Sequence record: PZ386953.1 | Strand: one strand, 5' to 3' | DNA: 64,000 nucleotides | DNA from: a phage | Shown: positions 1 to 64,000 of the stretch, in pieces | Position numbering within the stretch: the stretch's first letter is position 1 | Layout of the letters: every line of letters begins with the position of its first letter | The notes under the pieces: generated by a model | Database searches by the model: none | What the model saw: only the letters and a program-made list of their open reading frames with translations | Told to the model about the DNA's origin: nothing | Position numbers and translations under genes: made by a program

Positions 1-1
1 C

Positions 2-487
2 CAGCGTAATCATTCTAACGCTCGTGATCGTAAGCATCCGGATAAGTGGCTAACACCGCCAAATGATGGCATGCAGGTTGGGGATGAGAAGGAGATGTCG
101 CCTGGAAAAGATGGCAACTACATTCGCACTAAGGACGCTGGTCCAAAGGATGACAGCTATCTTGTAGATAAGGTTCTTGATGGTATCAATGTAGATGTTG
201 ACACTGCACGAAACCTTTTTCTTGGGTGGTATCGCACAGGTTTTTTCGACATCAAGGCTATTCGTCGTGTTTGTGATATTAAAAAGTCTGCATATGATGA
301 CGACTCGTTACATCGCACCCTGAGACAATATTCAGAAAGATATGGTCATCCGGTTATCACTCTTGACGATGTTAACGAAGTGATGTATCATGCAGAGGTT
401 GTTGCAGGAAGATTTGGTGATGCATATCTTGATATCCTTTCTGCAAAGGATGAGGTAATGTTAAATAAGATTTACTATGAACGCTGA
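2..487 (+). CDS. hypothetical protein, 5'-truncated at window edge
   Basis: Frame-2 ORF open from the first window base to the stop at 487; the track lists only its internal ATG at 71. Confidence 0.45.
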   Translation, partial: QRNHSNARDRKHPDKWLTPPNDGMQVGDEKEMSPGKDGNYIRTKDAGPKDDSYLVDKVLDGINVDVDTARNLFLGWYRTGFFDIKAIRRVCDIKKSAYDDDSLHRTLRQYSERYGHPVITLDDVNEVMYHAEVVAGRFGDAYLDILSAKDEVMLNKIYYER

Positions 488-686
488 GGAGCGCTTAATG
501 AACAACCCGGTAGCAAAGAACTGTAATAAGTTCAACAAGTCTGCAATTCACACTGACAGGAAAAAGAGCTGGTCTCCTGACATTGACGAGGAGCTTGAGA
601 GTTACTTTGAAGACCTGGTCACTAATGCAGATGAGGTTGCGATTAAAGAATACGCAGACAGGAAGGATAAGGCCGGAATCTGTTGA
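477..686 (+). CDS. hypothetical protein (69 aa)
   Basis: ORF whose start overlaps the upstream stop; no clear SD. Confidence 0.35.
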   Translation: MNAEERLMNNPVAKNCNKFNKSAIHTDRKKSWSPDIDEELESYFEDLVTNADEVAIKEYADRKDKAGIC

Positions 687-711
687 CAAAAATAGTGTTA
701 CCTGATAAGAT
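683..711 (+). promoter_or_regulatory. sigma70-like promoter TTGACA-17-TAAGAT
   Basis: -35 TTGACA 683-688, 17-nt spacer, -10 TAAGAT 706-711, upstream of ORF 763. Confidence 0.45.
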
Positions 712-762
712 CTGCAATATGATGTGATGCAATTTTAACTTACGAGGTCTACAGGTAATGCT

Positions 763-1005
763 ATGTTTAAGGTTAAGCTCGTTTTTCGTTCCATGAATGA
801 GGATTATTTAGAAGATGAAGGTGAATTTCGTGCACTGGATGATGCAATAGATTTTGCCAACGACTTAGCTTGTATGAATACTGGTTATGGGCTATGCTGT
901 TGGGATGGTGGTGTTCAGATCGGTGATAGCAAGATCTTCTACTTCTACCCTGAGCCTGATAACAAACAAATTAAGTATGTTTTATTTATTTGTGCTTTAC
1001 AATGA
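763..1005 (+). CDS. hypothetical protein (80 aa)
   Basis: ORF downstream of promoter-like motif; weak AGGT SD. Confidence 0.4.
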   Translation: MFKVKLVFRSMNEDYLEDEGEFRALDDAIDFANDLACMNTGYGLCCWDGGVQIGDSKIFYFYPEPDNKQIKYVLFICALQ

Positions 1006-1292
1006 GGTTGTTTTCGTGTATCATGATGAATATCCAATTTAAAGATGAATTTGATGGCTTTATCTCCGGATGCTTTGAAACAGGGTTCGGAGAAGGCTGA
1101 GTTCCCCTTAGAGGGCTTGATAGTGCACCACACTTAAAATGGCAGGGGCAGCCAGCACATGACGATGTGACCCCGGCCAACCTGTAATAAGGTCGAGCCA
1201 AAGTGCGGTAATGGGCTCTGGTAACCCACTTGTTGGGTCTTGCTGGTCCAGGACGCTGGACAAGTCGCAGGGAATACCACCCTGCGGCGAAC

Positions 1293-1321
1293 TTGACAAT
1301 CAGTATTTGCTATGATAAAAT
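1293..1321 (+). promoter_or_regulatory. sigma70-like promoter TTGACA-17-TAAAAT
   Basis: -35 TTGACA 1293-1298, 17-nt spacer, -10 TAAAAT 1316-1321, 28 nt upstream of ATG 1350. Confidence 0.5.
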
Positions 1322-1349
1322 CCACCTATCACGTGATAATGGAGGAAAC

Positions 1350-1688
1350 ATGGCGGATACAACTAAAAAGCGTCGCCGTAGAGGCAGACCTCTGAAAGAG
1401 GAGTCCAACGCCATTCAGCTAGAGAAGAACATCCTTGATATGAAGGAATCTTTTATAGCGATGGTTCCAGAAGCTCACAAAGTTTTAAGAGAGCTGATGT
1501 TGGACCCGAAAACCAAACAAAATATTCGTCAAAGCATTGCAGAGTATGTTCTTGATAAGGCAGACCGAATGCAGGAAGAATATGATGAGATGTTTGGTGA
1601 AGAGGAAGAGGTGGTAGTGGAAGAGGCTGAAAAACCAGCACCTTTTATGCCATTTACTACAGAAATACAGCCTGTTAGCAATAGCTAA
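1350..1688 (+). CDS. hypothetical DNA-binding-like protein (basic KKRRRRGRP N-terminus, acidic C-terminus)
   Basis: ATG 1350 with GGAGG SD at 1341-1345, in frame with track ORF 1230..1688; AT-hook-like RGRP motif. Confidence 0.5.
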   Translation: MADTTKKRRRRGRPLKEESNAIQLEKNILDMKESFIAMVPEAHKVLRELMLDPKTKQNIRQSIAEYVLDKADRMQEEYDEMFGEEEEVVVEEAEKPAPFMPFTTEIQPVSNS

Positions 1689-1697
1689 AATATTTTC

Positions 1698-1726
1698 TTG
1701 ACAAACTTTGCTTAACAGTGTAATAT
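1698..1726 (+). promoter_or_regulatory. sigma70-like promoter TTGACA-17-TAATAT driving tRNA cluster
   Basis: -35 TTGACA 1698-1703, 17-nt spacer, -10 TAATAT 1721-1726, about 60 nt upstream of the first tRNA. Confidence 0.55.
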
Positions 1727-1784
1727 TGTAAACATGGTCTCCCACCTTTTCTGGCGGCTAAGGTGTAAAAGAAAGCCACCCAGT

Positions 1785-1856
1785 GCCCTGTTAGCTTAGT
1801 GGATAAAGCAGCGGCCTTCTAAGCCGTTGACACTGGTTCGAGTCCAGTACGGGGTG
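1785..1856 (+). tRNA. tRNA-Arg (anticodon TCT)
   Basis: Cloverleaf read by eye: acceptor GCCCTGT/ACGGGGT (two G-U pairs), D-arm GCTT/AAGC, anticodon loop CTTCTAA, T-arm ACTGG-TTCGAGT-CCAGT, CCA encoded. Confidence 0.7.
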
Positions 1857-1863
1857 CCAAATT

Positions 1864-1947
1864 GGGGAGTTATCCCGTAGAGGTAGCGGTGTAGACTGTA
1901 AATCTATTGTCATTGCGACTCGGGTGGTTCGACTCCACCACTCCCCA
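1864..1947 (+). tRNA. tRNA-Tyr (anticodon GTA), long variable arm
   Basis: Acceptor GGGGAGT/ACTCCCC perfect 7 bp, anticodon loop CTGTAAA, T-arm GGTGG-TTCGACT-CCACC, CCA encoded, 84 nt. Confidence 0.65.
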
Positions 1948-2064
1948 CCAAATTTATATTTTTAGATGCATAAATAATACAGATAATGGCATTGATATTT
2001 ATCGTCGTTTATACTAGTCACTAACTGCTCGAAAATCAGTGTCATTATCAGTATAATTTATAAA

Positions 2065-2152
2065 GGAGGGTAGGGAGCAATGGTGCTCAAGCGGTCTTGA
2101 AAACCGTCCCGTTGAGGATGACTCGATGATGGTTCGATTACATTACTCTCCG
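2065..2152 (+). tRNA. tRNA-Ser (anticodon TGA), long variable arm
   Basis: Acceptor GGAGGGT/ACTCTCC, D-stem GAGC/GCTC, anticodon stem-loop GCGGT-CTTGAAA-ACCGT, CCA encoded; T-stem has one mismatch. Confidence 0.55.
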
Positions 2153-2253
2153 CCACATTGTTGACCTTGTAATTAAGCGAAAGCCGGAAGCAGAACCGGA
2201 TTATCAAATGTTACAGTCGTCATCGCCGACTAGCAACATGGTCAACATACTGA

Positions 2254-2350
2254 GCTAGGTAAGCCCTTTGGCAAGGGCGAGGATTTTTAATCCTGAAAAT
2301 AGACGAGGTAGTCGTTGAATACATAGGTGGTTCGATTCCATCACCTAGCA
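2254..2350 (+). tRNA. tRNA-like element, atypical (97 nt; possible anticodon TTT)
   Basis: Perfect acceptor GCTAGGT/ACCTAGC, D-arm GCCC-TTTGGCAA-GGGC, canonical T-arm GGTGG-TTCGATT-CCATC, but a ~47-nt middle with only a 4-bp anticodon-like stem (loop TTTTTAA) and an extra hairpin; no encoded CCA. Confidence 0.4.
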
Positions 2351-2357
2351 CCTTTTT

Positions 2358-2430
2358 GCTGATGTAGCACAATCGGTAGTGCAATTGATTTGTAATCAAT
2401 AGGTTGTAGGTTCAAGTCCTGCCATCAGCA
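2358..2430 (+). tRNA. tRNA-Thr (anticodon TGT)
   Basis: Acceptor GCTGATG/CATCAGC perfect, anticodon stem-loop ATTGA-TTTGTAA-TCAAT, T-arm GTAGG-TTCAAGT-CCTGC, CCA encoded. Confidence 0.75.
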
Positions 2431-2434
2431 CCAA

Positions 2435-2507
2435 GGCCCTGTAGCTGGAAGGTTCAAGCAAGCGACTCATAATCGCCAGACGGTGGTTCAATTCCACCCA
2501 GGGCCAC
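2435..2507 (+). tRNA. tRNA-Met (anticodon CAT; initiator/elongator/Ile-lysidine not distinguished)
   Basis: Acceptor GGCCCTG/CAGGGCC perfect, anticodon loop CTCATAA, T-arm GGTGG-TTCAATT-CCACC, CCA encoded. Confidence 0.7.
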
Positions 2508-2520
2508 CAAATAATAAATA

Positions 2521-2594
2521 CTCCGCGTAGCTCAGCTTGGTAGAGCGCCTGATTTGGGATCAGGAGGTCGAGTGTTCGAATCACTCCGTGGAGA
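2521..2594 (+). tRNA. tRNA-Pro (anticodon TGG)
   Basis: Acceptor CTCCGCG/CGTGGAG, classic D-arm TAGCTCAGCTTGGTAGAGCG, anticodon stem-loop CCTGA-TTTGGGA-TCAGG, T-arm GAGTG-TTCGAAT-CACTC, CCA encoded. Confidence 0.75.
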
Positions 2595-2643
2595 CCACTT
2601 TCAGTTATACTTTAAACATATACAAACAAAAGGAACCTTTAAA

Positions 2644-2913
2644 ATGTATACACTTAAAATTGTAGAGCGTGTAAATCCAACCCATACCGTAGATTTTCGT
2701 GACGATTTCAATCCTCTGGCTGTAAATCTTCGAGAGTCATATCATGAACTCAGCTGCGATGCAGTGGTGGTCTTTTTTGAAGACAACTCTGAAGGGGCGG
2801 TAGCTTGTGTTGTTGATAGTGAGCAGAAGTTTTATATTTACAGAGATGTAGATGCATACTTGATGAATGAAAACGCAGTTACTGTTAGAATCATCCACCG
2901 AGTGCCTCGATAA
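2644..2913 (+). CDS. hypothetical protein (89 aa)
   Basis: ATG 2644 with AAAGGA SD; the track ORF 2554..2913 N-terminus overlaps tRNA-Pro and is rejected. Confidence 0.45.
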   Translation: MYTLKIVERVNPTHTVDFRDDFNPLAVNLRESYHELSCDAVVVFFEDNSEGAVACVVDSEQKFYIYRDVDAYLMNENAVTVRIIHRVPR

Positions 2914-2965
2914 GTATTAGTCTCCTTTTAGTTAGTTTCGATCTATTTAGGTTACTCAATTTTAA

Positions 2966-3002
2966 CCCGCCCCGTTAGCTGTATAGCTGCGGGGTTTTTT
3001 CG
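2966..3002 (+). terminator. intrinsic terminator
   Basis: CCCCG/CGGGG stem enclosing AGCT/AGCT inner stem, followed by a 6-7 T tract at 2995-3001. Confidence 0.65.
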
Positions 3003-3018
3003 TTTCTGGAGCCTTAAA

Positions 3019-3417
3019 ATGATTTCAGTTTTAACATGGCTGAGCAGGTATAGAGGGATCATAAAAGGTTTAGTTTTTGCAGCTGCGATAGGTACAGCTT
3101 ATCTTGGGTCCGTGTATTGGTTTAACTCTAAGCTTAATGATGCCTACCAAGAAGGTGTGTCAGCAACAGAGTTAAAGTGGGAACGGATCCTTGATCAGCA
3201 ACAAAAGCAGGCCGACAAAATTAAAATGGGCCACGCAGAGGAGGTTAAAAACCTTGAAAAATCCCTTTCTGATCTACAGGATAAATTAAATATGGCTGAG
3301 AAGGCAGGTAAAGAAAAGCAGATTATTTACCTCCAGTCACCTGAGGGTAAGAAGTCAACACTCCCTGATCAGCTTATAGATATTTATAATGAGAGTATTA
3401 ATCAGGAGGGTAGATGA
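3019..3417 (+). CDS. i-spanin-like protein (Rz-like)
   Basis: N-terminal hydrophobic helix GLVFAAAIGTAYLGSVYWF followed by charged coiled-coil region; GGAG SD; overlaps downstream lipoprotein gene by 4 nt. Confidence 0.5.
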   Translation: MISVLTWLSRYRGIIKGLVFAAAIGTAYLGSVYWFNSKLNDAYQEGVSATELKWERILDQQQKQADKIKMGHAEEVKNLEKSLSDLQDKLNMAEKAGKEKQIIYLQSPEGKKSTLPDQLIDIYNESINQEGR

Positions 3418-3701
3418 GAGTTGCTACACTGTTTATTGTGTGCTTGTTATTATGTGGGTGTGCAACCAGCGTTGAGAGAGAATACAAGATTGACCCTCCG
3501 GATGTAGGAAGGTTGATTGTTAAACCCCCGGAAGGTGCCATGAAACCACCTGCTAAAGCTATGCCTTTGAAGAAAGGTGCGCCAGATGCAGTGAATTCTG
3601 GCATTATGAGGGATAATAATCTGTCTTGTAGCAATGATAGAGCTAAATTGATCATTTTGCAAGACTATATTAGAACACTGTTTCCAAAGGAGAGAGGTTA
3701 A
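3414..3701 (+). CDS. o-spanin-like outer-membrane lipoprotein (Rz1-like)
   Basis: Signal peptide with lipobox-like LLCGC, proline-rich mature part, AGGAGGG SD; typical partner position after i-spanin. Confidence 0.5.
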   Translation: MRVATLFIVCLLLCGCATSVEREYKIDPPDVGRLIVKPPEGAMKPPAKAMPLKKGAPDAVNSGIMRDNNLSCSNDRAKLIILQDYIRTLFPKERG

Positions 3702-5248
3702 TGTCTAAGATTTACGGACCGTGTTCTGAAAAGCAGAAGATGATCCTAGAAAACGATGCAGATATTTTGGTAATCGGCGGTGCCGCAGGGTCTGGCAAGT
3801 CGTTCCTCTTGCAGTTGATGCCACTTAAAATTATTGATGACCCCCACAGCTCTGTGGTTATGTTCCGAAGAACAACCCCACAGTTGGAAGGTGAGGGTGG
3901 ACTATGGCCTAAAGCAGTAGCTATTTACAGTGATCTGCCTGAAAACATTAAGCCAAAGTTCAGAGAGAAGGATCATAAGTTCATTTTTCCACGGTTTGAT
4001 CCGAACACTGGTAAGTGGGATAGAAGCAAAAAGGGAGCTGTTGTAAAATACTGCCATATGGAGTATGTACAAGATAAGCTTAACCATCAGGGGCTTGAGT
4101 ACACCATGGTTTGCTTCGATGAGGGCACGCAGTTCGAATGGGAGCAGATAGACTATCTGATGTCTCGTCTGCGATCTCAGTCAAAGTATCCATCAAGAAT
4201 GGTTATCAGCTGTAACCCCGATTCAGAACACATGCTTGCCAAACTGGTTAGATGGTGGTTGGACGATGAAGGGTATCCAGATCCGGAGAAATGCGGTAAG
4301 AAAAGATATTTTATCCGACGCGACGGTGAATTTATCTGGGGAGACTCTAAAGAAGAGTTGATAGAGAAATACACCACGGTTAACGGACTTGGCGTAGAGA
4401 TCAAGCCAAGACCGTTGTCATTCTCGTTCATAGGCGCAACAATATTCGATAATCCTGTCTGTTTGAGAGACAACCCAGAATACCTTGCTTTCCTCGAAGG
4501 TCTACCAGAGCTGGAAAAAGCTCAGCTTCTCCATGGTAACTGGTTTGCAAAGCCTGAGGGTGCAAACTATTTTCAAAGATCTTTCCTTCGTGATGCCGAT
4601 AGAGTACCTCTTGGGTCAGTATCTTGCAGGGCATGGGATAAGGCAGGAACCGAGAGAACTTCCGGTAATAAATTTCCTGACTTTACTGCCAGTATTAAGG
4701 TAAGTAAAGATAGCGACGGCTTTTATTACCTGTCCGGTGATTATTGTCCTGAGAACGTGGATGACGGGAGGTATTCCACAGGTCTGGAAGGCAAGTTCTG
4801 TAAAAAGGCTGGTGAACGAGATGTGATCATCAGGAAACAGGCGCAGTTCGATGGTGATGATTGCATAATCGTCTTCTCTGTGGACCCAGGGCAGGCAGGT
4901 AAGAGTGAGTTCTTAACCTCCTCCAGATCCTTGCTTGCCGAAGGGTTCAGGGTTGAAGAAGACCCAATGCCTTCCAACAAGTCTAAACTGACAAGGTTCT
5001 CACCTTTTGCCAATCTTGCCCAACAAGGAATGGTGAGGATTGTAAAATCCAGTTTCCATCCTGATACTCTGGAAGCATTTCTGACTGAACTTGAAAAATT
5101 CAACGGGGAAAGATCAACATTTAACAGAAAAGACGACTGGGCCGACTGTGTAGCTTCTGCGATTAATTTCCTAGAGAAAGAGGAGGTAGCACTTCCTTGT
5201 GTGATTCCATCAATCTCATCACCTTCTATGTTCAAGCGTTTTATCTAA
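3701..5248 (+). CDS. terminase large subunit
   Basis: Walker A VIGGAAGSGKS, Walker B-like MVCFDEGTQF, ISCNP motif, C-terminal nuclease-sized domain; 515 aa. Confidence 0.85.
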   Translation: MSKIYGPCSEKQKMILENDADILVIGGAAGSGKSFLLQLMPLKIIDDPHSSVVMFRRTTPQLEGEGGLWPKAVAIYSDLPENIKPKFREKDHKFIFPRFDPNTGKWDRSKKGAVVKYCHMEYVQDKLNHQGLEYTMVCFDEGTQFEWEQIDYLMSRLRSQSKYPSRMVISCNPDSEHMLAKLVRWWLDDEGYPDPEKCGKKRYFIRRDGEFIWGDSKEELIEKYTTVNGLGVEIKPRPLSFSFIGATIFDNPVCLRDNPEYLAFLEGLPELEKAQLLHGNWFAKPEGANYFQRSFLRDADRVPLGSVSCRAWDKAGTERTSGNKFPDFTASIKVSKDSDGFYYLSGDYCPENVDDGRYSTGLEGKFCKKAGERDVIIRKQAQFDGDDCIIVFSVDPGQAGKSEFLTSSRSLLAEGFRVEEDPMPSNKSKLTRFSPFANLAQQGMVRIVKSSFHPDTLEAFLTELEKFNGERSTFNRKDDWADCVASAINFLEKEEVALPCVIPSISSPSMFKRFI

Positions 5249-5251
5249 GTG

Positions 5252-5280
5252 TTGCCAATCTTAATTAGATGTGGTACAAT
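5252..5280 (+). promoter_or_regulatory. sigma70-like promoter TTGCCA-17-TACAAT with TGG extended -10
   Basis: -35 TTGCCA 5252-5257, 17-nt spacer ending TGG, -10 TACAAT 5275-5280. Confidence 0.45.
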
Positions 5281-5297
5281 AAAGTAATTGGAGATAC

Positions 5298-5324
5298 TAG
5301 CCCTCTGACGAGGGCTATTTTGTT
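5298..5324 (+). terminator. terminator-like hairpin with T tract between promoter and portal gene
   Basis: TAGCCCTC-TGAC-GAGGGCTA stem-loop followed by TTTTGTT. Confidence 0.45.
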
Positions 5325-5348
5325 ATACTGTTTTGAGGGGTAAAGCTT

Positions 5349-6905
5349 GTGTCCAAAAAGAACCGCAGGAAACACAACGCCACAGCCAAAACTGTGAATA
5401 AATCTGGGAACGCAGGCGCACCAACTCATAATGTTCGTATGAGTGAGATCGGTTCTGGCGCACTTTCCCAAATTATGGCAGAATCGCAATCTATGATGGT
5501 TGAGGAATTGCGTTGGCCTCAGCTGATTGCCACAGTGGAGACTATGAAATGTGATTCCACAGTTGCTACTGCCTTAGATACAAAATATGTTTTCATCACG
5601 AAAGCATTCAATGATTTTAAGATCCTTTATAATGTTAAAAGTGAAGACTCTAAGAAAGCTGCCGAGCTTATAGAGTATTCTTTGCGTAATTTGGCAAACC
5701 AACAAACTCTTCGAGATATTGCAAGAAGCGCAGCTACCTTTAACGAGTATGGTTTTTCACTGTTTGAGAAAGTATACCGCAGAGAGAAAGAAGGTAAATA
5801 TGCCGGGATGCTTCTTATCGATAAAATTGCATTCCGACCTCAGGCCAGCCTGTCCAGATCAGAGCCGTTTGTTTTTGATAAGAATAGCAGAACACTGACA
5901 GGTATTTATCAGTCACCTAATGCATTTCTAAACACTCAGAATGCACGCTGGGCTGGACCTCTTGCTGCAATGCCTTCAAAAGGCTTTAATGAGCCTGAAA
6001 TTTTCATCCCTGCTAAAAAGCTTATGCTCATGACCCTGTCAGGAACAGAATCTAACCCTGCAGGTGTGTCACCTATGATAGGTTGCTACAGATCTTTCCG
6101 TGAGAAAGTTCTGATTGAAAACCTTGAGGTTGTTGGCTGTTCCAAAGACCTTGGTGGTGTGCTTGAGCTGAAAATTCCTTCCAATATTTTGAACAAGGCC
6201 AGCATTGACCCGAATTCAATGGAAGGGAGAATGGTTGCAGACCTTATGCTTGACGCAGCAAACGCCCATAGTGGTGAGCAAAGTTTCTTTATACTTCCGT
6301 CTGATAGAGATAAGTCTGGTAAAGAGCTTTACTCCATGACCCTGAAGGGGGTTGACGGTATGGGTAAGCAGTATTCCACTAAAGATTTGATTGATGCCCG
6401 TAAGAAGGCGATTCTTGACCGTTTCGGTGCTGGCTTTATTAACCTCGGTAACGATAACGTTGGATCCTTCTCTCTGTCTGAGTCAAAACAGTCTATCCAT
6501 GGTCATTTTGTTCAGCGTGATATAGATATTATCACTGAAGCCTTCAATAAGGATCTTATTCCACAGCTTCTGGCATTGAATGGTATCATCCTTGAAGATG
6601 ATGATATGCCTAAACTGAAACCTGGTCTGATTGAAGAAGTGGATATGGAGAGCTTCTCCAAGTTTGTCCAGAGGATCGGTGCTGTAGGTTACTTGCCAAA
6701 AACTCCTGCAGTAATTAATAAGATTCTTGAAGTAGGCGGGTTTGATGAAAGATTTGACGAGGACATGGATCAGGAAGAGCTGATGAAGCTCTTGGGCCAG
6801 GACATCAGTAGAGCTGGTGATGGAATGGCTGCAGGATCCACTGGCAACGGCACTTCTAAGATATCATCAACCAGAGATAATTCCATATCCAACATGGAAA
6901 ATTAA
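5349..6905 (+). CDS. portal protein
   Basis: 518-aa ORF (GTG start, GAGGGG SD) immediately downstream of terminase; size and position typical of portal. Confidence 0.65.
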   Translation: MSKKNRRKHNATAKTVNKSGNAGAPTHNVRMSEIGSGALSQIMAESQSMMVEELRWPQLIATVETMKCDSTVATALDTKYVFITKAFNDFKILYNVKSEDSKKAAELIEYSLRNLANQQTLRDIARSAATFNEYGFSLFEKVYRREKEGKYAGMLLIDKIAFRPQASLSRSEPFVFDKNSRTLTGIYQSPNAFLNTQNARWAGPLAAMPSKGFNEPEIFIPAKKLMLMTLSGTESNPAGVSPMIGCYRSFREKVLIENLEVVGCSKDLGGVLELKIPSNILNKASIDPNSMEGRMVADLMLDAANAHSGEQSFFILPSDRDKSGKELYSMTLKGVDGMGKQYSTKDLIDARKKAILDRFGAGFINLGNDNVGSFSLSESKQSIHGHFVQRDIDIITEAFNKDLIPQLLALNGIILEDDDMPKLKPGLIEEVDMESFSKFVQRIGAVGYLPKTPAVINKILEVGGFDERFDEDMDQEELMKLLGQDISRAGDGMAAGSTGNGTSKISSTRDNSISNMEN

Positions 6906-6972
6906 AAATTATCAACACAGGGGGTTGCAAAACCTCCTTTGGCGTGATAAAATAATCCACATGGGGAATAAG

Positions 6973-7392
6973 ATGCCACAGGAAGAAATGATTTCCTACG
7001 AAATCATCTACGAGCCTGACACTAAAGATGCTCACGGTGAGTGGATGAGTAAAGACACCATCAAAAAGGCTAAAGATAACTGGGACGCAGCATACGCTGC
7101 AGGCCTAGTTTCTGAAAACCTTTTCCACTTGACCTCTACAGATGCTTTCACTATTGAAAAGACGTGGATTCAAGAAGAGTTTGATGTTGTAGTAATTGGC
7201 ACTGAGCAGGTCATCAAGGCTGGCTCTTGGGTTGCTAAAGTTAAATACAATAATCCTGAATTATGGGAAGCTAAGAAGGCTGGCATTGTTGGTGGCCTAA
7301 GCATTCAGGCAACAGGTAATGTTGATGAAGAAACTGGTGAAATTACCAACGTAAACTTCGGGATCAGTGTTGTAGAAGAGGGCAATGAATAA
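6973..7392 (+). CDS. putative prohead protease or head morphogenesis protein
   Basis: 139-aa ORF between portal and scaffold; weak resemblance to HK97-type protease motifs (AHGEW, G-x-S); start chosen at ATG 6973 after GGGG, ATG 6961 also possible. Confidence 0.35.
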   Translation: MPQEEMISYEIIYEPDTKDAHGEWMSKDTIKKAKDNWDAAYAAGLVSENLFHLTSTDAFTIEKTWIQEEFDVVVIGTEQVIKAGSWVAKVKYNNPELWEAKKAGIVGGLSIQATGNVDEETGEITNVNFGISVVEEGNE

Positions 7393-8369
7393 TGTCTGAA
7401 AAAACGATTACTATTAAAGAGAAGGGGATTGCCCTGTGCCATAAGGCGCAAGGCTATAGCGCTAACAACAGACCTGTATCTCTTTTGATGAAGAGTGATC
7501 TTAAGCCTGAGCAGTTAACAGACGATATTGTTAAGGCACTTCGCCAAGTTACTGTGGAGCTTAGTTTTGAAGAATACCTGCGTCGTTTCTTCGATATGTG
7601 GTATGATGATGCTAAAGCACTTGCACACATGCTTGGTTTTGAGATTGAAGAGGAGGCTTGGGCTAAAGAGCATCCTGATTGGGAATGGGCGCAAGCTGAC
7701 GCAGAGTCTTGTATTGCATGGCTGGAAGAGCGTTGTGATAACGTGACCATTCATAAGGCTGCAAAAGAAGGCAAGCAGCTTAGTGTGGTAGATCAGTACA
7801 GCCTGTTAAAAACACAACAGATTTTTGAACAAGTAACCGCTGATCTCTTCGATAAAGAAGGGAACCTGATCAAGGCGGTACAGGAACCTGCTGAGGTGGA
7901 TAAAACTACCGAGGTGGATGATGTTGCAAAATCCGCAAATACCGAGGAGAATCCGGTGGACGTAACCAAAACTAAAGAGTATCTGGATCTGCTGAAGCAA
8001 GTAGAAGAGCTGAAAGCAACCCAGAGTAAAGCTGAAGAAATCATCAAGGCCCAGGTTGAAGTTGAAAAAGCTAAAATGCTGACTAAGGCTCAAGCTTTAA
8101 GCTTTGTTGGTGAAGAAGATCACGCAACCCTGGTTGACTTCATGCTGGAAAAAGCTAACGAACCTATCGTAGCTATGCTGGAGAAAGCTCAAGCAAAAAT
8201 TGAAGAGCTGGAAGCAGAGGTGCATAAAACTAAAGAAGAGTTTGCCACCACTGAACATGGTAATGATGGCGAACCTGTTGTGGATGATATTGCAAAATCC
8301 GCAGAAGAAATTCTTGCTGAAAACGTTGCAAAAGCACTTGCTCGTGCACGTGCAGAATCTAACAAATAA
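7392..8369 (+). CDS. capsid scaffolding protein
   Basis: 325-aa highly acidic, helical/coiled-coil-rich protein between protease-position gene and capsid gene; start overlaps upstream stop. Confidence 0.55.
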   Translation: MSEKTITIKEKGIALCHKAQGYSANNRPVSLLMKSDLKPEQLTDDIVKALRQVTVELSFEEYLRRFFDMWYDDAKALAHMLGFEIEEEAWAKEHPDWEWAQADAESCIAWLEERCDNVTIHKAAKEGKQLSVVDQYSLLKTQQIFEQVTADLFDKEGNLIKAVQEPAEVDKTTEVDDVAKSANTEENPVDVTKTKEYLDLLKQVEELKATQSKAEEIIKAQVEVEKAKMLTKAQALSFVGEEDHATLVDFMLEKANEPIVAMLEKAQAKIEELEAEVHKTKEEFATTEHGNDGEPVVDDIAKSAEEILAENVAKALARARAESNK

Positions 8370-8389
8370 GACATTAACGGGGGAAATAA

Positions 8390-8779
8390 ATGATTACCGC
8401 TCAATATTCTGATATCGTGCTCGGCAAAGTTGATTCTAGCGATGCTGGCTACAATTTTAAAGAGATGGAAATTACACTGACAGAGCACCATCATGCTGGC
8501 ACGGTTGTGACCAAAGATGGTAGCATTGCCAATCAGGACGGTTCAGACGCCTATGGCGTTCTGGTGGATCGTGCTTTAATTCCGGACGCTGCTGGTAAAG
8601 TACATATCGCTGAACCTCTTGGCACAAAGAAATATAAACTGGTTGTTGCTGTGCGTGGTGTTACTTTTGCCAAGGATAAATTGCTGGCAACTGGTGGTGC
8701 TAAAGCAGAACAGGCTGTGTTAGACAAGCTTGAGGCTCTGGGTAACAAGGTTCAGGTCCAGACTCTTGGTGAAGAGTAA
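8390..8779 (+). CDS. putative head decoration or auxiliary capsid protein
   Basis: 129-aa ORF between scaffold and major capsid gene, the lambda D-like position. Confidence 0.4.
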   Translation: MITAQYSDIVLGKVDSSDAGYNFKEMEITLTEHHHAGTVVTKDGSIANQDGSDAYGVLVDRALIPDAAGKVHIAEPLGTKKYKLVVAVRGVTFAKDKLLATGGAKAEQAVLDKLEALGNKVQVQTLGEE

Positions 8780-8827
8780 GCCCTAAATTGTTCGGGAAAA
8801 TATTTAAGTTTTACTTTGGAGAAATAA

Positions 8828-9835
8828 ATGATTACTCGTAAAGATGAATTTGGCATTGTTGATTTAGGTGCTACTCTGGACCTTGTTCCGCGCCAATTCC
8901 GACTGATTACTGGTATGGATCTGTTCGAAACCCGTCTCGGCACCTCAACGATTGCTCAGATCGAGCGTGTTGATGAAGTTGTAACCGACATTCCGGCACG
9001 CCGTCGTGGTGGTGAGCGTAATTACGTTGGTAGTGAACGTGCTCAGGTTAAAAACCTGAACATCCCGTTCTTCCCTCTGGACAAAGGCATCACCGCAGCA
9101 GATGTTCAGAACTTCCGTCGTTACTTCACCCCTGATGCTCCGAAAACTGTTCAGGACGTAGTAACCCGCGTTGTTCGCCGTATCCGTGTTTCTCATGAAG
9201 CACTGCGTGAGAAAGCGCTGTTCCAGGCTATTCTGGGTAAATCCTATGCACCAGGTGACACCACCTGTCAGTATGATTACTACACTCTGTGGGGTGTGTC
9301 CCAGAAATCTGTAGAAATTGATCCAGCGAAAGCAGATCAGGACCCGATGGAAGTTCTGGAAGACGCTCGTCTGCATATCGCCCTGCAAGCTGGTGACAAC
9401 GCTGCTGGCTACCGTATCGTGGCTCTGTGCTCTCCTGAGTTCTTCAGTGCAATCACTCACCACCCGCTGGTAGAACTGGCATACACCTACTACGGCTCTG
9501 CTCAGGAACCTCTGCGTCGTCGTCTGGGTGCTGGCGGTCAGGACAGCGTTTATCGTGTGTTCGAACATAAAGGTATCACCTTTATCGAAGATATCTCTGG
9601 CAATATCCCTAAGAAAGAAGCTCGCATTCTGCCGATGGGTATTGATCAGATGTTCCAGCTGCACTTTGCTCCGGCAGATGATGTTAACGAAGCAAATACC
9701 CCAGCACAGGAACTGTATATGTGGTATAAACACTCTGCATACCTGCGTGAAGAGAAGATTGAATCTGAAACTTCCATGCTGGCAGTTAACACCCGTCCAG
9801 AGCTGGTTGTTAAAGCAACTCTGAAAGGTGAATAA
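8828..9835 (+). CDS. major capsid protein
   Basis: 335-aa ORF at the lambda E-like position, GGAG SD, followed by a strong terminator. Confidence 0.75.
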   Translation: MITRKDEFGIVDLGATLDLVPRQFRLITGMDLFETRLGTSTIAQIERVDEVVTDIPARRRGGERNYVGSERAQVKNLNIPFFPLDKGITAADVQNFRRYFTPDAPKTVQDVVTRVVRRIRVSHEALREKALFQAILGKSYAPGDTTCQYDYYTLWGVSQKSVEIDPAKADQDPMEVLEDARLHIALQAGDNAAGYRIVALCSPEFFSAITHHPLVELAYTYYGSAQEPLRRRLGAGGQDSVYRVFEHKGITFIEDISGNIPKKEARILPMGIDQMFQLHFAPADDVNEANTPAQELYMWYKHSAYLREEKIESETSMLAVNTRPELVVKATLKGE

Positions 9836-9859
9836 TCACTAAGGTGATTCATCCCATAT

Positions 9860-9890
9860 GGGGAGGGGGTTCTCCCCTCCCCTTTTTATT
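9860..9890 (+). terminator. intrinsic terminator after capsid gene
   Basis: GGGGAGGGGG-TTCT-CCCCTCCCC hairpin followed by TTTTT. Confidence 0.7.
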
Positions 9891-9915
9891 TATTAGGGTT
9901 TAACAGGAGTGTCCC

Positions 9916-10761
9916 GTGAAGAGAGCCGTATATCCAGTTGAGTATGATCCGCTATTAAGAGTTTTCAACAATCAGTTAAGTTTTTATCAATTTTTAGCAC
10001 AATATAACCCAGAAATCAATGTTGGTTTATCAGCCCTGCTGCCACCAACAGAATTCGTTATTGGCAGTGTTCACTATCCATGTAGAACGATTGTAGACTT
10101 CTTTGAGAAGATTGCAAAACATACAGGCCTGCCAATTGATACTGGTATTTCAACTATCCGTATGGGTGTTATTCTTCTGTTCTTCACAGAGAACCTTGAT
10201 GAAAGCACTTTAACACTGCAAAGCGGGGATGTCAATATCACCCTCACCCCGTCAGTGTTTAAAGAGGTAGATGCTGCTTTCCAAGTTTCCGTGGCAGAGG
10301 GGCATCTATGGGACCCTGTAGGGATGCCTAAAAAAGTGACCATAAACGATGAGCAATGCAACATTGTTTATGAAGAAGATACCCAAACTTTCACCATTGA
10401 GTGGCCTAAGAAACGTTCTCAGGTTGTAAATCTTGGACTGGTTTCTACGATAGCTCCACCGCCTGAACCAGAACCGGAGCCGCCTGTAGGTCCTACTGAA
10501 CCTGGTGGTGACGGTGAAGAATCCCCAGATCCGGCTGCACCGGGAGGCACTGAGCAGGATCCTGAACAGGCACAAGAATCAAGATCTTCTCGCAGTGATA
10601 TTGATGCCATACTGCAGCAGGCCGCAGCTCTTAACAACGAAGATGACAAAAGTGGTTCAAAAGATGCACTCCAAACCTTCGCCAAAGAGCACGGTGTTAC
10701 CTTAAGTAAGGCAAAAACTTTCCAAAATATGATGAAAGATTTTGAGGCTGCACTGGCATAA
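9916..10761 (+). CDS. hypothetical virion protein with Pro/Glu-rich linker
   Basis: GTG start with AGGAG SD; low-complexity PPPEPEPEPP segment; head-tail joining region. Confidence 0.45.
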   Translation: MKRAVYPVEYDPLLRVFNNQLSFYQFLAQYNPEINVGLSALLPPTEFVIGSVHYPCRTIVDFFEKIAKHTGLPIDTGISTIRMGVILLFFTENLDESTLTLQSGDVNITLTPSVFKEVDAAFQVSVAEGHLWDPVGMPKKVTINDEQCNIVYEEDTQTFTIEWPKKRSQVVNLGLVSTIAPPPEPEPEPPVGPTEPGGDGEESPDPAAPGGTEQDPEQAQESRSSRSDIDAILQQAAALNNEDDKSGSKDALQTFAKEHGVTLSKAKTFQNMMKDFEAALA

Positions 10762-10770
10762 TTTTGTTAA

Positions 10771-10806
10771 GGCCCCTTCCAAATCAGGAATGGGGCTTTA
10801 TTTTTA
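10771..10806 (+). terminator. terminator-like hairpin with T tract
   Basis: GCCCCTTCC / GGAATGGGGC stem with one bulge, followed by TTTATTTTTAC. Confidence 0.45.
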
Positions 10807-10820
10807 CGAGGTATTTTCAA

Positions 10821-11441
10821 ATGGCATGGTATGAAGATGAAGAGATTATCCCGTCACCGCCTAACCATGATGGTGTAGTCGATACCCCAGAAGAACCACC
10901 AAAAGAAGATCCTGTACCTCCGGAACCTGATCCAGACCAACCTCTTATTAATATTATGAGGTTGTTGCTTGGCAATGTTGATGAGGAAACCCTCCCTGAT
11001 GAGGTAATTAAAACATTCCTTGACATGGAGAAGTTGAAACTAAATTATCCGGCAGATCCTGATAAGCTACCTCTACTTAAGTATAATGTGCTTGTGCAGC
11101 TTGTGCGGTGGCTGATGATGCAGGAAGTGTCCAGCGGTAATGCAAGTATAACTTCCCGTCTGGAAAAAATAGGTGATGAGACCATAGAGATTCGTGGTGG
11201 ATCTTCCTACGCCCAATGGAAGGATTTCCTTGATTGGCTGCTGGCACACCCAGACTATGTAGATTCTGAGCTAGATGCTTACAGCAGAATGATTATCATT
11301 GGTGGTGTTCGTGTAGACGAAGGAATTCGGGTTAAATTTAATGAAAACAGCAACGGACCGTTCGATGTCCAGGGGATTACACCTATCAGCGGTCTAAATA
11401 ACCAACCTCCTCGCCACCCAAGACGCAAACGCAGTTTTTAA
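10821..11441 (+). CDS. hypothetical protein (head-tail joining region)
   Basis: ATG 10821 in frame with track ORF 10764..11441, downstream of hairpin; Pro/Glu-rich N-terminus. Confidence 0.45.
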   Translation: MAWYEDEEIIPSPPNHDGVVDTPEEPPKEDPVPPEPDPDQPLINIMRLLLGNVDEETLPDEVIKTFLDMEKLKLNYPADPDKLPLLKYNVLVQLVRWLMMQEVSSGNASITSRLEKIGDETIEIRGGSSYAQWKDFLDWLLAHPDYVDSELDAYSRMIIIGGVRVDEGIRVKFNENSNGPFDVQGITPISGLNNQPPRHPRRKRSF

Positions 11442-11447
11442 AAATTG

Positions 11448-11476
11448 TTGCTTTTGATGTATCTTTGTGGTAAAAT
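11448..11476 (+). promoter_or_regulatory. sigma70-like promoter TTGCTT-17-TAAAAT with TGG extended -10
   Basis: -35 TTGCTT 11448-11453, spacer ending TGG, -10 TAAAAT 11471-11476. Confidence 0.45.
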
Positions 11477-11494
11477 ACATTAGTGAGGGATATA

Positions 11495-11959
11495 ATGCTA
11501 AAGGTTAAATGTCAAACAAGGTTCAACCTAAAGCGTTTAGATCGCTTCTACAAAGAACTTGTGAGACTTGAAAGTAAAACAATAACCTACGGCTTTTATG
11601 ACGAACCTCACCCGTCAGGCTTAAATATGGCAACATTGGCAGCCATTCACAACTTCGGTTGGAACGGGCTGCCTGTTCGCAATTTCATGGAGACAGCTTT
11701 TGCATTTCACAGCACTCAACTACAGACCTTGACAGAAAAATTGTTGAGAGCTATGGCTAGAGGATCAAGTGCAGAGGCTATTCTTAAGCAGATGGGGGAC
11801 ACAGGGGCCAAAGCTATCCAGTTTGTTATTGAGGCTGGTCAGTTTAGTAACCCTACTGTTAGTGAGCAGTGGGCACAAGAGAAGGGCTTCAACGAGGCTA
11901 TGCGGCATTACGATGTGCTGCTGGAATCTGCAACCTTTAAAATTGGACAGCAAAAATAA
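11495..11959 (+). CDS. putative head-tail connector/completion protein
   Basis: About 154-aa ORF (ATG 11495 after GAGGGA) between capsid and tail modules. Confidence 0.4.
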   Translation: MLKVKCQTRFNLKRLDRFYKELVRLESKTITYGFYDEPHPSGLNMATLAAIHNFGWNGLPVRNFMETAFAFHSTQLQTLTEKLLRAMARGSSAEAILKQMGDTGAKAIQFVIEAGQFSNPTVSEQWAQEKGFNEAMRHYDVLLESATFKIGQQK

Positions 11960-11968
11960 GGGGGTTGA

Positions 11969-12394
11969 GTGGCAGCAGGTTATAAGCTGATAGGAAAGAA
12001 CAGGCTAATACCCCGTAAAACATTCAAAGGTCGCCACAGAGTGTATAACAAAACAGTTGGTGGTCCTTTTGCTAACGAGGGGTTAGAACTTGAGTATGAA
12101 GAGTTTGATGTCTTAGAGTGTGTTGTGCAGCCGTTGACAGGAAGGGCAGCTAAAGATTACTCCTCTCAAATAAATCCAGAAGGTGACAGACAGTACGAGG
12201 CTTTTACAGTCTACTCCTCAACCAAGTTGTATAGTCCAGATGAAGGAACATATGCAATGGCTGATCAAATTCAGCTGCCTGACATCCGTGGTGACTTGAA
12301 ATGGTTTACCGTTTTAAAATGCGATGCATATGTTACCTCTGGTGGTGGGAGATATAGATTTTTTGTGGTAGAAGAGCCTGAAGGAGAAGACTGA
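11969..12394 (+). CDS. putative neck or tail completion protein
   Basis: 141-aa ORF, GTG start with AAGGGGG SD; position only. Confidence 0.4.
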   Translation: MAAGYKLIGKNRLIPRKTFKGRHRVYNKTVGGPFANEGLELEYEEFDVLECVVQPLTGRAAKDYSSQINPEGDRQYEAFTVYSSTKLYSPDEGTYAMADQIQLPDIRGDLKWFTVLKCDAYVTSGGGRYRFFVVEEPEGED

Positions 12395-12945
12395 TGGAAG
12401 CTTTCGAAAAAGTTTTTTCTGATCTTGAAACAACCATTGCTAAGCTTGTCAAGGTTGCCACAGGAAGAACTGTAGTTCTGGCAGAAAGCTCTACCATACC
12501 GAAGCCGGAAGGTGAGTTTGTGCTTTTACAAACCTTGGCGATCAATCCCACCACTTGGGAAGATAATGAGTTTCAAGATGCGGAGGGTAATGCTTACGTC
12601 ACCCACAGCTACACTGTTACTTATCTGTTAACAGCTTATCGTGGCAGGGCATATGCTGCACTTAGCAGAGTATTGCAAGCAATAAACCTTCCAATGTTTT
12701 ATGACAAGTATTTCCCTCTGGGATCGTGCTTTGCCTACTCTAACAATTCAACAATCTCACCTCAAAGAGTGCCGTTGAATAAGCAGACGTATGAAAATAG
12801 AGCCACTGTGATGCTGACATTTAACGTAAGGTTTGTTGAAACAGACATTGGGGCTTTTGAGGATCTTCAGGGAATTAAGGCTGAAATAACCACACACTTC
12901 CCTTCACCCAATTCTGGTAAAGCGGTTACAGACAGTGGTCAGTAA
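12394..12945 (+). CDS. putative tail completion/terminator protein
   Basis: 183-aa ORF whose start overlaps the upstream stop, directly before the major tail protein. Confidence 0.4.
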   Translation: MEAFEKVFSDLETTIAKLVKVATGRTVVLAESSTIPKPEGEFVLLQTLAINPTTWEDNEFQDAEGNAYVTHSYTVTYLLTAYRGRAYAALSRVLQAINLPMFYDKYFPLGSCFAYSNNSTISPQRVPLNKQTYENRATVMLTFNVRFVETDIGAFEDLQGIKAEITTHFPSPNSGKAVTDSGQ

Positions 12946-13017
12946 TCGTTATAATTGTGTAGTGTAATGATTACACTGCGTGTTTGATATCCGTGCACAG
13001 ATATTAAGAGGAAACAA

Positions 13018-14394
13018 ATGCCATATTTAGATAAAGTGGTAGATGTTACAGTTAACCTCGGAACCCAGCCTATTGACACTGTAGGTTTCGAAACTCCCCT
13101 GTTCATCGCTATCCACAACAACTTTACTGAGCGAGCTCGCGTATATGCAGAGCTGGATCAGATGGTGGAAGATGGTTTCGCACAAGGCTCTGCAGCGTAT
13201 GAGTTTGCAGCAAAAGCTTTTGGTGGTGTATTCCCTCCACAATACGTTATGATCGGCAGACAGGCCAAAGAAAAGACCACTGTAGATTTTAAAGGTATTG
13301 CTGCCGCAGCTGATACCGATGTCGTAATGACTATTGCAAAAGGTAGCTACAATACCTCTTTGATAGTCCCTATCTCTGGTGGAACAGCTGCAACTCAGAT
13401 TGCAGAGTCAATGAAGACTAAAATCGAAGCAGATGATAACTTGGACGATATCACTGTAGAGGCTTCTGAAGGTGTTCTCACCATCACTGGTGACTGTACT
13501 GTTGGTTACCATACTGGTAACTATACAATCAAAAATATCGCCAATGCTGAAAAACCTTCTACAGTAGTTGATAAGATCAATGCTGAGCGTGACAATTGGT
13601 ACTTCCTGTGCCATGAAGACCACACCGACATTGAAGCATGTGCTAAGTGGGCTCAGGCTAACTACAAGCTGCATGTCTACTCTACTGCAGAAGATGTGAC
13701 GGGTAAAGATAATAACATCGCCACCAAACTGAAAGCTGCACAATATGACAGTGTCGGCATGTACGATCCTCGTGCAGATAAGGACTTCCCGGAGGGTGGT
13801 ATCATAGGTGCTATGGCATCCAACGATCCGTCTTACGGCGACAGCTTGCACTTAAAACAGATGCCAGGTGTGATTGCACCGTCTCTGACTTTAACTCAGC
13901 GTATGGCTATTTGGGAAAACCACGTTAACTTCTACAGAATGATTAACGGTGTTGGTGCTTTCTGGGAAGGTAAGTGTGCTTCAGGTCAGTATGCAGACGC
14001 TATTCGTTTTGCACACTGGATCAAGTTCAGATCTGAAGAATCTATGTTTGGGTACATGCATCGTCGCTCCAACATGGGTTTAAGCATGAAGATGTCTGAT
14101 GATGATCTTCCGGTTATCAAGTCTGTCCTGATGAACAACCCAATCAACACTGGCATTAAGAATGGTGCGATCCTGACAGGTTTTGACGAAGACAACAATG
14201 TGTTCTACGACCCGATCATCACAGTTCCTAAACGTGCAGAGATTCCAACCAATCAGTTGGCTGCTCGTGTTCTGGAAGGTGTGAAAGTAGAACTGGTGTA
14301 TAACAACGCCCTGCACTTCGTTCGTATCCGGATCAACGTCCTTCTGGACAAAGTTGGTTCTAAATCCACCAATGCTGTTGCAATGACTGAATAA
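13018..14394 (+). CDS. major tail protein, sheath-sized (putative tail sheath; large tube protein not excluded)
   Basis: 458-aa ORF with AAGAGGA SD, directly upstream of a 157-aa tube-like gene, chaperones and tape measure. Confidence 0.5.
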   Translation: MPYLDKVVDVTVNLGTQPIDTVGFETPLFIAIHNNFTERARVYAELDQMVEDGFAQGSAAYEFAAKAFGGVFPPQYVMIGRQAKEKTTVDFKGIAAAADTDVVMTIAKGSYNTSLIVPISGGTAATQIAESMKTKIEADDNLDDITVEASEGVLTITGDCTVGYHTGNYTIKNIANAEKPSTVVDKINAERDNWYFLCHEDHTDIEACAKWAQANYKLHVYSTAEDVTGKDNNIATKLKAAQYDSVGMYDPRADKDFPEGGIIGAMASNDPSYGDSLHLKQMPGVIAPSLTLTQRMAIWENHVNFYRMINGVGAFWEGKCASGQYADAIRFAHWIKFRSEESMFGYMHRRSNMGLSMKMSDDDLPVIKSVLMNNPINTGIKNGAILTGFDEDNNVFYDPIITVPKRAEIPTNQLAARVLEGVKVELVYNNALHFVRIRINVLLDKVGSKSTNAVAMTE

Positions 14395-14404
14395 GGAAGA
14401 CTAG

Positions 14405-14878
14405 ATGGAAACTCAAATTTTAACTCCTTATGCTTATGATCCTAAAAAGGTCAAACTGTACCTGATGCAGCAGCGTGTCACTGGCTTCGCTGCTGACACC
14501 AAGATCGTTGTTTCAAGAAACGAAGACAACATCTACCCTCACGTTGGTGTGGATGGCGAAATGTCTGCGGCCCTGTCTCGTAACCAATCTGGTGTTATGA
14601 CTGTATCTTTGCAGAACACTTCTGTATGGAACGCTTACCTTTCTGACTGGCAGAAACAGGCATCGATTACTGGTCTGGTATTCTTCCCGGTTCTGCTGGA
14701 AGGTAGCCAGGGTCCTGGTATTTCCACAATCGGTTGGATCCAGAAACAGCCTGACCTGACTTACGGAACCGAAGTAGGTCAACTGGACTGGGATATCGGT
14801 ATTCTGGATGCATGGCTCAACCGTGATAACATCACTGGTGCTCTTACTGGCCTAGCAGGTCTTGCAGGTATTATCTAA
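14405..14878 (+). CDS. putative tail tube protein
   Basis: 157-aa ORF; C-terminal GQLDWD resembles the LQLDWD motif near the C-terminus of T4 gp19-type tube proteins (from memory). Confidence 0.5.
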   Translation: METQILTPYAYDPKKVKLYLMQQRVTGFAADTKIVVSRNEDNIYPHVGVDGEMSAALSRNQSGVMTVSLQNTSVWNAYLSDWQKQASITGLVFFPVLLEGSQGPGISTIGWIQKQPDLTYGTEVGQLDWDIGILDAWLNRDNITGALTGLAGLAGII

Positions 14879-14896
14879 GGGCACACTTTAGCATAA

Positions 14897-14926
14897 GCCT
14901 CACCTTCGGGTGGGGCTTTTTGCTTT
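14897..14926 (+). terminator. intrinsic terminator
   Basis: GCCTCACC-TTCG-GGTGGGGC hairpin followed by TTTTTGCTTTT. Confidence 0.65.
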
Positions 14927-14968
14927 TATGGTTTTGACACACGTTCTTGAATTGCTTGAAAGGTTAAA

Positions 14969-14997
14969 TTGACAATGCACCATAATCATGGTAAAAT
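14969..14997 (+). promoter_or_regulatory. sigma70-like promoter TTGACA-17-TAAAAT with TGG extended -10
   Basis: -35 TTGACA 14969-14974, spacer ending TGG, -10 TAAAAT 14992-14997. Confidence 0.55.
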
Positions 14998-15040
14998 ACA
15001 CAAATATGGTGCACAACATGACTAATAAGGATGCTATAAA

Positions 15041-15514
15041 ATGGCTATAAACTTTAGACCTACAACAGAGATTGATTTAGCAGGGCACAACTTTGTGATC
15101 ACCCACTGGGGACCGATGAAAGCAATGAAAAACATGCCTAAAATCGGTAAGATTGTGGCTGTCCCGCTAGGTGCTATCGGTGGATCTATTATCTCTGGTG
15201 GTCAGAATATGGCAGAGGTCCTTCCTACAGCTCTGGCTTACCTGTTCCAAGAACTTGATGATACCTCTATTGAAGAGCTATTTAAAATCTTGTTCGAAGA
15301 TATTACCGTAGATGGTGTGGATAAGCTTAACCCGGATGTTGTGTTTGCAGGGCATCTGCTGGAGATGATTAAGCTGGCAGGTAAGGTTCTGGAGGTTAAC
15401 TACGGCTGTTTTTTCACACAAGACGGTTTAGGAAGCCTTCTGGAGATGTTACAGCAGATGGGTATGATTCAGCAGGTGAACAACCTGGATCAGACTCCGG
15501 AAGAGCAGGAATAA
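15041..15514 (+). CDS. tail assembly chaperone (G-like)
   Basis: 157-aa acidic protein directly upstream of tape measure; contains slippery heptamer T_TTT_TTC at 15409-15415 in the zero frame. Confidence 0.6.
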   Translation: MAINFRPTTEIDLAGHNFVITHWGPMKAMKNMPKIGKIVAVPLGAIGGSIISGGQNMAEVLPTALAYLFQELDDTSIEELFKILFEDITVDGVDKLNPDVVFAGHLLEMIKLAGKVLEVNYGCFFTQDGLGSLLEMLQQMGMIQQVNNLDQTPEEQE

Positions 15515-15774
15515 GCAAGGTTGTTGTGAGGGCCAGTGAGTGGGCAGCCAAGAACAGTTCACTCAACTGGTTCGACTTTCTTTGGTGCAGGGTGCTCAAG
15601 AATTTCAAAGGGGAAAATTTTGAATCGCTAAATCTTGCAGATATGGCGTATTTCCTGAAGCTCTGTGAGTATCTTGATATCGAAGAATTCCTAGATACCG
15701 TCCAAAACAGGGAAATGGAGCGGGAGCAGAAGGCTGCCGCAGCTGCTGCGAAAGCTAAGCGCAGGAGAGGATAA
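15415..15774 (+). CDS. -1 frameshift extension of tail assembly chaperone (GT-like C-terminal part)
   Basis: The -1 frame is open from 15400 to 15774 and overlaps the G-like ORF; slippage at TTTTTTC would fuse about 125 aa of G to about 120 aa of this frame; track lists only its GTG-initiated part 15526..15774. Confidence 0.5.
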   Translation, partial: HTRRFRKPSGDVTADGYDSAGEQPGSDSGRAGISKVVVRASEWAAKNSSLNWFDFLWCRVLKNFKGENFESLNLADMAYFLKLCEYLDIEEFLDTVQNREMEREQKAAAAAAKAKRRRG

Positions 15775-15779
15775 TCTAA

Positions 15780-15816
15780 GGGCCGGATTCCTTTTCTGGG
15801 ATCTGGCCCTTTTTAT
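15780..15816 (+). terminator. terminator-like hairpin with T tract
   Basis: GGGCCGGA ... TCTGGCCC 8-bp stem with large loop, followed by TTTTTATT. Confidence 0.45.
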
Positions 15817-15828
15817 TATGAGGAAACC

Positions 15829-18165
15829 ATGGCTACAAACAAAATAGTTGCCACAACAGTCAACAAGATTGGCTTTGAGATAGAGAACTCCTCCTACAAA
15901 AAAGCTGTAGAGAAAATTCGCAGTATTGGGAGGGAGTTCAGGAAACTGGGCGAAGATTTTAACTCAGCCAACCCCATGAGCAGATGGCAGGCGGTAGCTG
16001 TTAAAACCCAGCAGACAATGCAGCGGGTTGCCAGACAGCAATCTCAGGCAAATGCCAAGCTGCACAGGGAGAGCGTAGCACAGGCCAAGAAAGAGGCTGC
16101 AGTAAGGGCTGCAATAGAACGTAGGGAGAATGCGAGACGTAAACAAGCTGTAGGTAATCTTACCGCTAAAAATCCAGAAATGGCTAGGATGCGTAAGTTC
16201 TACCAGCAGCAAGCTAAAGAGGCCAAAAAGGCTGCCAAATCTGCACCAGTATCTTACGGCGGTTATAAGGCACCTAAGGCAAGAGTTTTGGCTAATGCCA
16301 AAGCTTTCAAATATATTCCCGGTAACCCTAATATGGGTGGTGTGGCTTCCGACCCTAACCTTGTGAAAGCTCAGACAGCCGCTATGAATCGTTATCATAG
16401 ACAGCTAAGAAGAGACAGTAAAGCTGGTATGGATAATAGGCTTATGTCGGATCGTGAGGCAAGAAGAACCCACCTCTACAACTCCGCGATAAGACTTTCT
16501 GCCAAGTATGGGGCCGGATTCCGTGGAAGCTTGCCAGGATACTCAGAGTTAGAGTCTAGGTTTGCTCGCGGGGAGATGAAAAAGTCAACCTTTAACGCCC
16601 ACCTGTCAGCGCTGCAGTCTGGGTTTAAAAGCGCCACCAGCCAAACGCTTACACTAGGCGATGCCATGAGAGACTTACGTAGATCTGTTATTAATGCAAC
16701 AGCTGCGTATACAGCTTTTTCTGGATTTGCTGCGGTTAACAGATCCGGTCACATGATGGAGGGGGCAAGTGCTGCTCTTACTGCTGTTACTGGAGATCCA
16801 AACAAAGCCAACAGTGAGGTTGCGTTTGTCCAGCAAGAGGCTATGCGTCTTGGTTTTGATCTCAAATCTGGTCTTCAAGGTTACGCCCAGATGTCGGTAA
16901 ACGCCAAAAACCAGATGACAAATCAGGAAGTGCATGAGCTGTTTTCTGCATACTCCCAGTATGCTGCTGCTTATGGTGCCGATGAGGTAAAATACCAGCG
17001 CGGTATTATGGCAATCCAGCAAATGCTCGGTAAAGGGCAAGTAATGTCCGAAGAACTGAAGCAACAACTTGCTGAAGCATTGCCTGGTGCATACGAACCT
17101 TTTATCAAGGCCACCAAAGAGGCTTTTGGTCTTTCTGAACTCTCCATGGATCAGTTCATGGACATGATGAAGAAAGGTGAGGTTAAAACAGCCAAGATCA
17201 TGAAGTATGTGGCTAAGTACATGAACGAGGCATCTGCAGCTGGTTATGAAAGAATGCAGAAGTCTAACGTGCTGGCAGAAAACAGACTGAAAACCTTTAT
17301 CGAACTGACTCGTCAGAAACTGTTCACCCGTTGGTCTGACGAACTAACAGAGTTCTATTATACACTGATCCGCACAGGTGAGACTTTGCAATTTGTGTGG
17401 GATGCCTCTGGTGATTTTGTTAGCGGGTTTGTGAGAGGTCTTAACTGGGTAGTTGGTGAACTAAACAACACTATAGTCAAGATCCGCATGTTTTTCCTTG
17501 AATGGGGGATTAAATGGGGATTCATAACAGCTAAGACGAAGGAATATTCTGAAGAGCTTCATGACACCTTTAGTTATGCTAAATGGGCAGGGTTTGCTGC
17601 TGCCATCATGCTGGTAGTCAACGCCCTAACAAAAGGTTTTGTCATGGCATCCATGCTTGTAAAAACCTTTAAATTCCTTAACTCTCTAAGGGGTGCAGCT
17701 GGAGCAGCGGGTGCCGCTACTACAGAAGGGTCTGGTGGTGGAGCTCCGGCAGGAAAAGGTGGAGGTGGCCTCAAGACACCTGGTGGCAAAGTTGGTCTGC
17801 TCGGTAAGCTGGGCATTATCGGTACAATACTAAGCGCCGGGGAATTATTTAATGACCGTTACAACCCCCTAAGTGAAAGAAATCAGCAGCTGGATACTAT
17901 CAGCGATATGATTCGCAAAGATATCATATCGGGAGGTAACGGGTTTGTTAATCCTTTGGACACCTTGCCTGGCGGGACTCTTCCGTTGCCGGGTGGCCCT
18001 GGTTTTGCTTCTCAGTTAAGAACTATGGAAATGCTACCTTTAGAGATCAGTGATGGGAAAATCACGATTTCAATAGATGAGGGTGAGTTTAACAAAATAT
18101 TTGATGCAAAACTTGAGTGGGAGAACAATAAAGATATCAACTTCATGTCTACCGACCTTTGGTAA
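15829..18165 (+). CDS. tail tape measure protein
   Basis: 778-aa Ala/Lys/Gln-rich protein with Gly-rich segment, immediately after chaperone pair. Confidence 0.7.
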   Translation: MATNKIVATTVNKIGFEIENSSYKKAVEKIRSIGREFRKLGEDFNSANPMSRWQAVAVKTQQTMQRVARQQSQANAKLHRESVAQAKKEAAVRAAIERRENARRKQAVGNLTAKNPEMARMRKFYQQQAKEAKKAAKSAPVSYGGYKAPKARVLANAKAFKYIPGNPNMGGVASDPNLVKAQTAAMNRYHRQLRRDSKAGMDNRLMSDREARRTHLYNSAIRLSAKYGAGFRGSLPGYSELESRFARGEMKKSTFNAHLSALQSGFKSATSQTLTLGDAMRDLRRSVINATAAYTAFSGFAAVNRSGHMMEGASAALTAVTGDPNKANSEVAFVQQEAMRLGFDLKSGLQGYAQMSVNAKNQMTNQEVHELFSAYSQYAAAYGADEVKYQRGIMAIQQMLGKGQVMSEELKQQLAEALPGAYEPFIKATKEAFGLSELSMDQFMDMMKKGEVKTAKIMKYVAKYMNEASAAGYERMQKSNVLAENRLKTFIELTRQKLFTRWSDELTEFYYTLIRTGETLQFVWDASGDFVSGFVRGLNWVVGELNNTIVKIRMFFLEWGIKWGFITAKTKEYSEELHDTFSYAKWAGFAAAIMLVVNALTKGFVMASMLVKTFKFLNSLRGAAGAAGAATTEGSGGGAPAGKGGGGLKTPGGKVGLLGKLGIIGTILSAGELFNDRYNPLSERNQQLDTISDMIRKDIISGGNGFVNPLDTLPGGTLPLPGGPGFASQLRTMEMLPLEISDGKITISIDEGEFNKIFDAKLEWENNKDINFMSTDLW

Positions 18166-18175
18166 TAAACTGTGC

Positions 18176-18203
18176 AGGGGGGCTCCGGCCCCCTTTATTT
18201 TAT
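18176..18203 (+). terminator. intrinsic terminator after tape measure
   Basis: GGGGGGC-TCCG-GCCCCC hairpin followed by TTTATTTTAT. Confidence 0.65.
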
Positions 18204-18208
18204 CGGTG

Positions 18209-18237
18209 TTGTAAAAACGGCTATTTTATGATACAAT
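18209..18237 (+). promoter_or_regulatory. sigma70-like promoter TTGTAA-17-TACAAT
   Basis: -35 TTGTAA 18209-18214, 17-nt spacer, -10 TACAAT 18232-18237. Confidence 0.45.
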
Positions 18238-18270
18238 ATCTAGATGGTATCGGAGTGTCCTGGAGAGGTT

Positions 18271-19155
18271 ATGCCAAGCAATATAGTTGATGAAAAAGAC
18301 CTGTACAAGCCTCAAGAGGTTAAATCTCCAAAGGCTGAAAAGGCAGAGCAGCAAACTGAAAGCGATGTAAAGTACACTATGTTTGTCAGCGGTCTTAACT
18401 ATGGCGGTCGCAATACGGAGATGAAGGGTAAAAACTTTACTAACGATCTTGCCATTATCTTCGATCAGGTTGAGAATTACTCTTTCAAACATTCTGTTGA
18501 TAAGACTGGGTTTGCGGTGGAAGATAAATCTACCCTGTCAGACCACGCCGTAATTAAAGATGGTGTATTTTCTTTTACTGGTAGGGTAAATACATCCCCA
18601 CACATAATCTATGAGCAAAACTACATTGATAGGAATACTGACTCTAAAAACCCTGCAGCATCTATGCGACCAGGAGCTGCATTGGAGGCTTTGACTGAGA
18701 TTATCAATAAGCGACAGTTGGTTTCTTTGGTTACCGAGGAGAGACTTCTTGAGAACTACATCATAACCAGTCTTTCTGCCAACAAGTCTGTTGGTGAAGG
18801 CGCTGCAATGGTGTTTGATGTAGAACTTACAGAGTTCCGCACATTCTACTTGAATAAGGTTGTTAATGCAACTGTATACAGCAATCCTAAGAAAGTAGGC
18901 AAGACCCAACAAAAAGGCGCTGTCAACGACTGTAAGAATGGTAGTAACGTAGGTAACAAGAGGGACACAGGAGCATTCGCAGACACTGCATCCACAAACG
19001 CTGCAGAGGAGTGGCAGCCATACAAATCTATGATGTGGACAGATGAAAACGGTGTTACCCAATCGGCTGCGGATTGGTATTATCAGGAATATGGAAGACC
19101 TTCTACCATAGTCCCCTCTGAGCAGGGAAACTACAACAAAGTTAACGGGAAATAA
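18271..19155 (+). CDS. tail/baseplate structural protein
   Basis: ATG 18271 with GGAGAGG SD, in frame with track ORF 18244..19155; first gene after tape measure. Confidence 0.45.
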   Translation: MPSNIVDEKDLYKPQEVKSPKAEKAEQQTESDVKYTMFVSGLNYGGRNTEMKGKNFTNDLAIIFDQVENYSFKHSVDKTGFAVEDKSTLSDHAVIKDGVFSFTGRVNTSPHIIYEQNYIDRNTDSKNPAASMRPGAALEALTEIINKRQLVSLVTEERLLENYIITSLSANKSVGEGAAMVFDVELTEFRTFYLNKVVNATVYSNPKKVGKTQQKGAVNDCKNGSNVGNKRDTGAFADTASTNAAEEWQPYKSMMWTDENGVTQSAADWYYQEYGRPSTIVPSEQGNYNKVNGK

Positions 19156-19167
19156 GGAGAGCGTATA

Positions 19168-19548
19168 ATGGAGCTTAAAGATTGGTGCATAATTACCTTT
19201 GTGTGGGACATTGACGGCTTTCCTGATCAAACCATGCGTGTTGTTTTAGACAATGAAACGTATGAAATGCGTATGCAATGGAATGAGAGGGATGAGTCCT
19301 GGTGGTTATCTCTTGGTCCAGTAGGTGATAGCCCTTTAGTAACCAGAAAAGTAACAGCTTGTCAAGATATTTTAGACGGACTGCATTACAGAGATGATTT
19401 ACCGAAAGGAAGACTGATGGTGCTGTCGTTTAAAGACGATCAATATTGGGGTAGAGTTGGAAGATATAACCTTGGGGCGAGATCTGAGCTACAACTTGTA
19501 TACGGCACCCCGGTTGATCTTTACAAGGAACAGCAAGGGTTAGAATAA
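19168..19548 (+). CDS. hypothetical tail/baseplate protein
   Basis: 126-aa ORF with AAGGAG SD. Confidence 0.45.
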   Translation: MELKDWCIITFVWDIDGFPDQTMRVVLDNETYEMRMQWNERDESWWLSLGPVGDSPLVTRKVTACQDILDGLHYRDDLPKGRLMVLSFKDDQYWGRVGRYNLGARSELQLVYGTPVDLYKEQQGLE

Positions 19549-20552
19549 TGGCAGAGTACAGACGTAGAACATGGCGATTATTGTTTGGTCGTCCTGTAGA
19601 ACATGGCGGTAAATCAAAAACCAATATCCCAAAATCTGTTGAAAAGAAAGGGGAGAGTGATTCCGGAGTTTATGAAGTTAGCTCGGACACTGGTGCTGCC
19701 AATATAGAGTTTGACATACAAAAGGACAATACCAAAGAGCCAAACAAAGGTTATGTGACACTTTACAACCTGTCTGACGATACAGTTAACTATCTGGATA
19801 TGCATCAGGCTGATGCCCTTGCAGTTATGTTTGAAGCTGGCTATGATAATGAGAACCAGTTGATATTTTCCGGAACTGTGGAGTTTGTTGAAGACAGGTG
19901 GGAAGGTCCGACCAGAAAAACTAAGTTCATCTTTGGGGATGGCACTGAGAACATCATTAAGTGCCAAAGCACAAGATCTTATCAGAAAGGCACACCTCTG
20001 AACTCTGTGCTTAATGACCTACTGAAGGATATGAACTTGCCAAAAGGTAGGGTTGTGGGTTTTGGAAACCAGACTCTACAATACTCTATGGCTTTCTCTG
20101 GAAACACTGCAGAGAACCTCCGCAGGTTTGCAAGGCTGACCAACTCAACATTTAGCGTTCAGGATGGGGCTTTGTATTGGACCAAGGTTGGGAAAAGGTT
20201 CAAAGACTCTGTGTTTGAAATAAGTGCAGAGTCTGGGATGCACGGATCTCCTACCCCTAAAAACCCAGAACCTGCTAAAAAACGAAAAGCTAAAGCTGCT
20301 GCCAAAGGTGGTTCGACATCTAAAAAGAAAAAGAAAAACCCGAGAGAGGATGTTGGCCTTACTGTAACCACCTGCCTTAACGGAGCTATCCTCCCAGAGT
20401 CCACTATTTATCTTAAAAGCAAGCAATATACAGGATTCTATAAGGTGATCACGGTGCATCATAAGGGCACCATAGAAGGAGGTGATTACACTACAGAGCT
20501 TGGCCTTGGGGAAACAGTGGGTGGAGTTGTTGACAAAACTGAGGAGGTATAA
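19548..20552 (+). CDS. tail/baseplate structural protein with Lys-rich linker
   Basis: 334-aa ORF, start overlapping upstream stop; KKRKAKAAAKGG...KKKKK segment. Confidence 0.45.
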   Translation: MAEYRRRTWRLLFGRPVEHGGKSKTNIPKSVEKKGESDSGVYEVSSDTGAANIEFDIQKDNTKEPNKGYVTLYNLSDDTVNYLDMHQADALAVMFEAGYDNENQLIFSGTVEFVEDRWEGPTRKTKFIFGDGTENIIKCQSTRSYQKGTPLNSVLNDLLKDMNLPKGRVVGFGNQTLQYSMAFSGNTAENLRRFARLTNSTFSVQDGALYWTKVGKRFKDSVFEISAESGMHGSPTPKNPEPAKKRKAKAAAKGGSTSKKKKKNPREDVGLTVTTCLNGAILPESTIYLKSKQYTGFYKVITVHHKGTIEGGDYTTELGLGETVGGVVDKTEEV

Positions 20553-21229
20553 TGGCAATAAATAGGAAAGATGCTGCTGTAAGATCCTTCATAGAAAAAA
20601 TAATGAGGGACTACCACACAAGTATCAGGGCCAGAGTTGTCAGTGTTGACTACAGTATTCCTTCTGCAGCCGTGCAGCCAATAGCTGAAACCACGTTTGA
20701 TGACGGAGATGTGGAGAGATACCCTCTTATCTATGACGTTCCAATTCAGGTGATGTCTGCAAACAGCGGCAAGGCAAGGTTAACACTTCCTATTAAGGCT
20801 GGTGATGTTGTAGGATTACAGTTTTCAGAGAGAAATGAAAACAATAACGACGATCAACAAACTCACGGCCTGTTTCCAGGGTGGGCAATCACCTCTGTTC
20901 ATTCAGACTCAAACGCTTTACAGATCGATCCTGATAACGTAGAGTTATGGAATGATAGGGTTTATTTTAAACTGACACCTTCTGGTGATTTTGAGCTTCA
21001 AACACCGGGTGGGACATTGCGGTGCGATAGCAGCGGGGAGTTTTCTTTCACTAACGGAGCTGCCAATTTGCGAGCTGCTGTGGATGGAAATATCAGAATG
21101 AATGGTGCCACAATAGACCCATCTGGTAGAATTATAACTGCTGCGGGTGTGGATTTGGATTCATTCTATGCAGAATATAAAGGTCATACCCACTCTTGCC
21201 CTGATGGCGAGACAAGTGGACCGCACTAA
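20552..21229 (+). CDS. tail/baseplate structural protein
   Basis: 225-aa ORF, translationally coupled (TAATG); function from position only. Confidence 0.4.
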   Translation: MAINRKDAAVRSFIEKIMRDYHTSIRARVVSVDYSIPSAAVQPIAETTFDDGDVERYPLIYDVPIQVMSANSGKARLTLPIKAGDVVGLQFSERNENNNDDQQTHGLFPGWAITSVHSDSNALQIDPDNVELWNDRVYFKLTPSGDFELQTPGGTLRCDSSGEFSFTNGAANLRAAVDGNIRMNGATIDPSGRIITAAGVDLDSFYAEYKGHTHSCPDGETSGPH

Positions 21230-21241
21230 TAGAGGGCTTTC

Positions 21242-21958
21242 ATGGCTACGCTTTATAGTGATATATTAATGGACCCACAGACAGGCGATTTGGCGATAGA
21301 CAAAGGTCTTGAGTTGATAGATTCAAACCAAGTAAGTCTACGCCAGCGCTTGTGGATGAGGTTTAATACGTGGAAGGGGAGCTGGTACTTTGACGAGTTG
21401 TTTGGCTTCCCTTATATGGACTTTCTCAGTAAGAAGGTCATGAAGACTGTTCTTGATAACAAGATTATGGAAGTGGCAAGACAGGAGCCGGATGTGCTAA
21501 ACATCATAAACTTCCAGTCTACCATGGATCGAAGATCGAGAACATACCAAGCGTTCTTTGAGGTTGTTACCAAAGAGAACGAGATTGTAAGGCTGGCTTT
21601 CGTAGGTCTTGATCAGTTCACCTACCCACAGCCTGATTCTGGGACAACCTCTCTCTGTGATGATGAGGGTTGGATTAAGTGGGCTAATAAACTGTACTAT
21701 CTGATCAACTTCAGATTACCTAGAACCGGAGATGCCACATGGTGGAACCAGTATGCTGGTCCTGAGATGGAAAACCCGATCCCTGTAGGCTCTCTGTTGA
21801 CTCAGGATAAAGATCTGCTGATGACTGAGGCAGAACAAACTATTAACCGCAATACCTGGACACTTGCTCCAGATGAGCGCGAATACTCTGGTGTTATTGC
21901 TACCTCCAATGATGAGGCTATTGCCAACCAGTCTGGTCGTGCTATTGATGTTAACTAA
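21242..21958 (+). CDS. tail/baseplate structural protein
   Basis: 238-aa ORF with GAGGG SD. Confidence 0.4.
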   Translation: MATLYSDILMDPQTGDLAIDKGLELIDSNQVSLRQRLWMRFNTWKGSWYFDELFGFPYMDFLSKKVMKTVLDNKIMEVARQEPDVLNIINFQSTMDRRSRTYQAFFEVVTKENEIVRLAFVGLDQFTYPQPDSGTTSLCDDEGWIKWANKLYYLINFRLPRTGDATWWNQYAGPEMENPIPVGSLLTQDKDLLMTEAEQTINRNTWTLAPDEREYSGVIATSNDEAIANQSGRAIDVN

Positions 21959-21967
21959 GGAGAAATC

Positions 21968-22636
21968 ATGGCTGTAGCTTATCCTACAATACCAATTCCA
22001 GATCTTGAAGATGCAGAAACAGTCCTGAGTGATGACTTCTTGGTTGTCAACCAGACTGATGGGACAAGAAAGGCTAAGATTGACGATGTTGTCAACGATC
22101 TTAGCATTACTAAGATAGTCTATTTCACAGAGGGTGGCTATCTTAAGAGCAAGAAGGACTTTGCTTATGACCCAGAGACTAAGCGCTACTACACGTGGAA
22201 CGGGGATTATCCTAAAATAATCCTCCCAGACTCCACTGTAGAGGGTGCTGGGGGTGTGTCTGCAAATGCATGGTCTGTTTTTGGTGAGCTTGCTGCAACT
22301 TCTTATGGCAGAATAGTTGATTACGGATCTATCGGCGGTCAGCTTGATATGGATCTTGAAGTTGCGGATACCTTTAAGGTTCGACTAACTTCAAATACCA
22401 CAATCTCTTTTGAAAATCAAACAGAAGGTCTTGAAGGGGTGGCGAGAACTATAACCGTATGCATTACTCAGACCTCTGGCGGCAACAAAGTCTATTGGCC
22501 TGATAATGTTAAATGGGCCTACGGAAGAGATCCTATCCTAACATTTACAGCTGGTGCAACAGATATTTTCAAGTTGGAAACCTACGACAACGGGTTAACT
22601 TGGTACGGGGCACTGATCATCGCAGGAGCTATCTAA
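21968..22636 (+). CDS. fibre adaptor-like protein sharing its N-terminal domain with the 1270-aa fibre
   Basis: 222 aa; N-terminal ~110 aa share a motif pattern (DYLVV-Q-D-TR-KI-DVV, F-EGG, DFAY, AW-V) with the N-terminus of ORF 25271..29083. Confidence 0.5.
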   Translation: MAVAYPTIPIPDLEDAETVLSDDFLVVNQTDGTRKAKIDDVVNDLSITKIVYFTEGGYLKSKKDFAYDPETKRYYTWNGDYPKIILPDSTVEGAGGVSANAWSVFGELAATSYGRIVDYGSIGGQLDMDLEVADTFKVRLTSNTTISFENQTEGLEGVARTITVCITQTSGGNKVYWPDNVKWAYGRDPILTFTAGATDIFKLETYDNGLTWYGALIIAGAI

Positions 22637-22637
22637 G

Positions 22638-25235
22638 ATGCGTATTCAACATAACATTGATAACGTATTTCAGATGATTGAGGGGCACAGGAAGTGCCTC
22701 GATAACAACACAGGTATTACCAACACCCCCACACAAAATAAGCTAGTAAACCCTGATGGTCTTATAGCTGCAGGGTGGGCAGGTAATAAGATAAATAATG
22801 ATTGGGCAATGCATGAGTCCCAAGCTGTGTTGATTCTGGGATACATTGAAGCATACAGGGCATCGAAAAGCGATTTCTATCTGGATAGGGCAAAAGATGC
22901 TTGGGAAGCTTACAATAGTCATCTTCTGGGCGCATATGCTGTAGAAAGTAAAATGCAAAGATTGTCCCACTACCCTCTATCCACAGACGGGGTTCCATCA
23001 CATGGTGGGTTTAAAGATGTGGTGGTATCTTTTACTAACGGTAGAGGAAAAATCCCAGCTGGATCTCCGACATGGGGAGAATACCTGGACAAGGCCTTCC
23101 AAGCATATAACGGTGTGTTAGGAAGAAACACTGTAGACTCTGATGTTTACGGCGGCACAGATGCTAACCCAGATTGGACAACATCTGGATTAAGTTGGTG
23201 GATTGAGTGGTATATAGCATGGGATGGTAACCGCTATTGGGCTAACGGCAGCATAGCCGACAGTGGTCATACGTCTGTAGAGTTCGGCACAATCCAATTA
23301 CAAGATAAGGGTGTTACAGGCAGCCACAAGGTGACCTATTGTGTAAGATTACCCCAAGAGCAGGGTGGATCGGTGATACCTGCAGGATCGCCTGTAATTG
23401 TAAATCCTATAAACGTGGTTGCAGATAATCAAGCCCCAGAGTTGGACGGGGAAGAGATGTGGTGTGACGCTTGTTATCAACTCTACACCTTAACAGGTGA
23501 GGAAAAGTATTACACCGCGTTTGAACAGTCTTACAACAAGTTGCTTAATTTCAGTGATATAAACGCCTACGACAAACTGTTTAGAAAGACCACGTTGATT
23601 AAGGCACCGTTTACAGATGGTACTTGTCTTGTTGCAGGAACAGTTCCTGTCATGAGCAGGGACAGTGACGGGTATATCAATTTTAGAATGAACGCACGCC
23701 AGCCTTGCGAAATAATTCAAAAAGGGACTACATACAAAATAGGCAGAGATGCTGAAATTGTTATGAATTTCGGAGGAGAAGGGGTTCTATTCCAGCCACA
23801 TTTCATCCTTAATGATGGCAACAATAACAAAAGACAGTACAGGATAGGGGTTCCTTTTGGAGGAGCAGAGGTAACAGAAATAGTTGCCAAGGTTACTGAT
23901 TTCGTAGAGGTAGTTGGTAAAGACGGTAATCCGTATCTCTTACCTAAAGAGGAAAACATTACCGTAAGCGGTGGTGCTAGTGTTAGTATGCAGTATGATA
24001 CCGACATTTACAACCACTCTGACAACTTCACCCGTTGTAATATAGCAAGAGGTAAAGTAACTTTCAATTTTGGAAGAGAGATTTCTTTAAACTCAGTAAC
24101 TTATCGATCAGATGATGAGATGGTAAGGGTCAAATTTCTTGACAAAGACAGGTGGTTATGGTATGCTGATCTATATGCCACTAATGGACAATGGATAACA
24201 GAAACTCTTACTCTAGGAGATTTCAAACTAGATCCGACACAACCTCATCACACCGAAGAAGAGATTAAACCTTTCTTTGCTAATCCTAAAGGGCTCACCT
24301 CTGTAGATTTCAGCCTAAGCGACAGACAGATAGGTAATGGCTTGTTTGATCTATATTGCGTCAACACACTACCGCAATTTTATATTGCAGATAGGGATGC
24401 TTATCTAATCTGGTTTAGCGTATGGATGGCAAGCAAGACAGAATCAACCGCTAAGGTTGGTGATTGCTATGTCAGAAACTACAAGCAAGGTGCATACAGG
24501 CACACACCTGGTGTGTTTCCTGCCGGAAAGGTGATAGATAAGGAAAATTATCTCTTAGAGGAAAGGCCAAACTGGCCCTACCCTGGTATGCAATACCCAG
24601 CAGTCTACTGCATGGGTGCAGAAAACATAGATCGCCATAGATTGTCAAATACAATAGGCTTTCTGTATGACGCTCAAGTCTGGTATAATAATACATTTAA
24701 GACAGAGGGTCCAGTTGCCTCACGTTATGTATGGCAAAGAGGTAATGAAGGGTTGACTGGTTGGTGGGAGATGGTAGATAACTCTAAGCTCCAGTCAAGA
24801 TCTTTTGTTGCTGCGTGCCGCACAATATATGAGCTCAAGAAACATAAAGAACCTGTTGATGAAAGACTATTCCTGTTCTGCCAGAAATGGGCATGGTTCC
24901 TCAACAGATTCCAGTCATCTCATTCAGGAAATCTACCTACAGACTTTAACACCTCTGGGGGGTATTCTTATCAGGACAGAGGGGACAGGATGTGGGTGGT
25001 AGGTGAATGGCTTGCAGGTTGCTGCTGGTTAGGTCTGTGCGGGTATTCAGAGACAATACCTCAAATAGATATTGTTGTAGAAGCCTGTGTGAAGCTATTA
25101 CAAAAGCACCACTTCATTAATGGGGATAATGTTTTAAACGGCTGCTGGGCAGTTTCTGATCCGGTAGGCTATCACTCTGGCGAAATCCTTCGCGGTCTGG
25201 GCCTCTATGCTCAATACCGTGGATTGTACCTTTAA
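22638..25235 (+). CDS. tail-associated protein, possible glycosidase/depolymerase
   Basis: 865-aa Trp/Tyr-rich protein in the fibre cluster; N-terminal region resembles (alpha/alpha)6-barrel glycoside hydrolase patterns by eye only. Confidence 0.4.
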   Translation: MRIQHNIDNVFQMIEGHRKCLDNNTGITNTPTQNKLVNPDGLIAAGWAGNKINNDWAMHESQAVLILGYIEAYRASKSDFYLDRAKDAWEAYNSHLLGAYAVESKMQRLSHYPLSTDGVPSHGGFKDVVVSFTNGRGKIPAGSPTWGEYLDKAFQAYNGVLGRNTVDSDVYGGTDANPDWTTSGLSWWIEWYIAWDGNRYWANGSIADSGHTSVEFGTIQLQDKGVTGSHKVTYCVRLPQEQGGSVIPAGSPVIVNPINVVADNQAPELDGEEMWCDACYQLYTLTGEEKYYTAFEQSYNKLLNFSDINAYDKLFRKTTLIKAPFTDGTCLVAGTVPVMSRDSDGYINFRMNARQPCEIIQKGTTYKIGRDAEIVMNFGGEGVLFQPHFILNDGNNNKRQYRIGVPFGGAEVTEIVAKVTDFVEVVGKDGNPYLLPKEENITVSGGASVSMQYDTDIYNHSDNFTRCNIARGKVTFNFGREISLNSVTYRSDDEMVRVKFLDKDRWLWYADLYATNGQWITETLTLGDFKLDPTQPHHTEEEIKPFFANPKGLTSVDFSLSDRQIGNGLFDLYCVNTLPQFYIADRDAYLIWFSVWMASKTESTAKVGDCYVRNYKQGAYRHTPGVFPAGKVIDKENYLLEERPNWPYPGMQYPAVYCMGAENIDRHRLSNTIGFLYDAQVWYNNTFKTEGPVASRYVWQRGNEGLTGWWEMVDNSKLQSRSFVAACRTIYELKKHKEPVDERLFLFCQKWAWFLNRFQSSHSGNLPTDFNTSGGYSYQDRGDRMWVVGEWLAGCCWLGLCGYSETIPQIDIVVEACVKLLQKHHFINGDNVLNGCWAVSDPVGYHSGEILRGLGLYAQYRGLYL

Positions 25236-25239
25236 CATA

Positions 25240-25262
25240 GGGGGCTGTTTGCCCCCTTTCAG
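25240..25262 (+). terminator. hairpin, weak terminator-like
   Basis: GGGGGC-TGTTT-GCCCCC followed by only TTTC. Confidence 0.3.
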
Positions 25263-25270
25263 GAGAAAGA

Positions 25271-28200
25271 ATGGCTGATATTAAAGTTGTCAGAATTGAA
25301 TCTCTTCCTGCCACTACCGCAGTGACAGAGGATGATTACCTGGTTGTTCAACAACCAGACCTGACTCGTCGTGTAAAAATTGGCGATGTTGTCCATGTGG
25401 ATGGGACTGTTTCTCATGTAATCTCCTTTAAGGAAGGTGGTAAGTTAAACGGCCCAATGGATTTTGCCTACTTCGAAGAGGAAGACCTCTACCTGCGTTG
25501 GAAAGGCGAATTTCCGCACACCGTTCCTGCACTGTCTTCACCATACTCCGATGGTGGGATTACTGACGCTGCATGGATGGTATATACTGACCCGTCCTTA
25601 AGGGAGGAGCTGGAATCTACCATTGGCGCATCTATGATCATGACAGCCGAAGGGCAGTCTGTCCAGGATGTGATGGATGTTACGGTTCAGACAGCTAACG
25701 ATGCTAAAGCACTTGCACAGCGGGTAGATTTTGGTACAGTGCATACTGTAGGTGATGTTATTCACCTTGTCAACTTTGTTGGCCCTGCAGTTATTGAAGA
25801 GGGAAGAACCACCAACTACCCTTCCGTAGCAGCTGGTGAAAGATTTCTGAACGGTGTGGTATCTCGTCGTGATACTACAACTGTTGATGGTATTTTCCGT
25901 GGCGCTACCACCGGAGCCATGTACACCATTGCAGTAACCAACGGTGTAGCAACAACGAAAAGAATAGCACTTCGTGATGAATTTAAACGCCTAGAGGCAA
26001 ACAACCCAACAAGAACAGTTATCCGTGCTGGAGATGATTTAAATACGGCAGGGTACTTGCAGCTTGATGCAACAGGCCGTTGGGGTATGTGGAACCAACA
26101 AACAGCTTCGTGGCAACCTCTTGCTATAGAGCAAGGCGGCACAGGGGCTAGAGATGCCGCTGGAGTCCGTATCAATATCGGTGCTTTCTATAAGCAACGT
26201 GCAGCCCTTGAGCCAAATTTCAATATCAATAACTTGACTGGTAATCAGGATGGTGTATACTACCAGCCAATTACTGCTTATGCAACTGAGGCAAATGGTT
26301 ACCCTGCAGGTTCTGGTGCTGGTCACTTGATTGTTTGGCAGAACAATGCTAACGGAGGTACAGGTTGTCGTCAGGAATACTATCCATTCTCTAACGTAGA
26401 TGTTTGGTATTTGAGAACCTATCAGGCCAACACAAATCAGTGGACTGCATGGCAGCCGATGGTCAGACCTCGTAACGATGATACCTTCAGATCTCATATT
26501 GGCCTTGGTAAAAACAACTCGCCAGCCTTCGGGCACCTTTACTTAGCTCAATACTCGGGAGATGTTAAATCGGCCTCAGGTATTCTCCATGGAGATAAAT
26601 ATAATACTGACGGTGTCCTTGAGCATGGATATAGGATCTATTCTGAGGTAAGAAACGACAATAAGGCTTGGTTGACAATCCACCTGCACAAAGGCGCAAA
26701 AGGATCTGAAACTCATAGATATTTAGGCTTCCGTGAGGATGGGGTCTTAGATTGTCCTAAATATATGCAGGTTGGTGATCTGAACGGTCAGATGGCAAAC
26801 TGGGGACTTGGAGAATGGATCCGCAGTTCAGAAGCAGAAAGAGGTTTCTGGGGATCTAAGAAAGCCGCCAAGATGGTCATTTGGGATGGCGGTATGGACG
26901 AGCAAGGTGAAGGAACGCTTGAGTGGGGTGTTTATAACAACCGGAAAGCCAAATGGGAACCACTACCGATAGCTTGTGGTGGTACCAGTGCCAGGACTGT
27001 AGGGGATGCTCAAGCACAATTCAGAATCCCTCTGGCAGCAGGTGCTAGACCATATGTAAACCTGCCTAGAACTGCAGCTATGCAGGACGGTAAGTATTAT
27101 CCTATTATCGTCAGAACTGACCCCAACTTTGCAGCAACTATCGGGACAGATTTAACCATTGTCACCAGATCTTCTTCTGGCGGCGACCCAATGAACTGTG
27201 CTACACTACAGTGTCACTACAGAACTGGTGGCTGGACAGACAGAGGTGATTCTTTCCAAGGGGTTATTAATTTCTACCAAAACGAGAGAGCAATCCTCGG
27301 ATGTGTATCTCCAACCAGAGGTAAGCAGGAGTATGTTGCATTCTATGTAGAGGCACGTGCATTCCCTGTTACGGTATATGCTGGCGCTACTGTAATAGAA
27401 GTGTCAACCAGGGAGGCTGATTGGCAGGTAGGCAACGTGACAGGTAACCAAGATGGTGTCAAGTTCTGTGCTCCTCTGGAATCTGCAGATTTGAGTCTTG
27501 CAATCAAAGGTGATGATGTAACAAACACCAGACCTCTGGTTGAGTTCAAAGGAACATCAGGTTTCTACACTGGTGGTGGAACTATGTGGCACTACCTGGG
27601 GACTCCTGAACGCTATGCAGTGATGAGCAAAATGAACATGCCTAAAGTCGAGCTTTGGGCAGACGGTATTGACTACATTTGTCCTGGTAGTCAGACCACT
27701 AGAAAAGCACTGTTCTCTAACGCAGGGTTCCAAGCTGCATCGGAAGGAACAGAGGATCTGATCAACAACACCTTTACCTCTAAATGTGGTAATGGTGCAA
27801 GACTGCAAGGCCAGGCAGAGTTCAGATCTACTCCGGAAGCTGGTCAAGTTATCGTTCGCGATGTTGTAGGTACAGCTCATAAGTTCTACAATTTCAACAA
27901 AGACGGCACATTTTTCCCTCCTGGAGGCTATGTTTGCCAGACAGGTGCTGACTGGAACAATCAGTTTGGTAATACAAACCCCTCCAAGATAATGGCTGGC
28001 AATGTCAACGGACCGGAAGGTTCGATGGTTGTTGGTGGACTGTCTGTGGCGTTTTCTGGAAACTATGCTTTCCAAATGGCTGGTCGCCTTGATCAGTTAT
28101 ACACCAGATCTATTGAGGGTGGTAACCACAGGGCGTGGAACAAAGTTATTCAGCACCGTGGTCAAGGTCTGGGGACAGAAGACCTTAATGCCTACGATGG

Positions 28201-29083
28201 TAGCCGTGAAGGTTTCTATCACCAAAGTTCAAACGCTGACGCACTTGTAATAGATCGCCACTACCCTGCTCCGTACGCTGGTACACTGCTTGTTTACAAA
28301 AACACAGCTAACAGACCTCAAGGTTGTGTGCAGGAATATATCACCTATTTTGGTGACAGATATACTCGTGCTGGTAACTACGTTGGCGATGTCTTTACTT
28401 GGGAAGAATGGAGACACGATGCTGGTAAAGGCATTCAGTTAAGACCTAATCACACTTTTGGTGAAACCAGTAATCAACTGGAAATTCATGTCGGTGCTAA
28501 TAGTCTTTCTAGCAACGCCGATAACTTACCTACCAATACAGGTAGAATGTTCTATTGGGGTAACGCAGACAGGAAGAACGTGCTTGAGTTTCAGGTAAAC
28601 GACAACGCTGCATCTGCTAGCTGGGTATTCCACTGTGGCACTAGGTCAGACGAGGCTAAGTCAAGATATTTTGCTGTCAACGGTGTAGTAGAGTGCACCA
28701 CTGTGAGCCAGAGCTCTGATAGAGACCTGAAGGACAATATAGAGGTTATTCCTAACGCGCTGGAAGCTATCCGTAAGATGAAGGGCTATACCTACACTTT
28801 AAAAGAGAATGGTATGCCTCACGCGGGGGTAATTGCTCAAGAGGTCATGGAAGCATTGCCAGAGGCAGTAGGGTCTTTCGTGAAAAGGAAGGAAATCCCA
28901 AATCCTGATCAAGATGGAACTCCTTTGATAACAGAAGAAAGGTTCTATAACGTTGACTACGCAGCTGTAACAGGCTTGCTTGTCCAGGTTTGCAGGGAAC
29001 AGGACGATAAAATAACCGCCCTTGAGGAGCAGGTTAAAAAATTGACAGAGGTTGTTACTGGGTTGCAAGAGAAACTGAAGTAA
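25271..29083 (+). CDS. tail fibre/tailspike with C-terminal intramolecular chaperone (peptidase S74-like) domain
   Basis: 1270 aa; C-terminus SSDRDLKDNIEVIPNALEAIRKMKGYTYTL...GVIAQEV...VDYAAVTGLL...coiled coil matches the self-cleaving chaperone domain of endosialidase/L-shaped fibres (from memory). Confidence 0.75.
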   Translation: MADIKVVRIESLPATTAVTEDDYLVVQQPDLTRRVKIGDVVHVDGTVSHVISFKEGGKLNGPMDFAYFEEEDLYLRWKGEFPHTVPALSSPYSDGGITDAAWMVYTDPSLREELESTIGASMIMTAEGQSVQDVMDVTVQTANDAKALAQRVDFGTVHTVGDVIHLVNFVGPAVIEEGRTTNYPSVAAGERFLNGVVSRRDTTTVDGIFRGATTGAMYTIAVTNGVATTKRIALRDEFKRLEANNPTRTVIRAGDDLNTAGYLQLDATGRWGMWNQQTASWQPLAIEQGGTGARDAAGVRINIGAFYKQRAALEPNFNINNLTGNQDGVYYQPITAYATEANGYPAGSGAGHLIVWQNNANGGTGCRQEYYPFSNVDVWYLRTYQANTNQWTAWQPMVRPRNDDTFRSHIGLGKNNSPAFGHLYLAQYSGDVKSASGILHGDKYNTDGVLEHGYRIYSEVRNDNKAWLTIHLHKGAKGSETHRYLGFREDGVLDCPKYMQVGDLNGQMANWGLGEWIRSSEAERGFWGSKKAAKMVIWDGGMDEQGEGTLEWGVYNNRKAKWEPLPIACGGTSARTVGDAQAQFRIPLAAGARPYVNLPRTAAMQDGKYYPIIVRTDPNFAATIGTDLTIVTRSSSGGDPMNCATLQCHYRTGGWTDRGDSFQGVINFYQNERAILGCVSPTRGKQEYVAFYVEARAFPVTVYAGATVIEVSTREADWQVGNVTGNQDGVKFCAPLESADLSLAIKGDDVTNTRPLVEFKGTSGFYTGGGTMWHYLGTPERYAVMSKMNMPKVELWADGIDYICPGSQTTRKALFSNAGFQAASEGTEDLINNTFTSKCGNGARLQGQAEFRSTPEAGQVIVRDVVGTAHKFYNFNKDGTFFPPGGYVCQTGADWNNQFGNTNPSKIMAGNVNGPEGSMVVGGLSVAFSGNYAFQMAGRLDQLYTRSIEGGNHRAWNKVIQHRGQGLGTEDLNAYDGSREGFYHQSSNADALVIDRHYPAPYAGTLLVYKNTANRPQGCVQEYITYFGDRYTRAGNYVGDVFTWEEWRHDAGKGIQLRPNHTFGETSNQLEIHVGANSLSSNADNLPTNTGRMFYWGNADRKNVLEFQVNDNAASASWVFHCGTRSDEAKSRYFAVNGVVECTTVSQSSDRDLKDNIEVIPNALEAIRKMKGYTYTLKENGMPHAGVIAQEVMEALPEAVGSFVKRKEIPNPDQDGTPLITEERFYNVDYAAVTGLLVQVCREQDDKITALEEQVKKLTEVVTGLQEKLK

Positions 29084-29090
29084 CTGTTTT

Positions 29091-29118
29091 GCCCTCGCTT
29101 CGGCGGGGGCTTTTTGTT
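29091..29118 (+). terminator. intrinsic terminator
   Basis: GCCCTCGC-TTCG-GCGGGGGC hairpin followed by TTTTTGTTTG. Confidence 0.65.
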
Positions 29119-29122
29119 TGTA

Positions 29123-29151
29123 TTGCGTATTAACTCAAAATCTGGTAAAAT
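29123..29151 (+). promoter_or_regulatory. sigma70-like promoter TTGCGT-17-TAAAAT with TGG extended -10
   Basis: -35 TTGCGT 29123-29128, spacer ending TGG, -10 TAAAAT 29146-29151. Confidence 0.45.
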
Positions 29152-29182
29152 AACTATCATGATTGTTTAACCTGGAGGCACA

Positions 29183-29773
29183 ATGTTTTTATGGGAAAGG
29201 CCTAGATACCTTCCAGATATTAGATTGGAGCTGCTGGCAGATATTGTTACGTTTAAAAGTCCGTTTACAGGTAAAACGCAAAAAGTGACCTATGCCACAC
29301 CTAACTGGAAAGGCACTTTGACGGTTTCCAATATCAGCGAGTCACAGTTGCTAGAGCTTAAGAGCTTTGTTGATCAGGTGTATAAAGACGGGAACATTTT
29401 TCTTATTAAAACGTACGGTCACTCAGTTACAGCTAATGAGCCAATCGCCCTTGGGCCTACTGGTAACGACGATTTTTTGAAGACGGTTGGGTGGGAGCCA
29501 AACAGAGACATAGCTAGAGCTGGGGATAAAATATCTGTCAATGATGAATTGAAAGTGGTAACAGCTCCAGTGCGTAGCGATGGTGTTGGGTCTGCTGTTA
29601 TAAGCATATCTCCAAGACTTAGAAAACCTATTGCCGCAGGGGACACTATGAAGATAATAACTCAATCCCCTAAGGGTAGGTTTCATATCAGAGATATTTA
29701 TAAAATTAAGCAAAAAGTCGATGCTATGCAAAAAGGTGATAATATAGTTATCAACTTCTTTGAGGATTTCTAA
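29183..29773 (+). CDS. tail/baseplate structural protein
   Basis: 196-aa ORF with GGAGG SD downstream of promoter. Confidence 0.45.
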   Translation: MFLWERPRYLPDIRLELLADIVTFKSPFTGKTQKVTYATPNWKGTLTVSNISESQLLELKSFVDQVYKDGNIFLIKTYGHSVTANEPIALGPTGNDDFLKTVGWEPNRDIARAGDKISVNDELKVVTAPVRSDGVGSAVISISPRLRKPIAAGDTMKIITQSPKGRFHIRDIYKIKQKVDAMQKGDNIVINFFEDF

Positions 29774-29774
29774 G

Positions 29775-30326
29775 ATGATCAGAGCGCCATTAGATAATTT
29801 ATTTCTTGAAAAGCTGGAGCTTGATGGTGTTGAGATCTTAATTGCTGCAAAGCTGGAGCTACCGACAGGAACTGTCAGGGTGTGCTCAGGCACTGGTGTT
29901 GTAGTAATTGAGGGGCAACATTTTATAGGGATAGGTGGATCAGCAACGTTAACTGCTGTGTCTGAGAAAGATGCCACCAACTTCGGATCTGTGGTAGCGA
30001 CATTGAACGGGTTTGATCCTAAGTATGTGGGTGATCTTCTGAAGACGGAGTATTCTGGGTGTCGTGCCACGTTGTACATTACCGCTATGGAGAATGGTCT
30101 GCCTGTTACAACCAATGGCTTGTTTGACGGCCTTATAACAGATATGGCTATTCAGACGGGTGAGAATAGTGCTTTGTCCATATCCATTTCTTCCATCTTC
30201 AACAGTTGGTTAAGAGGTTTTCCTTATCGGTACACGGAGGAAAGCCACAGCTCAAGAAACGATAATGACAGATTTTTTAAATATGTGGATCAGGTGGCGA
30301 GCCGCCCGATCATTTGGGAGGTTTAA
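29775..30326 (+). CDS. tail/baseplate structural protein
   Basis: ATG 29775 with GAGGA SD right after upstream stop; track ORF starts at an in-frame TTG 29760. Confidence 0.45.
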   Translation: MIRAPLDNLFLEKLELDGVEILIAAKLELPTGTVRVCSGTGVVVIEGQHFIGIGGSATLTAVSEKDATNFGSVVATLNGFDPKYVGDLLKTEYSGCRATLYITAMENGLPVTTNGLFDGLITDMAIQTGENSALSISISSIFNSWLRGFPYRYTEESHSSRNDNDRFFKYVDQVASRPIIWEV

Positions 30327-30751
30327 TGAGCACACACCCTCGTTTAGTGGATTGGCAAGAAAGATTGTGGAAAGTGTTTGACGAAGAGGCCACCATACCT
30401 TTTGAATGGGGATTCCACGATTGCTGCACCTTTGCAGCTAAGTGTGTTGATGCCCAATACGGAACAGATTTTCTTTCTAACTTCGAAGGAACGTATAAAA
30501 CAGAGTTGGAAAGCAAAAGATGGTGCATGCTCCGTTTCAAAACCACACACCTGCCTACTATTTTTGATCTCTTTATGACTCGACTAGATACTCCTAAACA
30601 GGTTCAGCGTGGCGATATTGTTATCTTCGAAGGTCTGAACGGGCTCACCGCTGGTGTGTTCTGGAACAACCAGATTTTGGCGAAAGGTGATAAAGGGGTC
30701 TTTATGTTCGACATGAAAGATTCTATAGTTGTTGATGTCTGGAGGTATTAA
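30326..30751 (+). CDS. tail/baseplate protein with conserved Cys (FHDCC)
   Basis: ATG 30326 overlapping upstream stop with GGGAGG SD; NlpC/P60-like catalytic Cys context is only a weak by-eye resemblance. Confidence 0.4.
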   Translation: MSTHPRLVDWQERLWKVFDEEATIPFEWGFHDCCTFAAKCVDAQYGTDFLSNFEGTYKTELESKRWCMLRFKTTHLPTIFDLFMTRLDTPKQVQRGDIVIFEGLNGLTAGVFWNNQILAKGDKGVFMFDMKDSIVVDVWRY

Positions 30752-33700
30752 TGCCAATTGCAATGATTGATAACATCGTTGCTTCTGCAAGATCTTCAAG
30801 TTATGACTGGAACGCATCCAAGGCAGCTCTGGCTGACAGCCTGAACACTGTTACCACCAGAACTCTGGATAAGATTTTTGAGGGCAACAAATCTTACAGA
30901 AGTCAGCAAGATAGACAAAAGCTTCTCAGATCTTCTGCTGCACCCTGCTCTGTAGTGTATGGGAAGACACGCACATCCGGATTGCTTGCGTTTTTGGAGC
31001 AGGATAGCGACAGAACCCTCCATTGTGCTATTGTTCTTGCCAATCACCCTCTGGAAGGTATAGAAGATATACTTATCGACGGTAATCCTATTTCCTCGTA
31101 TGGAGATCTGGTATCGTGGGAGCTACATAACGACAGAAAAACATCTGATCCTTTCATGGGTACACACTGCCCATCATGGTCACCCGATATGATAGGTAGA
31201 GGGATCAGTTGGCTACGTGCCAGCTTCAGGTTTGACCCTAACAAGTTTCCTTTTGGGTTGCCAAACGTTACACTTGTCAAGGTTGGTAAAAAATGCTATG
31301 ATCCTCGTACCAGTAAAGAGGTGTATACCAATAACGCGGCCTTGGTGATCCTAGACTATTTAAGAACGTACCTTAAATGTCCTGACGAAACCATCAACTG
31401 GGAGTCCTTCAAGGAGGCTGCCAATATATGCGACGAGGCGGTAAAAAACGCAGACGGAACCAGCGAGAGCCGTTACACAATTAATGGCGAGTTCGATATG
31501 GATGAGGCCCCAGCAAGTATTATGGCAGAAATGCTGAAAGCTTGTGGCGCAGATCTCAGCTATGTAGCTGGTAAATATGGTTTGCTGGTTGGTGCATACT
31601 ATGGCCCGGCAACAATGACACTGAGTGAGGACTGTGTCTGTGGTGAGGTCAAGATCTATCCGGAAGCCTCATTTGACAAAAGATCCAACACAATAACTGG
31701 CAGATTCACTAGTCCTGCCAAAGGGTATTCTGAAACAGATTTTCCATCAGTGTTTGTCCCAGAGTGGATAGAGAAGGATGGAGAAAGAAAGATAATCGAT
31801 ATAGACTATCGCTTTGTTACCAGTCCTTATCAAGCTCAGCGTGTTTCTGCAATCTTCCTAAGACGTGCCAGAGCTGGCAGGATTATTGAAGTCACCTGCA
31901 ATATGCGAGGTTTCAAATTTAAACCTGGTCGTTACGTTACAATGGACCTCCCAAGTATTGGTATAGTGGGCCAAGAAATGAGAGTTCTTGAATGGGAGTT
32001 TACTAAAAAGGGTGGTGTCAAGGTAAAACTTCGTCAGGATGCTAAAGAGTGGAATGATGCCACAGGGCAACTTCCGGATTCTGGCGATGTAGATATTCCA
32101 ATATCTCCATCTGGTGTAGCTCAACCGCAAAACTTCAGATATTCCGTTCTCCAAGCTGGAGAAGTAACTCACGGTGTTTTGGCTTGGGACAACGTTGGGA
32201 CATACGCTCAAAATATTGTGCAGGTAAGAAAGAACGGAGAGATTGTTTGGACAGCACAGACAGTTGAGCAGTTTGTCCGTGTTGAGGGTCTGACTAAAGG
32301 ATTCTACACAGCCACTGTTGTTGCAACATCTTATAAAGGTGGTGTATCTCCGGAAGCATATTGTGAGTTCAACATTCAGGCACCTGAAGCTCCTGTTTCT
32401 GTGGAGGTTAAACAGGGATACTTTGCTATTACCCTGATCCCGCACAGCAGAGACTTGGCTAGTGTAAGCACCCAGTACGACTTTTGGACATCTGGGATGA
32501 CAAGATTGCCAGATACCAGTGATGCAACCGTTACTTCAAAAGCCACGCGTATGGGTGTTGGTTCAACTTGGACATCTGAAGGTCTGCAGAACGATAAGAT
32601 TTATTATTGGTACATTAGAACCACAAACGCTTTTGGTAGTTCTCAGTTTGTAGAATGCGCTGCACGCTGCTATACATCCATTGAAGATCTGATGCCTCAG
32701 ATAGATGCTGAATTTAAAAAGACAGAAACTTATAAAGAGTTGATGAGCACTTTAGATTCCTCTATCGAAGAGGTTGAAAATCGGGTCACAGAGCTCAATA
32801 AATACATGGATGGTAGGGTAGATGAAGCATTCCAGCAACTCGGAGATAGGATAGGCGCGGTAGTTACAGAGACAACTCAGAAGTTTGAGGATGTCAATGG
32901 TAACATTACAGCACTGGATAAGAAACTTGTTGCTGCACAAAATAAGTTTACTAACGACCTGAACACTGAAAGTGGTAGACTGGCATCCCTGATCGAGACA
33001 ACCAATAAAGCAACTACTGATCTTTTGAACAAAAAGACAGAGGCTTTAGATGAAAAATTGGTTGCCGCCAAGGGTGAGCTGGTAGAGCAAATAGGGGGTG
33101 TTGAGAGCGGATACCTTGCTGGAGATAAAACTCTAGATGGCAAGATCAATACTCAGAGAACAGAGCTTGATGCAAGTATCCTAAGCACCAACAAGGCAAC
33201 AGTGGATCTTTTGAACAAGACCTCTGAAACCCTGGATCAAAAGATTAGTCAGACAAATGCGACGGTATCTAAGAACTATACCACGTTAGATGGTAAGATA
33301 ACCACTGCAAAAACTGATCTCAATACTTTGATCGCTAATACCAATAAGGCCACCACAGATTTATTGAATCAGAAAACATCTGCACTGTCAGAGCAGATAA
33401 CTTCTGCCCGTGGAGAGATCTCTACCAACAAGCAGGCAATTAAGGACTTGGATGGGAAACTTACCTCCACAAAAACAGCACTTGATGCTACAATTTCTGA
33501 TACTAATAAAGCCACTGTGGATCTTATTAACGGTACCGCGTCAGCTATTCGCCAAGAACTTGCGGTTGCTAAACAGGAAATAATTGATGATGTTGGTGAT
33601 GTATCTGAGCTTAGAGCTGCAGTAGCTACAACATCTAAGGCTGTAACCGACTTAGAGGGCAAAGTAAATGCTCAATGGGGAACAAAGATACAGGTAGACT

Positions 33701-34590
33701 CCGCAGGGAATAAGTATGTTGCAGGTATCCAGCTGGGCATGGAGGGGTCTGGGGGACAAGTTCAATCATACTTCATGGTTAGTGCAAACAACTTTGCGGT
33801 ATACAACCCCGGAAACGGAACAGCAACCCTTGCTTTCGCAATCAAGAACAACCAAGCGTTCTTGAAAGACGCTTTTATAGAGAATGGCACAATCTCCTCT
33901 GCCAAGATTGCACAAGAAATTTCGTCAAACAACTACGATGGCAACGGGTACCATAAATACGGTTGGTATATTAACAAGAACGGGCATGCCCAATTTATGG
34001 ATGTGTGGGTGAAAGGCAACATTAACGCCAGTTCTGGTAACTTCACAGGGGCAGTTAACGCCACTAGTGGTACCTTCCGTGGAGATGTTTATGCCAATAA
34101 TGGTAGCTTTAGAGGCACCATAGATGCAACCGGAGGTACATTCCGTGGTCGTGTAGAAGCTTCTGTTATCCGTGCTAACCAGTTTGAAGGTGCAATTGTT
34201 GCACACAGGACTTACGGAGATTGTGCTCCAGTATATAACTCCCAGCAGAGGGTTTGCCGTTGGAGGTGGAGATACGTAGATAACGTTTCAGGTCAAGGTA
34301 AGAACGTAACATTCTTCTTTAAACTGAACGGTACTCGTGCCAACTCCCAACTAAATGCGTGGATAGCTGGTCATCAACTCCTTGCTGGCAAGAAGTACGG
34401 AAACGACAATGATGGCATGTGTGCAGTTGGGATAACAGGTCTAGGTGAACAGACTATAGACATTATTATTGAAATCTACACCCCGTGGTCAACGTCAAAC
34501 GTGACAGGTATTACAATATCCTGTCCTACTGTGGTTGTTAGTCGTTCTAACTCCAGCTTCCAGGGACCTTGGAACGAGTCTCACGACTAA
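30751..34590 (+). CDS. large central-fibre/tail fibre protein with internal coiled-coil repeats
   Basis: 1279 aa; four degenerate ~55-60-aa repeats (TNKAT[TV]DL[LI]N...); Gly-rich C-terminal beta-like repeats (SGNFTGAVNATSGTFRG). Confidence 0.55.
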   Translation: MPIAMIDNIVASARSSSYDWNASKAALADSLNTVTTRTLDKIFEGNKSYRSQQDRQKLLRSSAAPCSVVYGKTRTSGLLAFLEQDSDRTLHCAIVLANHPLEGIEDILIDGNPISSYGDLVSWELHNDRKTSDPFMGTHCPSWSPDMIGRGISWLRASFRFDPNKFPFGLPNVTLVKVGKKCYDPRTSKEVYTNNAALVILDYLRTYLKCPDETINWESFKEAANICDEAVKNADGTSESRYTINGEFDMDEAPASIMAEMLKACGADLSYVAGKYGLLVGAYYGPATMTLSEDCVCGEVKIYPEASFDKRSNTITGRFTSPAKGYSETDFPSVFVPEWIEKDGERKIIDIDYRFVTSPYQAQRVSAIFLRRARAGRIIEVTCNMRGFKFKPGRYVTMDLPSIGIVGQEMRVLEWEFTKKGGVKVKLRQDAKEWNDATGQLPDSGDVDIPISPSGVAQPQNFRYSVLQAGEVTHGVLAWDNVGTYAQNIVQVRKNGEIVWTAQTVEQFVRVEGLTKGFYTATVVATSYKGGVSPEAYCEFNIQAPEAPVSVEVKQGYFAITLIPHSRDLASVSTQYDFWTSGMTRLPDTSDATVTSKATRMGVGSTWTSEGLQNDKIYYWYIRTTNAFGSSQFVECAARCYTSIEDLMPQIDAEFKKTETYKELMSTLDSSIEEVENRVTELNKYMDGRVDEAFQQLGDRIGAVVTETTQKFEDVNGNITALDKKLVAAQNKFTNDLNTESGRLASLIETTNKATTDLLNKKTEALDEKLVAAKGELVEQIGGVESGYLAGDKTLDGKINTQRTELDASILSTNKATVDLLNKTSETLDQKISQTNATVSKNYTTLDGKITTAKTDLNTLIANTNKATTDLLNQKTSALSEQITSARGEISTNKQAIKDLDGKLTSTKTALDATISDTNKATVDLINGTASAIRQELAVAKQEIIDDVGDVSELRAAVATTSKAVTDLEGKVNAQWGTKIQVDSAGNKYVAGIQLGMEGSGGQVQSYFMVSANNFAVYNPGNGTATLAFAIKNNQAFLKDAFIENGTISSAKIAQEISSNNYDGNGYHKYGWYINKNGHAQFMDVWVKGNINASSGNFTGAVNATSGTFRGDVYANNGSFRGTIDATGGTFRGRVEASVIRANQFEGAIVAHRTYGDCAPVYNSQQRVCRWRWRYVDNVSGQGKNVTFFFKLNGTRANSQLNAWIAGHQLLAGKKYGNDNDGMCAVGITGLGEQTIDIIIEIYTPWSTSNVTGITISCPTVVVSRSNSSFQGPWNESHD
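32990..33640 (+). repeat. four degenerate in-frame tandem repeats inside fibre gene
   Basis: Repeat units start near 33001, 33186, 33340, 33503; shared DNA core GGATCTTTTGAACAA in the first two. Confidence 0.5.
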
Positions 34591-34595
34591 CCTTT

Positions 34596-34626
34596 AAAGC
34601 CCCGCTTCGGCGGGGTTTATTTTTAT
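34596..34626 (+). terminator. intrinsic terminator
   Basis: AAAGCCCCGC-TTCG-GCGGGGTTT hairpin followed by TTTATTTTTAT. Confidence 0.7.
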
Positions 34627-34633
34627 GCTCAGA

Positions 34634-34662
34634 TTGACTATTGTTACAAAATTTGGTAAAAT
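34634..34662 (+). promoter_or_regulatory. sigma70-like promoter TTGACT-17-TAAAAT with TGG extended -10
   Basis: -35 TTGACT 34634-34639, spacer ending TGG, -10 TAAAAT 34657-34662. Confidence 0.55.
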
Positions 34663-34695
34663 ACCTTGTAGAGATTTTCATACCGGAGGAGTGAC

Positions 34696-36186
34696 GTGGC
34701 TAAGTATGGATTGACAGAGGCTGGTTTCGTTATACCAACCCTAAATGACCTAATCGTTGAAACTAAGCAAAGCCTGATCCGTGCTTTTGGCGAAAACTTC
34801 AACGTACAGAGTAACTCCGTTGCAGATAAGCTGACCACTATCTTCAACGAGCGAGAGTATCAACTTATTCTTATGGCAGCATCTGTATACGCATCACAGA
34901 CGCTGTATGGGGCAGAAGGTATTTACCTGGACGAACTTCTTGGAAGACAAGGTATTTACCGAAGAGGCCGTTCTAAATCATCAGGTACCTGCCAGTTGAC
35001 GATCAACACAACTGTGCCGTACAATATGATTTATGATTCCAAAACTTATACGCTGGATAGTGGCAACTTTGTTCTTAGCAATGATGTGCAAGTGGCAGGG
35101 AATCTTATTGCCCACAGAATAAATGCTCCAGACCTAAGGATTGGTAAATACAACTTTCAAATTACCAACCAGACAGATGGAAGTATCAAAACAAAAAGTT
35201 TGGTTTTAACAGATAAGGCTCTGGACTCTTCTGATCTGCCAAGCTTTTACGGAGAGATTAAGCAATTCATTGTCGATAATACAACCCTGTTGAACGACGA
35301 TTTGATTCAGATCGATATGTTGACAGGAACGTTGTGGATAGGGTACAATTCGAATCTTGATCAAGTTGGACTTAATAGTAGGGTAGATTTCAGAGTATCC
35401 CCGATTGTAGGGGAAAGAACCATCACCCTGGATGTTATCGCTAACGAGGCTGGTGAGCTGTCAAGAGAGGCAGAAACCGTGACAACAATGTCACCTACTC
35501 CCAGTGGATTTATCAAGCTTACCAACCGCGAAAGATTCAACGAGGGCAGGGATGTTGAGAAAGATTCCGAGTATCGCTTAAGAGCTTCCAGCACTAAACA
35601 GTTAACATCGAAGGCTACCCGTCCTGCAATCCTTAGCGCGGTAAGCGAGGTGAAAGGTGTTGAGAAAGTGAGAGTGTTCTCCAACAACACCGATAAAACT
35701 GATGCTAAAGGTATACCTCCTTACAAGTTCCAAGTGGTTGTGTTTGGTGGTGCAACGGAGGACATTTGCCAAGCACTTTACCAAACTATAGCCTGTACGA
35801 ACAGAACTTATGGTAATATTTTCTACGATGTAACTACATCTGACGGTCAAACTGAAAGAATTTATTATTCCAAGGCAAATACCTACCGCCTGGATGTAAG
35901 AATTACCTACTCAGGTGCTGCGCTTTCCACAACCGAAAAAGATGCCATTGTAGAGGCTCTTTTGCAGGTTGTTAACGGACTGGATGTTGCAGATACGTTG
36001 TACAATATCCAATTGGTTGGTGCTGCATCTGCTGCTGTGTCGATAGGTAGATTTAATAGACTGGTAATTCAAGTTAAACCTGTGGGGGCTTCTGATGAAG
36101 CTTACACTGCAAACGATATTGTTGCAAACATGACCGAGGTGTTTGACCTCGATGAAAGTAATATAACTTTCCAACAAACTATTTAA
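34696..36186 (+). CDS. tail/baseplate structural protein
   Basis: 496-aa ORF, GTG start with GGAGGAG SD. Confidence 0.45.
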   Translation: MAKYGLTEAGFVIPTLNDLIVETKQSLIRAFGENFNVQSNSVADKLTTIFNEREYQLILMAASVYASQTLYGAEGIYLDELLGRQGIYRRGRSKSSGTCQLTINTTVPYNMIYDSKTYTLDSGNFVLSNDVQVAGNLIAHRINAPDLRIGKYNFQITNQTDGSIKTKSLVLTDKALDSSDLPSFYGEIKQFIVDNTTLLNDDLIQIDMLTGTLWIGYNSNLDQVGLNSRVDFRVSPIVGERTITLDVIANEAGELSREAETVTTMSPTPSGFIKLTNRERFNEGRDVEKDSEYRLRASSTKQLTSKATRPAILSAVSEVKGVEKVRVFSNNTDKTDAKGIPPYKFQVVVFGGATEDICQALYQTIACTNRTYGNIFYDVTTSDGQTERIYYSKANTYRLDVRITYSGAALSTTEKDAIVEALLQVVNGLDVADTLYNIQLVGAASAAVSIGRFNRLVIQVKPVGASDEAYTANDIVANMTEVFDLDESNITFQQTI

Positions 36187-36197
36187 GGCGGCGAGAT

Positions 36198-36884
36198 ATG
36201 GCAGAGATTAAGTCGGATGTTAACCACATCCACACTCTGCCAGATTTTGTTCAGGGAGGTCTTGACTACCTGCCTGGAGATTTTCTGGCTGAGAAGGTTA
36301 ATTTAGTCACATTCTTAACCGTGTACCTTAAAAGGTTGGAGGATGTTGATAAGATGCTGGTAGGTTTGGCTGAAGGAAGATTGCTTAATAATGCCAGCGG
36401 AAGATACCTTGACGAAGTTGGTAATCAACTCGGTATTCTTAGGAATGGACTTTCAGATGCTGATTTTCGTGCCACACTAATTATTCAGCAGGCCGCAGCA
36501 TCAAGGGGCGGGACTCGCGAAGATGTCATCTCCACCTTGCGACAATTGTTCGGAAGAAACAATTTCGATACGTGGAAAGGAGACAACTTCAGGTTTGACA
36601 TAAATATTAGAAAAACTTGCTTTGACATATTGCAGTCTATTGATCAGATCTTAGACATGCTACCACTGCCTTGTCATTTGCGTCTTACAGAATCGCAAGG
36701 GCAAGCTTTTGGTTTTGAAGGTGACTCTACAGCTCTTGGCTTCGGATCAGTGTGGGAAGAAAACCAATTCGGAGTTGGTGGGCTGGCTACTTTGCTGTAT
36801 GTTCCTGACGTAAGACCTGATTGGGACACCACAACCATTTATTGTGAAAGTATTACAGTAAACGCAACTAGACAGGAGGGTTAA
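36198..36884 (+). CDS. tail/baseplate structural protein
   Basis: 228-aa ORF with AAGG SD. Confidence 0.45.
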   Translation: MAEIKSDVNHIHTLPDFVQGGLDYLPGDFLAEKVNLVTFLTVYLKRLEDVDKMLVGLAEGRLLNNASGRYLDEVGNQLGILRNGLSDADFRATLIIQQAAASRGGTREDVISTLRQLFGRNNFDTWKGDNFRFDINIRKTCFDILQSIDQILDMLPLPCHLRLTESQGQAFGFEGDSTALGFGSVWEENQFGVGGLATLLYVPDVRPDWDTTTIYCESITVNATRQEG

Positions 36885-38956
36885 TGGCAACAGCTGTTTT
36901 TAAACCTTACCGTGATTACTCTACAATGGCTGCACGGTTTCATTACCGCACAGTTCAGGATACTGCCGTTCCTGGTAGGGATTATGATCATGTTGAGGGC
37001 GATATAACTATCCCAGTTGGGGCAACCAGTATTGAAATCCCAGTGGAAATTGTTGACAAATTACCCAACAGGTTACCAAGAAGCTTCTTTATGGAGTTTT
37101 CATCAAAATCTCAAGGGGTGATGATTGGGACACAAAGGGCGAAATGTACAATAGTTTCAGATGAGAATCTTGACAGAATATCTTGGGATACTGTCGAGGA
37201 GAGAATGTTTCACCCAAGATATTGGGTTACAACCACTCAGCAGACTGAAAGTACCTGTATTGTTGCAGATGACAACTGTTGTATTAACCGTTTAGTGTCA
37301 AGAACATATGGAGGTATGGCTGGGTGCATTTGGGAAACAGTTGACAAGTATGACCATTTCGGTATTGGGTTTGATGATCACTATGAGATGAGAAACACCA
37401 AGCTTTGGTTCAGAATGTCAATAACCAATGCCAGCAACTTCTCCACTCCTGAAAAGATGATTATGACTGTAGACCTTGTTGATGGTACAATCATCTATGT
37501 TCCTTTAGCTCAATATGCTGTCAGCATCTCAGAGGATAAGAATGTTGCAGAGATTCATATTGATTTCGAGGACTGCGTCGGGATGGATCAGAACAACAAC
37601 ATGATGGGTGTTGATCCTCGACAGGTGAGAAGAATTTTAATACCGCTCATGCCTAAAGACTGGGTAAGTAATAGCACAGACCCGAGAACGGAAAATGTAG
37701 AGTGTGAGTTGCGCCTAGATCTGCTTCAGCCAGACACGGGCTGGAAAATGATGCAACTTAACAATATTCAGGTTAAAGAGCACGACGTTGGGATCTGCAC
37801 CGCATATGACGATATGTGGAACGTATCTCCTTTAAGGGTGTTGAACAATATCAAGCGTCTGGGCTATACCGGAACCATAAACCATTATGTTGGTATGAGT
37901 CATTATTATGACTACACATGGTCAGGAACCCAATGGTCTATAAACAGAACAGGAGCGCTAAACGCTGCAGCTTATAAATGGCATGATGATTTTATGTACA
38001 ATGCCAAACGACATAACTTCGACGTTATGCAATCTGTAAGTTTTGAGCTTTTCAGCGATGCCTGCCCGTTGGAATGGACCCAAAGAGACTGGAACGATAA
38101 CTACGCTAAAACAGGGTATACACCTTGTAGCTACCTCCTGTCTCCAACCATTGAAGAGGGTATGAATTTCCTTACTGCAGTATTTAAGAATTTTGCATCA
38201 GCCGCTATGAGAAACAACCTGCCAGTGATTATGCAGGTTGGTGAACCGTGGTGGTGGTACAATACCGATACTCGTAGACCTTGTATTTATGATTACCCTA
38301 CAAAACAGGCGTTTTATGATGAGACAGGCGAGTATGCCTTAGATATTGGGACTATTGACGATCCTAAAACTGGAGGTGTTTACGACAAGTATGTAGCATT
38401 TTGTCGTGGTAAGCTTGGCGCTCGTATTGCGGCTATTTCAAAGGCAATAAAGGCACACGCTGCATCAGCTCAGATGACAGCTCTGCTGTTTTTCCCAACC
38501 ATTATGGAAACCGAGCTTACGCAAAAGCTTAACCTTGCTGACCAATATAAAAAAGAAGCAGGCGCTCTTGATTTCTTCTGCACTGAGTGCTACGATTGGG
38601 TGATGCAGGGAGGTATTGAAAAGGCAAAAGAGTCTGTAAACATACCTATCGTTAAGTTAGGTTGGCAACCGTCTGAAATACAATACCTTGCAGGGTTCGT
38701 TCCTAGTAAAGAGCTTGCTCCGGTATATGGATACGACCCAACTAGGAATTACCAAGAATTTTTATGGAGATGTATTTGCGGAAACATGGCAACTATAGAG
38801 TATAGATACCCTGAGGTAAAACAGTATGTGTGGGCATACCCGCAAGTAATGTCTGACAGCATCACTGTTACCGCTAGAGATTCTACCGTGCTTCATATGG
38901 GGCAGGTTGCTCTGAAAGGGTATGTAGAAGATGTTGTCCCGCCAGACTTCTCATAA
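36884..38956 (+). CDS. tail protein with N-terminal Calx-beta-like domain
   Basis: 690 aa; N-terminal HYRTVQDTAVPGRDYDHVEGDITIPVGATSIEIPVEIVD fits the Calx-beta motif pattern by eye; start overlaps upstream stop. Confidence 0.45.
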   Translation: MATAVFKPYRDYSTMAARFHYRTVQDTAVPGRDYDHVEGDITIPVGATSIEIPVEIVDKLPNRLPRSFFMEFSSKSQGVMIGTQRAKCTIVSDENLDRISWDTVEERMFHPRYWVTTTQQTESTCIVADDNCCINRLVSRTYGGMAGCIWETVDKYDHFGIGFDDHYEMRNTKLWFRMSITNASNFSTPEKMIMTVDLVDGTIIYVPLAQYAVSISEDKNVAEIHIDFEDCVGMDQNNNMMGVDPRQVRRILIPLMPKDWVSNSTDPRTENVECELRLDLLQPDTGWKMMQLNNIQVKEHDVGICTAYDDMWNVSPLRVLNNIKRLGYTGTINHYVGMSHYYDYTWSGTQWSINRTGALNAAAYKWHDDFMYNAKRHNFDVMQSVSFELFSDACPLEWTQRDWNDNYAKTGYTPCSYLLSPTIEEGMNFLTAVFKNFASAAMRNNLPVIMQVGEPWWWYNTDTRRPCIYDYPTKQAFYDETGEYALDIGTIDDPKTGGVYDKYVAFCRGKLGARIAAISKAIKAHAASAQMTALLFFPTIMETELTQKLNLADQYKKEAGALDFFCTECYDWVMQGGIEKAKESVNIPIVKLGWQPSEIQYLAGFVPSKELAPVYGYDPTRNYQEFLWRCICGNMATIEYRYPEVKQYVWAYPQVMSDSITVTARDSTVLHMGQVALKGYVEDVVPPDFS

Positions 38957-38968
38957 TCAGGAGATAAA

Positions 38969-40009
38969 ATGTCAAAACCTAGTTTTCCATTAGAGATTTG
39001 GGCAGAGGAGGATCAGGTTCTGCCTAACACCCACAGACAGAACAGGCTACGCCCGATTGATGATTTGTGGAGAAAAGGTTGGGATCTTGGTCAAAAGCCC
39101 TCATGTGAAGAACTTAACTATATTTTCAATATGCTCGGAACTTGGGCAAAATATATTGCTGACGAGCAGATCCCCGCTCAAGAAGGCCGTTATCTGGTAC
39201 GCGATAATAACTTGAGTGATCTTTTGAACATTCCTGTTGCCCGTAGAAACCTTGGGATTATTACTAAGGAAGAGGCAGACGCCAGATATGTAAAAGTTAC
39301 AGGTGATACAATGACAGGCCCACTGGGTTTGCAACGTATCAACTTTAAAGCTGCCGAGACAGATAAGGCTTGGATAGAGACAACTATTGGCCCAGATAAG
39401 ACAACTCTCGACTTTGGGTTAAGTGATAATACCGGGTCGTTTGATGATGGTGGTACATCTACAGTAGATGCGTTCCGTTGGAGATTCCAGCCAACTCAGC
39501 CGGATATTAATCCAGAGTTCACTTTGATGTACCTTAACGCGATCACGGCTAACCGTGCGCTGTTGAAAGTGGTAGGCAATGTTGAAGTTGTCGATAACAT
39601 GAGGTGCAATAACCTTACTATCAGCAATACAGCAACATTCACCAACTGTAATGTGGCTAGTCAGTTGACGGCTGGGTCAGTATATGTTAATGGTGGTGCA
39701 AGTTGTGACAGCATGGTTGTAAGAAGCCAGCACTGTGTTGTCGGTAACAGAAATGTGGTGCGCTCTGTGAATGGGGTGACGGCTAACGGTAACGGTGATG
39801 TAACAATCACTATCCCGCAGACAGGTGTGCAAGACATCAGAATCGGTGCAAGACTTGTTGACGGCGTTTCTGAATCTCCAATTCGCAACGGCTACGTTGT
39901 CACAGGCTGGCATTTCGGTGACAAAAAAGAGATGCGTGGTTCAACCTACTGGGCAGGACCTTTACAAAAACTTGTAAATGGTCAATGGATCACTGTTAAT
40001 TATGCATAG
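38969..40009 (+). CDS. receptor-binding tail fibre, paralogue A
   Basis: 346 aa; paralogous over its length to ORF 41024..42067 (shared N-terminus M-x-KP..PL.IWA, central FRWRFQP...LNAITANRA, C-terminal QKLVNGQWIT). Confidence 0.55.
   Translation: MSKPSFPLEIWAEEDQVLPNTHRQNRLRPIDDLWRKGWDLGQKPSCEELNYIFNMLGTWAKYIADEQIPAQEGRYLVRDNNLSDLLNIPVARRNLGIITKEEADARYVKVTGDTMTGPLGLQRINFKAAETDKAWIETTIGPDKTTLDFGLSDNTGSFDDGGTSTVDAFRWRFQPTQPDINPEFTLMYLNAITANRALLKVVGNVEVVDNMRCNNLTISNTATFTNCNVASQLTAGSVYVNGGASCDSMVVRSQHCVVGNRNVVRSVNGVTANGNGDVTITIPQTGVQDIRIGARLVDGVSESPIRNGYVVTGWHFGDKKEMRGSTYWAGPLQKLVNGQWITVNYA
39965..39994 (+). repeat. 30-nt segment identical to 42022..42051 (3' end of fibre paralogue A)
   Basis: CAAAAACTTGTAAATGGTCAATGGATCACT read identically at both loci while flanking DNA is diverged. 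Confidence 0.8.
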
Positions 40010-40023
40010 ATCGGAGGACTAGC

Positions 40024-40608
40024 ATGAAAATACTTCAAGAGTTTAAACTTTACCAACCGGGATCTGGCGAATACCACCCTAACAAGGGAACCAAGGAGCT
40101 GACCCCTCAAGAGGTTGAGGATTACACCGCATACACTGGGTATTTTTTACGTAATGATGATGGCGATTGGTATGTGCAGTCACGAACATTACGACAAGAA
40201 AATCCGGGTTGTATCTTCCTACTTGTTGACGAGAAGGGAATTCTTAAGACATCTACAGAAGAACCTGATGCCCTATGGCCTGCTCCAGGTCTTCGTGTGG
40301 TTATCGCCAAAAAAGAAGAGGTACCAGAAAACATTATGCTTCACCACGACGCTTTGCGTTTAGTTGGTGATGAATTTGTCACAGACAATGAATTCTTTGT
40401 TCAACAGGCAGAGGGTGTCATAGAGACAGAACTTGCTTGGGCTACTGCTAGAATTGGTGCCTATCAAGACATGATTGACCTTGAATATGATCTTACTGAT
40501 GACCAGAAACGTAACATCAGAGATTTGAAAATGTACAGGGTAAAACTTCTTGAAATAGATACATCTAAAGCCCCTGACATTTTCTTCCCGGAGCGACCTA
40601 CCCTCTAA
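40024..40608 (+). CDS. hypothetical fibre-associated protein (possible assembly factor)
   Basis: 194-aa acidic ORF with GGAGG SD directly after fibre paralogue A. Confidence 0.45.
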   Translation: MKILQEFKLYQPGSGEYHPNKGTKELTPQEVEDYTAYTGYFLRNDDGDWYVQSRTLRQENPGCIFLLVDEKGILKTSTEEPDALWPAPGLRVVIAKKEEVPENIMLHHDALRLVGDEFVTDNEFFVQQAEGVIETELAWATARIGAYQDMIDLEYDLTDDQKRNIRDLKMYRVKLLEIDTSKAPDIFFPERPTL

Positions 40609-40619
40609 GAGGAGGTGTT

Positions 40620-40934
40620 GTGGAGTTGGATTTGGCGGCATTGTACGGTATCTGCATGGGTACCGTTGTCCCGATCTGTGTATGGGCTTTCAACCAGTGG
40701 CACACCAAATGGAAAGGCATTTCCAAGAGGTTGGATGAACTGGAGAAAGACCTCATCTTAGTGAAAAACAGTATGGTTACAAAAGATAAACTTGATTCTA
40801 TTATCGAGACCCGGTTAAGCAAGCTAGAGGCCGATATTAACGACCTTAAGCAGGATGTTAGGACAGATGTCTCCGGCATCAGAGCTGATGTACAAAAGAT
40901 TTTGCACATGCTTGTAGAGCATAGTAAAAGGTAA
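40620..40934 (+). CDS. small membrane protein (N-terminal TM helix + coiled coil)
   Basis: 104 aa; hydrophobic LAALYGICMGTVVPICVWAF then charged helical region; start codon uncertain (GTG 40620 sits too close to SD). Confidence 0.4.
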   Translation: MELDLAALYGICMGTVVPICVWAFNQWHTKWKGISKRLDELEKDLILVKNSMVTKDKLDSIIETRLSKLEADINDLKQDVRTDVSGIRADVQKILHMLVEHSKR

Positions 40935-40939
40935 ACAAA

Positions 40940-40963
40940 GGTCAGGACGGAAAGGACTCCGTT
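40940..40963 (+). terminator. hairpin, weak terminator-like
   Basis: GGACGGA-AAGGAC-TCCGTTC stem-loop after ORF 40620..40934, without a clear T tract before the promoter. Confidence 0.3.
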
Positions 40964-40964
40964 C

Positions 40965-40993
40965 TTGCATTTTGTTCACTAAAGTGTTAAAAT
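40965..40993 (+). promoter_or_regulatory. sigma70-like promoter TTGCAT-17-TAAAAT
   Basis: -35 TTGCAT 40965-40970, 17-nt spacer, -10 TAAAAT 40988-40993, upstream of fibre paralogue B. Confidence 0.5.
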
Positions 40994-41023
40994 AGTCCTA
41001 AGGAATTTTCTCAGGAGAACGTG

Positions 41024-42067
41024 ATGACTAAACCAGTTATCCCTCTTGATATTTGGGCCAATCAGGATGTTGTGCTTGAAAATACGGGAGAATTGAATAA
41101 GTCCCAACCAAAAAAAGAAGAGAGACTGAAAGGTTGGGATATGACACAAAGAGTGGCATGTGAAGTTGTTAACTTTGAACTTCACATGCTTTCTGCGTGG
41201 TTAAAGCATTTAACAGAAGATGTTGTCCCAGGATGGGATAATAGATTCTTAAGGGTCACTAATAATCTGGCAGACGTTCCAGACAAAGCTGCTGCACGTC
41301 AAGTTCTCAATGTATACTCGCCTGAAGAAATGGATGACCTTTATGTTGACAAGGCTGGAGACACAATGATCCAGACTCAAACTTTAGGTCTTCAAAGAAT
41401 CGAGTTTGCATCCGCGTCAACAGACAATGCGGCGATATACACCACCATAACTTCAGACAAGACGATGATGGATTTCTGGATTATGGACAACATCGGTGGT
41501 GCTGACGGCACAGACCTTGATGATCCCTCTCACCAAATAGACGGTTTCCGTTGGAGATTTCAACCTTCTGGTGGGCAGCCTGTGTTTTCAGCTATGAAGC
41601 TCAATGCTATAACTGCCAACCGTGCAAGACTGGCTATCCAAGGAAATCTTGAATGCAACGACGCAAAAAGTTCCTCTGCAAATGCCAATGCAGCTACGAT
41701 ACCAAGAGCCACTGTTAATGGACAACAATCCTGTGGAAGCGCTCAAATAGGTGGAAGAGTTGATTGTAACGATGAAACCGTCAGGGGCCAATATGCAACA
41801 GTTGGTGGAAGAAACGTGGTCCGCAGGGTAAATGGTAACAGCGCAGACGGTAGTGGTAACCTTACTATCCCTATGCCCAGCAGAGGGGTTGATGATGTGA
41901 GGATAGCAAACCGTTTCAAAACCACCTACAGAGAGTCAAGAGTCTACCCTGGACATGTGATGTGCTCGGGTAACTACGCTTATAAACACCCTTATCAAGG
42001 TGATTACTGGACAGGTGCTATCCAAAAACTTGTAAATGGTCAATGGATCACTATATCTTATGCTTAA
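41024..42067 (+). CDS. receptor-binding tail fibre, paralogue B
   Basis: ATG 41024 with AGGAGA SD; N-terminus MTKPVIPLDIWAN parallels paralogue A; own promoter. Confidence 0.55.
   Translation: MTKPVIPLDIWANQDVVLENTGELNKSQPKKEERLKGWDMTQRVACEVVNFELHMLSAWLKHLTEDVVPGWDNRFLRVTNNLADVPDKAAARQVLNVYSPEEMDDLYVDKAGDTMIQTQTLGLQRIEFASASTDNAAIYTTITSDKTMMDFWIMDNIGGADGTDLDDPSHQIDGFRWRFQPSGGQPVFSAMKLNAITANRARLAIQGNLECNDAKSSSANANAATIPRATVNGQQSCGSAQIGGRVDCNDETVRGQYATVGGRNVVRRVNGNSADGSGNLTIPMPSRGVDDVRIANRFKTTYRESRVYPGHVMCSGNYAYKHPYQGDYWTGAIQKLVNGQWITISYA
42022..42051 (+). repeat. 30-nt segment identical to 39965..39994 (3' end of fibre paralogue B)
   Basis: Same 30-mer as in paralogue A, encoding QKLVNGQWIT. 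Confidence 0.8.
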
Positions 42068-42078
42068 AAAGAGGGTAA

Positions 42079-42345
42079 ATGAAACTAACTCAGTTTTTAT
42101 GGGGACTGGTTGCGGCATCTGATGACCCTACGAAAGTGTCCCAATCTAAGCTATGGTCAAACATAGGTATGGCGGTGATGACTGGGGTGTTTATTCATAT
42201 GGGGTATAATGATACGCTTCCTGAATGGTATGCGTGGATATATGCGCCTTCGGTAGCTTGCCCCCAGCTTATTAGCAAATTCATCTCGCTCCGGTGGGGT
42301 TGCCAGCACCCTGACCACGTTAAAAACGAAGAGCAAAAAGCTTAA
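42079..42345 (+). CDS. small multi-pass membrane protein (holin-like or exclusion-like)
   Basis: 88 aa with 2-3 hydrophobic segments and charged C-terminus; AGAGGG SD; directly after fibre paralogue B. Confidence 0.45.
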   Translation: MKLTQFLWGLVAASDDPTKVSQSKLWSNIGMAVMTGVFIHMGYNDTLPEWYAWIYAPSVACPQLISKFISLRWGCQHPDHVKNEEQKA

Positions 42346-42354
42346 GGAGAGATC

Positions 42355-44100
42355 ATGGCGCAAGACATGACAAGCTTTGAGCAGGCGGTAGATCAAGTAA
42401 TTGTTGATTCTGAACGTTTGCACCTGATTGTCAACGGTAACGCTGTGGATGAGGTTGTCGTAGAGGATGGGACCACCATCCCTACGGTACGAAAAGCCAT
42501 GCTTGACACCCTTTATTTTAAAACGCCGCCGATCCCTTGGGCGTATGGTGCATCCACAACAGTTTTTAACCAGCTATATGAGTTTAAAGGGGACACAGGG
42601 CCCCAGTGGTGGTACGCTCCCGCAGCATCAAAATCTAACCCGGTTAGAATGCCAGCAGATCCTTCACAATCCCCAAACTGGAGATTATATACTGACTCTG
42701 CAGTAATGGCAAAATACTATGCAAAACTTAACAGCCCAAGGTTCGAAGGTGACCCGCGAGTACCTACACCTCCAATGGACGATAAGTCAGAGTCTATAGC
42801 AAACACAGAGTTTGTTGTTGACTATGTTGATAGTATATTTAAAGCCATGGAGGGGATGAAAGTTACTGTAGGATCTTTGGTGGTGAAAGGTCTTACAGAA
42901 CTCGCTAACACCATAGTTGGTGGCACCCTTACCTTACATGGACCTGTTAATGGGGCAGATTCTACTGCACGCTTTAGGAATCTAATCCTCACGGCAAATA
43001 CTTCTACACTTACTTTTGCGTGGAGCGATCCTAAGCATGCAGACTGGAGAAGTACAGAGCTGCAACCTCATGAAGTGTCCACCCACAGGGTTATAGCTGA
43101 CACTATAACTTCTGGGAAACCAGTGGCTAATAATAACGATGTACATTTTGATGGTCTGGGTAATAACTTTTTTGACTACGTGTACATTCGTGGTAATGCC
43201 ATGAAGGCAGCAACCGAACCGACATTGCAGGTCGATGGGACCACCAGGGTTAAGAACCTTGAGGTGACAGGTACCGTTACAGGGATAACCTACTCTGTTG
43301 ATGGCACCATGATCTACCCTAGCTATATTGAAAGCACGGGCGATGCATTGATAAACGGCGATTTGGAGGTTGGCGGGTCTGTAGTTATCCGAGGTACAGC
43401 CTCTATCCAAAATATAGCTCTGAATACTTTAAGAGTCAATGAGCGTGCAACTTTTGAAGGAGAAGGGCTTACAGCCAATAAAGGTACAATTACTGAGCTG
43501 ACCACCACCACTTTAACTGCAACAACTGCAAACTCTGAAAACTGCAACATTACCAGAAACTTGCAGGTAAATGGAGATGTTAGTTTAAACGCCGCAGGGA
43601 CTGGCACCACCTACCTTCACAATCTTGAAATATCCGGCACAGTGACCGGATGGCTGCCAGACTTCTCTAATGTCAACTTTGTCTGTAATGGTATTAACTC
43701 CAGTGGTAAGATAACCACCTCTCAAGAAATTGAGGCTGGTAAAACCATCACTGCCCCTACTTTCCACGCAGGGAAGGTAGATTTCGATTTAGAGGAGGTT
43801 GACGCGTCCAGTGGGACATGGACACCTAACGGGCAGGCCAGTATGTATGTTGTCCACGCTAAAGGGGATTTTACAATAGGGCAGTGGCCTGGGACATCAG
43901 CGGAAGATAAACCTTATCCATTTACTGCGGTTATCTATGTAATTCAGGATGCTGTAGGTCACAACGTGACTTTGCACGATAAGTATGCTATCCTGTCGGC
44001 AACACCTGTTATTAACAACAAGGCTAACAGTGTTACCTTGCTGCAATTAACGTATTGTGGTGTTGGTGATATCGTAGATGTAGTAATTGCACAACGTTAA
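42355..44100 (+). CDS. tail fibre protein
   Basis: 581-aa Thr/Gly/Asn-rich fibre-like protein with AAGGAG SD. Confidence 0.5.
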   Translation: MAQDMTSFEQAVDQVIVDSERLHLIVNGNAVDEVVVEDGTTIPTVRKAMLDTLYFKTPPIPWAYGASTTVFNQLYEFKGDTGPQWWYAPAASKSNPVRMPADPSQSPNWRLYTDSAVMAKYYAKLNSPRFEGDPRVPTPPMDDKSESIANTEFVVDYVDSIFKAMEGMKVTVGSLVVKGLTELANTIVGGTLTLHGPVNGADSTARFRNLILTANTSTLTFAWSDPKHADWRSTELQPHEVSTHRVIADTITSGKPVANNNDVHFDGLGNNFFDYVYIRGNAMKAATEPTLQVDGTTRVKNLEVTGTVTGITYSVDGTMIYPSYIESTGDALINGDLEVGGSVVIRGTASIQNIALNTLRVNERATFEGEGLTANKGTITELTTTTLTATTANSENCNITRNLQVNGDVSLNAAGTGTTYLHNLEISGTVTGWLPDFSNVNFVCNGINSSGKITTSQEIEAGKTITAPTFHAGKVDFDLEEVDASSGTWTPNGQASMYVVHAKGDFTIGQWPGTSAEDKPYPFTAVIYVIQDAVGHNVTLHDKYAILSATPVINNKANSVTLLQLTYCGVGDIVDVVIAQR

Positions 44101-44108
44101 TATATCTA

Positions 44109-44134
44109 ACCGCTCCTGACGGGGCGGTTTTCTT
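44109..44134 (+). terminator. intrinsic terminator
   Basis: CCGCTCC-TGAC-GGGGCGG hairpin followed by TTTTCTT. Confidence 0.55.
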
Positions 44135-44148
44135 ATCTGGAGAACACA

Positions 44149-47100
44149 ATGCTTCCAATCCCTTTGCTAAAACTTGGTCGTCATTTCCTCGATAAGAGGG
44201 GTGGAATTAAGGAACTTGCTGTTCTGTCATACCCAATAGACAACAGTGATGGTACAAGCAATACAGTATCCTATGTAAATAGCTTAGCTATACTTTTTGA
44301 TGATGGTCAGCTTAATATTACTGGTTATAATAGGTTCGGAGAGTGTCGGACTGGAGATCTTGATACAATAAACTATCCTAATGAGGCAGCTTGGAACGTA
44401 GACCATGTTTGGAGAGCTGACCGTGCATTTGTAATCCGCACATTCGATAATAAATTTTTCTATATTGGTTGCACAGCTGGTCTTATCGGATCGGAGGCAG
44501 CAGGTGGAAACGATGTTTGTGTCAGAGAGTGGACACCTTTGCCGGAACAGATCGTAACAGGGTTGCATTTGGACACCCATCCTGAGAGACTTGTTGAAGT
44601 AATGGGTGGCGTAAACAATACAGTGTGGGTAATTGCTGCACCAGAGGCTGATGGTATGCTTCACCTGTACGGCTCTGGCAATAATACTTACGGCTCTCTT
44701 CATGTTGACAAAAATCAACACGCTACTCCAGTTAAGATTGGTGAAACATCTGAAAGTCCAGAGACAGGTCCTTGGAAAAACCCAAGAATTAATTGTGAAG
44801 TTCATGACAACTCGGTTATTTTTGGTGGTCCTAACGGATTCTGGATTGCAGGTTACGATTTCTTAAGAAATAACAGCAAAAACACACTAATTTATCCAGC
44901 CGAGCATGCGACTCTTGACCAGTTTAAAGGCATCTCGGTGGGCGAGACATGGAAAGGGTTTATGTGTGGACCTAATGGTGCAATTATAGCCACAGAAAGG
45001 ATGCACAAACCTGATGACCAACAGCTTGTTAATGTGTTTTATGGTCAGGATGTTTGGGGTGACGACACGTGGAGAAGCCTTAACATCACCTATACCCATG
45101 AAGTAATTATGGCTCGCGGGTACGGGACTAGTGGAATTTTCTTCAATAATGGTACAAAACAGTACCGTGGTTTCTCCAGAAACCTGTGTAACGATATTGG
45201 TGCTCAATCTGCTAATAATAATCCTAGGGCCAATTTTATTCATTACAGAGCGCTGGCAACAGCTAAGTTTGTTGAACAGACAGAGCCAGTAAGCTGGACA
45301 GAAAGCGTTTATTTTCAAGGGATCCACAGGGAAGGTTTCTTAGGCACATTCTGTGTGGTAAATGGAAAGCTTTGGTGGTCAGGTATCCCAAGGGGCAGTT
45401 TTTCAGGCTCTAATAACCTGTTCGGCGGCAGACTTAACAGCCAAGGGTTCACAGAGATTCCTGAGAATTGGTATAAAAATGTTCCGGTAGATAGCTGGAG
45501 TATCGAAGACATCTTTGATGTCAATGGTGTAAGCAGTGTTAGCAATATATACATTGGCGACACTGTCAAAATGAAGTTGAAACCTCAACCGGAGGGTGCT
45601 ACGTTCATTATTGACAAGATTGAGCTCGTGAACGCTGCAGGTACTGTTGTTACAGATGCAAACTATCAGTTCTCTACTAGCTGGAACCATGGCGGTGCTA
45701 ACGAGGTTGTGGTTACCCAGCATAACCGTAACATCAACAGACGCGGTCTGTATTCTGTCAAGATCACCTATCATGATAAACATGGCGCTGGAAGAACCCA
45801 CACCACACGAAACTTAAACTGGAACATTGTAGTTCCTGCATATCCGTCAGACGGCAAATGGCACACTGTTGGCAGGAAGAAACAGTTCCATGTAAACGAT
45901 ACTGTATACTTTGGGCTTAACGGCTCTCAGCCTGCTCCAGAAAGCGATACAGCATATATGGTTAGGCTTCACAGGCAAGATGCCGGATCTACCACGTATG
46001 ATGTGACCCAGGAGATCTACGACCAGAGACGCAGTATCTATGACAATCTTGTGAAAACACAAGCCTTGTGGGAGTTCAACCCTAACGGCAAAGGCGGGAA
46101 GATGCTGCAGGTTAACGAGCAGAACGGAACATCGTTAACAGTGCACGAGCATGCTGATCCATGGCCTGATCCTGGTAAGCCTAACCCAGGTGCTCGCACA
46201 CTGAAAGTTGTTAGCCACAACGCAGGGTATTTCGGGATACGTTGGGAAGCTACAGTAAAATATGTTGATGGAACAACAAACAATATAGGTATTACTCTGG
46301 GTGGTACCAGTGAAGATAGTTCTCTGAAAATTGCCTACACCCCTAGAGGCATCTCTATTGACAATATGGATATAGTTCGTAACGGTTACGGTGATGTAAA
46401 CATCAAAGTTACCCTCGGTGAACATCTTGGTGGAGAAAGGATCATCATGTATGCCTTTGACCATGATCCTCGCACCAATGGAACCTATGCAAATCAGGCG
46501 TGGAGTTACCTGATAAATGCACCTGAGCCAAATACTAAAGAGTTTTATTATGGTATGAAGCGCGATGTGTGCAAGAAAACAGGAACACATGACTGGATCG
46601 CTATCTGCGTTAAAGATGAGCGGACAGCTTGGGACGAGCCTGTTAACAGATGGTTCATAGGAATCCCAACCAGAAGTGATAAATATGTCACAGAATATAT
46701 TGTGTGCATGGGCGGCACCAACCTGAACCTGTGTTGGAACGAAGATGCAAACAAATATTCCGATTATGACTATATGAGAGATATCTCTTGTAATCAGTGG
46801 TTTAACCAGACTACAGGTTACCCTCCGCGTCAGGCGAGAGTAAACCCTGCAATCTTCACAGATACGCAGGTTTTCTTGACAAAACAGGCCAACGAGGTTC
46901 AGACCTTCAAGAACAAATACGACCCTAACAAGTGGTTTTATAACTGTTATGGCGCATTTTTCTGGGGTCCGGGGGAACTACCTAACGGGGGATCTTGCTT
47001 CGAGGCTGCAACCTATGGCAGCGACTATATTATGGGGCAAGTCAAGAAATACAAAATGATCCCTGGTCCTGAAACCCTGGGTAATGCTGTTGACCCGTAT

Positions 47101-49785
47101 ATAGTCTTCTCGTCTGTCCATGCAAATATGAACGGAGAGAAGTATCCGTTCGACGTTCCGGTAGCCAATGGATACAGACGTGTCGTGATGATCATTAAGT
47201 GCGACCTGATAGGTAAGCAAGTTCCTGCTGAAAACGGAACATCAACACACCCGTTTGAAATTGCTCTGCACTACCAATTTGCAGATTCTCCTTTTGCAGG
47301 GGATAAGAGAATATCTGATACAGATGCACAGCGTTGTAAGAAGGTATTGTTAGGTGCTGGATGGTGGTGGTATGAGTTTGACTTGACAGACAAACTCACA
47401 GACAACACAAAAACTCTTACAGGTATTCGTCTGGACCTTGGTGAAAACATGCACAAAAGTGTCTGCGATGGCACCTATGGTGATCCTACAGTACACTTGA
47501 AATATGTTTCTCTTGAGCATCCGGAGGAAACTGTTATTGGCCCCAAACTGAGACTGTTTGGCAGCTGGATTGCTAAAGACAGAGTAGGAATGGGTAAAAA
47601 GGTAAGAGGATTCCTGATGGATGCGGGGACAGAAGACATGCTGGTTAATGCAGTGTGGCCTACTCTAGAGGGAACCGACTACAACAATGCTGCAAGATCT
47701 GTCAACTGGTTTAACATCCACAGAGCCATGTGGACTACCAACTGCTATTTGTGGAGAGAGCTTAACGATAATGCCTTCGGCTTCAGCAATGGCAGAAGGA
47801 TGGCTATCATTTGCTGGACAACACTGCAACGTTGCTATGACCACAACTATGAAATAGGTGGTAGAGCGTGGAAAGACACCAGGGATAGAATTGTGTACAA
47901 CTTTGCAGACGACAACGGTGGTGGAGCGTATAACTTCGGCACAAGCAGACTTATCCACTTAAACGGATCCTCGGCCTACAAGAAAGAAGGTTACTCTGGA
48001 TCCATGATTGAGTGGGGTCTGGTAAAAGATGCTCGCGTATTGATGGGCCAACAACTTGCTGCTGCAATAGGTCCTAACGCAGTGCAATCTGTTAAACCAG
48101 CGTGGTTCGATATTCCATTGTGGTCATCCGGCACACCAGGGACTGCTGCAATCAATCCTACCACGGGAGATCTGGAAATCTCTTGGGAAGACTTGAAGCA
48201 GGTTGGGGGCTGGGATAAGACAGGGTATCAGGTGCAGTGGTGGAAATCTGACGGATCGTTAGCAGCTGATGAGTTTGTTAAGGACAATTTCTACACCATG
48301 TCCTCTGCAAAAGCACAGGAATTGTTCGGTCAGGCAACTCCGTCAACGATCACCATGTCCATGTGCTGTAAAGACAACAGGACTGGAGCTTTGGGGCCAA
48401 GGGTTGCTAAGGTTTTCTCAGGTATTAAATGGAATCCCTCTGTTCAAAGTGTTTCATGGAAGCAAATAGGTGATAACAAGCTGCTAGTTACCCCCGCCTG
48501 TCAGTTCAACGCAACTCTTAACGTTGATCCTGCTGCTGCGGCAAACTCAGCTAAAGCTTCTGACTTCTCTGTGTCTAACACTGCTATGGCAGATGTGAGG
48601 AAGATTGACACACTGAACGCCAGAATTACCTGTAAAAACACTTATGGCACATTCCAAATCATCAACAACTTCACAGATGCTGATTCTAAGGTAGTGAGGA
48701 CAGCAAGCCAGACTCTGAGTTTAGGAACTCTGGCCTATGCGGCCCTGATCACCGAACAGTCGGCAACACTCCAAGGAGGTGGTGTAGGCAAGTCCATTAC
48801 AACACCTGTGTGGAAGCCAAATGAGTGGGTTGTGTTTGATTTGACTGTGGACTTCTCCAGCGATAATAACTGGACATGGGTAAGGAATTGCTTGTCACAA
48901 CTGATGGGTGGTCCAAGCTCCGTTAGTGATAGCTACGACTCCACTGACCCGAGTGTGTTTCAGGTGGGTAAAACTCACCCGGAGACTGGAGCAACGTTGC
49001 CTGACAGGAAGTATGCTTTGGTTTGCATCTCTTACGGGAAGGCAGATGTCACCTTCTCAGGGACACACACTTATAACGGAACCTACAACTTCTCAAGGAA
49101 GTATAGTCTCAAAGCAGGGAACATTATAGACGAGGTTGGTGTGCTGTATAATCCGGGCAACGGCATAGGGATTGTGGGTGGTAAACTGCAGATGCAGGAA
49201 CCTTCTATTACCCCTTCCAACGTATCCGGGATTAGAAAGACTTGGGAAAGTAGTAATACCAACATTGCAACAGTGGATGCCACCACAGGACTGGTAACAT
49301 TTAAAGCTACTGGGAATGTCACCATAAAGTTTGTAGTTACAGATGATGCAGGGCGCAAAACGTCTTCAACATCTTTTACTGTCAAACAGATGGCACCACA
49401 GTGGAGAATGTGGATAGGTACAGCAACAAACGGGGCATACCCTAATCCGGCAGGTACTTCTGGTATGAAGACTTTCTCTACAAGCAAACCGATGGAGTAC
49501 GGCAGCGGTCCTAAGGTAGGGCAGATGGTGTACTTTGGTGCGTATATTCCTGAAATTATAGGGCTTCCGAGAAGTCAGCTTCAGTTGCTGTTTGGGGCTG
49601 GTGTTGACGATCTTGCCACTTTCGGGTATAGCGACAACATCGAGGCTGCAAGGAGTTCAGGATGGGTAGGGTTCAGAATGGAGTCTGGAAAGGAAGGCAG
49701 GATTCTAGGGACAGCCTCTATAGGTGTTATGTTCCCTGGTGACCAGCAGTATCGTCTAGAAGCCTACGCAACCTTTTCTCGTTAA
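44149..49785 (+). CDS. giant tail fibre/adhesin-like protein with C-terminal Ig-like (Big_2-like) domain
   Basis: 1878-aa ORF with GGAG SD; segment SNTNIATVDATTGLVTFKATGNVTIKFVVTDDAGRKTSSTSFTV resembles bacterial Ig-like group 2 domains. Confidence 0.6.
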   Translation: MLPIPLLKLGRHFLDKRGGIKELAVLSYPIDNSDGTSNTVSYVNSLAILFDDGQLNITGYNRFGECRTGDLDTINYPNEAAWNVDHVWRADRAFVIRTFDNKFFYIGCTAGLIGSEAAGGNDVCVREWTPLPEQIVTGLHLDTHPERLVEVMGGVNNTVWVIAAPEADGMLHLYGSGNNTYGSLHVDKNQHATPVKIGETSESPETGPWKNPRINCEVHDNSVIFGGPNGFWIAGYDFLRNNSKNTLIYPAEHATLDQFKGISVGETWKGFMCGPNGAIIATERMHKPDDQQLVNVFYGQDVWGDDTWRSLNITYTHEVIMARGYGTSGIFFNNGTKQYRGFSRNLCNDIGAQSANNNPRANFIHYRALATAKFVEQTEPVSWTESVYFQGIHREGFLGTFCVVNGKLWWSGIPRGSFSGSNNLFGGRLNSQGFTEIPENWYKNVPVDSWSIEDIFDVNGVSSVSNIYIGDTVKMKLKPQPEGATFIIDKIELVNAAGTVVTDANYQFSTSWNHGGANEVVVTQHNRNINRRGLYSVKITYHDKHGAGRTHTTRNLNWNIVVPAYPSDGKWHTVGRKKQFHVNDTVYFGLNGSQPAPESDTAYMVRLHRQDAGSTTYDVTQEIYDQRRSIYDNLVKTQALWEFNPNGKGGKMLQVNEQNGTSLTVHEHADPWPDPGKPNPGARTLKVVSHNAGYFGIRWEATVKYVDGTTNNIGITLGGTSEDSSLKIAYTPRGISIDNMDIVRNGYGDVNIKVTLGEHLGGERIIMYAFDHDPRTNGTYANQAWSYLINAPEPNTKEFYYGMKRDVCKKTGTHDWIAICVKDERTAWDEPVNRWFIGIPTRSDKYVTEYIVCMGGTNLNLCWNEDANKYSDYDYMRDISCNQWFNQTTGYPPRQARVNPAIFTDTQVFLTKQANEVQTFKNKYDPNKWFYNCYGAFFWGPGELPNGGSCFEAATYGSDYIMGQVKKYKMIPGPETLGNAVDPYIVFSSVHANMNGEKYPFDVPVANGYRRVVMIIKCDLIGKQVPAENGTSTHPFEIALHYQFADSPFAGDKRISDTDAQRCKKVLLGAGWWWYEFDLTDKLTDNTKTLTGIRLDLGENMHKSVCDGTYGDPTVHLKYVSLEHPEETVIGPKLRLFGSWIAKDRVGMGKKVRGFLMDAGTEDMLVNAVWPTLEGTDYNNAARSVNWFNIHRAMWTTNCYLWRELNDNAFGFSNGRRMAIICWTTLQRCYDHNYEIGGRAWKDTRDRIVYNFADDNGGGAYNFGTSRLIHLNGSSAYKKEGYSGSMIEWGLVKDARVLMGQQLAAAIGPNAVQSVKPAWFDIPLWSSGTPGTAAINPTTGDLEISWEDLKQVGGWDKTGYQVQWWKSDGSLAADEFVKDNFYTMSSAKAQELFGQATPSTITMSMCCKDNRTGALGPRVAKVFSGIKWNPSVQSVSWKQIGDNKLLVTPACQFNATLNVDPAAAANSAKASDFSVSNTAMADVRKIDTLNARITCKNTYGTFQIINNFTDADSKVVRTASQTLSLGTLAYAALITEQSATLQGGGVGKSITTPVWKPNEWVVFDLTVDFSSDNNWTWVRNCLSQLMGGPSSVSDSYDSTDPSVFQVGKTHPETGATLPDRKYALVCISYGKADVTFSGTHTYNGTYNFSRKYSLKAGNIIDEVGVLYNPGNGIGIVGGKLQMQEPSITPSNVSGIRKTWESSNTNIATVDATTGLVTFKATGNVTIKFVVTDDAGRKTSSTSFTVKQMAPQWRMWIGTATNGAYPNPAGTSGMKTFSTSKPMEYGSGPKVGQMVYFGAYIPEIIGLPRSQLQLLFGAGVDDLATFGYSDNIEAARSSGWVGFRMESGKEGRILGTASIGVMFPGDQQYRLEAYATFSR

Positions 49786-49795
49786 CAAGGGGGTA

Positions 49796-49831
49796 AATAA
49801 AAAGGGGCCAAACGGCCCCTTTCTTTTTATA
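49796..49831. terminator. bidirectional intrinsic terminator between convergent operons
   Basis: AGGGGCC-AAAC-GGCCCCT hairpin flanked by an A tract upstream and a T tract downstream. Confidence 0.7.
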
Positions 49832-49832
49832 G

Positions 49833-50033
49833 TTAGTAATACTCCCAACATGCCCCATCTTCAGACGGCTTGACGCGCTTACCTTTATGGTCAACATAGG
49901 TATAGCCACAACCTTCACAAATAACAGGTGCTGCATAGCCTTCCTTCCACTGATCCTCAGTGATCAGACCTTCCAAATCTTTGCAGTCAAAGCCAAACAA
50001 CTCTTCAGAGCAATCTTTACAAAAATCAGCCAT
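49833..50033 (-). CDS. small zinc-ribbon-like protein
   Basis: 66 aa with two CxxC pairs (CKDC ... CEGC). Confidence 0.5.
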   Translation of the reverse strand: MADFCKDCSEELFGFDCKDLEGLITEDQWKEGYAAPVICEGCGYTYVDHKGKRVKPSEDGACWEYY

Positions 50034-50036
50034 TTC

Positions 50037-50501
50037 TCAGTCCTCGCATTTAACAAATTTTTCTATAGATCCACCAAGCACAGCTTGTTGTTTGATGGCA
50101 CTTTCTTCATCATAGTGGATAGACTTATGTTCCGTACCTCCAAACTTACCTGTGTGGAAGGTGTGCACCCAAATCTCTTTAGGAAGGTATTTATTCTCTT
50201 CCTCCACCAACTCCCACATACCCCACAAGTGATCTGTGATATCTCTGATGAAATATCCCTCGCCGAGGTTTGTATTCACACTGTAAGCTGATTCGTGATC
50301 TCCGCAAATATAACGGAAGGCAGTGTACTCTTTACCTGGTGTGAAGTGAGTATCCATTAGTATGGCTGTTAAAGAATAAGGGTCTCGAAAGCCCAAGAAC
50401 TTTAGTTTAACAATTTCGACATTTACATCTGCAAGATTATCCATGACGATCTCCTCTGTTTGGTTGGTGAGAATTATATATAGATCTGGTGGTGGTGTCA
50501 A
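50037..50501 (-). CDS. hypothetical protein (154 aa)
   Basis: Tightly packed in leftward operon; His-rich motifs but no assignable family. Confidence 0.5.
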   Translation of the reverse strand: MTPPPDLYIILTNQTEEIVMDNLADVNVEIVKLKFLGFRDPYSLTAILMDTHFTPGKEYTAFRYICGDHESAYSVNTNLGEGYFIRDITDHLWGMWELVEEENKYLPKEIWVHTFHTGKFGGTEHKSIHYDEESAIKQQAVLGGSIEKFVKCED

Positions 50502-50605
50502 GCTTAATTTTAAGAGATCTGAGAGGGTATTTTATTCAGGAAGGCAATCGCACAGGGTGGAGAAATTTATGAAGGAACAGGCCTCGTTTGAGGCCTTAAA
50601 TTCTA

Positions 50606-50986
50606 TTATGACACTTTGACATAGCGCTCTGACAAAGCTGGGAAGCCAAAAGTAGTGCCGATACTACCATAGGCTATCCACCATTGGAGTTCATCGTGAC
50701 ACCATTTTCCGATCAGGAAGGTGCTGGGATAGCGGGTCAGTATTTTGGCATAAGCTTTAGGATCTACATCTTCTGGGATAATGATGCTTGGAATATCTTT
50801 GTTATGACCACAGCAGCAGTTTAGCGTTTTCAAACCTGCTGCCCACAAACTCATGATAGGCTTAGCCATACACTTATCAAGGCACACACGTTTTTTGCCG
50901 TCACGAAGATTTTTAGGCACATCAACGATAACATTTGGATGCTTGGCACCTTTCACTTTCCAATTATAGGATTTACACTTGCACAT
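50606..50986 (-). CDS. cysteine-rich hypothetical protein
   Basis: 126 aa with CKC, CLDKC and NCCCGHN clusters suggesting metal binding. Confidence 0.5.
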   Translation of the reverse strand: MCKCKSYNWKVKGAKHPNVIVDVPKNLRDGKKRVCLDKCMAKPIMSLWAAGLKTLNCCCGHNKDIPSIIIPEDVDPKAYAKILTRYPSTFLIGKWCHDELQWWIAYGSIGTTFGFPALSERYVKVS

Positions 50987-51036
50987 TTAATCAGTCTCCG
51001 TCTAGAAAGCCGCACTATACGTTTTTGAGGTATACT

Positions 51037-51207
51037 TTACTTAAAGTCTTTATCACCTGCCACGATTGCATGAATCCACTCATTGTGATGCTCAATAGCG
51101 GTGAGATGTAACATGATGTAGTGATCGTCATTGCCAAACATGATATGATAGGCTTTGGCAGCATTTTGATATAACTTCCACATCAGGTAATGATATCTTC
51201 GCCTCAT
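51037..51207 (-). CDS. small His-rich hypothetical protein (56 aa, not in ORF track)
   Basis: Minus-strand ATG at 51207 preceded by GGAG; fills an otherwise empty gap in the operon. Confidence 0.3.
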   Translation of the reverse strand: MRRRYHYLMWKLYQNAAKAYHIMFGNDDHYIMLHLTAIEHHNEWIHAIVAGDKDFK

Positions 51208-51212
51208 GGCTC

Positions 51213-51683
51213 TTACTCCGGTTCAGGATCTGGGTAATCTTCAATAATAAAGGGCCATCCGTTCCGCTTAGCCTCAGACTTATACTCAATCTCCTTCATT
51301 GCAAACTCTAACTGATTCTTAGCCGGAATACATGCCGGAGAATCATCAATCCAGATATCTGGGTAGATATCAAACTGCGCCAGGTAGGCTGCCTTCTGAA
51401 CACCACCTGTGTAGAACACACCAACATCGAGCTCCTTGCGCCAATACTCAATGTCTACATTGTCTTGAGTAATGAATCGGAAAGTCACAAGGTAGACTGT
51501 CCACCCCTCCTTCTTCAGATCCCTGATCAGGCTGGAGAAGATGAAAGGGCTCGCATTAAACGTTCCATCAAAGTCGATGGCAATGATGTGCGTGCCGTGG
51601 CGAGTCTCATATGGATTGCTCGTGGTAAGATTGCTGTAATTAAAAGGGACTTCTTCCCCGCAGTAGCTGTAGTCCATATTCAC
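51213..51683 (-). CDS. HAD-superfamily phosphatase (5'-deoxyribonucleotidase-like)
   Basis: Motif I IIAIDFDGTF and motif IV IWIDDSP; AGAAGGTG SD; 156 aa. Confidence 0.6.
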   Translation of the reverse strand: MNMDYSYCGEEVPFNYSNLTTSNPYETRHGTHIIAIDFDGTFNASPFIFSSLIRDLKKEGWTVYLVTFRFITQDNVDIEYWRKELDVGVFYTGGVQKAAYLAQFDIYPDIWIDDSPACIPAKNQLEFAMKEIEYKSEAKRNGWPFIIEDYPDPEPE

Positions 51684-51955
51684 ACCTTCTCGTTGATAAA
51701 TTTACGGGCGGTTTGGTGAGTTGTTTCTGCTGTCTTCAGAATGATATTAATTTTATCGTCAAGATCATTCATCTCGGCAGTTAATTCAGGAATCTCTCCG
51801 GCATGCATGGTGAAATCATACATAGACATGCCCAAGATCTCATTGATGCGGCGGTTGCATTCTGCAGCACGCTGGTTCATTTTCCAAGCTAACACCAAAG
51901 CCTCCTGCGTAGCCTCTAGTGCAAAATCTAATACGTCGGCCTCTTCTTTCGTCAT
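51680..51955 (-). CDS. hypothetical protein (91 aa)
   Basis: Overlaps downstream HAD gene by 4 nt. Confidence 0.45.
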   Translation of the reverse strand: MTKEEADVLDFALEATQEALVLAWKMNQRAAECNRRINEILGMSMYDFTMHAGEIPELTAEMNDLDDKINIILKTAETTHQTARKFINEKV

Positions 51956-52012
51956 CTTAGTCTCTCCTGTTGTATTGTTGGTAGGTGTATGAATACCTTA
52001 TAACTCACCTTT

Positions 52013-52579
52013 TTATTCAAACTGCAATAGTAAGTCCACCACCGCGCTAGGTCTGTCAACAAATTCCCCAGGTCCACATGCCCACAGAGGGTATCCGTCT
52101 ACATACCGCCAAATCCAACCTGCAGTGTGGAGTTCGAGCAGGGCAGTACCGTCCTTACTGTCAACCACTCTTTCCCACAGTGTCGGGCAGCGAAGCTTGA
52201 GGATCGGATCCCCTCCCTTATACCCATCCATGTAGATACCCATTGCAAAGTTCAGCATCATCTTTTTGTGCACTGATCTTTTACTGAGGGTACTCATCAC
52301 TTCCTCTTTGTGAATGTTTGTAAGCTTCTCCTTGGCTACCCGCAGATCGTTGCAACCATTGTTCAGCAGATCTTCCAGACACTTGATCCGAAGGTCGTGA
52401 ATGTCTTTGTCGTGTACCGTTGGCACAGGGTCGTAGCGGTATAGCACTGTTGATACAAGGTTGCTCGGGTGTGGGTCTGACAGCAACCCATAACCCCAAT
52501 ACTCTTCTGTATCTGAAAGGACAAGACACCCAATGTCTCTGTCAAGCTTTCCTGTGTTGTAAGCCACATTGACCGCCAT
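52013..52579 (-). CDS. hypothetical protein (188 aa)
   Basis: ORF in leftward operon; no family recognised. Confidence 0.5.
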   Translation of the reverse strand: MAVNVAYNTGKLDRDIGCLVLSDTEEYWGYGLLSDPHPSNLVSTVLYRYDPVPTVHDKDIHDLRIKCLEDLLNNGCNDLRVAKEKLTNIHKEEVMSTLSKRSVHKKMMLNFAMGIYMDGYKGGDPILKLRCPTLWERVVDSKDGTALLELHTAGWIWRYVDGYPLWACGPGEFVDRPSAVVDLLLQFE

Positions 52580-52581
52580 GA

Positions 52582-52827
52582 CTATAGCTCCACTAGCAAA
52601 GTGCTTTCAAAGTGCCGTTCATGCAAACCGTTGTAAGGGACCACTTCTACAACGCCATCACGGACATATGGGGCCATCATGGTGGTATAATCTCCAAACG
52701 GGTTGGTATTGTCACTAACCACAACCACCTTCTGCCCTTCCTTGGCAGAGTGCCAAATAGATCTGCACTTCATCAGGTGTTCGAGAGCTCCAGGTAAAAT
52801 TTTGTTACGTTCTTTACGGGTCTTCAT
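52582..52827 (-). CDS. hypothetical protein (81 aa)
   Basis: ORF with 4-nt overlap to upstream gene. Confidence 0.45.
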   Translation of the reverse strand: MKTRKERNKILPGALEHLMKCRSIWHSAKEGQKVVVVSDNTNPFGDYTTMMAPYVRDGVVEVVPYNGLHERHFESTLLVEL

Positions 52828-53273
52828 AGCAGGTATAGCTCCTTATGAAAGTGATCTTTTAATTTCTCACTGAGAAACCTCTTGATACCTTCCTCTAAAG
52901 TGTTTTCGATGTAGTCCAGCTTAACTGCTTCGATGGACATATCATAGATTGCCAGCTCTAAGCTGTCAAGTCCCATCATAGCATGAACCATAAGATTTTC
53001 ATCTTCAGATACATTCAGGGGACTTCCTATAACATCTGGAGGCAGAATAGTTTCCCAATTATTCTGGGTGGTAGTTCTCCCGCCATCTACTTTACGGCGC
53101 AGTTCGAATGTGTTCTTAGTGTAGAACACTTCATAAGAAACGATACGACTGTCACTCTCATAATAAACGAAGTTCAGGTAGGAGCCTAGCCGCAGTCGGC
53201 AAACTTCCACCCCAAACCATTGTTTCTTATAAGAATTCAGGCTAATGCTGTCGCATTCACGTTTGCTCAACAC
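52824..53273 (-). CDS. hypothetical protein (149 aa)
   Basis: ORF in leftward operon. Confidence 0.5.
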   Translation of the reverse strand: MLSKRECDSISLNSYKKQWFGVEVCRLRLGSYLNFVYYESDSRIVSYEVFYTKNTFELRRKVDGGRTTTQNNWETILPPDVIGSPLNVSEDENLMVHAMMGLDSLELAIYDMSIEAVKLDYIENTLEEGIKRFLSEKLKDHFHKELYLL

Positions 53274-53289
53274 GGCTATCTCCTTTTTG

Positions 53290-53523
53290 TTAATCTTCGT
53301 AAATCAGGATTTCTGCTTTAGGTTTTCGTGCTTTCAGGTCCAGCTCTATCCAGTGCACCATAGCTGTTTCAAGAAAAACAGCTTGGATGCATCCGTCCTC
53401 AGCGTGCCCCACCAACATAACGAGATCTTCACCTTCGTCATCTGCATCACGAACATAAAGAATCTCTCCAGATTCGAAGTCTTTCACAACCTGATTGCTA
53501 GATAATTTTCTAATTTTTGCCAT
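53290..53523 (-). CDS. small protein, tandem paralogue D (77 aa)
   Basis: Shares G-E-(I/V)-(L/V) core and acidic patches with the three upstream ~87-aa paralogues. Confidence 0.5.
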   Translation of the reverse strand: MAKIRKLSSNQVVKDFESGEILYVRDADDEGEDLVMLVGHAEDGCIQAVFLETAMVHWIELDLKARKPKAEILIYED

Positions 53524-53524
53524 A

Positions 53525-53788
53525 TCAGAAACCCTCTAAAAAGCTCTTGTAGAAAACAATCTCAGTATCCACACCAGTCACAATCTTGTCGTTCCTGATT
53601 TCATCGGTAAGATAGGTGTCAAAACGCAGAACCTGTGTGGTGTTGTCACACATCCACTCAGCTGTGACCATTGCGAAAATCTTAGCATCTTCATTATCTG
53701 GTGTGAATGTTACCACCTCACCGCACTTAAACTTTTCGATAGGCTGAGTGTTAGCTTTCGGTTCTGCGATAGTGATTTTTGTGGTCAT
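53525..53788 (-). CDS. small protein, tandem paralogue C (87 aa)
   Basis: CGEVVTF and VTGVDTEIVF motifs parallel paralogues A/B. Confidence 0.5.
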   Translation of the reverse strand: MTTKITIAEPKANTQPIEKFKCGEVVTFTPDNEDAKIFAMVTAEWMCDNTTQVLRFDTYLTDEIRNDKIVTGVDTEIVFYKSFLEGF

Positions 53789-54051
53789 TATTCTCCTCCT
53801 TCTTTTGAATAGCTTGTCTCTCCAAGGATGGTAATTTTGGTGTCAAGCTCTGTAACTTTCATGTTTGGCGGCAGATCGTACAACTCATTATTTTCTAAAT
53901 CGAACCCCCACACACAATGTTCTCCTGTTTTGACAATCATAACTATGTTTTGAATGCCGTCTCCGTCGCAACTTACCACGGTCCCACACGGAAAACTGTC
54001 TGCACGCTTTTTGTTCTTCACCTTAGAATTGAATACAATGCTGGTAGCCAT
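53788..54051 (-). CDS. small protein, tandem paralogue B (87 aa)
   Basis: MAT start, GTVV, FDL, VTELD, ILGE motifs shared with paralogue A; start overlaps A's stop by 1 nt. Confidence 0.5.
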   Translation of the reverse strand: MATSIVFNSKVKNKKRADSFPCGTVVSCDGDGIQNIVMIVKTGEHCVWGFDLENNELYDLPPNMKVTELDTKITILGETSYSKEGGE

Positions 54052-54314
54052 TATTGTTCCTCCACCATAACTTCGCCAAGAATTTCTATGCAGGCATCCA
54101 TTTCTGTAACAACCAAACTGTGAGGCAGTTCTACAAACACCTTTCTGAACAGGTCAAATACCCCAACATATATGTTTGCAGGATGTGATTTTACAACAAG
54201 TGCTGTATTCACATCCCCAAGTTCATCAACAAACATCACCACAGTGCCTGGAGCTACTGAGGACAGATACTTCTTAGTTTTACGGTTTGATGCAAATTTT
54301 AACTCTGTTGCCAT
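54051..54314 (-). CDS. small protein, tandem paralogue A (87 aa)
   Basis: Strong AGAGGAGG SD; first of four coupled paralogous genes. Confidence 0.55.
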   Translation of the reverse strand: MATELKFASNRKTKKYLSSVAPGTVVMFVDELGDVNTALVVKSHPANIYVGVFDLFRKVFVELPHSLVVTEMDACIEILGEVMVEEQ

Positions 54315-54329
54315 AAATAACCTCCTCTC

Positions 54330-55811
54330 TTACTTAGCGTACTCGATTAATTCCACAGTTTTCCCAAAGCTCGGGATATAATTTTTATTATACCCCTCAG
54401 TGAGGACCCATAGAGTATCGTACTTTTTCCACTTGTTGTCAACAACCTTTTGTTCAAAGTTATGCTCAAAGTATAGGTCGGTCAGGACGATGACATCTTT
54501 TGCATTAGGTATGTTGGCATCCAGATACTCGAACACGCAAGCAGCTGTTGTGCCCCATGTTGAGTGGACCTCATAGTTGACCATCTCGTCTATGTTGCCG
54601 CGAGTGTATACTTTAACCTCTCCAACCTCAGTTGACCAACAGAACATTGTAACCTTAAACTCTTTATACAGATTGCACAATCCGGTGATTTCATTGAACA
54701 TTTTCTTTAAAGTTCTTTGAGAGATCGAGCCAGAAACGTCTAAAGCCACCACAATATCTATAGTGTTTTCCGGATTACGACCAGGAACAATAACGTGCTG
54801 GTTCTTGTTTATAGCCCCAACTTTTCGCATTGTGCTGGTCAAAGACCCAGATCGGCGACCAGGTTTTCTGTAGGTCAGTTCGGCCTTTCTTTTAGACAAC
54901 ATACGTTGCTTAATGATGTCTATATAGTTGATTACAGGCTTACCTCTGTTCTTGACAAACTCACGCACCGCCTCAGGGCAACGGCCTCCGGACGCTTGCA
55001 TTGCTGCCTCCAGCATATCACCAGAGTCCTGCATGGCCTGATCTTTATCAGATTGGCTGATTACAGGTTGTGGCTGATCATACCCCATAGCCTTTCCAAG
55101 ATTATCACTGGTGCCACCGTTCCCACTCATGTGATCATCGGTTTGTCGCTTATCACTTTGAGAGTTCTCACCTTTACCGTTCTTACTTTTACCGTTATTC
55201 TGATCTCTTTGCTTATCAAGAACTGCATAAACGTTCTCAGCAATCCATCCATGAAACTTCATGTCGCAGTAGCAGCTGGCTAAGAAGCCAAAAGGCTTAC
55301 CTTTCATGAACGTAGTGCTTTTCCCCTTCGGGAAGAAAACACAAGGAGGTTTGCTAAAGTCAACCACAAGGCCTGTGTTGATAACGTGATCACAAGCAAT
55401 ATTGAACAGTTCCGGCTCAAAGCTTTTACCACGGACTAGGTGATCACAGATAATATGCCCCACCTCATGTGACAGAAGGAAGGCCACCTCTTTCACAGAT
55501 TTTGGGGAATAGAAAACTTCAGCCATCTCAAACTGCTCGTCAGTTAGAGAAGCCTTAAGAATAGCCTTGCGTTCATCAGCCAATCCCATAATGAACTCAG
55601 GACTGTAATAGATGCGTTTATGGTCGGTTGCCATGGTGGAGCACCATGTGTGGTTTTCTACGAACTGCAACCCTGACAGTAGTGTGCCATAAAACGGCAA
55701 CTTTTCAAGGAGATACATACGTGCAGCCTGCAACATTCTCAGGGCATCATCTTTCTGCGAGGCAATGATTTCTGAACTTCTGCTATCCATTAAAACTCCA
55801 GGAGGGGCCAT
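54330..55811 (-). CDS. metallopeptidase-domain plus VWA-domain protein
   Basis: HExxH-type motif LLSHEVGHIICDH in N-terminal half; MIDAS-like VVALDVSGSIS in C-terminal half; 493 aa. Confidence 0.7.
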   Translation of the reverse strand: MAPPGVLMDSRSSEIIASQKDDALRMLQAARMYLLEKLPFYGTLLSGLQFVENHTWCSTMATDHKRIYYSPEFIMGLADERKAILKASLTDEQFEMAEVFYSPKSVKEVAFLLSHEVGHIICDHLVRGKSFEPELFNIACDHVINTGLVVDFSKPPCVFFPKGKSTTFMKGKPFGFLASCYCDMKFHGWIAENVYAVLDKQRDQNNGKSKNGKGENSQSDKRQTDDHMSGNGGTSDNLGKAMGYDQPQPVISQSDKDQAMQDSGDMLEAAMQASGGRCPEAVREFVKNRGKPVINYIDIIKQRMLSKRKAELTYRKPGRRSGSLTSTMRKVGAINKNQHVIVPGRNPENTIDIVVALDVSGSISQRTLKKMFNEITGLCNLYKEFKVTMFCWSTEVGEVKVYTRGNIDEMVNYEVHSTWGTTAACVFEYLDANIPNAKDVIVLTDLYFEHNFEQKVVDNKWKKYDTLWVLTEGYNKNYIPSFGKTVELIEYAK

Positions 55812-55823
55812 TGGCCCCTGTCA

Positions 55824-56864
55824 TTATTTAACGTGTTTGAAAATACCTGCCAACTCGGTCATTGTCATGCGGGTGGTCTTCATAAGATCTGTCATAGCTT
55901 TCTCCATAATTGGAGATACTACCATAAAGTTTCCTTTAGTGAAACCTTTATTCCAGTCGGTCACCAACAGGGGTTTAAGTCCAGCTCCAAGACGTTCACC
56001 AGTTAAAGCACAGCATTTGCGAATATACGAACTCTTAAATTGGCTGAACGACAGATCAACTTTCATACCTACATCGTAGAACGTTTGACAATAGAAAGTG
56101 TAAGCTTTGGCAATCTCAACATCATCAGGTAGTGCAGGAACCTCTTCTGTAAGCCCCTCTTCGACCTCCTGAGTCTCTTTTTCCTCTTCATGCACCTGTT
56201 GCGTCATTTCTTCAATCTCTTCTGTGATAGGCTCGTTTACAATGTCGGAAATGTGCTTCTTGGGTGCACGATAAGTAACTTTAGACATCGGTAGCATATC
56301 TTCCTCCTCTTCTTCGTCAAAGAGTGCTAGTTTATCCTCTTCCGTTCCATATTGCAAGATGAAATCTTCAAAAGTATAATCACCTTTCAATTTCTCCATA
56401 CGCTCTTCGCTCAGGTGGAGCATCATCTGCTGGACAATTTTTCGATCAGTTTCGTCTTTAATCAAGACTGCAGTCTTTTTATCTACCAGACAGTCCTTTA
56501 GAGAGTTGCATCTCAATCCCACCACACAACAGTTATCAACCGCATAAGGACCTTCATCATCTATCCGCTCCAGGGATGGGTAGAAAGGATTCCCCAGCCC
56601 GTTTTCATCTGTGTGCATGTCAAAAGGTATAAGGGTATAGTCGCATACTCCATCTCCTAAAAGTTTTTTACCAAATAGGAGGTATTCTTCCCATGACAGG
56701 TCGAACTCTATATCTCGTTTCCGTGCGTTATTCTGTTTGCGTCTATATTTTTTGAGCAAGCGCTCTAACTCTTCTGGTGTATAATATTTTTCAAGATTCA
56801 TGAGTCGTCTCTCGTGCTCTGTAAGTGAAGAAATCGTATCAATTGTCTCAACAGATGTCAACAT
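55824..56864 (-). CDS. protein with two tandem degenerate HNH/EndoVII-like domains and acidic linker
   Basis: N-terminal IEFDLSWEEY...CDYT...VDNCCVVGLRCNSLK and C-terminal VDLSFSQFKSSY...CCALT... are mutually similar; start taken at ATG 56864 (track uses TTG 56867). Confidence 0.5.
   Translation of the reverse strand: MLTSVETIDTISSLTEHERRLMNLEKYYTPEELERLLKKYRRKQNNARKRDIEFDLSWEEYLLFGKKLLGDGVCDYTLIPFDMHTDENGLGNPFYPSLERIDDEGPYAVDNCCVVGLRCNSLKDCLVDKKTAVLIKDETDRKIVQQMMLHLSEERMEKLKGDYTFEDFILQYGTEEDKLALFDEEEEEDMLPMSKVTYRAPKKHISDIVNEPITEEIEEMTQQVHEEEKETQEVEEGLTEEVPALPDDVEIAKAYTFYCQTFYDVGMKVDLSFSQFKSSYIRKCCALTGERLGAGLKPLLVTDWNKGFTKGNFMVVSPIMEKAMTDLMKTTRMTMTELAGIFKHVK
56265..56293 (-). repeat. 29-nt inverted-repeat arm 1
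   Basis: Reverse complement equals TACCGATGTCTAAAGTTACTTATCGTGCA, identical to 58127..58155; encodes internal LPMSKVTYRA preceded by GAGGAGGAAG. Confidence 0.85.
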
Positions 56865-56875
56865 CAAAAACGTGT

Positions 56876-56904
56876 TGACTTTACTCTAACTCCACAATAT
56901 AGTG
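56876..56904 (+). promoter_or_regulatory. sigma70-like promoter TTGACT-17-TATAGT for rightward operon
   Basis: -35 TTGACT 56876-56881, 17-nt spacer, -10 TATAGT 56899-56904, in the 76-nt divergent intergenic region. Confidence 0.5.
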
Positions 56905-56943
56905 CACCCATTCGAAAGAAAACTAACATAGGAGCACTTACTT

Positions 56944-57843
56944 ATGGCAAATCTTAACAGTTTTAGTACGCGGTGGAAACAGGACATAACAACCAATCTT
57001 TCAGCTGGGGACATCCTTTCTGCAATTTACGAGGCTTTAGATGATAAAGCTACTTCAAAAGCGGTTTGTACCAACCCATTAATTCCTATAGTGATGAAGG
57101 TTATTGAGCGTAGATTGGTATCTGGGTCTGATAAGTGGACATATTTAGATAATGAAGGACACACCTATTCCAATGGGTATGTCGATATAAAAGTAGAATA
57201 CGCGGTATCATACCGCCGGAGCGGTTCTGTAACTTTCAACTTCTCTGGAGGTTTTCGATCTCTGGCTACCTCACCTTTTGTTTCCTCGGAGGAGAAGTAT
57301 GAGCTGCCATTTCTTTGGATGATGGCTAACGCGACAGGAAAAACCCCCGTTAGCATCCGAGTAAAATACAACTACAACGGATCTAGTAAGATCTATGCCG
57401 AAAGTGTCTCAGCAAGTTTTTATTTTGTGATGGGGGATGGAATCCTCAAACATATAAAGATGTGCGATATGCATGATGTTATAAATGAAGTGACTGATAA
57501 GAATGTTCTAGTGAAAGACCTCAACAATTTTTATACACCTGGAGACTATTACGTCAGCCGTCCACTGTGCATCTTTAATGCCGCACACCCTCTAGGTGAG
57601 TATTTGATCGCCAATAGCGATATTGCCAATAACCGCTTCGAGGTAGCAAGAGTTCAGAATGAGGTATTGACATCTTGCAAGAGCGGTGATAAGTTTACCG
57701 AAGAAGAGATGGGTGTTTTAGAAATGATGGGATATAAGTGTAGCCTTTGGGTAGATGAGGTGTTTAATGATTGCATCTATGGACAGGATATTTACCCATT
57801 AAAGAAGTATACTGATACAAGTTTAATTTATGCGAGGGTTTGA
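56944..57843 (+). CDS. hypothetical protein (299 aa)
   Basis: First gene of rightward operon, AGGAG SD. Confidence 0.5.
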   Translation: MANLNSFSTRWKQDITTNLSAGDILSAIYEALDDKATSKAVCTNPLIPIVMKVIERRLVSGSDKWTYLDNEGHTYSNGYVDIKVEYAVSYRRSGSVTFNFSGGFRSLATSPFVSSEEKYELPFLWMMANATGKTPVSIRVKYNYNGSSKIYAESVSASFYFVMGDGILKHIKMCDMHDVINEVTDKNVLVKDLNNFYTPGDYYVSRPLCIFNAAHPLGEYLIANSDIANNRFEVARVQNEVLTSCKSGDKFTEEEMGVLEMMGYKCSLWVDEVFNDCIYGQDIYPLKKYTDTSLIYARV

Positions 57844-57845
57844 CT

Positions 57846-58118
57846 ATGATGAAGGCATGTGGTAATGTATATTACGTCGGTGAACATGTTCAGGCAGACA
57901 GTGTGTGGAAATCTATTAAGTCCACCACTGACGATGCCTTTCTGAGTGGACTATGTTTCCCCAATCCGGGAGACATCCTCCCTCATCCTGGAGATTTTGT
58001 TGTCAACAAGATGGACGGTTATACCGTGTGCCTGATGGTTGAAAAAATCTTTTTAGACACTAGACACAATCACCGTCTTGTGTTAAAATTTCAAGAATGT
58101 AAAATGACAATTGCCTAA
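57846..58118 (+). CDS. hypothetical protein (about 90 aa)
   Basis: ATG 57846 after GAGGG; track ORF starts at in-frame TTG 57840. Confidence 0.4.
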   Translation: MMKACGNVYYVGEHVQADSVWKSIKSTTDDAFLSGLCFPNPGDILPHPGDFVVNKMDGYTVCLMVEKIFLDTRHNHRLVLKFQECKMTIA

Positions 58119-58126
58119 GGAGACCT

Positions 58127-58155
58127 TACCGATGTCTAAAGTTACTTATCGTGCA
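58127..58155 (+). repeat. 29-nt inverted-repeat arm 2
   Basis: TACCGATGTCTAAAGTTACTTATCGTGCA covering the start codon and first 8 codons of ORF 58132. Confidence 0.85.
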
Positions 58156-58488
58156 GCTATTTACTGCAATGAACACCCAATCAATAATGATGGTCACTGC
58201 CTTTTTAAAGAAAATCAATTGGGCTGTATTGTCCTCCCCGATGAAGGGGAAGGTTATCTGATTGCATTGACAGGGTTTGAACCTGAGGCTCTGGAAGCCA
58301 ATCTGGACTACCTGGTAGAAGAGGGTGCTGCAGACCTGGTTGCCAATGGCCTCTCCATAAGCCTTGACGAAGTAGAGCGCTTCATGGGCAATTACCGTGT
58401 AGTGCGTGAGTTTACTATCGAGGTGGAAACTCCCGAGTGGGGTAGCCATGAAACTAATGCCGAAGAAAAAGAAGAGGAGGTAGAATAA
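58132..58488 (+). CDS. hypothetical acidic protein (118 aa)
   Basis: ATG 58132 with AAGGAG SD at 58117-58122; track ORF starts at upstream in-frame TTG 58111. Confidence 0.5.
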   Translation: MSKVTYRAAIYCNEHPINNDGHCLFKENQLGCIVLPDEGEGYLIALTGFEPEALEANLDYLVEEGAADLVANGLSISLDEVERFMGNYRVVREFTIEVETPEWGSHETNAEEKEEEVE

Positions 58489-58745
58489 TGAAAGTGCAGA
58501 TCTTGACTAATGCTGAGAAGATGTTTATTGAAGATACACCTTTTGAAGCTGGTGAGCTACAGTTCGTTTATTTTGTTGACTTAGATAAGGTGTTTCCTGC
58601 ACTGAATCTAGGTTTGGATGAAGTTCCTCATAAGGTTTTGTGCCGAGTTGTTCGTGCCTTAGCGGCAGAGGGGGAGTTCCACACCCTTCAAGATGTCCAG
58701 ACCTACGGGTATCTTGAACTACAACGAGAAGAAGAGGTGGACTGA
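58488..58745 (+). CDS. hypothetical protein (85 aa)
   Basis: Start overlaps upstream stop, GAGGAGG SD. Confidence 0.45.
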   Translation: MKVQILTNAEKMFIEDTPFEAGELQFVYFVDLDKVFPALNLGLDEVPHKVLCRVVRALAAEGEFHTLQDVQTYGYLELQREEEVD

Positions 58746-58747
58746 TA

Positions 58748-59128
58748 ATGGCTCAGTGGAAGACAACAGTTGACCTTCATGATCAGTGGTTAGGACGCAT
58801 CACTGAAGACGGGAAGCTAGTGGAGTGGGACAATAAGCATGTTAGCGAGTTGGCAAGTATTGTGGCTGGCAAGTTACGCTCCAAGTTCCCTGAACAACTG
58901 GATCCTGATAGTTCAAAGTTCGATCCTGAGTTAGAGGATGTTGTATACTACTTCGACACCGTTGATGACTACGACGCGTGGTTTGCAGCACGGGAGCTTT
59001 ACCCACAAGGCTCTGCTATGCGCCAGATGGAAGAAGATTATCCTCCGTGTGAGCAATTCAATAGTGCAATGACTTGCCTCTATGATTGGGCAGATAAGAA
59101 CCTTGTCTGGATTCGGACTGCATTTTAG
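58748..59128 (+). CDS. hypothetical protein (126 aa)
   Basis: ORF 2 nt after the upstream stop. Confidence 0.45.
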   Translation: MAQWKTTVDLHDQWLGRITEDGKLVEWDNKHVSELASIVAGKLRSKFPEQLDPDSSKFDPELEDVVYYFDTVDDYDAWFAARELYPQGSAMRQMEEDYPPCEQFNSAMTCLYDWADKNLVWIRTAF

Positions 59129-59172
59129 TGGGCAGGAATGGCGGCAAGGATGCTGCTTAAGGAGTAGTAGAG

Positions 59173-59442
59173 ATGTTATACCAGCAATATGAACTTCGTG
59201 CAGAAAAAGAGTTAAATTTTGACAAAGATATTCACAGATATTATTATGGGAAAGTTAGAGGGCAAGCAAGAAAGTGTACTCCAACACTCTTTTATGCCAG
59301 CAGACGACTAGCGCCAGAAGAGGCAACAGCAGAAAGGGTTGCGTACAACTGGAGAGTCACGTATGATATTGACAGATTCGATGTGATATCTGTTTTGGAA
59401 AACTTTGAAAACACTTACACACAAGTAGAGGACTTTTACTAA
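59173..59442 (+). CDS. hypothetical protein (89 aa)
   Basis: AAGGAG SD. Confidence 0.45.
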   Translation: MLYQQYELRAEKELNFDKDIHRYYYGKVRGQARKCTPTLFYASRRLAPEEATAERVAYNWRVTYDIDRFDVISVLENFENTYTQVEDFY

Positions 59443-60626
59443 TGTCAAGAAACGTATTCGAAAGTGGTCAAATCACTGTCCGTGAGTTGCCAGCTATTAT
59501 TCAGTTTGCCCAACGTCATAGCCGATCTGTCCTAATTTTGGGACCAATGGGTGTGGGTAAAAGCCAGGTGATGAAGCAGATCGCTGATAATATGTTCGGT
59601 GAGCGAGATGACAACCTTGTTGACGTGCGACTGTCAGATAAAGATCCTGCCGACTTATCTGGGCTACCTATCCCTGTAGAAGCGGATGGAACTACACGTA
59701 CAGTGTTTGCAATTCCAGAATTTTGGCCTGCGAATCCTGACTGGAGCGGAATTATCTTTCTGGATGAGCTCACTCATGCAGATAACTACCTGCAAAAGGT
59801 TGCAATGCAAATTATGCTTGACCACAAGTGCGGCACCTATGCATTCCCTAAGGGCTCTGTTTTTGTGGCTGCGGGTAACCGTTCTACAGATGGTGCGGTT
59901 CTTTCGGCGCTCGAAGCCCCTCTGGCTAACCGTTTTATCATTGTAGAGGTTACAAGCAATGCAGAGGTGTTTATTGAGGACTACGCATTCCTCAACGGGG
60001 TTCACTCCTCTGTAATTGGGTATCTGAAAAGAGTTCCATCAGCTATTGATAATTATGAGGCTATGGCTGAGATTAATTGTCCATCTTTTGCCACACCACG
60101 ATCTTGGGTTGCTGCATCTGACATCTTGCACGATTTTGACAGCGGTATTATTTCTGACGCTATGGCCCGTGTTCTTCTGCAAGGTGCTATTGGTCACACT
60201 GCAGCGGTAGAGATCTGGACTTACCACACCAAGAAACGTAATTTACCGGAAATCGGTCGGATTATGGCAGGTGGCTGCAAAGAATATGTAGGTCCTAAGC
60301 AGCCAGACATTTTGTGGATTCTTGGATCTGAAGGTTGTATCGCTATTCGCAATATGATGGAAAATGCAAGTATCTCAGACGAAGATCTTGTCAGCTGCGT
60401 GGCAAACTTCCTCGATTTCCTTTGGGAAAACTTCAAGGACGAGAACCGAGATTTTGTATTCTCAGTCTTTATGGCGATGATGAAACCTAATGCCTTAGGA
60501 AATGCCTTGCTTATCGGTAAAGGGCGTGACAAGATTGTTGCTCAGCTGATCAAAGCATACCCAAACCTGATGAAGATTGTAAAAGAGTTTGGTGAAGAGT
60601 TTAGCGCCATTTTGGCTAAAGCTTAA
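59442..60626 (+). CDS. MoxR/CbbQ-type AAA+ ATPase
   Basis: Walker A LILGPMGVGKSQ, Walker B IIFLDELTHA, sensor-1-like VAAGN, Arg-finger-like ANRF; 394 aa. Confidence 0.75.
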   Translation: MSRNVFESGQITVRELPAIIQFAQRHSRSVLILGPMGVGKSQVMKQIADNMFGERDDNLVDVRLSDKDPADLSGLPIPVEADGTTRTVFAIPEFWPANPDWSGIIFLDELTHADNYLQKVAMQIMLDHKCGTYAFPKGSVFVAAGNRSTDGAVLSALEAPLANRFIIVEVTSNAEVFIEDYAFLNGVHSSVIGYLKRVPSAIDNYEAMAEINCPSFATPRSWVAASDILHDFDSGIISDAMARVLLQGAIGHTAAVEIWTYHTKKRNLPEIGRIMAGGCKEYVGPKQPDILWILGSEGCIAIRNMMENASISDEDLVSCVANFLDFLWENFKDENRDFVFSVFMAMMKPNALGNALLIGKGRDKIVAQLIKAYPNLMKIVKEFGEEFSAILAKA

Positions 60627-60636
60627 GGGGGGTTGT

Positions 60637-61017
60637 ATGGCTAAAGTAGGTAAGCGGGGAAACTACCTGGTGGTATTGACCGAGGAGCCGGAGAAGGAGT
60701 ACGAATGCAGCTCCACTTGCGTGATCGATATCCGAGAAAAAGATGTAGATGAAGTCTGGTTTAAAATATTGGACGCTTGCGATAGCAGTGATTATTTCTT
60801 CATTTATGTCAACGATAAGGCTGGATTCTTCCATGACGACGGAGAGTTGCCGTATGAAATCTATGAACTTGTAGAGGCTTGCCATCGTGGAGATGCGGAG
60901 TTGTTTGGCCTACGGCTGAAAAGCGGTAAATTCTTCTATCAAGATGAGTGCATGAATCTTCATAACTTTGTAGAGGGAACTTGCAACGATGGAGAGATTT
61001 TGGCACACTACGATTAA
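60637..61017 (+). CDS. hypothetical protein (126 aa)
   Basis: ATG 60637 with AAGGGGGG SD; track ORF starts at upstream in-frame ATG 60589 overlapping the ATPase gene. Confidence 0.45.
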   Translation: MAKVGKRGNYLVVLTEEPEKEYECSSTCVIDIREKDVDEVWFKILDACDSSDYFFIYVNDKAGFFHDDGELPYEIYELVEACHRGDAELFGLRLKSGKFFYQDECMNLHNFVEGTCNDGEILAHYD

Positions 61018-61028
61018 TTTCTAAGACC

Positions 61029-61057
61029 TCCCCCGCTTCGGCGGGGATTTTCTATTT
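61029..61057 (+). terminator. intrinsic terminator
   Basis: CCCCGC-TTCG-GCGGGG hairpin followed by ATTTTCTATTT. Confidence 0.6.
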
Positions 61058-61066
61058 GGAGTCATT

Positions 61067-61567
61067 GTGAAAATTAAGATCTTTGCTATTATTTTGAGCG
61101 CACTTTTATCGCTGCCTGTTGTTGCAGCACCAAAACAAAAAGTATATCATACTTGCAAGCCATCAGATACTAAGGAAAACATTCTGGCATGCAATATCTA
61201 CAGGGAAGCTAGAGGAGATGGCACGATGGGTATGCTGGCATCTGGGTTTGCCACACTAAACAGGAAATCCCACCCTAAATACCCAGACACTATAAGAAAG
61301 ATTGTCTACCAACCTAACCAGTTTTCGTGGACAAACCACGGCAAAACTTTTAAGGTGACAGAAAAAGATTCATGGGATCACGCTAAAAGTCTTGCAAAGA
61401 TGCTTCTAAAGGTCTATAATAACAACCATGTTGCATACATGGCTATGGACATAACAGGTGGAGCAACACACTACCATACAACCAAAGTACGACCGAAATG
61501 GGCAAAAAAGATGCAGAGGACAGCTCAATTCGGGAGCCATATCTACTACAAGGAGCGCAATAAATGA
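61067..61567 (+). CDS. secreted SleB-like cell-wall hydrolase (candidate endolysin)
   Basis: N-terminal signal-peptide-like MKIKIFAIILSALLSLPVVAAP; motifs NIYREARGDG, ASGFATLNRK, VYQPNQFSW, GSHIYY resemble SleB-family hydrolases (from memory); GTG start with GGAG SD. Confidence 0.7.
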   Translation: MKIKIFAIILSALLSLPVVAAPKQKVYHTCKPSDTKENILACNIYREARGDGTMGMLASGFATLNRKSHPKYPDTIRKIVYQPNQFSWTNHGKTFKVTEKDSWDHAKSLAKMLLKVYNNNHVAYMAMDITGGATHYHTTKVRPKWAKKMQRTAQFGSHIYYKERNK

Positions 61568-63546
61568 TTGTAAACAGTAATGAAACTAAAGCAGTGCTGA
61601 CCGGAAATATGGAGGTCACCAGGGGCTCAATTTCTCTGAACAAAGAGACTTTTGGGCTAATCATTAAAGGGATTTACGAAGATAAGGTGCTGGCAAGCTG
61701 CCGTGAACCAATCTTCAATGCTGTGGACTCCCATGTTGAGTCTGGACGGGGTGATGTACCGATCATCATTCACTCTCCTACAGACCTTGAACCATACTTC
61801 TTTGTGCAGGACGTTGGATTGGGCATGTCAGAAGAGATGGTCCGCAACACTTTCATGAATCTCGGGGAGTCAACCAAGCGCAACAGCAACGCTCTGGTAG
61901 GTAATAAAGGTGTTGGTTCAAAGGCTCCGTTCAGTATGGTGGACACTTTCGATGTTATCAGTGTGCACAATGGTGTTGAAAGCACATATCTATTGTTCTT
62001 GGATCAGGGTATCCCAAACGTTACCAAGATCCGTGAGCGGAAGACTGAAGAGCACAACGGGGTAAAAGTTCAGTTCCATGTTAAGAAAGAGCATGTCCTG
62101 AAATATCGCACTGCTATTGCATCGTGCTTACGCTATGCGAAGTTTCCGTTCATCGTCACCGATCCTATGACCAGTAAGATGTTAGAAGGTGACAAGGTTG
62201 AGGCACAGTATCATTACGAGAAGGATGGCTGGAAAATGACCATCCTGAAAGGTTATACCAGTTCTGATGAGAGCCGTGTTGTGATGGGTCACCAACCTTA
62301 CCGCTCCAAGTTCCTGGAGACATTGACCGATTACCCTGCAATCTGCGTGGAAATTCCTATTGGGGATTGCAATATTAACCCTGGGCGTGAATGGACCATA
62401 GAGGGCCATGACGACGGTGGATTCCAGGATCGCCTGGAGGCCTTTGTCAAAGAAGGTATACGTCTTCGCGGGGCAGAAGTTATTGCAGAACTGGAGACGG
62501 CAAAAACCTCCGCAGAAGCACGTGAAATGATGAAGAATAGTGGAGTGTTCGGACACATCTTCGGCAAAAACTTTATGTGGAACCGTTGGGAAGAAACAGG
62601 GCTTGGCGACTTAGGCGATTGTGAAATTTTCGCTGGCGGCTTAAATAAAGGCCGCATAGGCTATGCTCGTTACGGAAAGTCGGAGTTCTTACGAGGTGTA
62701 TACCTTGTATTTAACGACGGAGATGGTAAATATAACCGAAATAAGTGTAACTACTTAAGCGAAATCACCGGACGCAACGTTTTCTATTGCCGGAACACGG
62801 ATCTGGTGAAAGAGTTTAAAGAGGCGGCACACCATCCGTTCTTTGCAGATACTGTCAAATTGTTATCAGAGCTCCCTCGCCGACCTGCGAAGAAAGGTGA
62901 AACAAAAACTCATTACGAGCCAGGTTATTGGGTTAAAAAGCTTGAGAAGGATGGTTACTTCCGTCGTGAACGTATTACTAAGGCAGAGTTCAAGAAGATT
63001 AAGCACTGCATTCCTTATGAGGGTGATATCCAACGTGGAAGTTGTTGGCTGGGACAGCTGAGTAACATCTACCAGCAAAATTATGACCGTGTGCGTGCTG
63101 CACTCCAGATTCCTGAAGGTGAAGATCTGTACTTGGTATCAGAATCTCGTCTGCTTTGGACTGATCCTGATTGCCAGTATGTTACAGAGAAGAATGTGGA
63201 ACACTTGTTGAAAGAGGATGCTTGGAAATTCTTACTGACTCGCGCAGCAAATGAAACTTCATATGACAGCTTGTATAGACAATTAGGGAAAATTATCCCC
63301 ATGCAGGATTTTGGAAATTATCGGCCACATTTCCACAAGTGGGAAGGTAACACCGCGTGGAAGCACAGTGAGCTAAATCATCGTGCCAAAATCTTAATCG
63401 CCAACCGGGTTAAGTGCGGGAAGGCCTATATTGCAAGATTGGAAAAGAAATATCCACTTTTGAAGCATGTGGGCTTGAAATATTGGGACACCCCTGCTAT
63501 GATTGAATACCGTGAGCTGATCGATACAAAGAATAACATCAAATAA
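61564..63546 (+). CDS. GHKL-family ATPase (Hsp90/MORC-like Bergerat fold) with large uncharacterised C-terminal region
   Basis: N-box-like IFNAVDS, G1 box VQDVGLGMS, G2 box GNKGVGSKAPF in first ~130 aa; 660 aa; AAGGAG SD. Confidence 0.55.
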   Translation: MIVNSNETKAVLTGNMEVTRGSISLNKETFGLIIKGIYEDKVLASCREPIFNAVDSHVESGRGDVPIIIHSPTDLEPYFFVQDVGLGMSEEMVRNTFMNLGESTKRNSNALVGNKGVGSKAPFSMVDTFDVISVHNGVESTYLLFLDQGIPNVTKIRERKTEEHNGVKVQFHVKKEHVLKYRTAIASCLRYAKFPFIVTDPMTSKMLEGDKVEAQYHYEKDGWKMTILKGYTSSDESRVVMGHQPYRSKFLETLTDYPAICVEIPIGDCNINPGREWTIEGHDDGGFQDRLEAFVKEGIRLRGAEVIAELETAKTSAEAREMMKNSGVFGHIFGKNFMWNRWEETGLGDLGDCEIFAGGLNKGRIGYARYGKSEFLRGVYLVFNDGDGKYNRNKCNYLSEITGRNVFYCRNTDLVKEFKEAAHHPFFADTVKLLSELPRRPAKKGETKTHYEPGYWVKKLEKDGYFRRERITKAEFKKIKHCIPYEGDIQRGSCWLGQLSNIYQQNYDRVRAALQIPEGEDLYLVSESRLLWTDPDCQYVTEKNVEHLLKEDAWKFLLTRAANETSYDSLYRQLGKIIPMQDFGNYRPHFHKWEGNTAWKHSELNHRAKILIANRVKCGKAYIARLEKKYPLLKHVGLKYWDTPAMIEYRELIDTKNNIK

Positions 63547-63556
63547 GGAGACCAAG

Positions 63557-64000
63557 ATGATTTTCATCTACGAACATTTCAAAACCCGTAAAGAAGCACG
63601 AGACCGCCGTGCAGAACTTGAGAAGAAGGGTTTCACATGTGCCGTTGAGAAAGGCGACACAACCTGGACACTGGCAGTTGGTGCCCCAGAGTTGTTCGAT
63701 CCTGACCGTGACAGCGTCTGCTACACCCGTGAGGATTTTGAAACCCGCGAAGAGGCCCGTTTATTTCGATACGGTCTGGAAGATAACGGTAAGTACGCTA
63801 TGATCTTAGATTTAGGCGAAGGTTCCGTTAAACGTTGGGGCGTGGTATACCCACTGTGTGTTGTTCACGGTGTGGGGTTCACTGGGGTGGCAATCAAGTC
63901 AGAAGAACCTTTAGTAGAAGTCAAAGATCCGGTGCTGGAGGTGGTGAGCAGTGTGTCTCAGCAACAGACTCGAAACATCGAGCCTTTGGTGGTTATTTGT
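63557..64000 (+). CDS. hypothetical protein, 3'-truncated at window edge
   Basis: ATG 63557 with AAGGAG SD; frame open to the end of the window; track lists only an alternative-frame ORF 63609..63803. Confidence 0.45.
   Translation, partial: MIFIYEHFKTRKEARDRRAELEKKGFTCAVEKGDTTWTLAVGAPELFDPDRDSVCYTREDFETREEARLFRYGLEDNGKYAMILDLGEGSVKRWGVVYPLCVVHGVGFTGVAIKSEEPLVEVKDPVLEVVSSVSQQQTRNIEPLVVIC

Follow-up and report, generated by a model that had tools for sequence, protein, structure and literature searches.

The closest described relatives of the two phage proteins considered here come from the group 2.2 jumbo phages, which encode the same architectures, a MoxR ATPase and a HExxH-peptidase–vWA protein (Iyer et al., 2021, Viruses 13:63, PMC7824862). 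This 'chaperone–co-chaperone' pair belongs to the same family as the N4 gp24/gp25-like genes of the Schitoviridae. Homologous proteins also occur in bacteria, as AAA_5 plus DUF2201_N/DUF2201 units (Sulfurivermis fontis, AP018724): the bacterial ATPases match an HMM of the phage ATPase at ~1e-70, and their partners, which keep both the HExxH and MIDAS motifs, match an HMM of the phage VWA protein at ~1e-116. At ≈347 and ≈415 aa, the bacterial proteins are the shorter ones, and their genes pair closely on one strand, ~100–240 bp apart. Sequence identity is just 10–20% to CbbQ–CbbO (Rubisco activase), NorQ–NorD (nitric-oxide reductase maturation), RavA–ViaA and midasin/Rea1, whose adaptors have no fused HExxH peptidase; the characterised MoxR–VWA clients (metalloenzymes, pre-ribosomes) are without known counterpart in the DNA analysed here.

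That DNA, a 64-kb stretch that we call the window, comes from a Vequintavirus, an rV5-like E. coli phage with 99.8% identity to phage Murica. Its two proteins are linked by tblastn to jumbo phages GAP32, 121Q, K64-1 and PA5oct and to N4-like phages, yet whereas the jumbo and N4-like genes share a strand and are neighbours or close to it, those of the window are on opposite strands with a bidirectional promoter region between them. The layout is as follows.

54330..55811, minus strand: metallopeptidase-VWA ORF, 493 aa (rV5 gp12, Murica gp12)
55803..55819, minus strand: GC-rich palindromic hairpin AGGGGCC-AAT-GGCCCCT, within the 33 nt that separate the Srd-like stop from the VWA-peptidase start
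55824..56801, minus strand: putative Srd-like ('anti-sigma factor') gene that opens the leftward operon (rV5 gp11)
56833..56903, both directions: predicted back-to-back σ70-like promoters (consensus scan, 10/12 matches each)
56861→56833, minus strand: predicted leftward promoter, TTGACA-17-TACGAT
56875→56903, plus strand: predicted rightward promoter, TTGACT-17-TATAGT
56944..59442, plus strand: six rightward-operon genes without assigned function, preceding the ATPase
56944–57843, plus strand: 299-aa gene
57840–58118, 58111–58488, 58488–58745, 58748–59128 and 59173–59442, plus strand: five small genes
59219–59247, plus strand: predicted strong promoter-like site TTGACA-17-TATTAT, inside the rightward operon
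59442..60626, plus strand: MoxR/AAA_5-type AAA+ ATPase, 394 aa (rV5 gp4)
60637..61046, plus strand: 126-aa gene (rV5 gp3), then a terminator-like hairpin
61031–61046, after the 126-aa gene: terminator-like hairpin CCCCGCTTCGGCGGGG with a T-rich tail

The ATPase and the metallopeptidase-VWA protein

An initial annotation had described a MoxR-type ATPase and a metallopeptidase-VWA partner, encoded on opposite strands about 3.6 kb apart. Both ORFs are present in the ORF listing as described, 3,631 bp separating one start codon from the other, and the 64-kb window holds no second VWA or MoxR gene, each family being single-copy. The surrounding 7-kb region recurs at an identity of at least 90% in 122 phage records (in 115 of them with one piece covering at least 80%), with the ATPase–VWA block intact as a unit in all of these close relatives. 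An assembly accident behind the split arrangement is ruled out by its presence in these 122 records.

The family of the VWA protein was likewise borne out. Two Pfam domains, both above their gathering thresholds, follow one another from N- to C-terminus: the DUF2201_N putative metallopeptidase (PF13203, residues 96–321, 99.1 bits against a cut-off of 23.2) and the DUF2201 VWA domain (PF09967, residues 353–488, 44 bits against a cut-off of 26.4). In the numbering of the 493-aa ORF, the putatively zincin-like N-terminal domain carries HExxH at residues 115–119 together with H124, and comparison of its fold gave no solved structural relative. A disordered linker (~207–234) leads to a VWA fold with a complete DxSxS…T…D MIDAS (D358-x-S360-x-S362, T421, D445). 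Across 32 phage and bacterial sequences, H115, E116, H119, H124 and D141 are invariant, as are the MIDAS columns of the alignment. The true start is most likely the ATG at 55790, giving 486 aa; this codon is preceded by GGAG (55796–55799), is the start annotated in Murica and agrees with a 486-aa database cluster.

Assignment of the 394-aa protein to the MoxR/AAA_5-type AAA+ ATPases is upheld by phmmer relatives, invariant motifs and fold matches. Against Pfam, AAA_5 scores 16.8 bits, below its cut-off of 22, and no AAA family reaches its own; NCBIfam returns matches at the level of the P-loop only. Placement in AAA_3/AAA_5 is therefore a transitive sequence link, through phmmer relatives (E≈1e-43; 85% of the query aligned at 33–36% identity) that carry precomputed AAA_3 and AAA_5 matches and in some cases bpMoxR as well; among 28 aligned relatives, 13 match AAA_5 and AAA_3 and five match bpMoxR. 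The catalytic residues are readily located: Walker A (GPMGVGKS, 34–41), Walker B (IIFLDE, 104–109), sensor 1 (N146), the arginine finger (R164, in LANRF) and sensor 2 (R220), with G34, G37, G39, K40, S41, D108, E109, N146, R164 and R220 invariant in 28 sequences. CbbQ, dynein, NorQ, MoxR and midasin give the best fold matches, and β-hairpins inserted into helix 2 and ahead of sensor 1 place the fold closest to MoxR, dynein and midasin.

The divergent promoter region and the putative Srd-like gene

A bidirectional promoter region between rV5 genes 10 and 11 was reported in 2013 (PMC3606486), and the paired σ70-like promoters that we predict in the window head the leftward and rightward operons; across the region, the consensus scan found 32 promoter-like sites against 25.8 expected by chance. 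The 29-nt inverted repeat described in the initial annotation was not found in the region. What we find instead is a 23-nt palindrome, GTCAACA-N9-TGTTGAC (56857–56879), which has seven perfect pairs per arm (eight with G·T allowed), is made up of both −35 boxes of the promoter pair and is probably the element that had been meant.

Between this region and the VWA-peptidase gene lies rV5 gp11, which had been read as a tandem-HNH-like gene. Pfam returns no family for it at E≤0.01, HNH included, and its N- and C-terminal halves align with one another only at E=3, so that the reading could not be sustained. Its matches are to phrog_3118 (2.2e-112), to phrog_4592, 'decoy of host sigma70' (5.6e-15, residues 12–152), and to phrog_1400, 'Srd' (4.5e-10, residues 35–241); rV5 gp11 has also been assigned to Srd by PSI-BLAST (PMC3606486). 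The gene is a candidate member of the T4 Srd-like anti-sigma/decoy proteins. Where PHROG labels it 'HNH endonuclease' or 'endonuclease VII', this is a matter of annotation names only. Its start is most likely the ATG at 56801, giving 325 aa and leaving a divergent intergenic region of 142 bp; the ORF listing stretches the frame to a TTG at 56867, overlapping the promoter. Homologues are present in 4MG and KpS11 and absent from the CR3 and A5-4 loci fetched, such that the Srd-like gene stands at the junction of VWA-peptidase and promoter in the split genera only.

The hairpin in front of the VWA-peptidase gene carries a terminator annotation in Murica. It has an energy of −13.4 kcal/mol, but is no stabler than shuffled sequence (z = −0.7), whereas the hairpins upstream of the VWA gene in relatives reach z = −2.8 to −5.5. 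In 4MG, KpS11 and the unsplit CR3, the gene is preceded by a predicted cassette of promoter, hairpin and T-tract; to judge from the sequence, the window hairpin is a shortened version of this cassette, without the T-tract.

On the rightward side, the initial annotation had counted five small genes before the ATPase. These are indeed present, but the 299-aa gene must be added to them. The last of the six (59173–59442) overlaps the ATPase start codon (ATGA), and only the gene at 58748–59128 has homologues in 4MG and KpS11. The position 3' of the ATPase that rV5 gp3 takes in split genomes is filled by the VWA gene in unsplit ones.

Gene order and the origin of the split

That the two genes are normally adjacent and co-oriented, as had been claimed, holds for 69 of 71 informative viral loci, for bacteria, for N4-like phages and for CR3. 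Our IMG/VR survey comprised 80 loci, 69 of them adjacent and co-oriented, eight cut by a contig end and two split; the canonical order, with the ATPase immediately upstream on the same strand, is also seen in a 155-kb environmental phage and in gp24/gp25 of N4-like LIT1. Closer to the window, the genes of CR3 (Certrevirus) are adjacent on one strand with a 68-bp gap, and those of A5-4 (Septuagintavirus) are co-oriented with just an HNH homing endonuclease between them. Both genes are kept in all split genomes examined (the window, Murica, KpS11, 4MG, L013 and L014). Since neither protein falls into an unrelated family and the genes are co-conserved, the core identification stands, and just the functional inference drawn from it falls.

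We compared gene order in Vequintavirus, Seunavirus, Mydovirus, Certrevirus and Septuagintavirus, leaving Avunavirus and Henunavirus aside. The first three have the split order in common, and their proteins cluster together (50–53% identity to the window for the ATPase, 43–46% for the VWA protein); identity to the unsplit genera is 33–37% for the pair (in CR3 and A5-4, 35–36% for the ATPase and 33–37% for the VWA-peptidase). Published phylogeny places Septuagintavirus next to Certrevirus. CR3 and A5-4 share phosphohydrolase, phosphatase and SleB anchors with the window, although SleB is on the opposite arm in these two phages. Alignment of 4MG with CR3 over six anchors (VWA, phosphohydrolase, ATPase, phosphatase, an unnamed gene and SleB) shows that flipping only the block from phosphohydrolase to ATPase interconverts the anchors of the two phages in both order and strands.

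We consider it likely that the window holds a known two-gene system, widespread in phages and bacteria, that was split by a single inherited inversion and that kept both its partnership and shared predicted promoters. In the ancestral layout, the VWA-peptidase gene would have directly followed the ATPase gene on one strand. An ancestor common to Vequintavirus, Seunavirus and Mydovirus would then have undergone a single inversion of the promoter-proximal block, which started with the arm's first gene and ended with the ATPase; one break would have fallen between the ATPase and VWA genes and the other within the divergent promoter region. Thereafter the ATPase would read rightwards, towards SleB and rIIA, and the VWA-peptidase would stand second in the leftward arm, preceded by an Srd-like gene new to that position. 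Because one old inversion explains the split, the arrangement is an inherited rearrangement rather than a regulatory invention.

Expression and function of the pair

The function of the pair in phages was said not to be established, and the literature indeed yields only a proposal: Iyer et al. (2021) suggested a role in jumbo phages by analogy with MoxR–vWA tail assembly in Acidianus two-tailed virus (PMC7824862). By inference, the ATPase would form a hexameric ring, the VWA domain would dock through its MIDAS to the ATPase, to an acidic client residue or to both, and ATP hydrolysis would remodel the client so that the fused peptidase can cleave it. Genomic context would put this activity in the early or middle phase of infection: the window pair is surrounded by small genes without assigned function, rIIA and σ70-type promoters, the LIT1 pair adjoins a helicase and DNA polymerase, and the pair of L003–L005 adjoins a 5'-3' exonuclease and thymidylate synthase.

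On the published proposal, the pair might instead be a late virion-assembly chaperone that also processes structural proteins, a role that fits the general character of MoxR–VWA systems as assembly chaperones. For PA5oct, the ATPase homologue is annotated as an ESI-MS/MS detection, an observation compatible with such a role. We regard this reading as unlikely, given that the pair sits in early, middle or replication modules rather than structural ones (in the window, in N4-like and in environmental phages) and that predicted σ70-type promoters precede it, not the T4-late-like motif of rV5 late genes 27–66 (PMC3606486). For virion MS detection, rV5 gp4 and gp12 are both unmarked, although a chaperone need not be packaged.

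The initial annotation took the split to suggest regulated or conditional assembly, in which divergent operons would allow the ATPase-driven VWA/peptidase machine to be assembled by differences in timing or dose. The proposed rV5 transcription units do differ (10→1→238→164 versus 11→26; PMC3606486); the VWA gene comes after a putative anti-sigma gene and a hairpin, and the ATPase lies 2.5 kb from its promoter, with a possible internal promoter at 59219–59247. Against this, both units begin at one predicted back-to-back σ70-like pair, by which ATPase and VWA-peptidase alike would be driven early, so that co-expression is the simpler expectation for two genes downstream of a single bidirectional region. 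A promoter and terminator-like hairpin already separate the genes in unsplit CR3; the split therefore brings no new uncoupling, and transcriptional uncoupling appears, from these predicted elements, to predate it. With a single inversion fully accounting for the arrangement, we find conditional assembly very unlikely and do not retain the claim.

Having lost their physical linkage, the two proteins could also have been decoupled, each kept after the inversion for an independent role or another partner. The small genes around the ATPase and around the VWA gene vary between genera, and the ATPase has an additional helical region of ~110 residues at its C-terminus that is missing from ~360-aa relatives. 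This extension is, however, likewise present in unsplit CR3 and A5-4 (≈400–410 aa), the window offers neither protein another VWA or MoxR partner, and every split genome examined has kept both genes. The ATPase and VWA-peptidase diverge in parallel, and their catalytic and MIDAS motifs are invariant across split and unsplit clades. Because of this parallel divergence and motif invariance, we conclude that the two proteins probably still work together, and hold decoupling to be highly improbable.

Reversed polarity, in which Vequintavirinae would have started from the split order and an inversion would have brought the genes together again in Certrevirus and Septuagintavirus, can be all but dismissed: the inversion is symmetric, so gene order inside the subfamily alone gives no direction, but ATPase→VWA on one strand is the order in every outgroup examined (bacteria, N4-like phages, PA5oct, jumbo phages and the 69 environmental loci), and chance re-creation of exactly this order would be unparsimonious.

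In evolutionary terms the split pair is a modest curiosity, and it does not represent a novel device of regulation. Earlier publications already contain the MoxR label, the bidirectional promoters (2013) and the pairing of MoxR with a peptidase-vWA protein in phages (2021). A bolder and rather doubtful possibility is that the pair is not a virion-assembly chaperone but an early-expressed, ATP-driven, MIDAS-targeted protease of host proteins, its peptidase-VWA component recruited, in the split clade, into an Srd-like anti-sigma immediate-early operon. If so, its action on a host protein, by remodelling or cleavage, would serve host takeover or counter-defence, the split would demonstrate function in trans, with neither cis-adjacency nor translational coupling needed, and this would be the first function for a family found in >600 sequenced phage genomes, N4 gp24/gp25 included.

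A divergent gene pair in the window

The window comes from a Vequintavirus, an rV5-like myophage of E. coli. It holds an AAA+ ATPase (rV5 gp4) and a VWA-peptidase (rV5/Murica gp12) as two ORFs on opposite strands, just as the initial annotation described them, with 3,631 bp separating their start codons. The surrounding 7 kb (54000–61000) is 99.8% identical to phage Murica and recurs at 90% identity or more in 122 phage records, 115 of which span at least 80% of it in a single piece; the presence of the same arrangement in 122 independent genomes rules out an assembly artefact. Family HMMs detect one copy of each protein family across the 64-kb window, which also rules out a second, hidden partner for either protein.

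Features of the locus (coordinates, strand, description)
54330–55811, −: VWA-peptidase ORF, 493 aa
55824–56801, −: Srd-like gene (rV5 gp11)
56857–56879: palindrome, 23 nt, GTCAACA-N9-TGTTGAC
Divergent intergenic region: predicted σ70-like promoters, leftward TTGACA-17-TACGAT and rightward TTGACT-17-TATAGT
59173–59442, +: 89-aa gene overlapping the ATPase start codon (ATGA)
59219–59247, inside the 89-aa gene: strong promoter-like site TTGACA-17-TATTAT, 11/12 consensus matches
59442–60626, +: ATPase ORF, 394 aa
61564–63546, +: rIIA homologue (HATPase_c_3; phrog_612, 1.8e-124), just beyond the ATPase operon and SleB

The probable start codon of the VWA-peptidase is the ATG at 55790 (486 aa), preceded by GGAG at 55796–55799; the Murica annotation and a 486-aa database cluster have the same start. 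The Srd-like gene probably starts at 56801 (325 aa), leaving a divergent intergenic region of 142 bp. Five small genes do lie between this region and the ATPase gene, together with a 299-aa gene that had been omitted from the original count. The last of the small genes overlaps the ATPase start codon, which suggests translational coupling of the two; PHROGs names this 89-aa product an 'ATPase' (phrog_13164), yet it shows no ATPase features, and the label is probably annotation spill-over. Directly downstream of the VWA-peptidase, the genes at 53788–54051 and 54051–54314 (−) encode 87-aa paralogues (39% identity, E 6e-12), with no similarity detectable between these and a third 87-aa gene at 53525–53788. 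Across the wider region, GC skew and AT skew flip sign from ~50 to ~57 kb and are positive again beyond, in line with the position of rV5 genes 11–26, a minus-strand transcription unit that has plus-strand units on both sides. Sixteen records labeled 'Campylobacter phage' (host Campylobacter jejuni; for example MG065635, C12, and MG065647, D#) are at least 99% identical to 54000–61000; either this host label looks doubtful or the preparations look mixed.

The family assignments of both proteins held up. The ATPase reaches none of the Pfam gathering thresholds (for AAA_5 it scores 16.8 bits, where 22 are required) and matches PDB sequences at the P-loop level only; despite the sub-threshold score, its homologues, motifs and AF2 model support a MoxR/AAA_5-type protein. 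It matches the phage ATPase family phrog_1297 (3.7e-110) and reaches ~360-aa proteins with precomputed AAA_3 and AAA_5 assignments (some bpMoxR) at E≈1e-43, and 13 of 28 aligned relatives match AAA_5 and AAA_3 independently. Neither the Walker A (34–41) and Walker B (D108, E109) motifs nor sensor 1 (N146), sensor 2 (R220) and the arginine finger (R164) show any variation, and the AF2 model (pLDDT 85) places β-hairpins at 75–90 and 129–134, where the helix-2 and pre-sensor-1 inserts belong. The VWA-peptidase comfortably exceeds the Pfam cut-offs of both DUF2201_N (99.1 bits; cut-off 23.2) and DUF2201 (44 bits; cut-off 26.4), which Pfam names 'putative metallopeptidase' and 'VWA-like', respectively. 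Across 32 aligned homologues from phages and bacteria, the HExxH…H residues (H115, E116, H119 and H124, ORF numbering), D141 and a complete MIDAS (D358-x-S360-x-S362, T421, D445) are all invariant.

Labels in existing records vary. The rV5 proteins have been listed as 'MoxR – ATPase' (gp4) and 'DUF2201_N' (gp12) since 2013 (PMC3606486 Table S3). The VWA-peptidase family is otherwise widely mislabeled, appearing as 'HNH endonuclease' in phrog_1314 and many records, presumably on account of the HExxH motif, and elsewhere in GenBank and PHROGs as 'putative anti-sigma factor', 'DNA repair ATPase' or 'protease'; in KpS11, a small gene adjoining it carries the label 'tail protein'. The original rV5 record (DQ832317) divides the VWA-peptidase into two overlapping genes, gp12 (441 aa, 7756–9081) and gp13 (81 aa, 8972–9217). 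This implies that the record carries a frameshift close to where the VWA domain ends, unlike the intact ORF of the window and Murica. This frameshift could be a sequencing error of a 2006-era record or a real disruption.

Origin of the split

The expectation that the two genes normally form an adjacent, co-oriented unit is borne out in lineages that are independent of one another. Two gammaproteobacterial lineages, one of them Sulfurivermis fontis, have a DUF2201 gene preceded on the same strand, at a distance of ~100–240 bp, by an AAA_5 gene, and the closest ATPase homologue outside the Vequintavirinae, from a 155-kb environmental phage, is directly followed by a DUF2201 gene. In N4-like phages the pair is represented by gp24-like and gp25-like genes, which are separated by no more than one ORF and adjoin the helicase and DNA polymerase genes. 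In an IMG/VR census of 80 loci anchored on ATPase relatives, 69 have the VWA-peptidase on the ATPase strand, 47–338 bp further downstream; these 69 are not independent and come mostly from one environmental clade. Eight loci are truncated where the contig stops, in one no partner was detected despite sufficient room, and the two that are split are rV5-like and Mydovirus-like contigs.

Both arrangements occur inside the subfamily Vequintavirinae. Certrevirus CR3 places the ATPase (CR3_112) 68 bp before the VWA gene (CR3_113), and Septuagintavirus A5-4, whose genus sits next to Certrevirus in a published phylogeny, has the order ATPase, HNH homing endonuclease, VWA. The window, Mydovirus KpS11 and Seunavirus 4MG instead share a divergent order, in which VWA(−), a small gene(−) and the Srd-like gene(−) are followed by the divergent region and a (+) operon containing the ATPase. 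An all-against-all ORF comparison identified six anchors common to 4MG and CR3, ordered as follows.

Gene order in an unsplit and a split genome
CR3: [SleB− X− phosphatase− …] [phosphohydrolase+ … ATPase+] [VWA+ …]
4MG: [… VWA−] [phosphohydrolase+ … ATPase+] [… phosphatase+ X+ SleB+]

Inversion of the central block alone interconverts the two orders; one breakpoint falls between ATPase and VWA, the other within the divergent promoter region. The co-oriented order is found in all outgroups examined, indicating that the split is the derived state. Identity to the window is 50–53% for the ATPase and 43–46% for the VWA-peptidase in the split genera, versus 33–37% in the unsplit genera, and by identity of either protein no genus is closer to a split genus than the other split ones. 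From these sequence comparisons, a single inversion event would suffice to account for the split in all three genera.

The ATPase|VWA junction also looks to be a recurrent site of rearrangement and insertion, given both the inversion described here and the homing endonuclease genes found between the two genes in the unrelated phages A5-4 (13868-14362 of locus L011) and PA5oct (4029-5525 of locus L094). In PA5oct, the co-oriented genes are separated by this endonuclease gene and three small genes.

Promoters and the regulatory reading

Bidirectional promoters at this position, between rV5 genes 10 and 11, and σ70-like promoters genome-wide, were described by Kropinski et al., along with a separate T4-late-like motif upstream of late genes 27–66. 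The 29-nt inverted repeat previously reported for this region was not found; the sole intergenic palindrome, at 56857–56879, consists of the two −35 boxes of the back-to-back promoters. The ATPase and VWA-peptidase genes thus fall in different proposed transcription units that start from a common, predicted promoter pair, both outside the late structural unit.

Right upstream of the VWA gene, 4MG, KpS11 and the unsplit CR3 carry a cassette in which a predicted σ70-like promoter and a hairpin (GGCCATC…GATGGCC) plus T-tract precede GGAG and the start codon.

VWA-upstream cassettes in three genera (loci L009, L010 and L012 cover KpS11, CR3 and 4MG)
L012, 9920-9990, −
L009, 5762-5814, −
L010, 12482-12533, +

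The hairpins score z = −2.8 to −5.5 against shuffles, and the cassette coincides with one inversion breakpoint. Its window counterpart (55803-55868, −) has a degenerate promoter and a shorter hairpin (55803–55819) without a T-tract (z = −0.7); there, the VWA gene is predicted to be probably co-transcribed with the Srd-like gene. T4-type phages carry promoter–stem-loop cassettes (PeSL elements), which the VWA-upstream cassette resembles, and by analogy with these elements such cassettes might have mediated the inversion.

The split had been taken to suggest regulated or conditional assembly of the machine, a reading that is not supported: one predicted promoter pair heads both units, and the CR3 cassette already separates the pair. 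Because that cassette lies between adjacent ATPase and VWA genes, the two were probably transcriptionally separable before the inversion. The literature searched yielded no transcript data for the rV5-like group; a transcriptome study that came up concerns a T5-like phage.

The Srd-like gene occupies the new junction in the split genera only, with no homologue seen in the 26-kb CR3 and A5-4 loci. Its product has an extremely acidic central stretch (EEEEED…EEIEE…EEKETQEVEE). Were it a real anti-σ70 decoy, it would shut down the promoters of both arms.

Partnership and role of the pair

Both proteins are kept in every split genome examined and diverge in parallel, their catalytic and metal-binding residues are all retained, and the window offers neither an alternative partner; the best inference is therefore that they are still partners. 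By homology with NorQ–NorD, CbbQ–CbbO and midasin, an AAA+ ring would act with a VWA/MIDAS adaptor that docks a client, which the adaptor's fused HExxH domain would then cleave. PADLOC returned no meaningful match for the ATPase, the VWA-peptidase, the Srd-like gene or the 299-aa gene, and a defence-system reading was dropped on this result.

For phages, the only role proposed in print is one in assembling virions and processing proteins by proteolysis (Iyer et al. 2021). Context favours an early or middle role: in the window, small early genes, rIIA and σ70-type promoters surround the pair; in N4-like and environmental phages, it sits in replication and nucleotide-metabolism modules; and for neither rV5 protein is there MS evidence from virions. 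By contrast, an MS note is attached to the ATPase homologue in the PA5oct record; the gp numbers of the PA5oct paper differ from the RefSeq tags. In EdH4, which is 99% identical to the window in this region, CRISPRi knock-down of rIIA or rIIB is reported to lower plating on E. coli with lambda RexAB (PMC11879866); in the CRISPRi-ART paper, the knock-downs in EdH4 and N4 were limited to MCP and rII and did not extend across the genome.

The families of the pair are known, the rV5 genes, MoxR label and bidirectional promoters have appeared in print, and a 2021 paper described the architecture for jumbo phages; a split by one inversion in three Vequintavirinae genera but not their sister genera was not found in the literature searched. 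The split is a new form of organisation within a known system rather than a new kind of system; it opens no new mechanism, and the window offers no special inroad into the pair's function. Among 50,697 phage records, tblastn finds 813 with the ATPase and 620 with the VWA-peptidase, in groups that include N4-like, rV5-like and jumbo phages, placing the pair among the more widespread uncharacterised two-protein systems of large lytic phages. For this system, the three-genus split constitutes a natural experiment in which both genes have been retained without tight adjacency or co-translation.

Follow-up and report, generated by a model that had tools for sequence, protein, structure and literature searches.

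A GHKL ATPase gene beside a SleB-type hydrolase gene is very likely rIIA of an rV5-like coliphage

Main Finding

The 660-aa open reading frame at 61564..63546 of a 64,000-nt stretch of phage DNA (sequence record PZ386953.1; the whole stretch is called the window here) is very likely rIIA, and the gene that follows it rIIB. With the same high confidence we regard the locus as the rII locus of an rV5-like coliphage, a Rex counter-defence module. An earlier note, made from the sequence alone, had described the protein as an Hsp90/MORC-like GHKL ATPase for which no role in tailed phages was known. This interpretation is partly supported, as it was right on the fold and wrong on the novelty: the protein is the already known rIIA, and all elements of the finding have been described before. 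rIIA and rIIB are among the oldest known phage loci. Our check stops a false lead to a new phage Hsp90/MORC protein and adds little as a discovery.

Organization of the Locus

Judging from sequence similarity, the window is derived from a Vequintavirus (rV5-like) coliphage. Over the segment 59000..64000 its identity to Escherichia phage EdH4 is 99.8%, and the segment finds matches of 90% identity or more in 122 phage records. Three genes on the same (+) strand are found in 61067..64000, encoding a 166-aa hydrolase, the 660-aa RIIA and RIIB, the last of which continues past the window end (Table 1). In EdH4 and Bas54 the neighbors are as in the window, with a MoxR-like ATPase, a 126-aa ORF, the SleB-like hydrolase, rIIA and rIIB.

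The TGA stop codon of the hydrolase gene overlaps the ATG of rIIA (ATGA at 61564-61567), and an AAGGAG is located 6 nt 5′ of this ATG. rIIB starts 10 nt past the TAA of rIIA, with a GGAG overlapping the stop codon. The second coupled gene proposed earlier is thus indeed present, though as a closely spaced gene and not an overlapping one.

A scan for promoters and terminators gave sites as numerous as in shuffled sequence. The sole noteworthy site is a terminator-like hairpin that separates the SleB-like gene from the gene before it; the EdH4 annotation lists a putative terminator in the same place. The scan placed no promoter for the hydrolase-rIIA-rIIB unit, and PADLOC returned nothing meaningful.

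Table 1. Positions of the features discussed, numbered from the first nucleotide of the window.
Feature	Position	Strand	Basis
Terminator-like GC hairpin	61031..61046	+	CCCCGC-TTCG-GCGGGG, 6/6 GC pairs, then T-run
SleB/CwlJ-type hydrolase gene, 166 aa, GTG start	61067..61567	+	PF07486, phrog_938
rIIA gene including stop codon, 660 aa, ATG start	61564..63546	+	phrog_612
rIIA residues ~26-190, Bergerat (GHKL) ATP-binding domain, motifs I-III and G166	61639..62133	+	PF13589, motifs, AF2
rIIA residues ~191-325, second transducer-like domain and helical linker	62134..62538	+	
rIIA residues 326-660, rIIA-specific C-terminal region	62539..63543	+	
rIIB, N-terminal 148 codons, cut by window end	63557..64000	+	Orthologue phrog_609, PF26926 in relatives

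The 660-aa Protein Belongs to the RIIA Family

The protein matches a characterized family over its full length: residues 1-658 align with positions 1-724 of the 725 in the phrog_612 profile (RIIA lysis inhibitor; E = 1.8e-124). The rIIA protein of T4 scores 1.8e-251 on phrog_612 and is a member of the same PHROG. All 660 of 660 residues are identical to EdH4_00063 (QBO61345.1), and 653/660 are identical to the rIIA product of Bas54. The view that such a protein has no described role in tailed phages does not hold in the face of these matches. In rV5_ev146, Bas54/MaxBurger, Bas55, ime, PMBT16 and others, near-identical genes carry the annotation rIIA, ‘membrane integrity protector rIIA’ or ‘RIIA protector from prophage-induced early lysis’. 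The GenBank record of EdH4 calls EdH4_00063 a ‘hypothetical protein’ where other records say rIIA, which is no substantive difference. The closest known system is RIIA of EdH4 and other Vequintavirus phages (rV5, APECc02, Bas54/MaxBurger).

The relation to T4 rIIA is more distant. BLASTP aligned residues 1-190 at 28% identity (E = 3e-21), and hhalign detected the T4 protein over residues 1-326 (probability 99.3%, E = 2.4e-20). Besides PHROG 612, the T4 protein shares the GHKL motifs (ELITNMID, DFGPGM, GGFGLGSK), the P-x-R-E loop, rIIB as a neighbor and the role in Rex counter-defence. The conserved loop of the second domain reads IPIGDCNINPGREW in the window protein and FPMGSLDIAPSREA in T4 rIIA. 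The two proteins differ in length, the one from the window being 65 residues shorter than that of T4 (725 aa), and sequence homology between them is confined to residues 1-326. Neither BLASTP nor hhalign detected a relation of the C-terminal half to T4 rIIA, and the halves are related at the level of predicted structure only.

Structure of the ATPase Core and the C-Terminal Half

The GHKL motifs are found in order as E48-P-I-F-N52-A-V-D55, D83-V-G-L-G-M88 and G113-N-K-G-V-G-S-K120. They are not a product of chance: Pfam HATPase_c_3 (PF13589) matches residues 50-147 with E = 1.7e-8 and 35 bits, its cut-off being 25. In an alignment of 26 homologues with identities down to about 20%, residues R47, E48, N52, D55, D83, G85, G87, S103, T104, K105, G113, G116, G118 and G166 are invariant. 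This is in agreement with the Bergerat-fold core with N-box, G1 and G2 motifs that had been read from the ORF before. In the AF2 model, residues ~26-190 have a pLDDT mostly above 85. The second domain (residues ~191-325) contains the invariant Y246 and, in IPIGDCxxNPGREW, the invariant R275 and E276.

The ~500 residues that the earlier note could not assign are accordingly divided into the transducer-like domain of residues ~191-325 and the C-terminal part. Within residues 1-325, a Bergerat domain and a transducer-like domain together make up a GHL-type ATPase module; the remaining part, residues 326-660, is specific to rIIA and without a relative among solved structures. When the model of residues 326-660 was searched against BFVD with Foldseek, nearly all named matches at E ≤ 0.01 were RIIA proteins (E = 3.1e-8 to 7.8e-3), with TM-scores of 0.2-0.36. 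No hydrophobic segment was found in the window rIIA protein (Kyte-Doolittle 19-residue maximum 0.83); T4 rIIA is known from the older biochemical literature to associate with the membrane. We found no solved structure of any rIIA and, in the literature searched, no assay in which an rIIA protein bound or hydrolyzed ATP.

The GHL modules of Hsp90/TRAP1, MutL, MORC/SMCHD1 and GyrB/ParE/topoisomerase II/topoisomerase VI-B have 8-16% identity to the window protein, in which we found none of the Toprim, Hsp90 middle and C-terminal, MutL C-terminal endonuclease and CW or coiled-coil domains of these proteins. The core had been placed nearer to Hsp90/MORC than to GyrB and the topoisomerases. Sequence profiles do lean toward the MutL/MORC/Hsp90/sacsin side, because no Pfam family other than PF13589 exceeds its threshold; the structure does not discriminate between the GHL branches. 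The other hints at a branch (sacsin, HSP90, TRAP1) are weak. A PDB sequence search with rIIA gave nothing significant; its best matches were to 54 residues of topoisomerase 3-beta, which we attribute to chance (E = 0.06), and to the N-terminal domain of TRAP1 (E = 0.1).

Two other identities were weighed against this background. In the first, the protein would supply the GyrB-like ATPase activity of a type II topoisomerase of the phage, the family against which the earlier note had proposed a comparison. No trace of a Toprim domain was seen, and therefore the protein is not a topoisomerase; we rejected this assignment and give it a negligible probability. The second, close to the reading of the earlier note, is a previously undescribed protein that serves tailed phages as an Hsp90- or MORC-like chaperone or DNA clamp and has no relation to a characterized phage function. 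Such a protein is very improbable, since the NCBIfam matches (sacsin, HSP90, BbrUII restriction enzyme) lie far below their cut-offs and cover the ATPase module only. There is no Pfam HSP90 match, the NCBIfam ‘HSP90 family protein’ model, with a cut-off of 455 bits, reaches 17.7 bits, and the TRAP1 match is likewise limited to the N-terminal domain. Moreover, the protein belongs to the rIIA family along its whole length and is identical in EdH4, whose rIIA homologue was tested experimentally, and the rIIA architecture is already in the literature: an N-terminal GHKL ATPase followed by a variable C-terminal domain has been published, in work that also cites a paper on the MORC family.

rIIB

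The assignment of the third gene follows its orthologues. The full 401-aa rIIB orthologue (L001:8558-9763) matches phrog_609 RIIB with E = 4.4e-60, the gene at the rIIB position in relatives carries PF26926 (Phage_T4_rIIB), and the part of rIIB that lies in the window is identical to EdH4 at 147/148 residues. In phage RB43, RIIA and RIIB occur as a natural fusion (Q56C47, 1049 aa), whereas the window has a gene for each, with a distance of 10 nt between the two. The RIIA part of the fusion is a structural match to the C-terminal half of the window rIIA (Foldseek E = 7.5e-8), and the existence of such a protein is in favor of A and B acting as one unit. The ‘RIIB’ profile phrog_609 also matches the N-terminus of rIIA, for which the RB43 fusion probably accounts.

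Rex Counter-Defence and a Proposed Mechanism

RIIA and RIIB of T4, MM02, EdH4, SUSP1 and N4 have been targeted by knock-down (PMC11879866). No defect was seen in the absence of Rex; on hosts with lambda RexAB the plating efficiency was lower (PMC11879866). We infer that the EdH4 RIIA targeted in PMC11879866 was EdH4_00063, the same protein as that of the window, because the homologues in that work were identified by searching with sequences and only one rIIA match is present in related genomes. In a transposon study, T4 showed the same RexAB dependence of rII. RIIB of T6 triggers a bacterial gasdermin/CARD defence system.

rIIA and rIIB very likely form an accessory counter-defence module that permits growth on lambda RexAB (abortive-infection) hosts. 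Without the rII module, RexAB would depolarize the membrane and the infection would be stopped. In the mechanism that we propose, RIIA is predicted to bind and hydrolyze ATP via E48, N52, D83 and a glycine-rich lid, with E48 as the putative general base, N52 as Mg ligand, D83 contacting the adenine and the 103-120 segment serving as ATP lid. A possible gamma-phosphate sensor is present in the second domain, in the form of the invariant R275/E276 loop. By analogy with other GHL ATPases, rIIA may be an ATP-driven dimerizing switch, a proposal that we regard as evenly balanced. Acting at the inner membrane through the rIIA-specific C-terminal half and rIIB, the switch could block or reverse a Rex-type trigger or channel. 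The models offer targets for mutagenesis, namely the GHL two-domain module with its R275/E276 loop, joined to the C-terminal half.

The Upstream Hydrolase and Its Association With rIIA

The gene upstream of rIIA encodes a protein matching Pfam Hydrolase_2/SleB (PF07486) over residues 51-161 (E = 2.1e-19; 70.4 bits, the cut-off being 27) and phrog_938, endolysin (E = 1.6e-27). With TIGR02869 (SleB) it scores 48 bits, below the equivalog cut-off of 236. All 166 residues are identical to those of the EdH4 and Bas54 orthologues. The N-terminus is hydrophobic (MKIKIFAIILSALLSLPVVAA; Kyte-Doolittle 19-residue maximum 2.34), with a basic start followed by a 17-residue hydrophobic stretch and then VAA, a pattern also seen in four relatives. 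For the homologue CB7_83 a signal peptide has been reported, and a signal-peptide SleB-like hydrolase is conserved in all genera of the Vequintavirinae (PMC7344957). The link of rIIA to a SleB-like hydrolase gene, as claimed from the sequence earlier, is confirmed by the ATGA overlap and the PF07486 match, and the N-terminus of the hydrolase is signal-like. The Bacillus spore-cortex lytic enzymes SleB and CwlJ share the Hydrolase_2 catalytic domain with the window protein, which differs from them in its phage origin, its signal-like N-terminus and the absence of an N-terminal peptidoglycan-binding domain.

Historically, rII mutants were isolated as rapid-lysis mutants. This history fits a reading, unlikely in our view and compatible with Rex counter-defence, in which the rII proteins of the Vequintavirinae act mainly together with the co-transcribed, exported SleB-type hydrolase: by stabilizing the membrane they would keep the lysin from early activation, so that they would be regulators of lysis timing and Rex counter-defence a by-product. 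The arrangement of the genes is consistent with it, as the ATGA overlap of the window is kept in the closest relative (67% rIIA identity), and in 4/5 sampled relatives, with rIIA identities of 67%, 41%, 40% and 34%, rIIA is preceded, either immediately or with one gene in between, by a Hydrolase_2 gene whose product has a signal-like N-terminus. Published work on the SleB-like hydrolase also implicates it in lysis, in phage CR3, and describes its expression as toxic (PMC7344957).

The same comparison argues against it in several respects. The hydrolase gene is missing beside rIIA in the relative at 53% rIIA identity, in T4 and in most other rIIA-bearing phages. Beyond the closest relative the ATGA overlap is replaced by gaps of 33-407 nt, and the coupling is thus not conserved. 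Genes for a PIF1-like helicase and DnaB, located downstream, are kept in the same synteny block of the relatives, so the order may simply be inherited. rV5 carries both rIIA and rIIB, and Certrevirus phages have kept the hydrolase and lack rIIA and rIIB (PMC7344957).

That the placement of hydrolase, rIIA and rIIB in Vequintavirinae and relatives reflects a functional link, with the rII proteins keeping the membrane energized and the exported lysin from being unleashed early, appears quite improbable to us. If true, a single mechanism would underlie both the rapid lysis known historically and the Rex phenotype. The conserved hydrolase-rIIA arrangement is more simply explained by inheritance of the gene order. 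Returning to Rex counter-defence as the preferred role of the rII module, the hydrolase most likely has no part in the rII mechanism and is a neighbor within a block of early genes that is conserved. In T4, the region upstream of rIIA is that of topoisomerase II, where the window has the SleB-type hydrolase.

Gene neighbourhood of rIIA

The rIIA gene sits three genes downstream of a gene for a MoxR-like AAA ATPase, whose product is identical at 393 of 394 positions to its orthologue in the related phage Bas54, bas54_0063. This orthologue is reportedly required to overcome DS-28, a predicted defence system of E. coli CFE311; on this basis, the genes around rII appear to form a counter-defence region. 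The early block on the rII side is preceded closely by a block of minus-strand genes, across which the GC skew is inverted. At the corresponding position of one relative a minus-strand gene carries DUF2201 domains, and in this region of the related phage rV5_ev146 a neighbouring gene is annotated as 'anti-sigma factor'. In a more distant relative, a Cas12f-like gene of the TnpB type is inserted just upstream of the Hydrolase_2-rIIA-rIIB block.

Features in the window (PZ386953.1) and in contigs of related phages (L001, L008, L009)
Feature	Position	Strand	Remarks
tRNA cluster	window 1785..2597	+	seven ARAGORN calls (Arg, Tyr, Ser, Thr, Met, Pro)
Spanin-like pair	window 3019..3701	+	membrane anchor and lipobox
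Minus-strand gene block	window ~50000..57000	-	e.g. 54330..55811, 55824..56867
MoxR-like AAA ATPase	window 59442..60626	+	phrog_1297, E 3.7e-110
rIIB, rV5-type	window 63557..64000	+	full orthologue L001:8558-9763
Extra 124-aa gene between rIIA and rIIB	L008:5982-6356		relative at 67% rIIA identity
IS605 OrfB/TnpB (Cas12f-like)	L009:1321-2580		relative at 34% rIIA identity

The rIIA-rIIB junction and the N-terminus of rIIB

The junction between rIIA and rIIB is not inviolable, as the relative whose rIIA is 67% identical has an intervening gene there; a Pfam search with this gene gave no match. The rV5-type rIIB carries an N-terminal extension of ~130 aa that lies outside the match to the RIIB PHROG. 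Within it, Pfam SPOR matches residues 8-42 marginally (22.3 bits, cut-off 21), and visual inspection shows two beta-alpha-beta-like repeats and no signal peptide.

The RIIB profile itself, phrog_609, is 1055 positions long and also matches the N-terminal GHKL domain of rIIA, both in the window protein (E 1.2e-23) and in T4 rIIA (E 1.2e-60). This is likely explained by natural RIIA-RIIB fusions inside the profile, such as RB43 Q56C47, and automatic annotation can go astray through such matches.

Spanin-like genes and tRNA cluster

In the spanin-like pair, the 132-aa member has a membrane anchor at its N-terminus and is overlapped by the 95-aa member, which has the lipobox LLLCGC. No endolysin or holin gene adjoins the pair, and a large-terminase-like gene (3701..5248) follows directly downstream; this arrangement agrees with published remarks on rV5-like phages. 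Among the tRNA calls is an odd one of 99 nt (2254..2352), with the four-base anticodon 'atcc' and the amino acid left blank.
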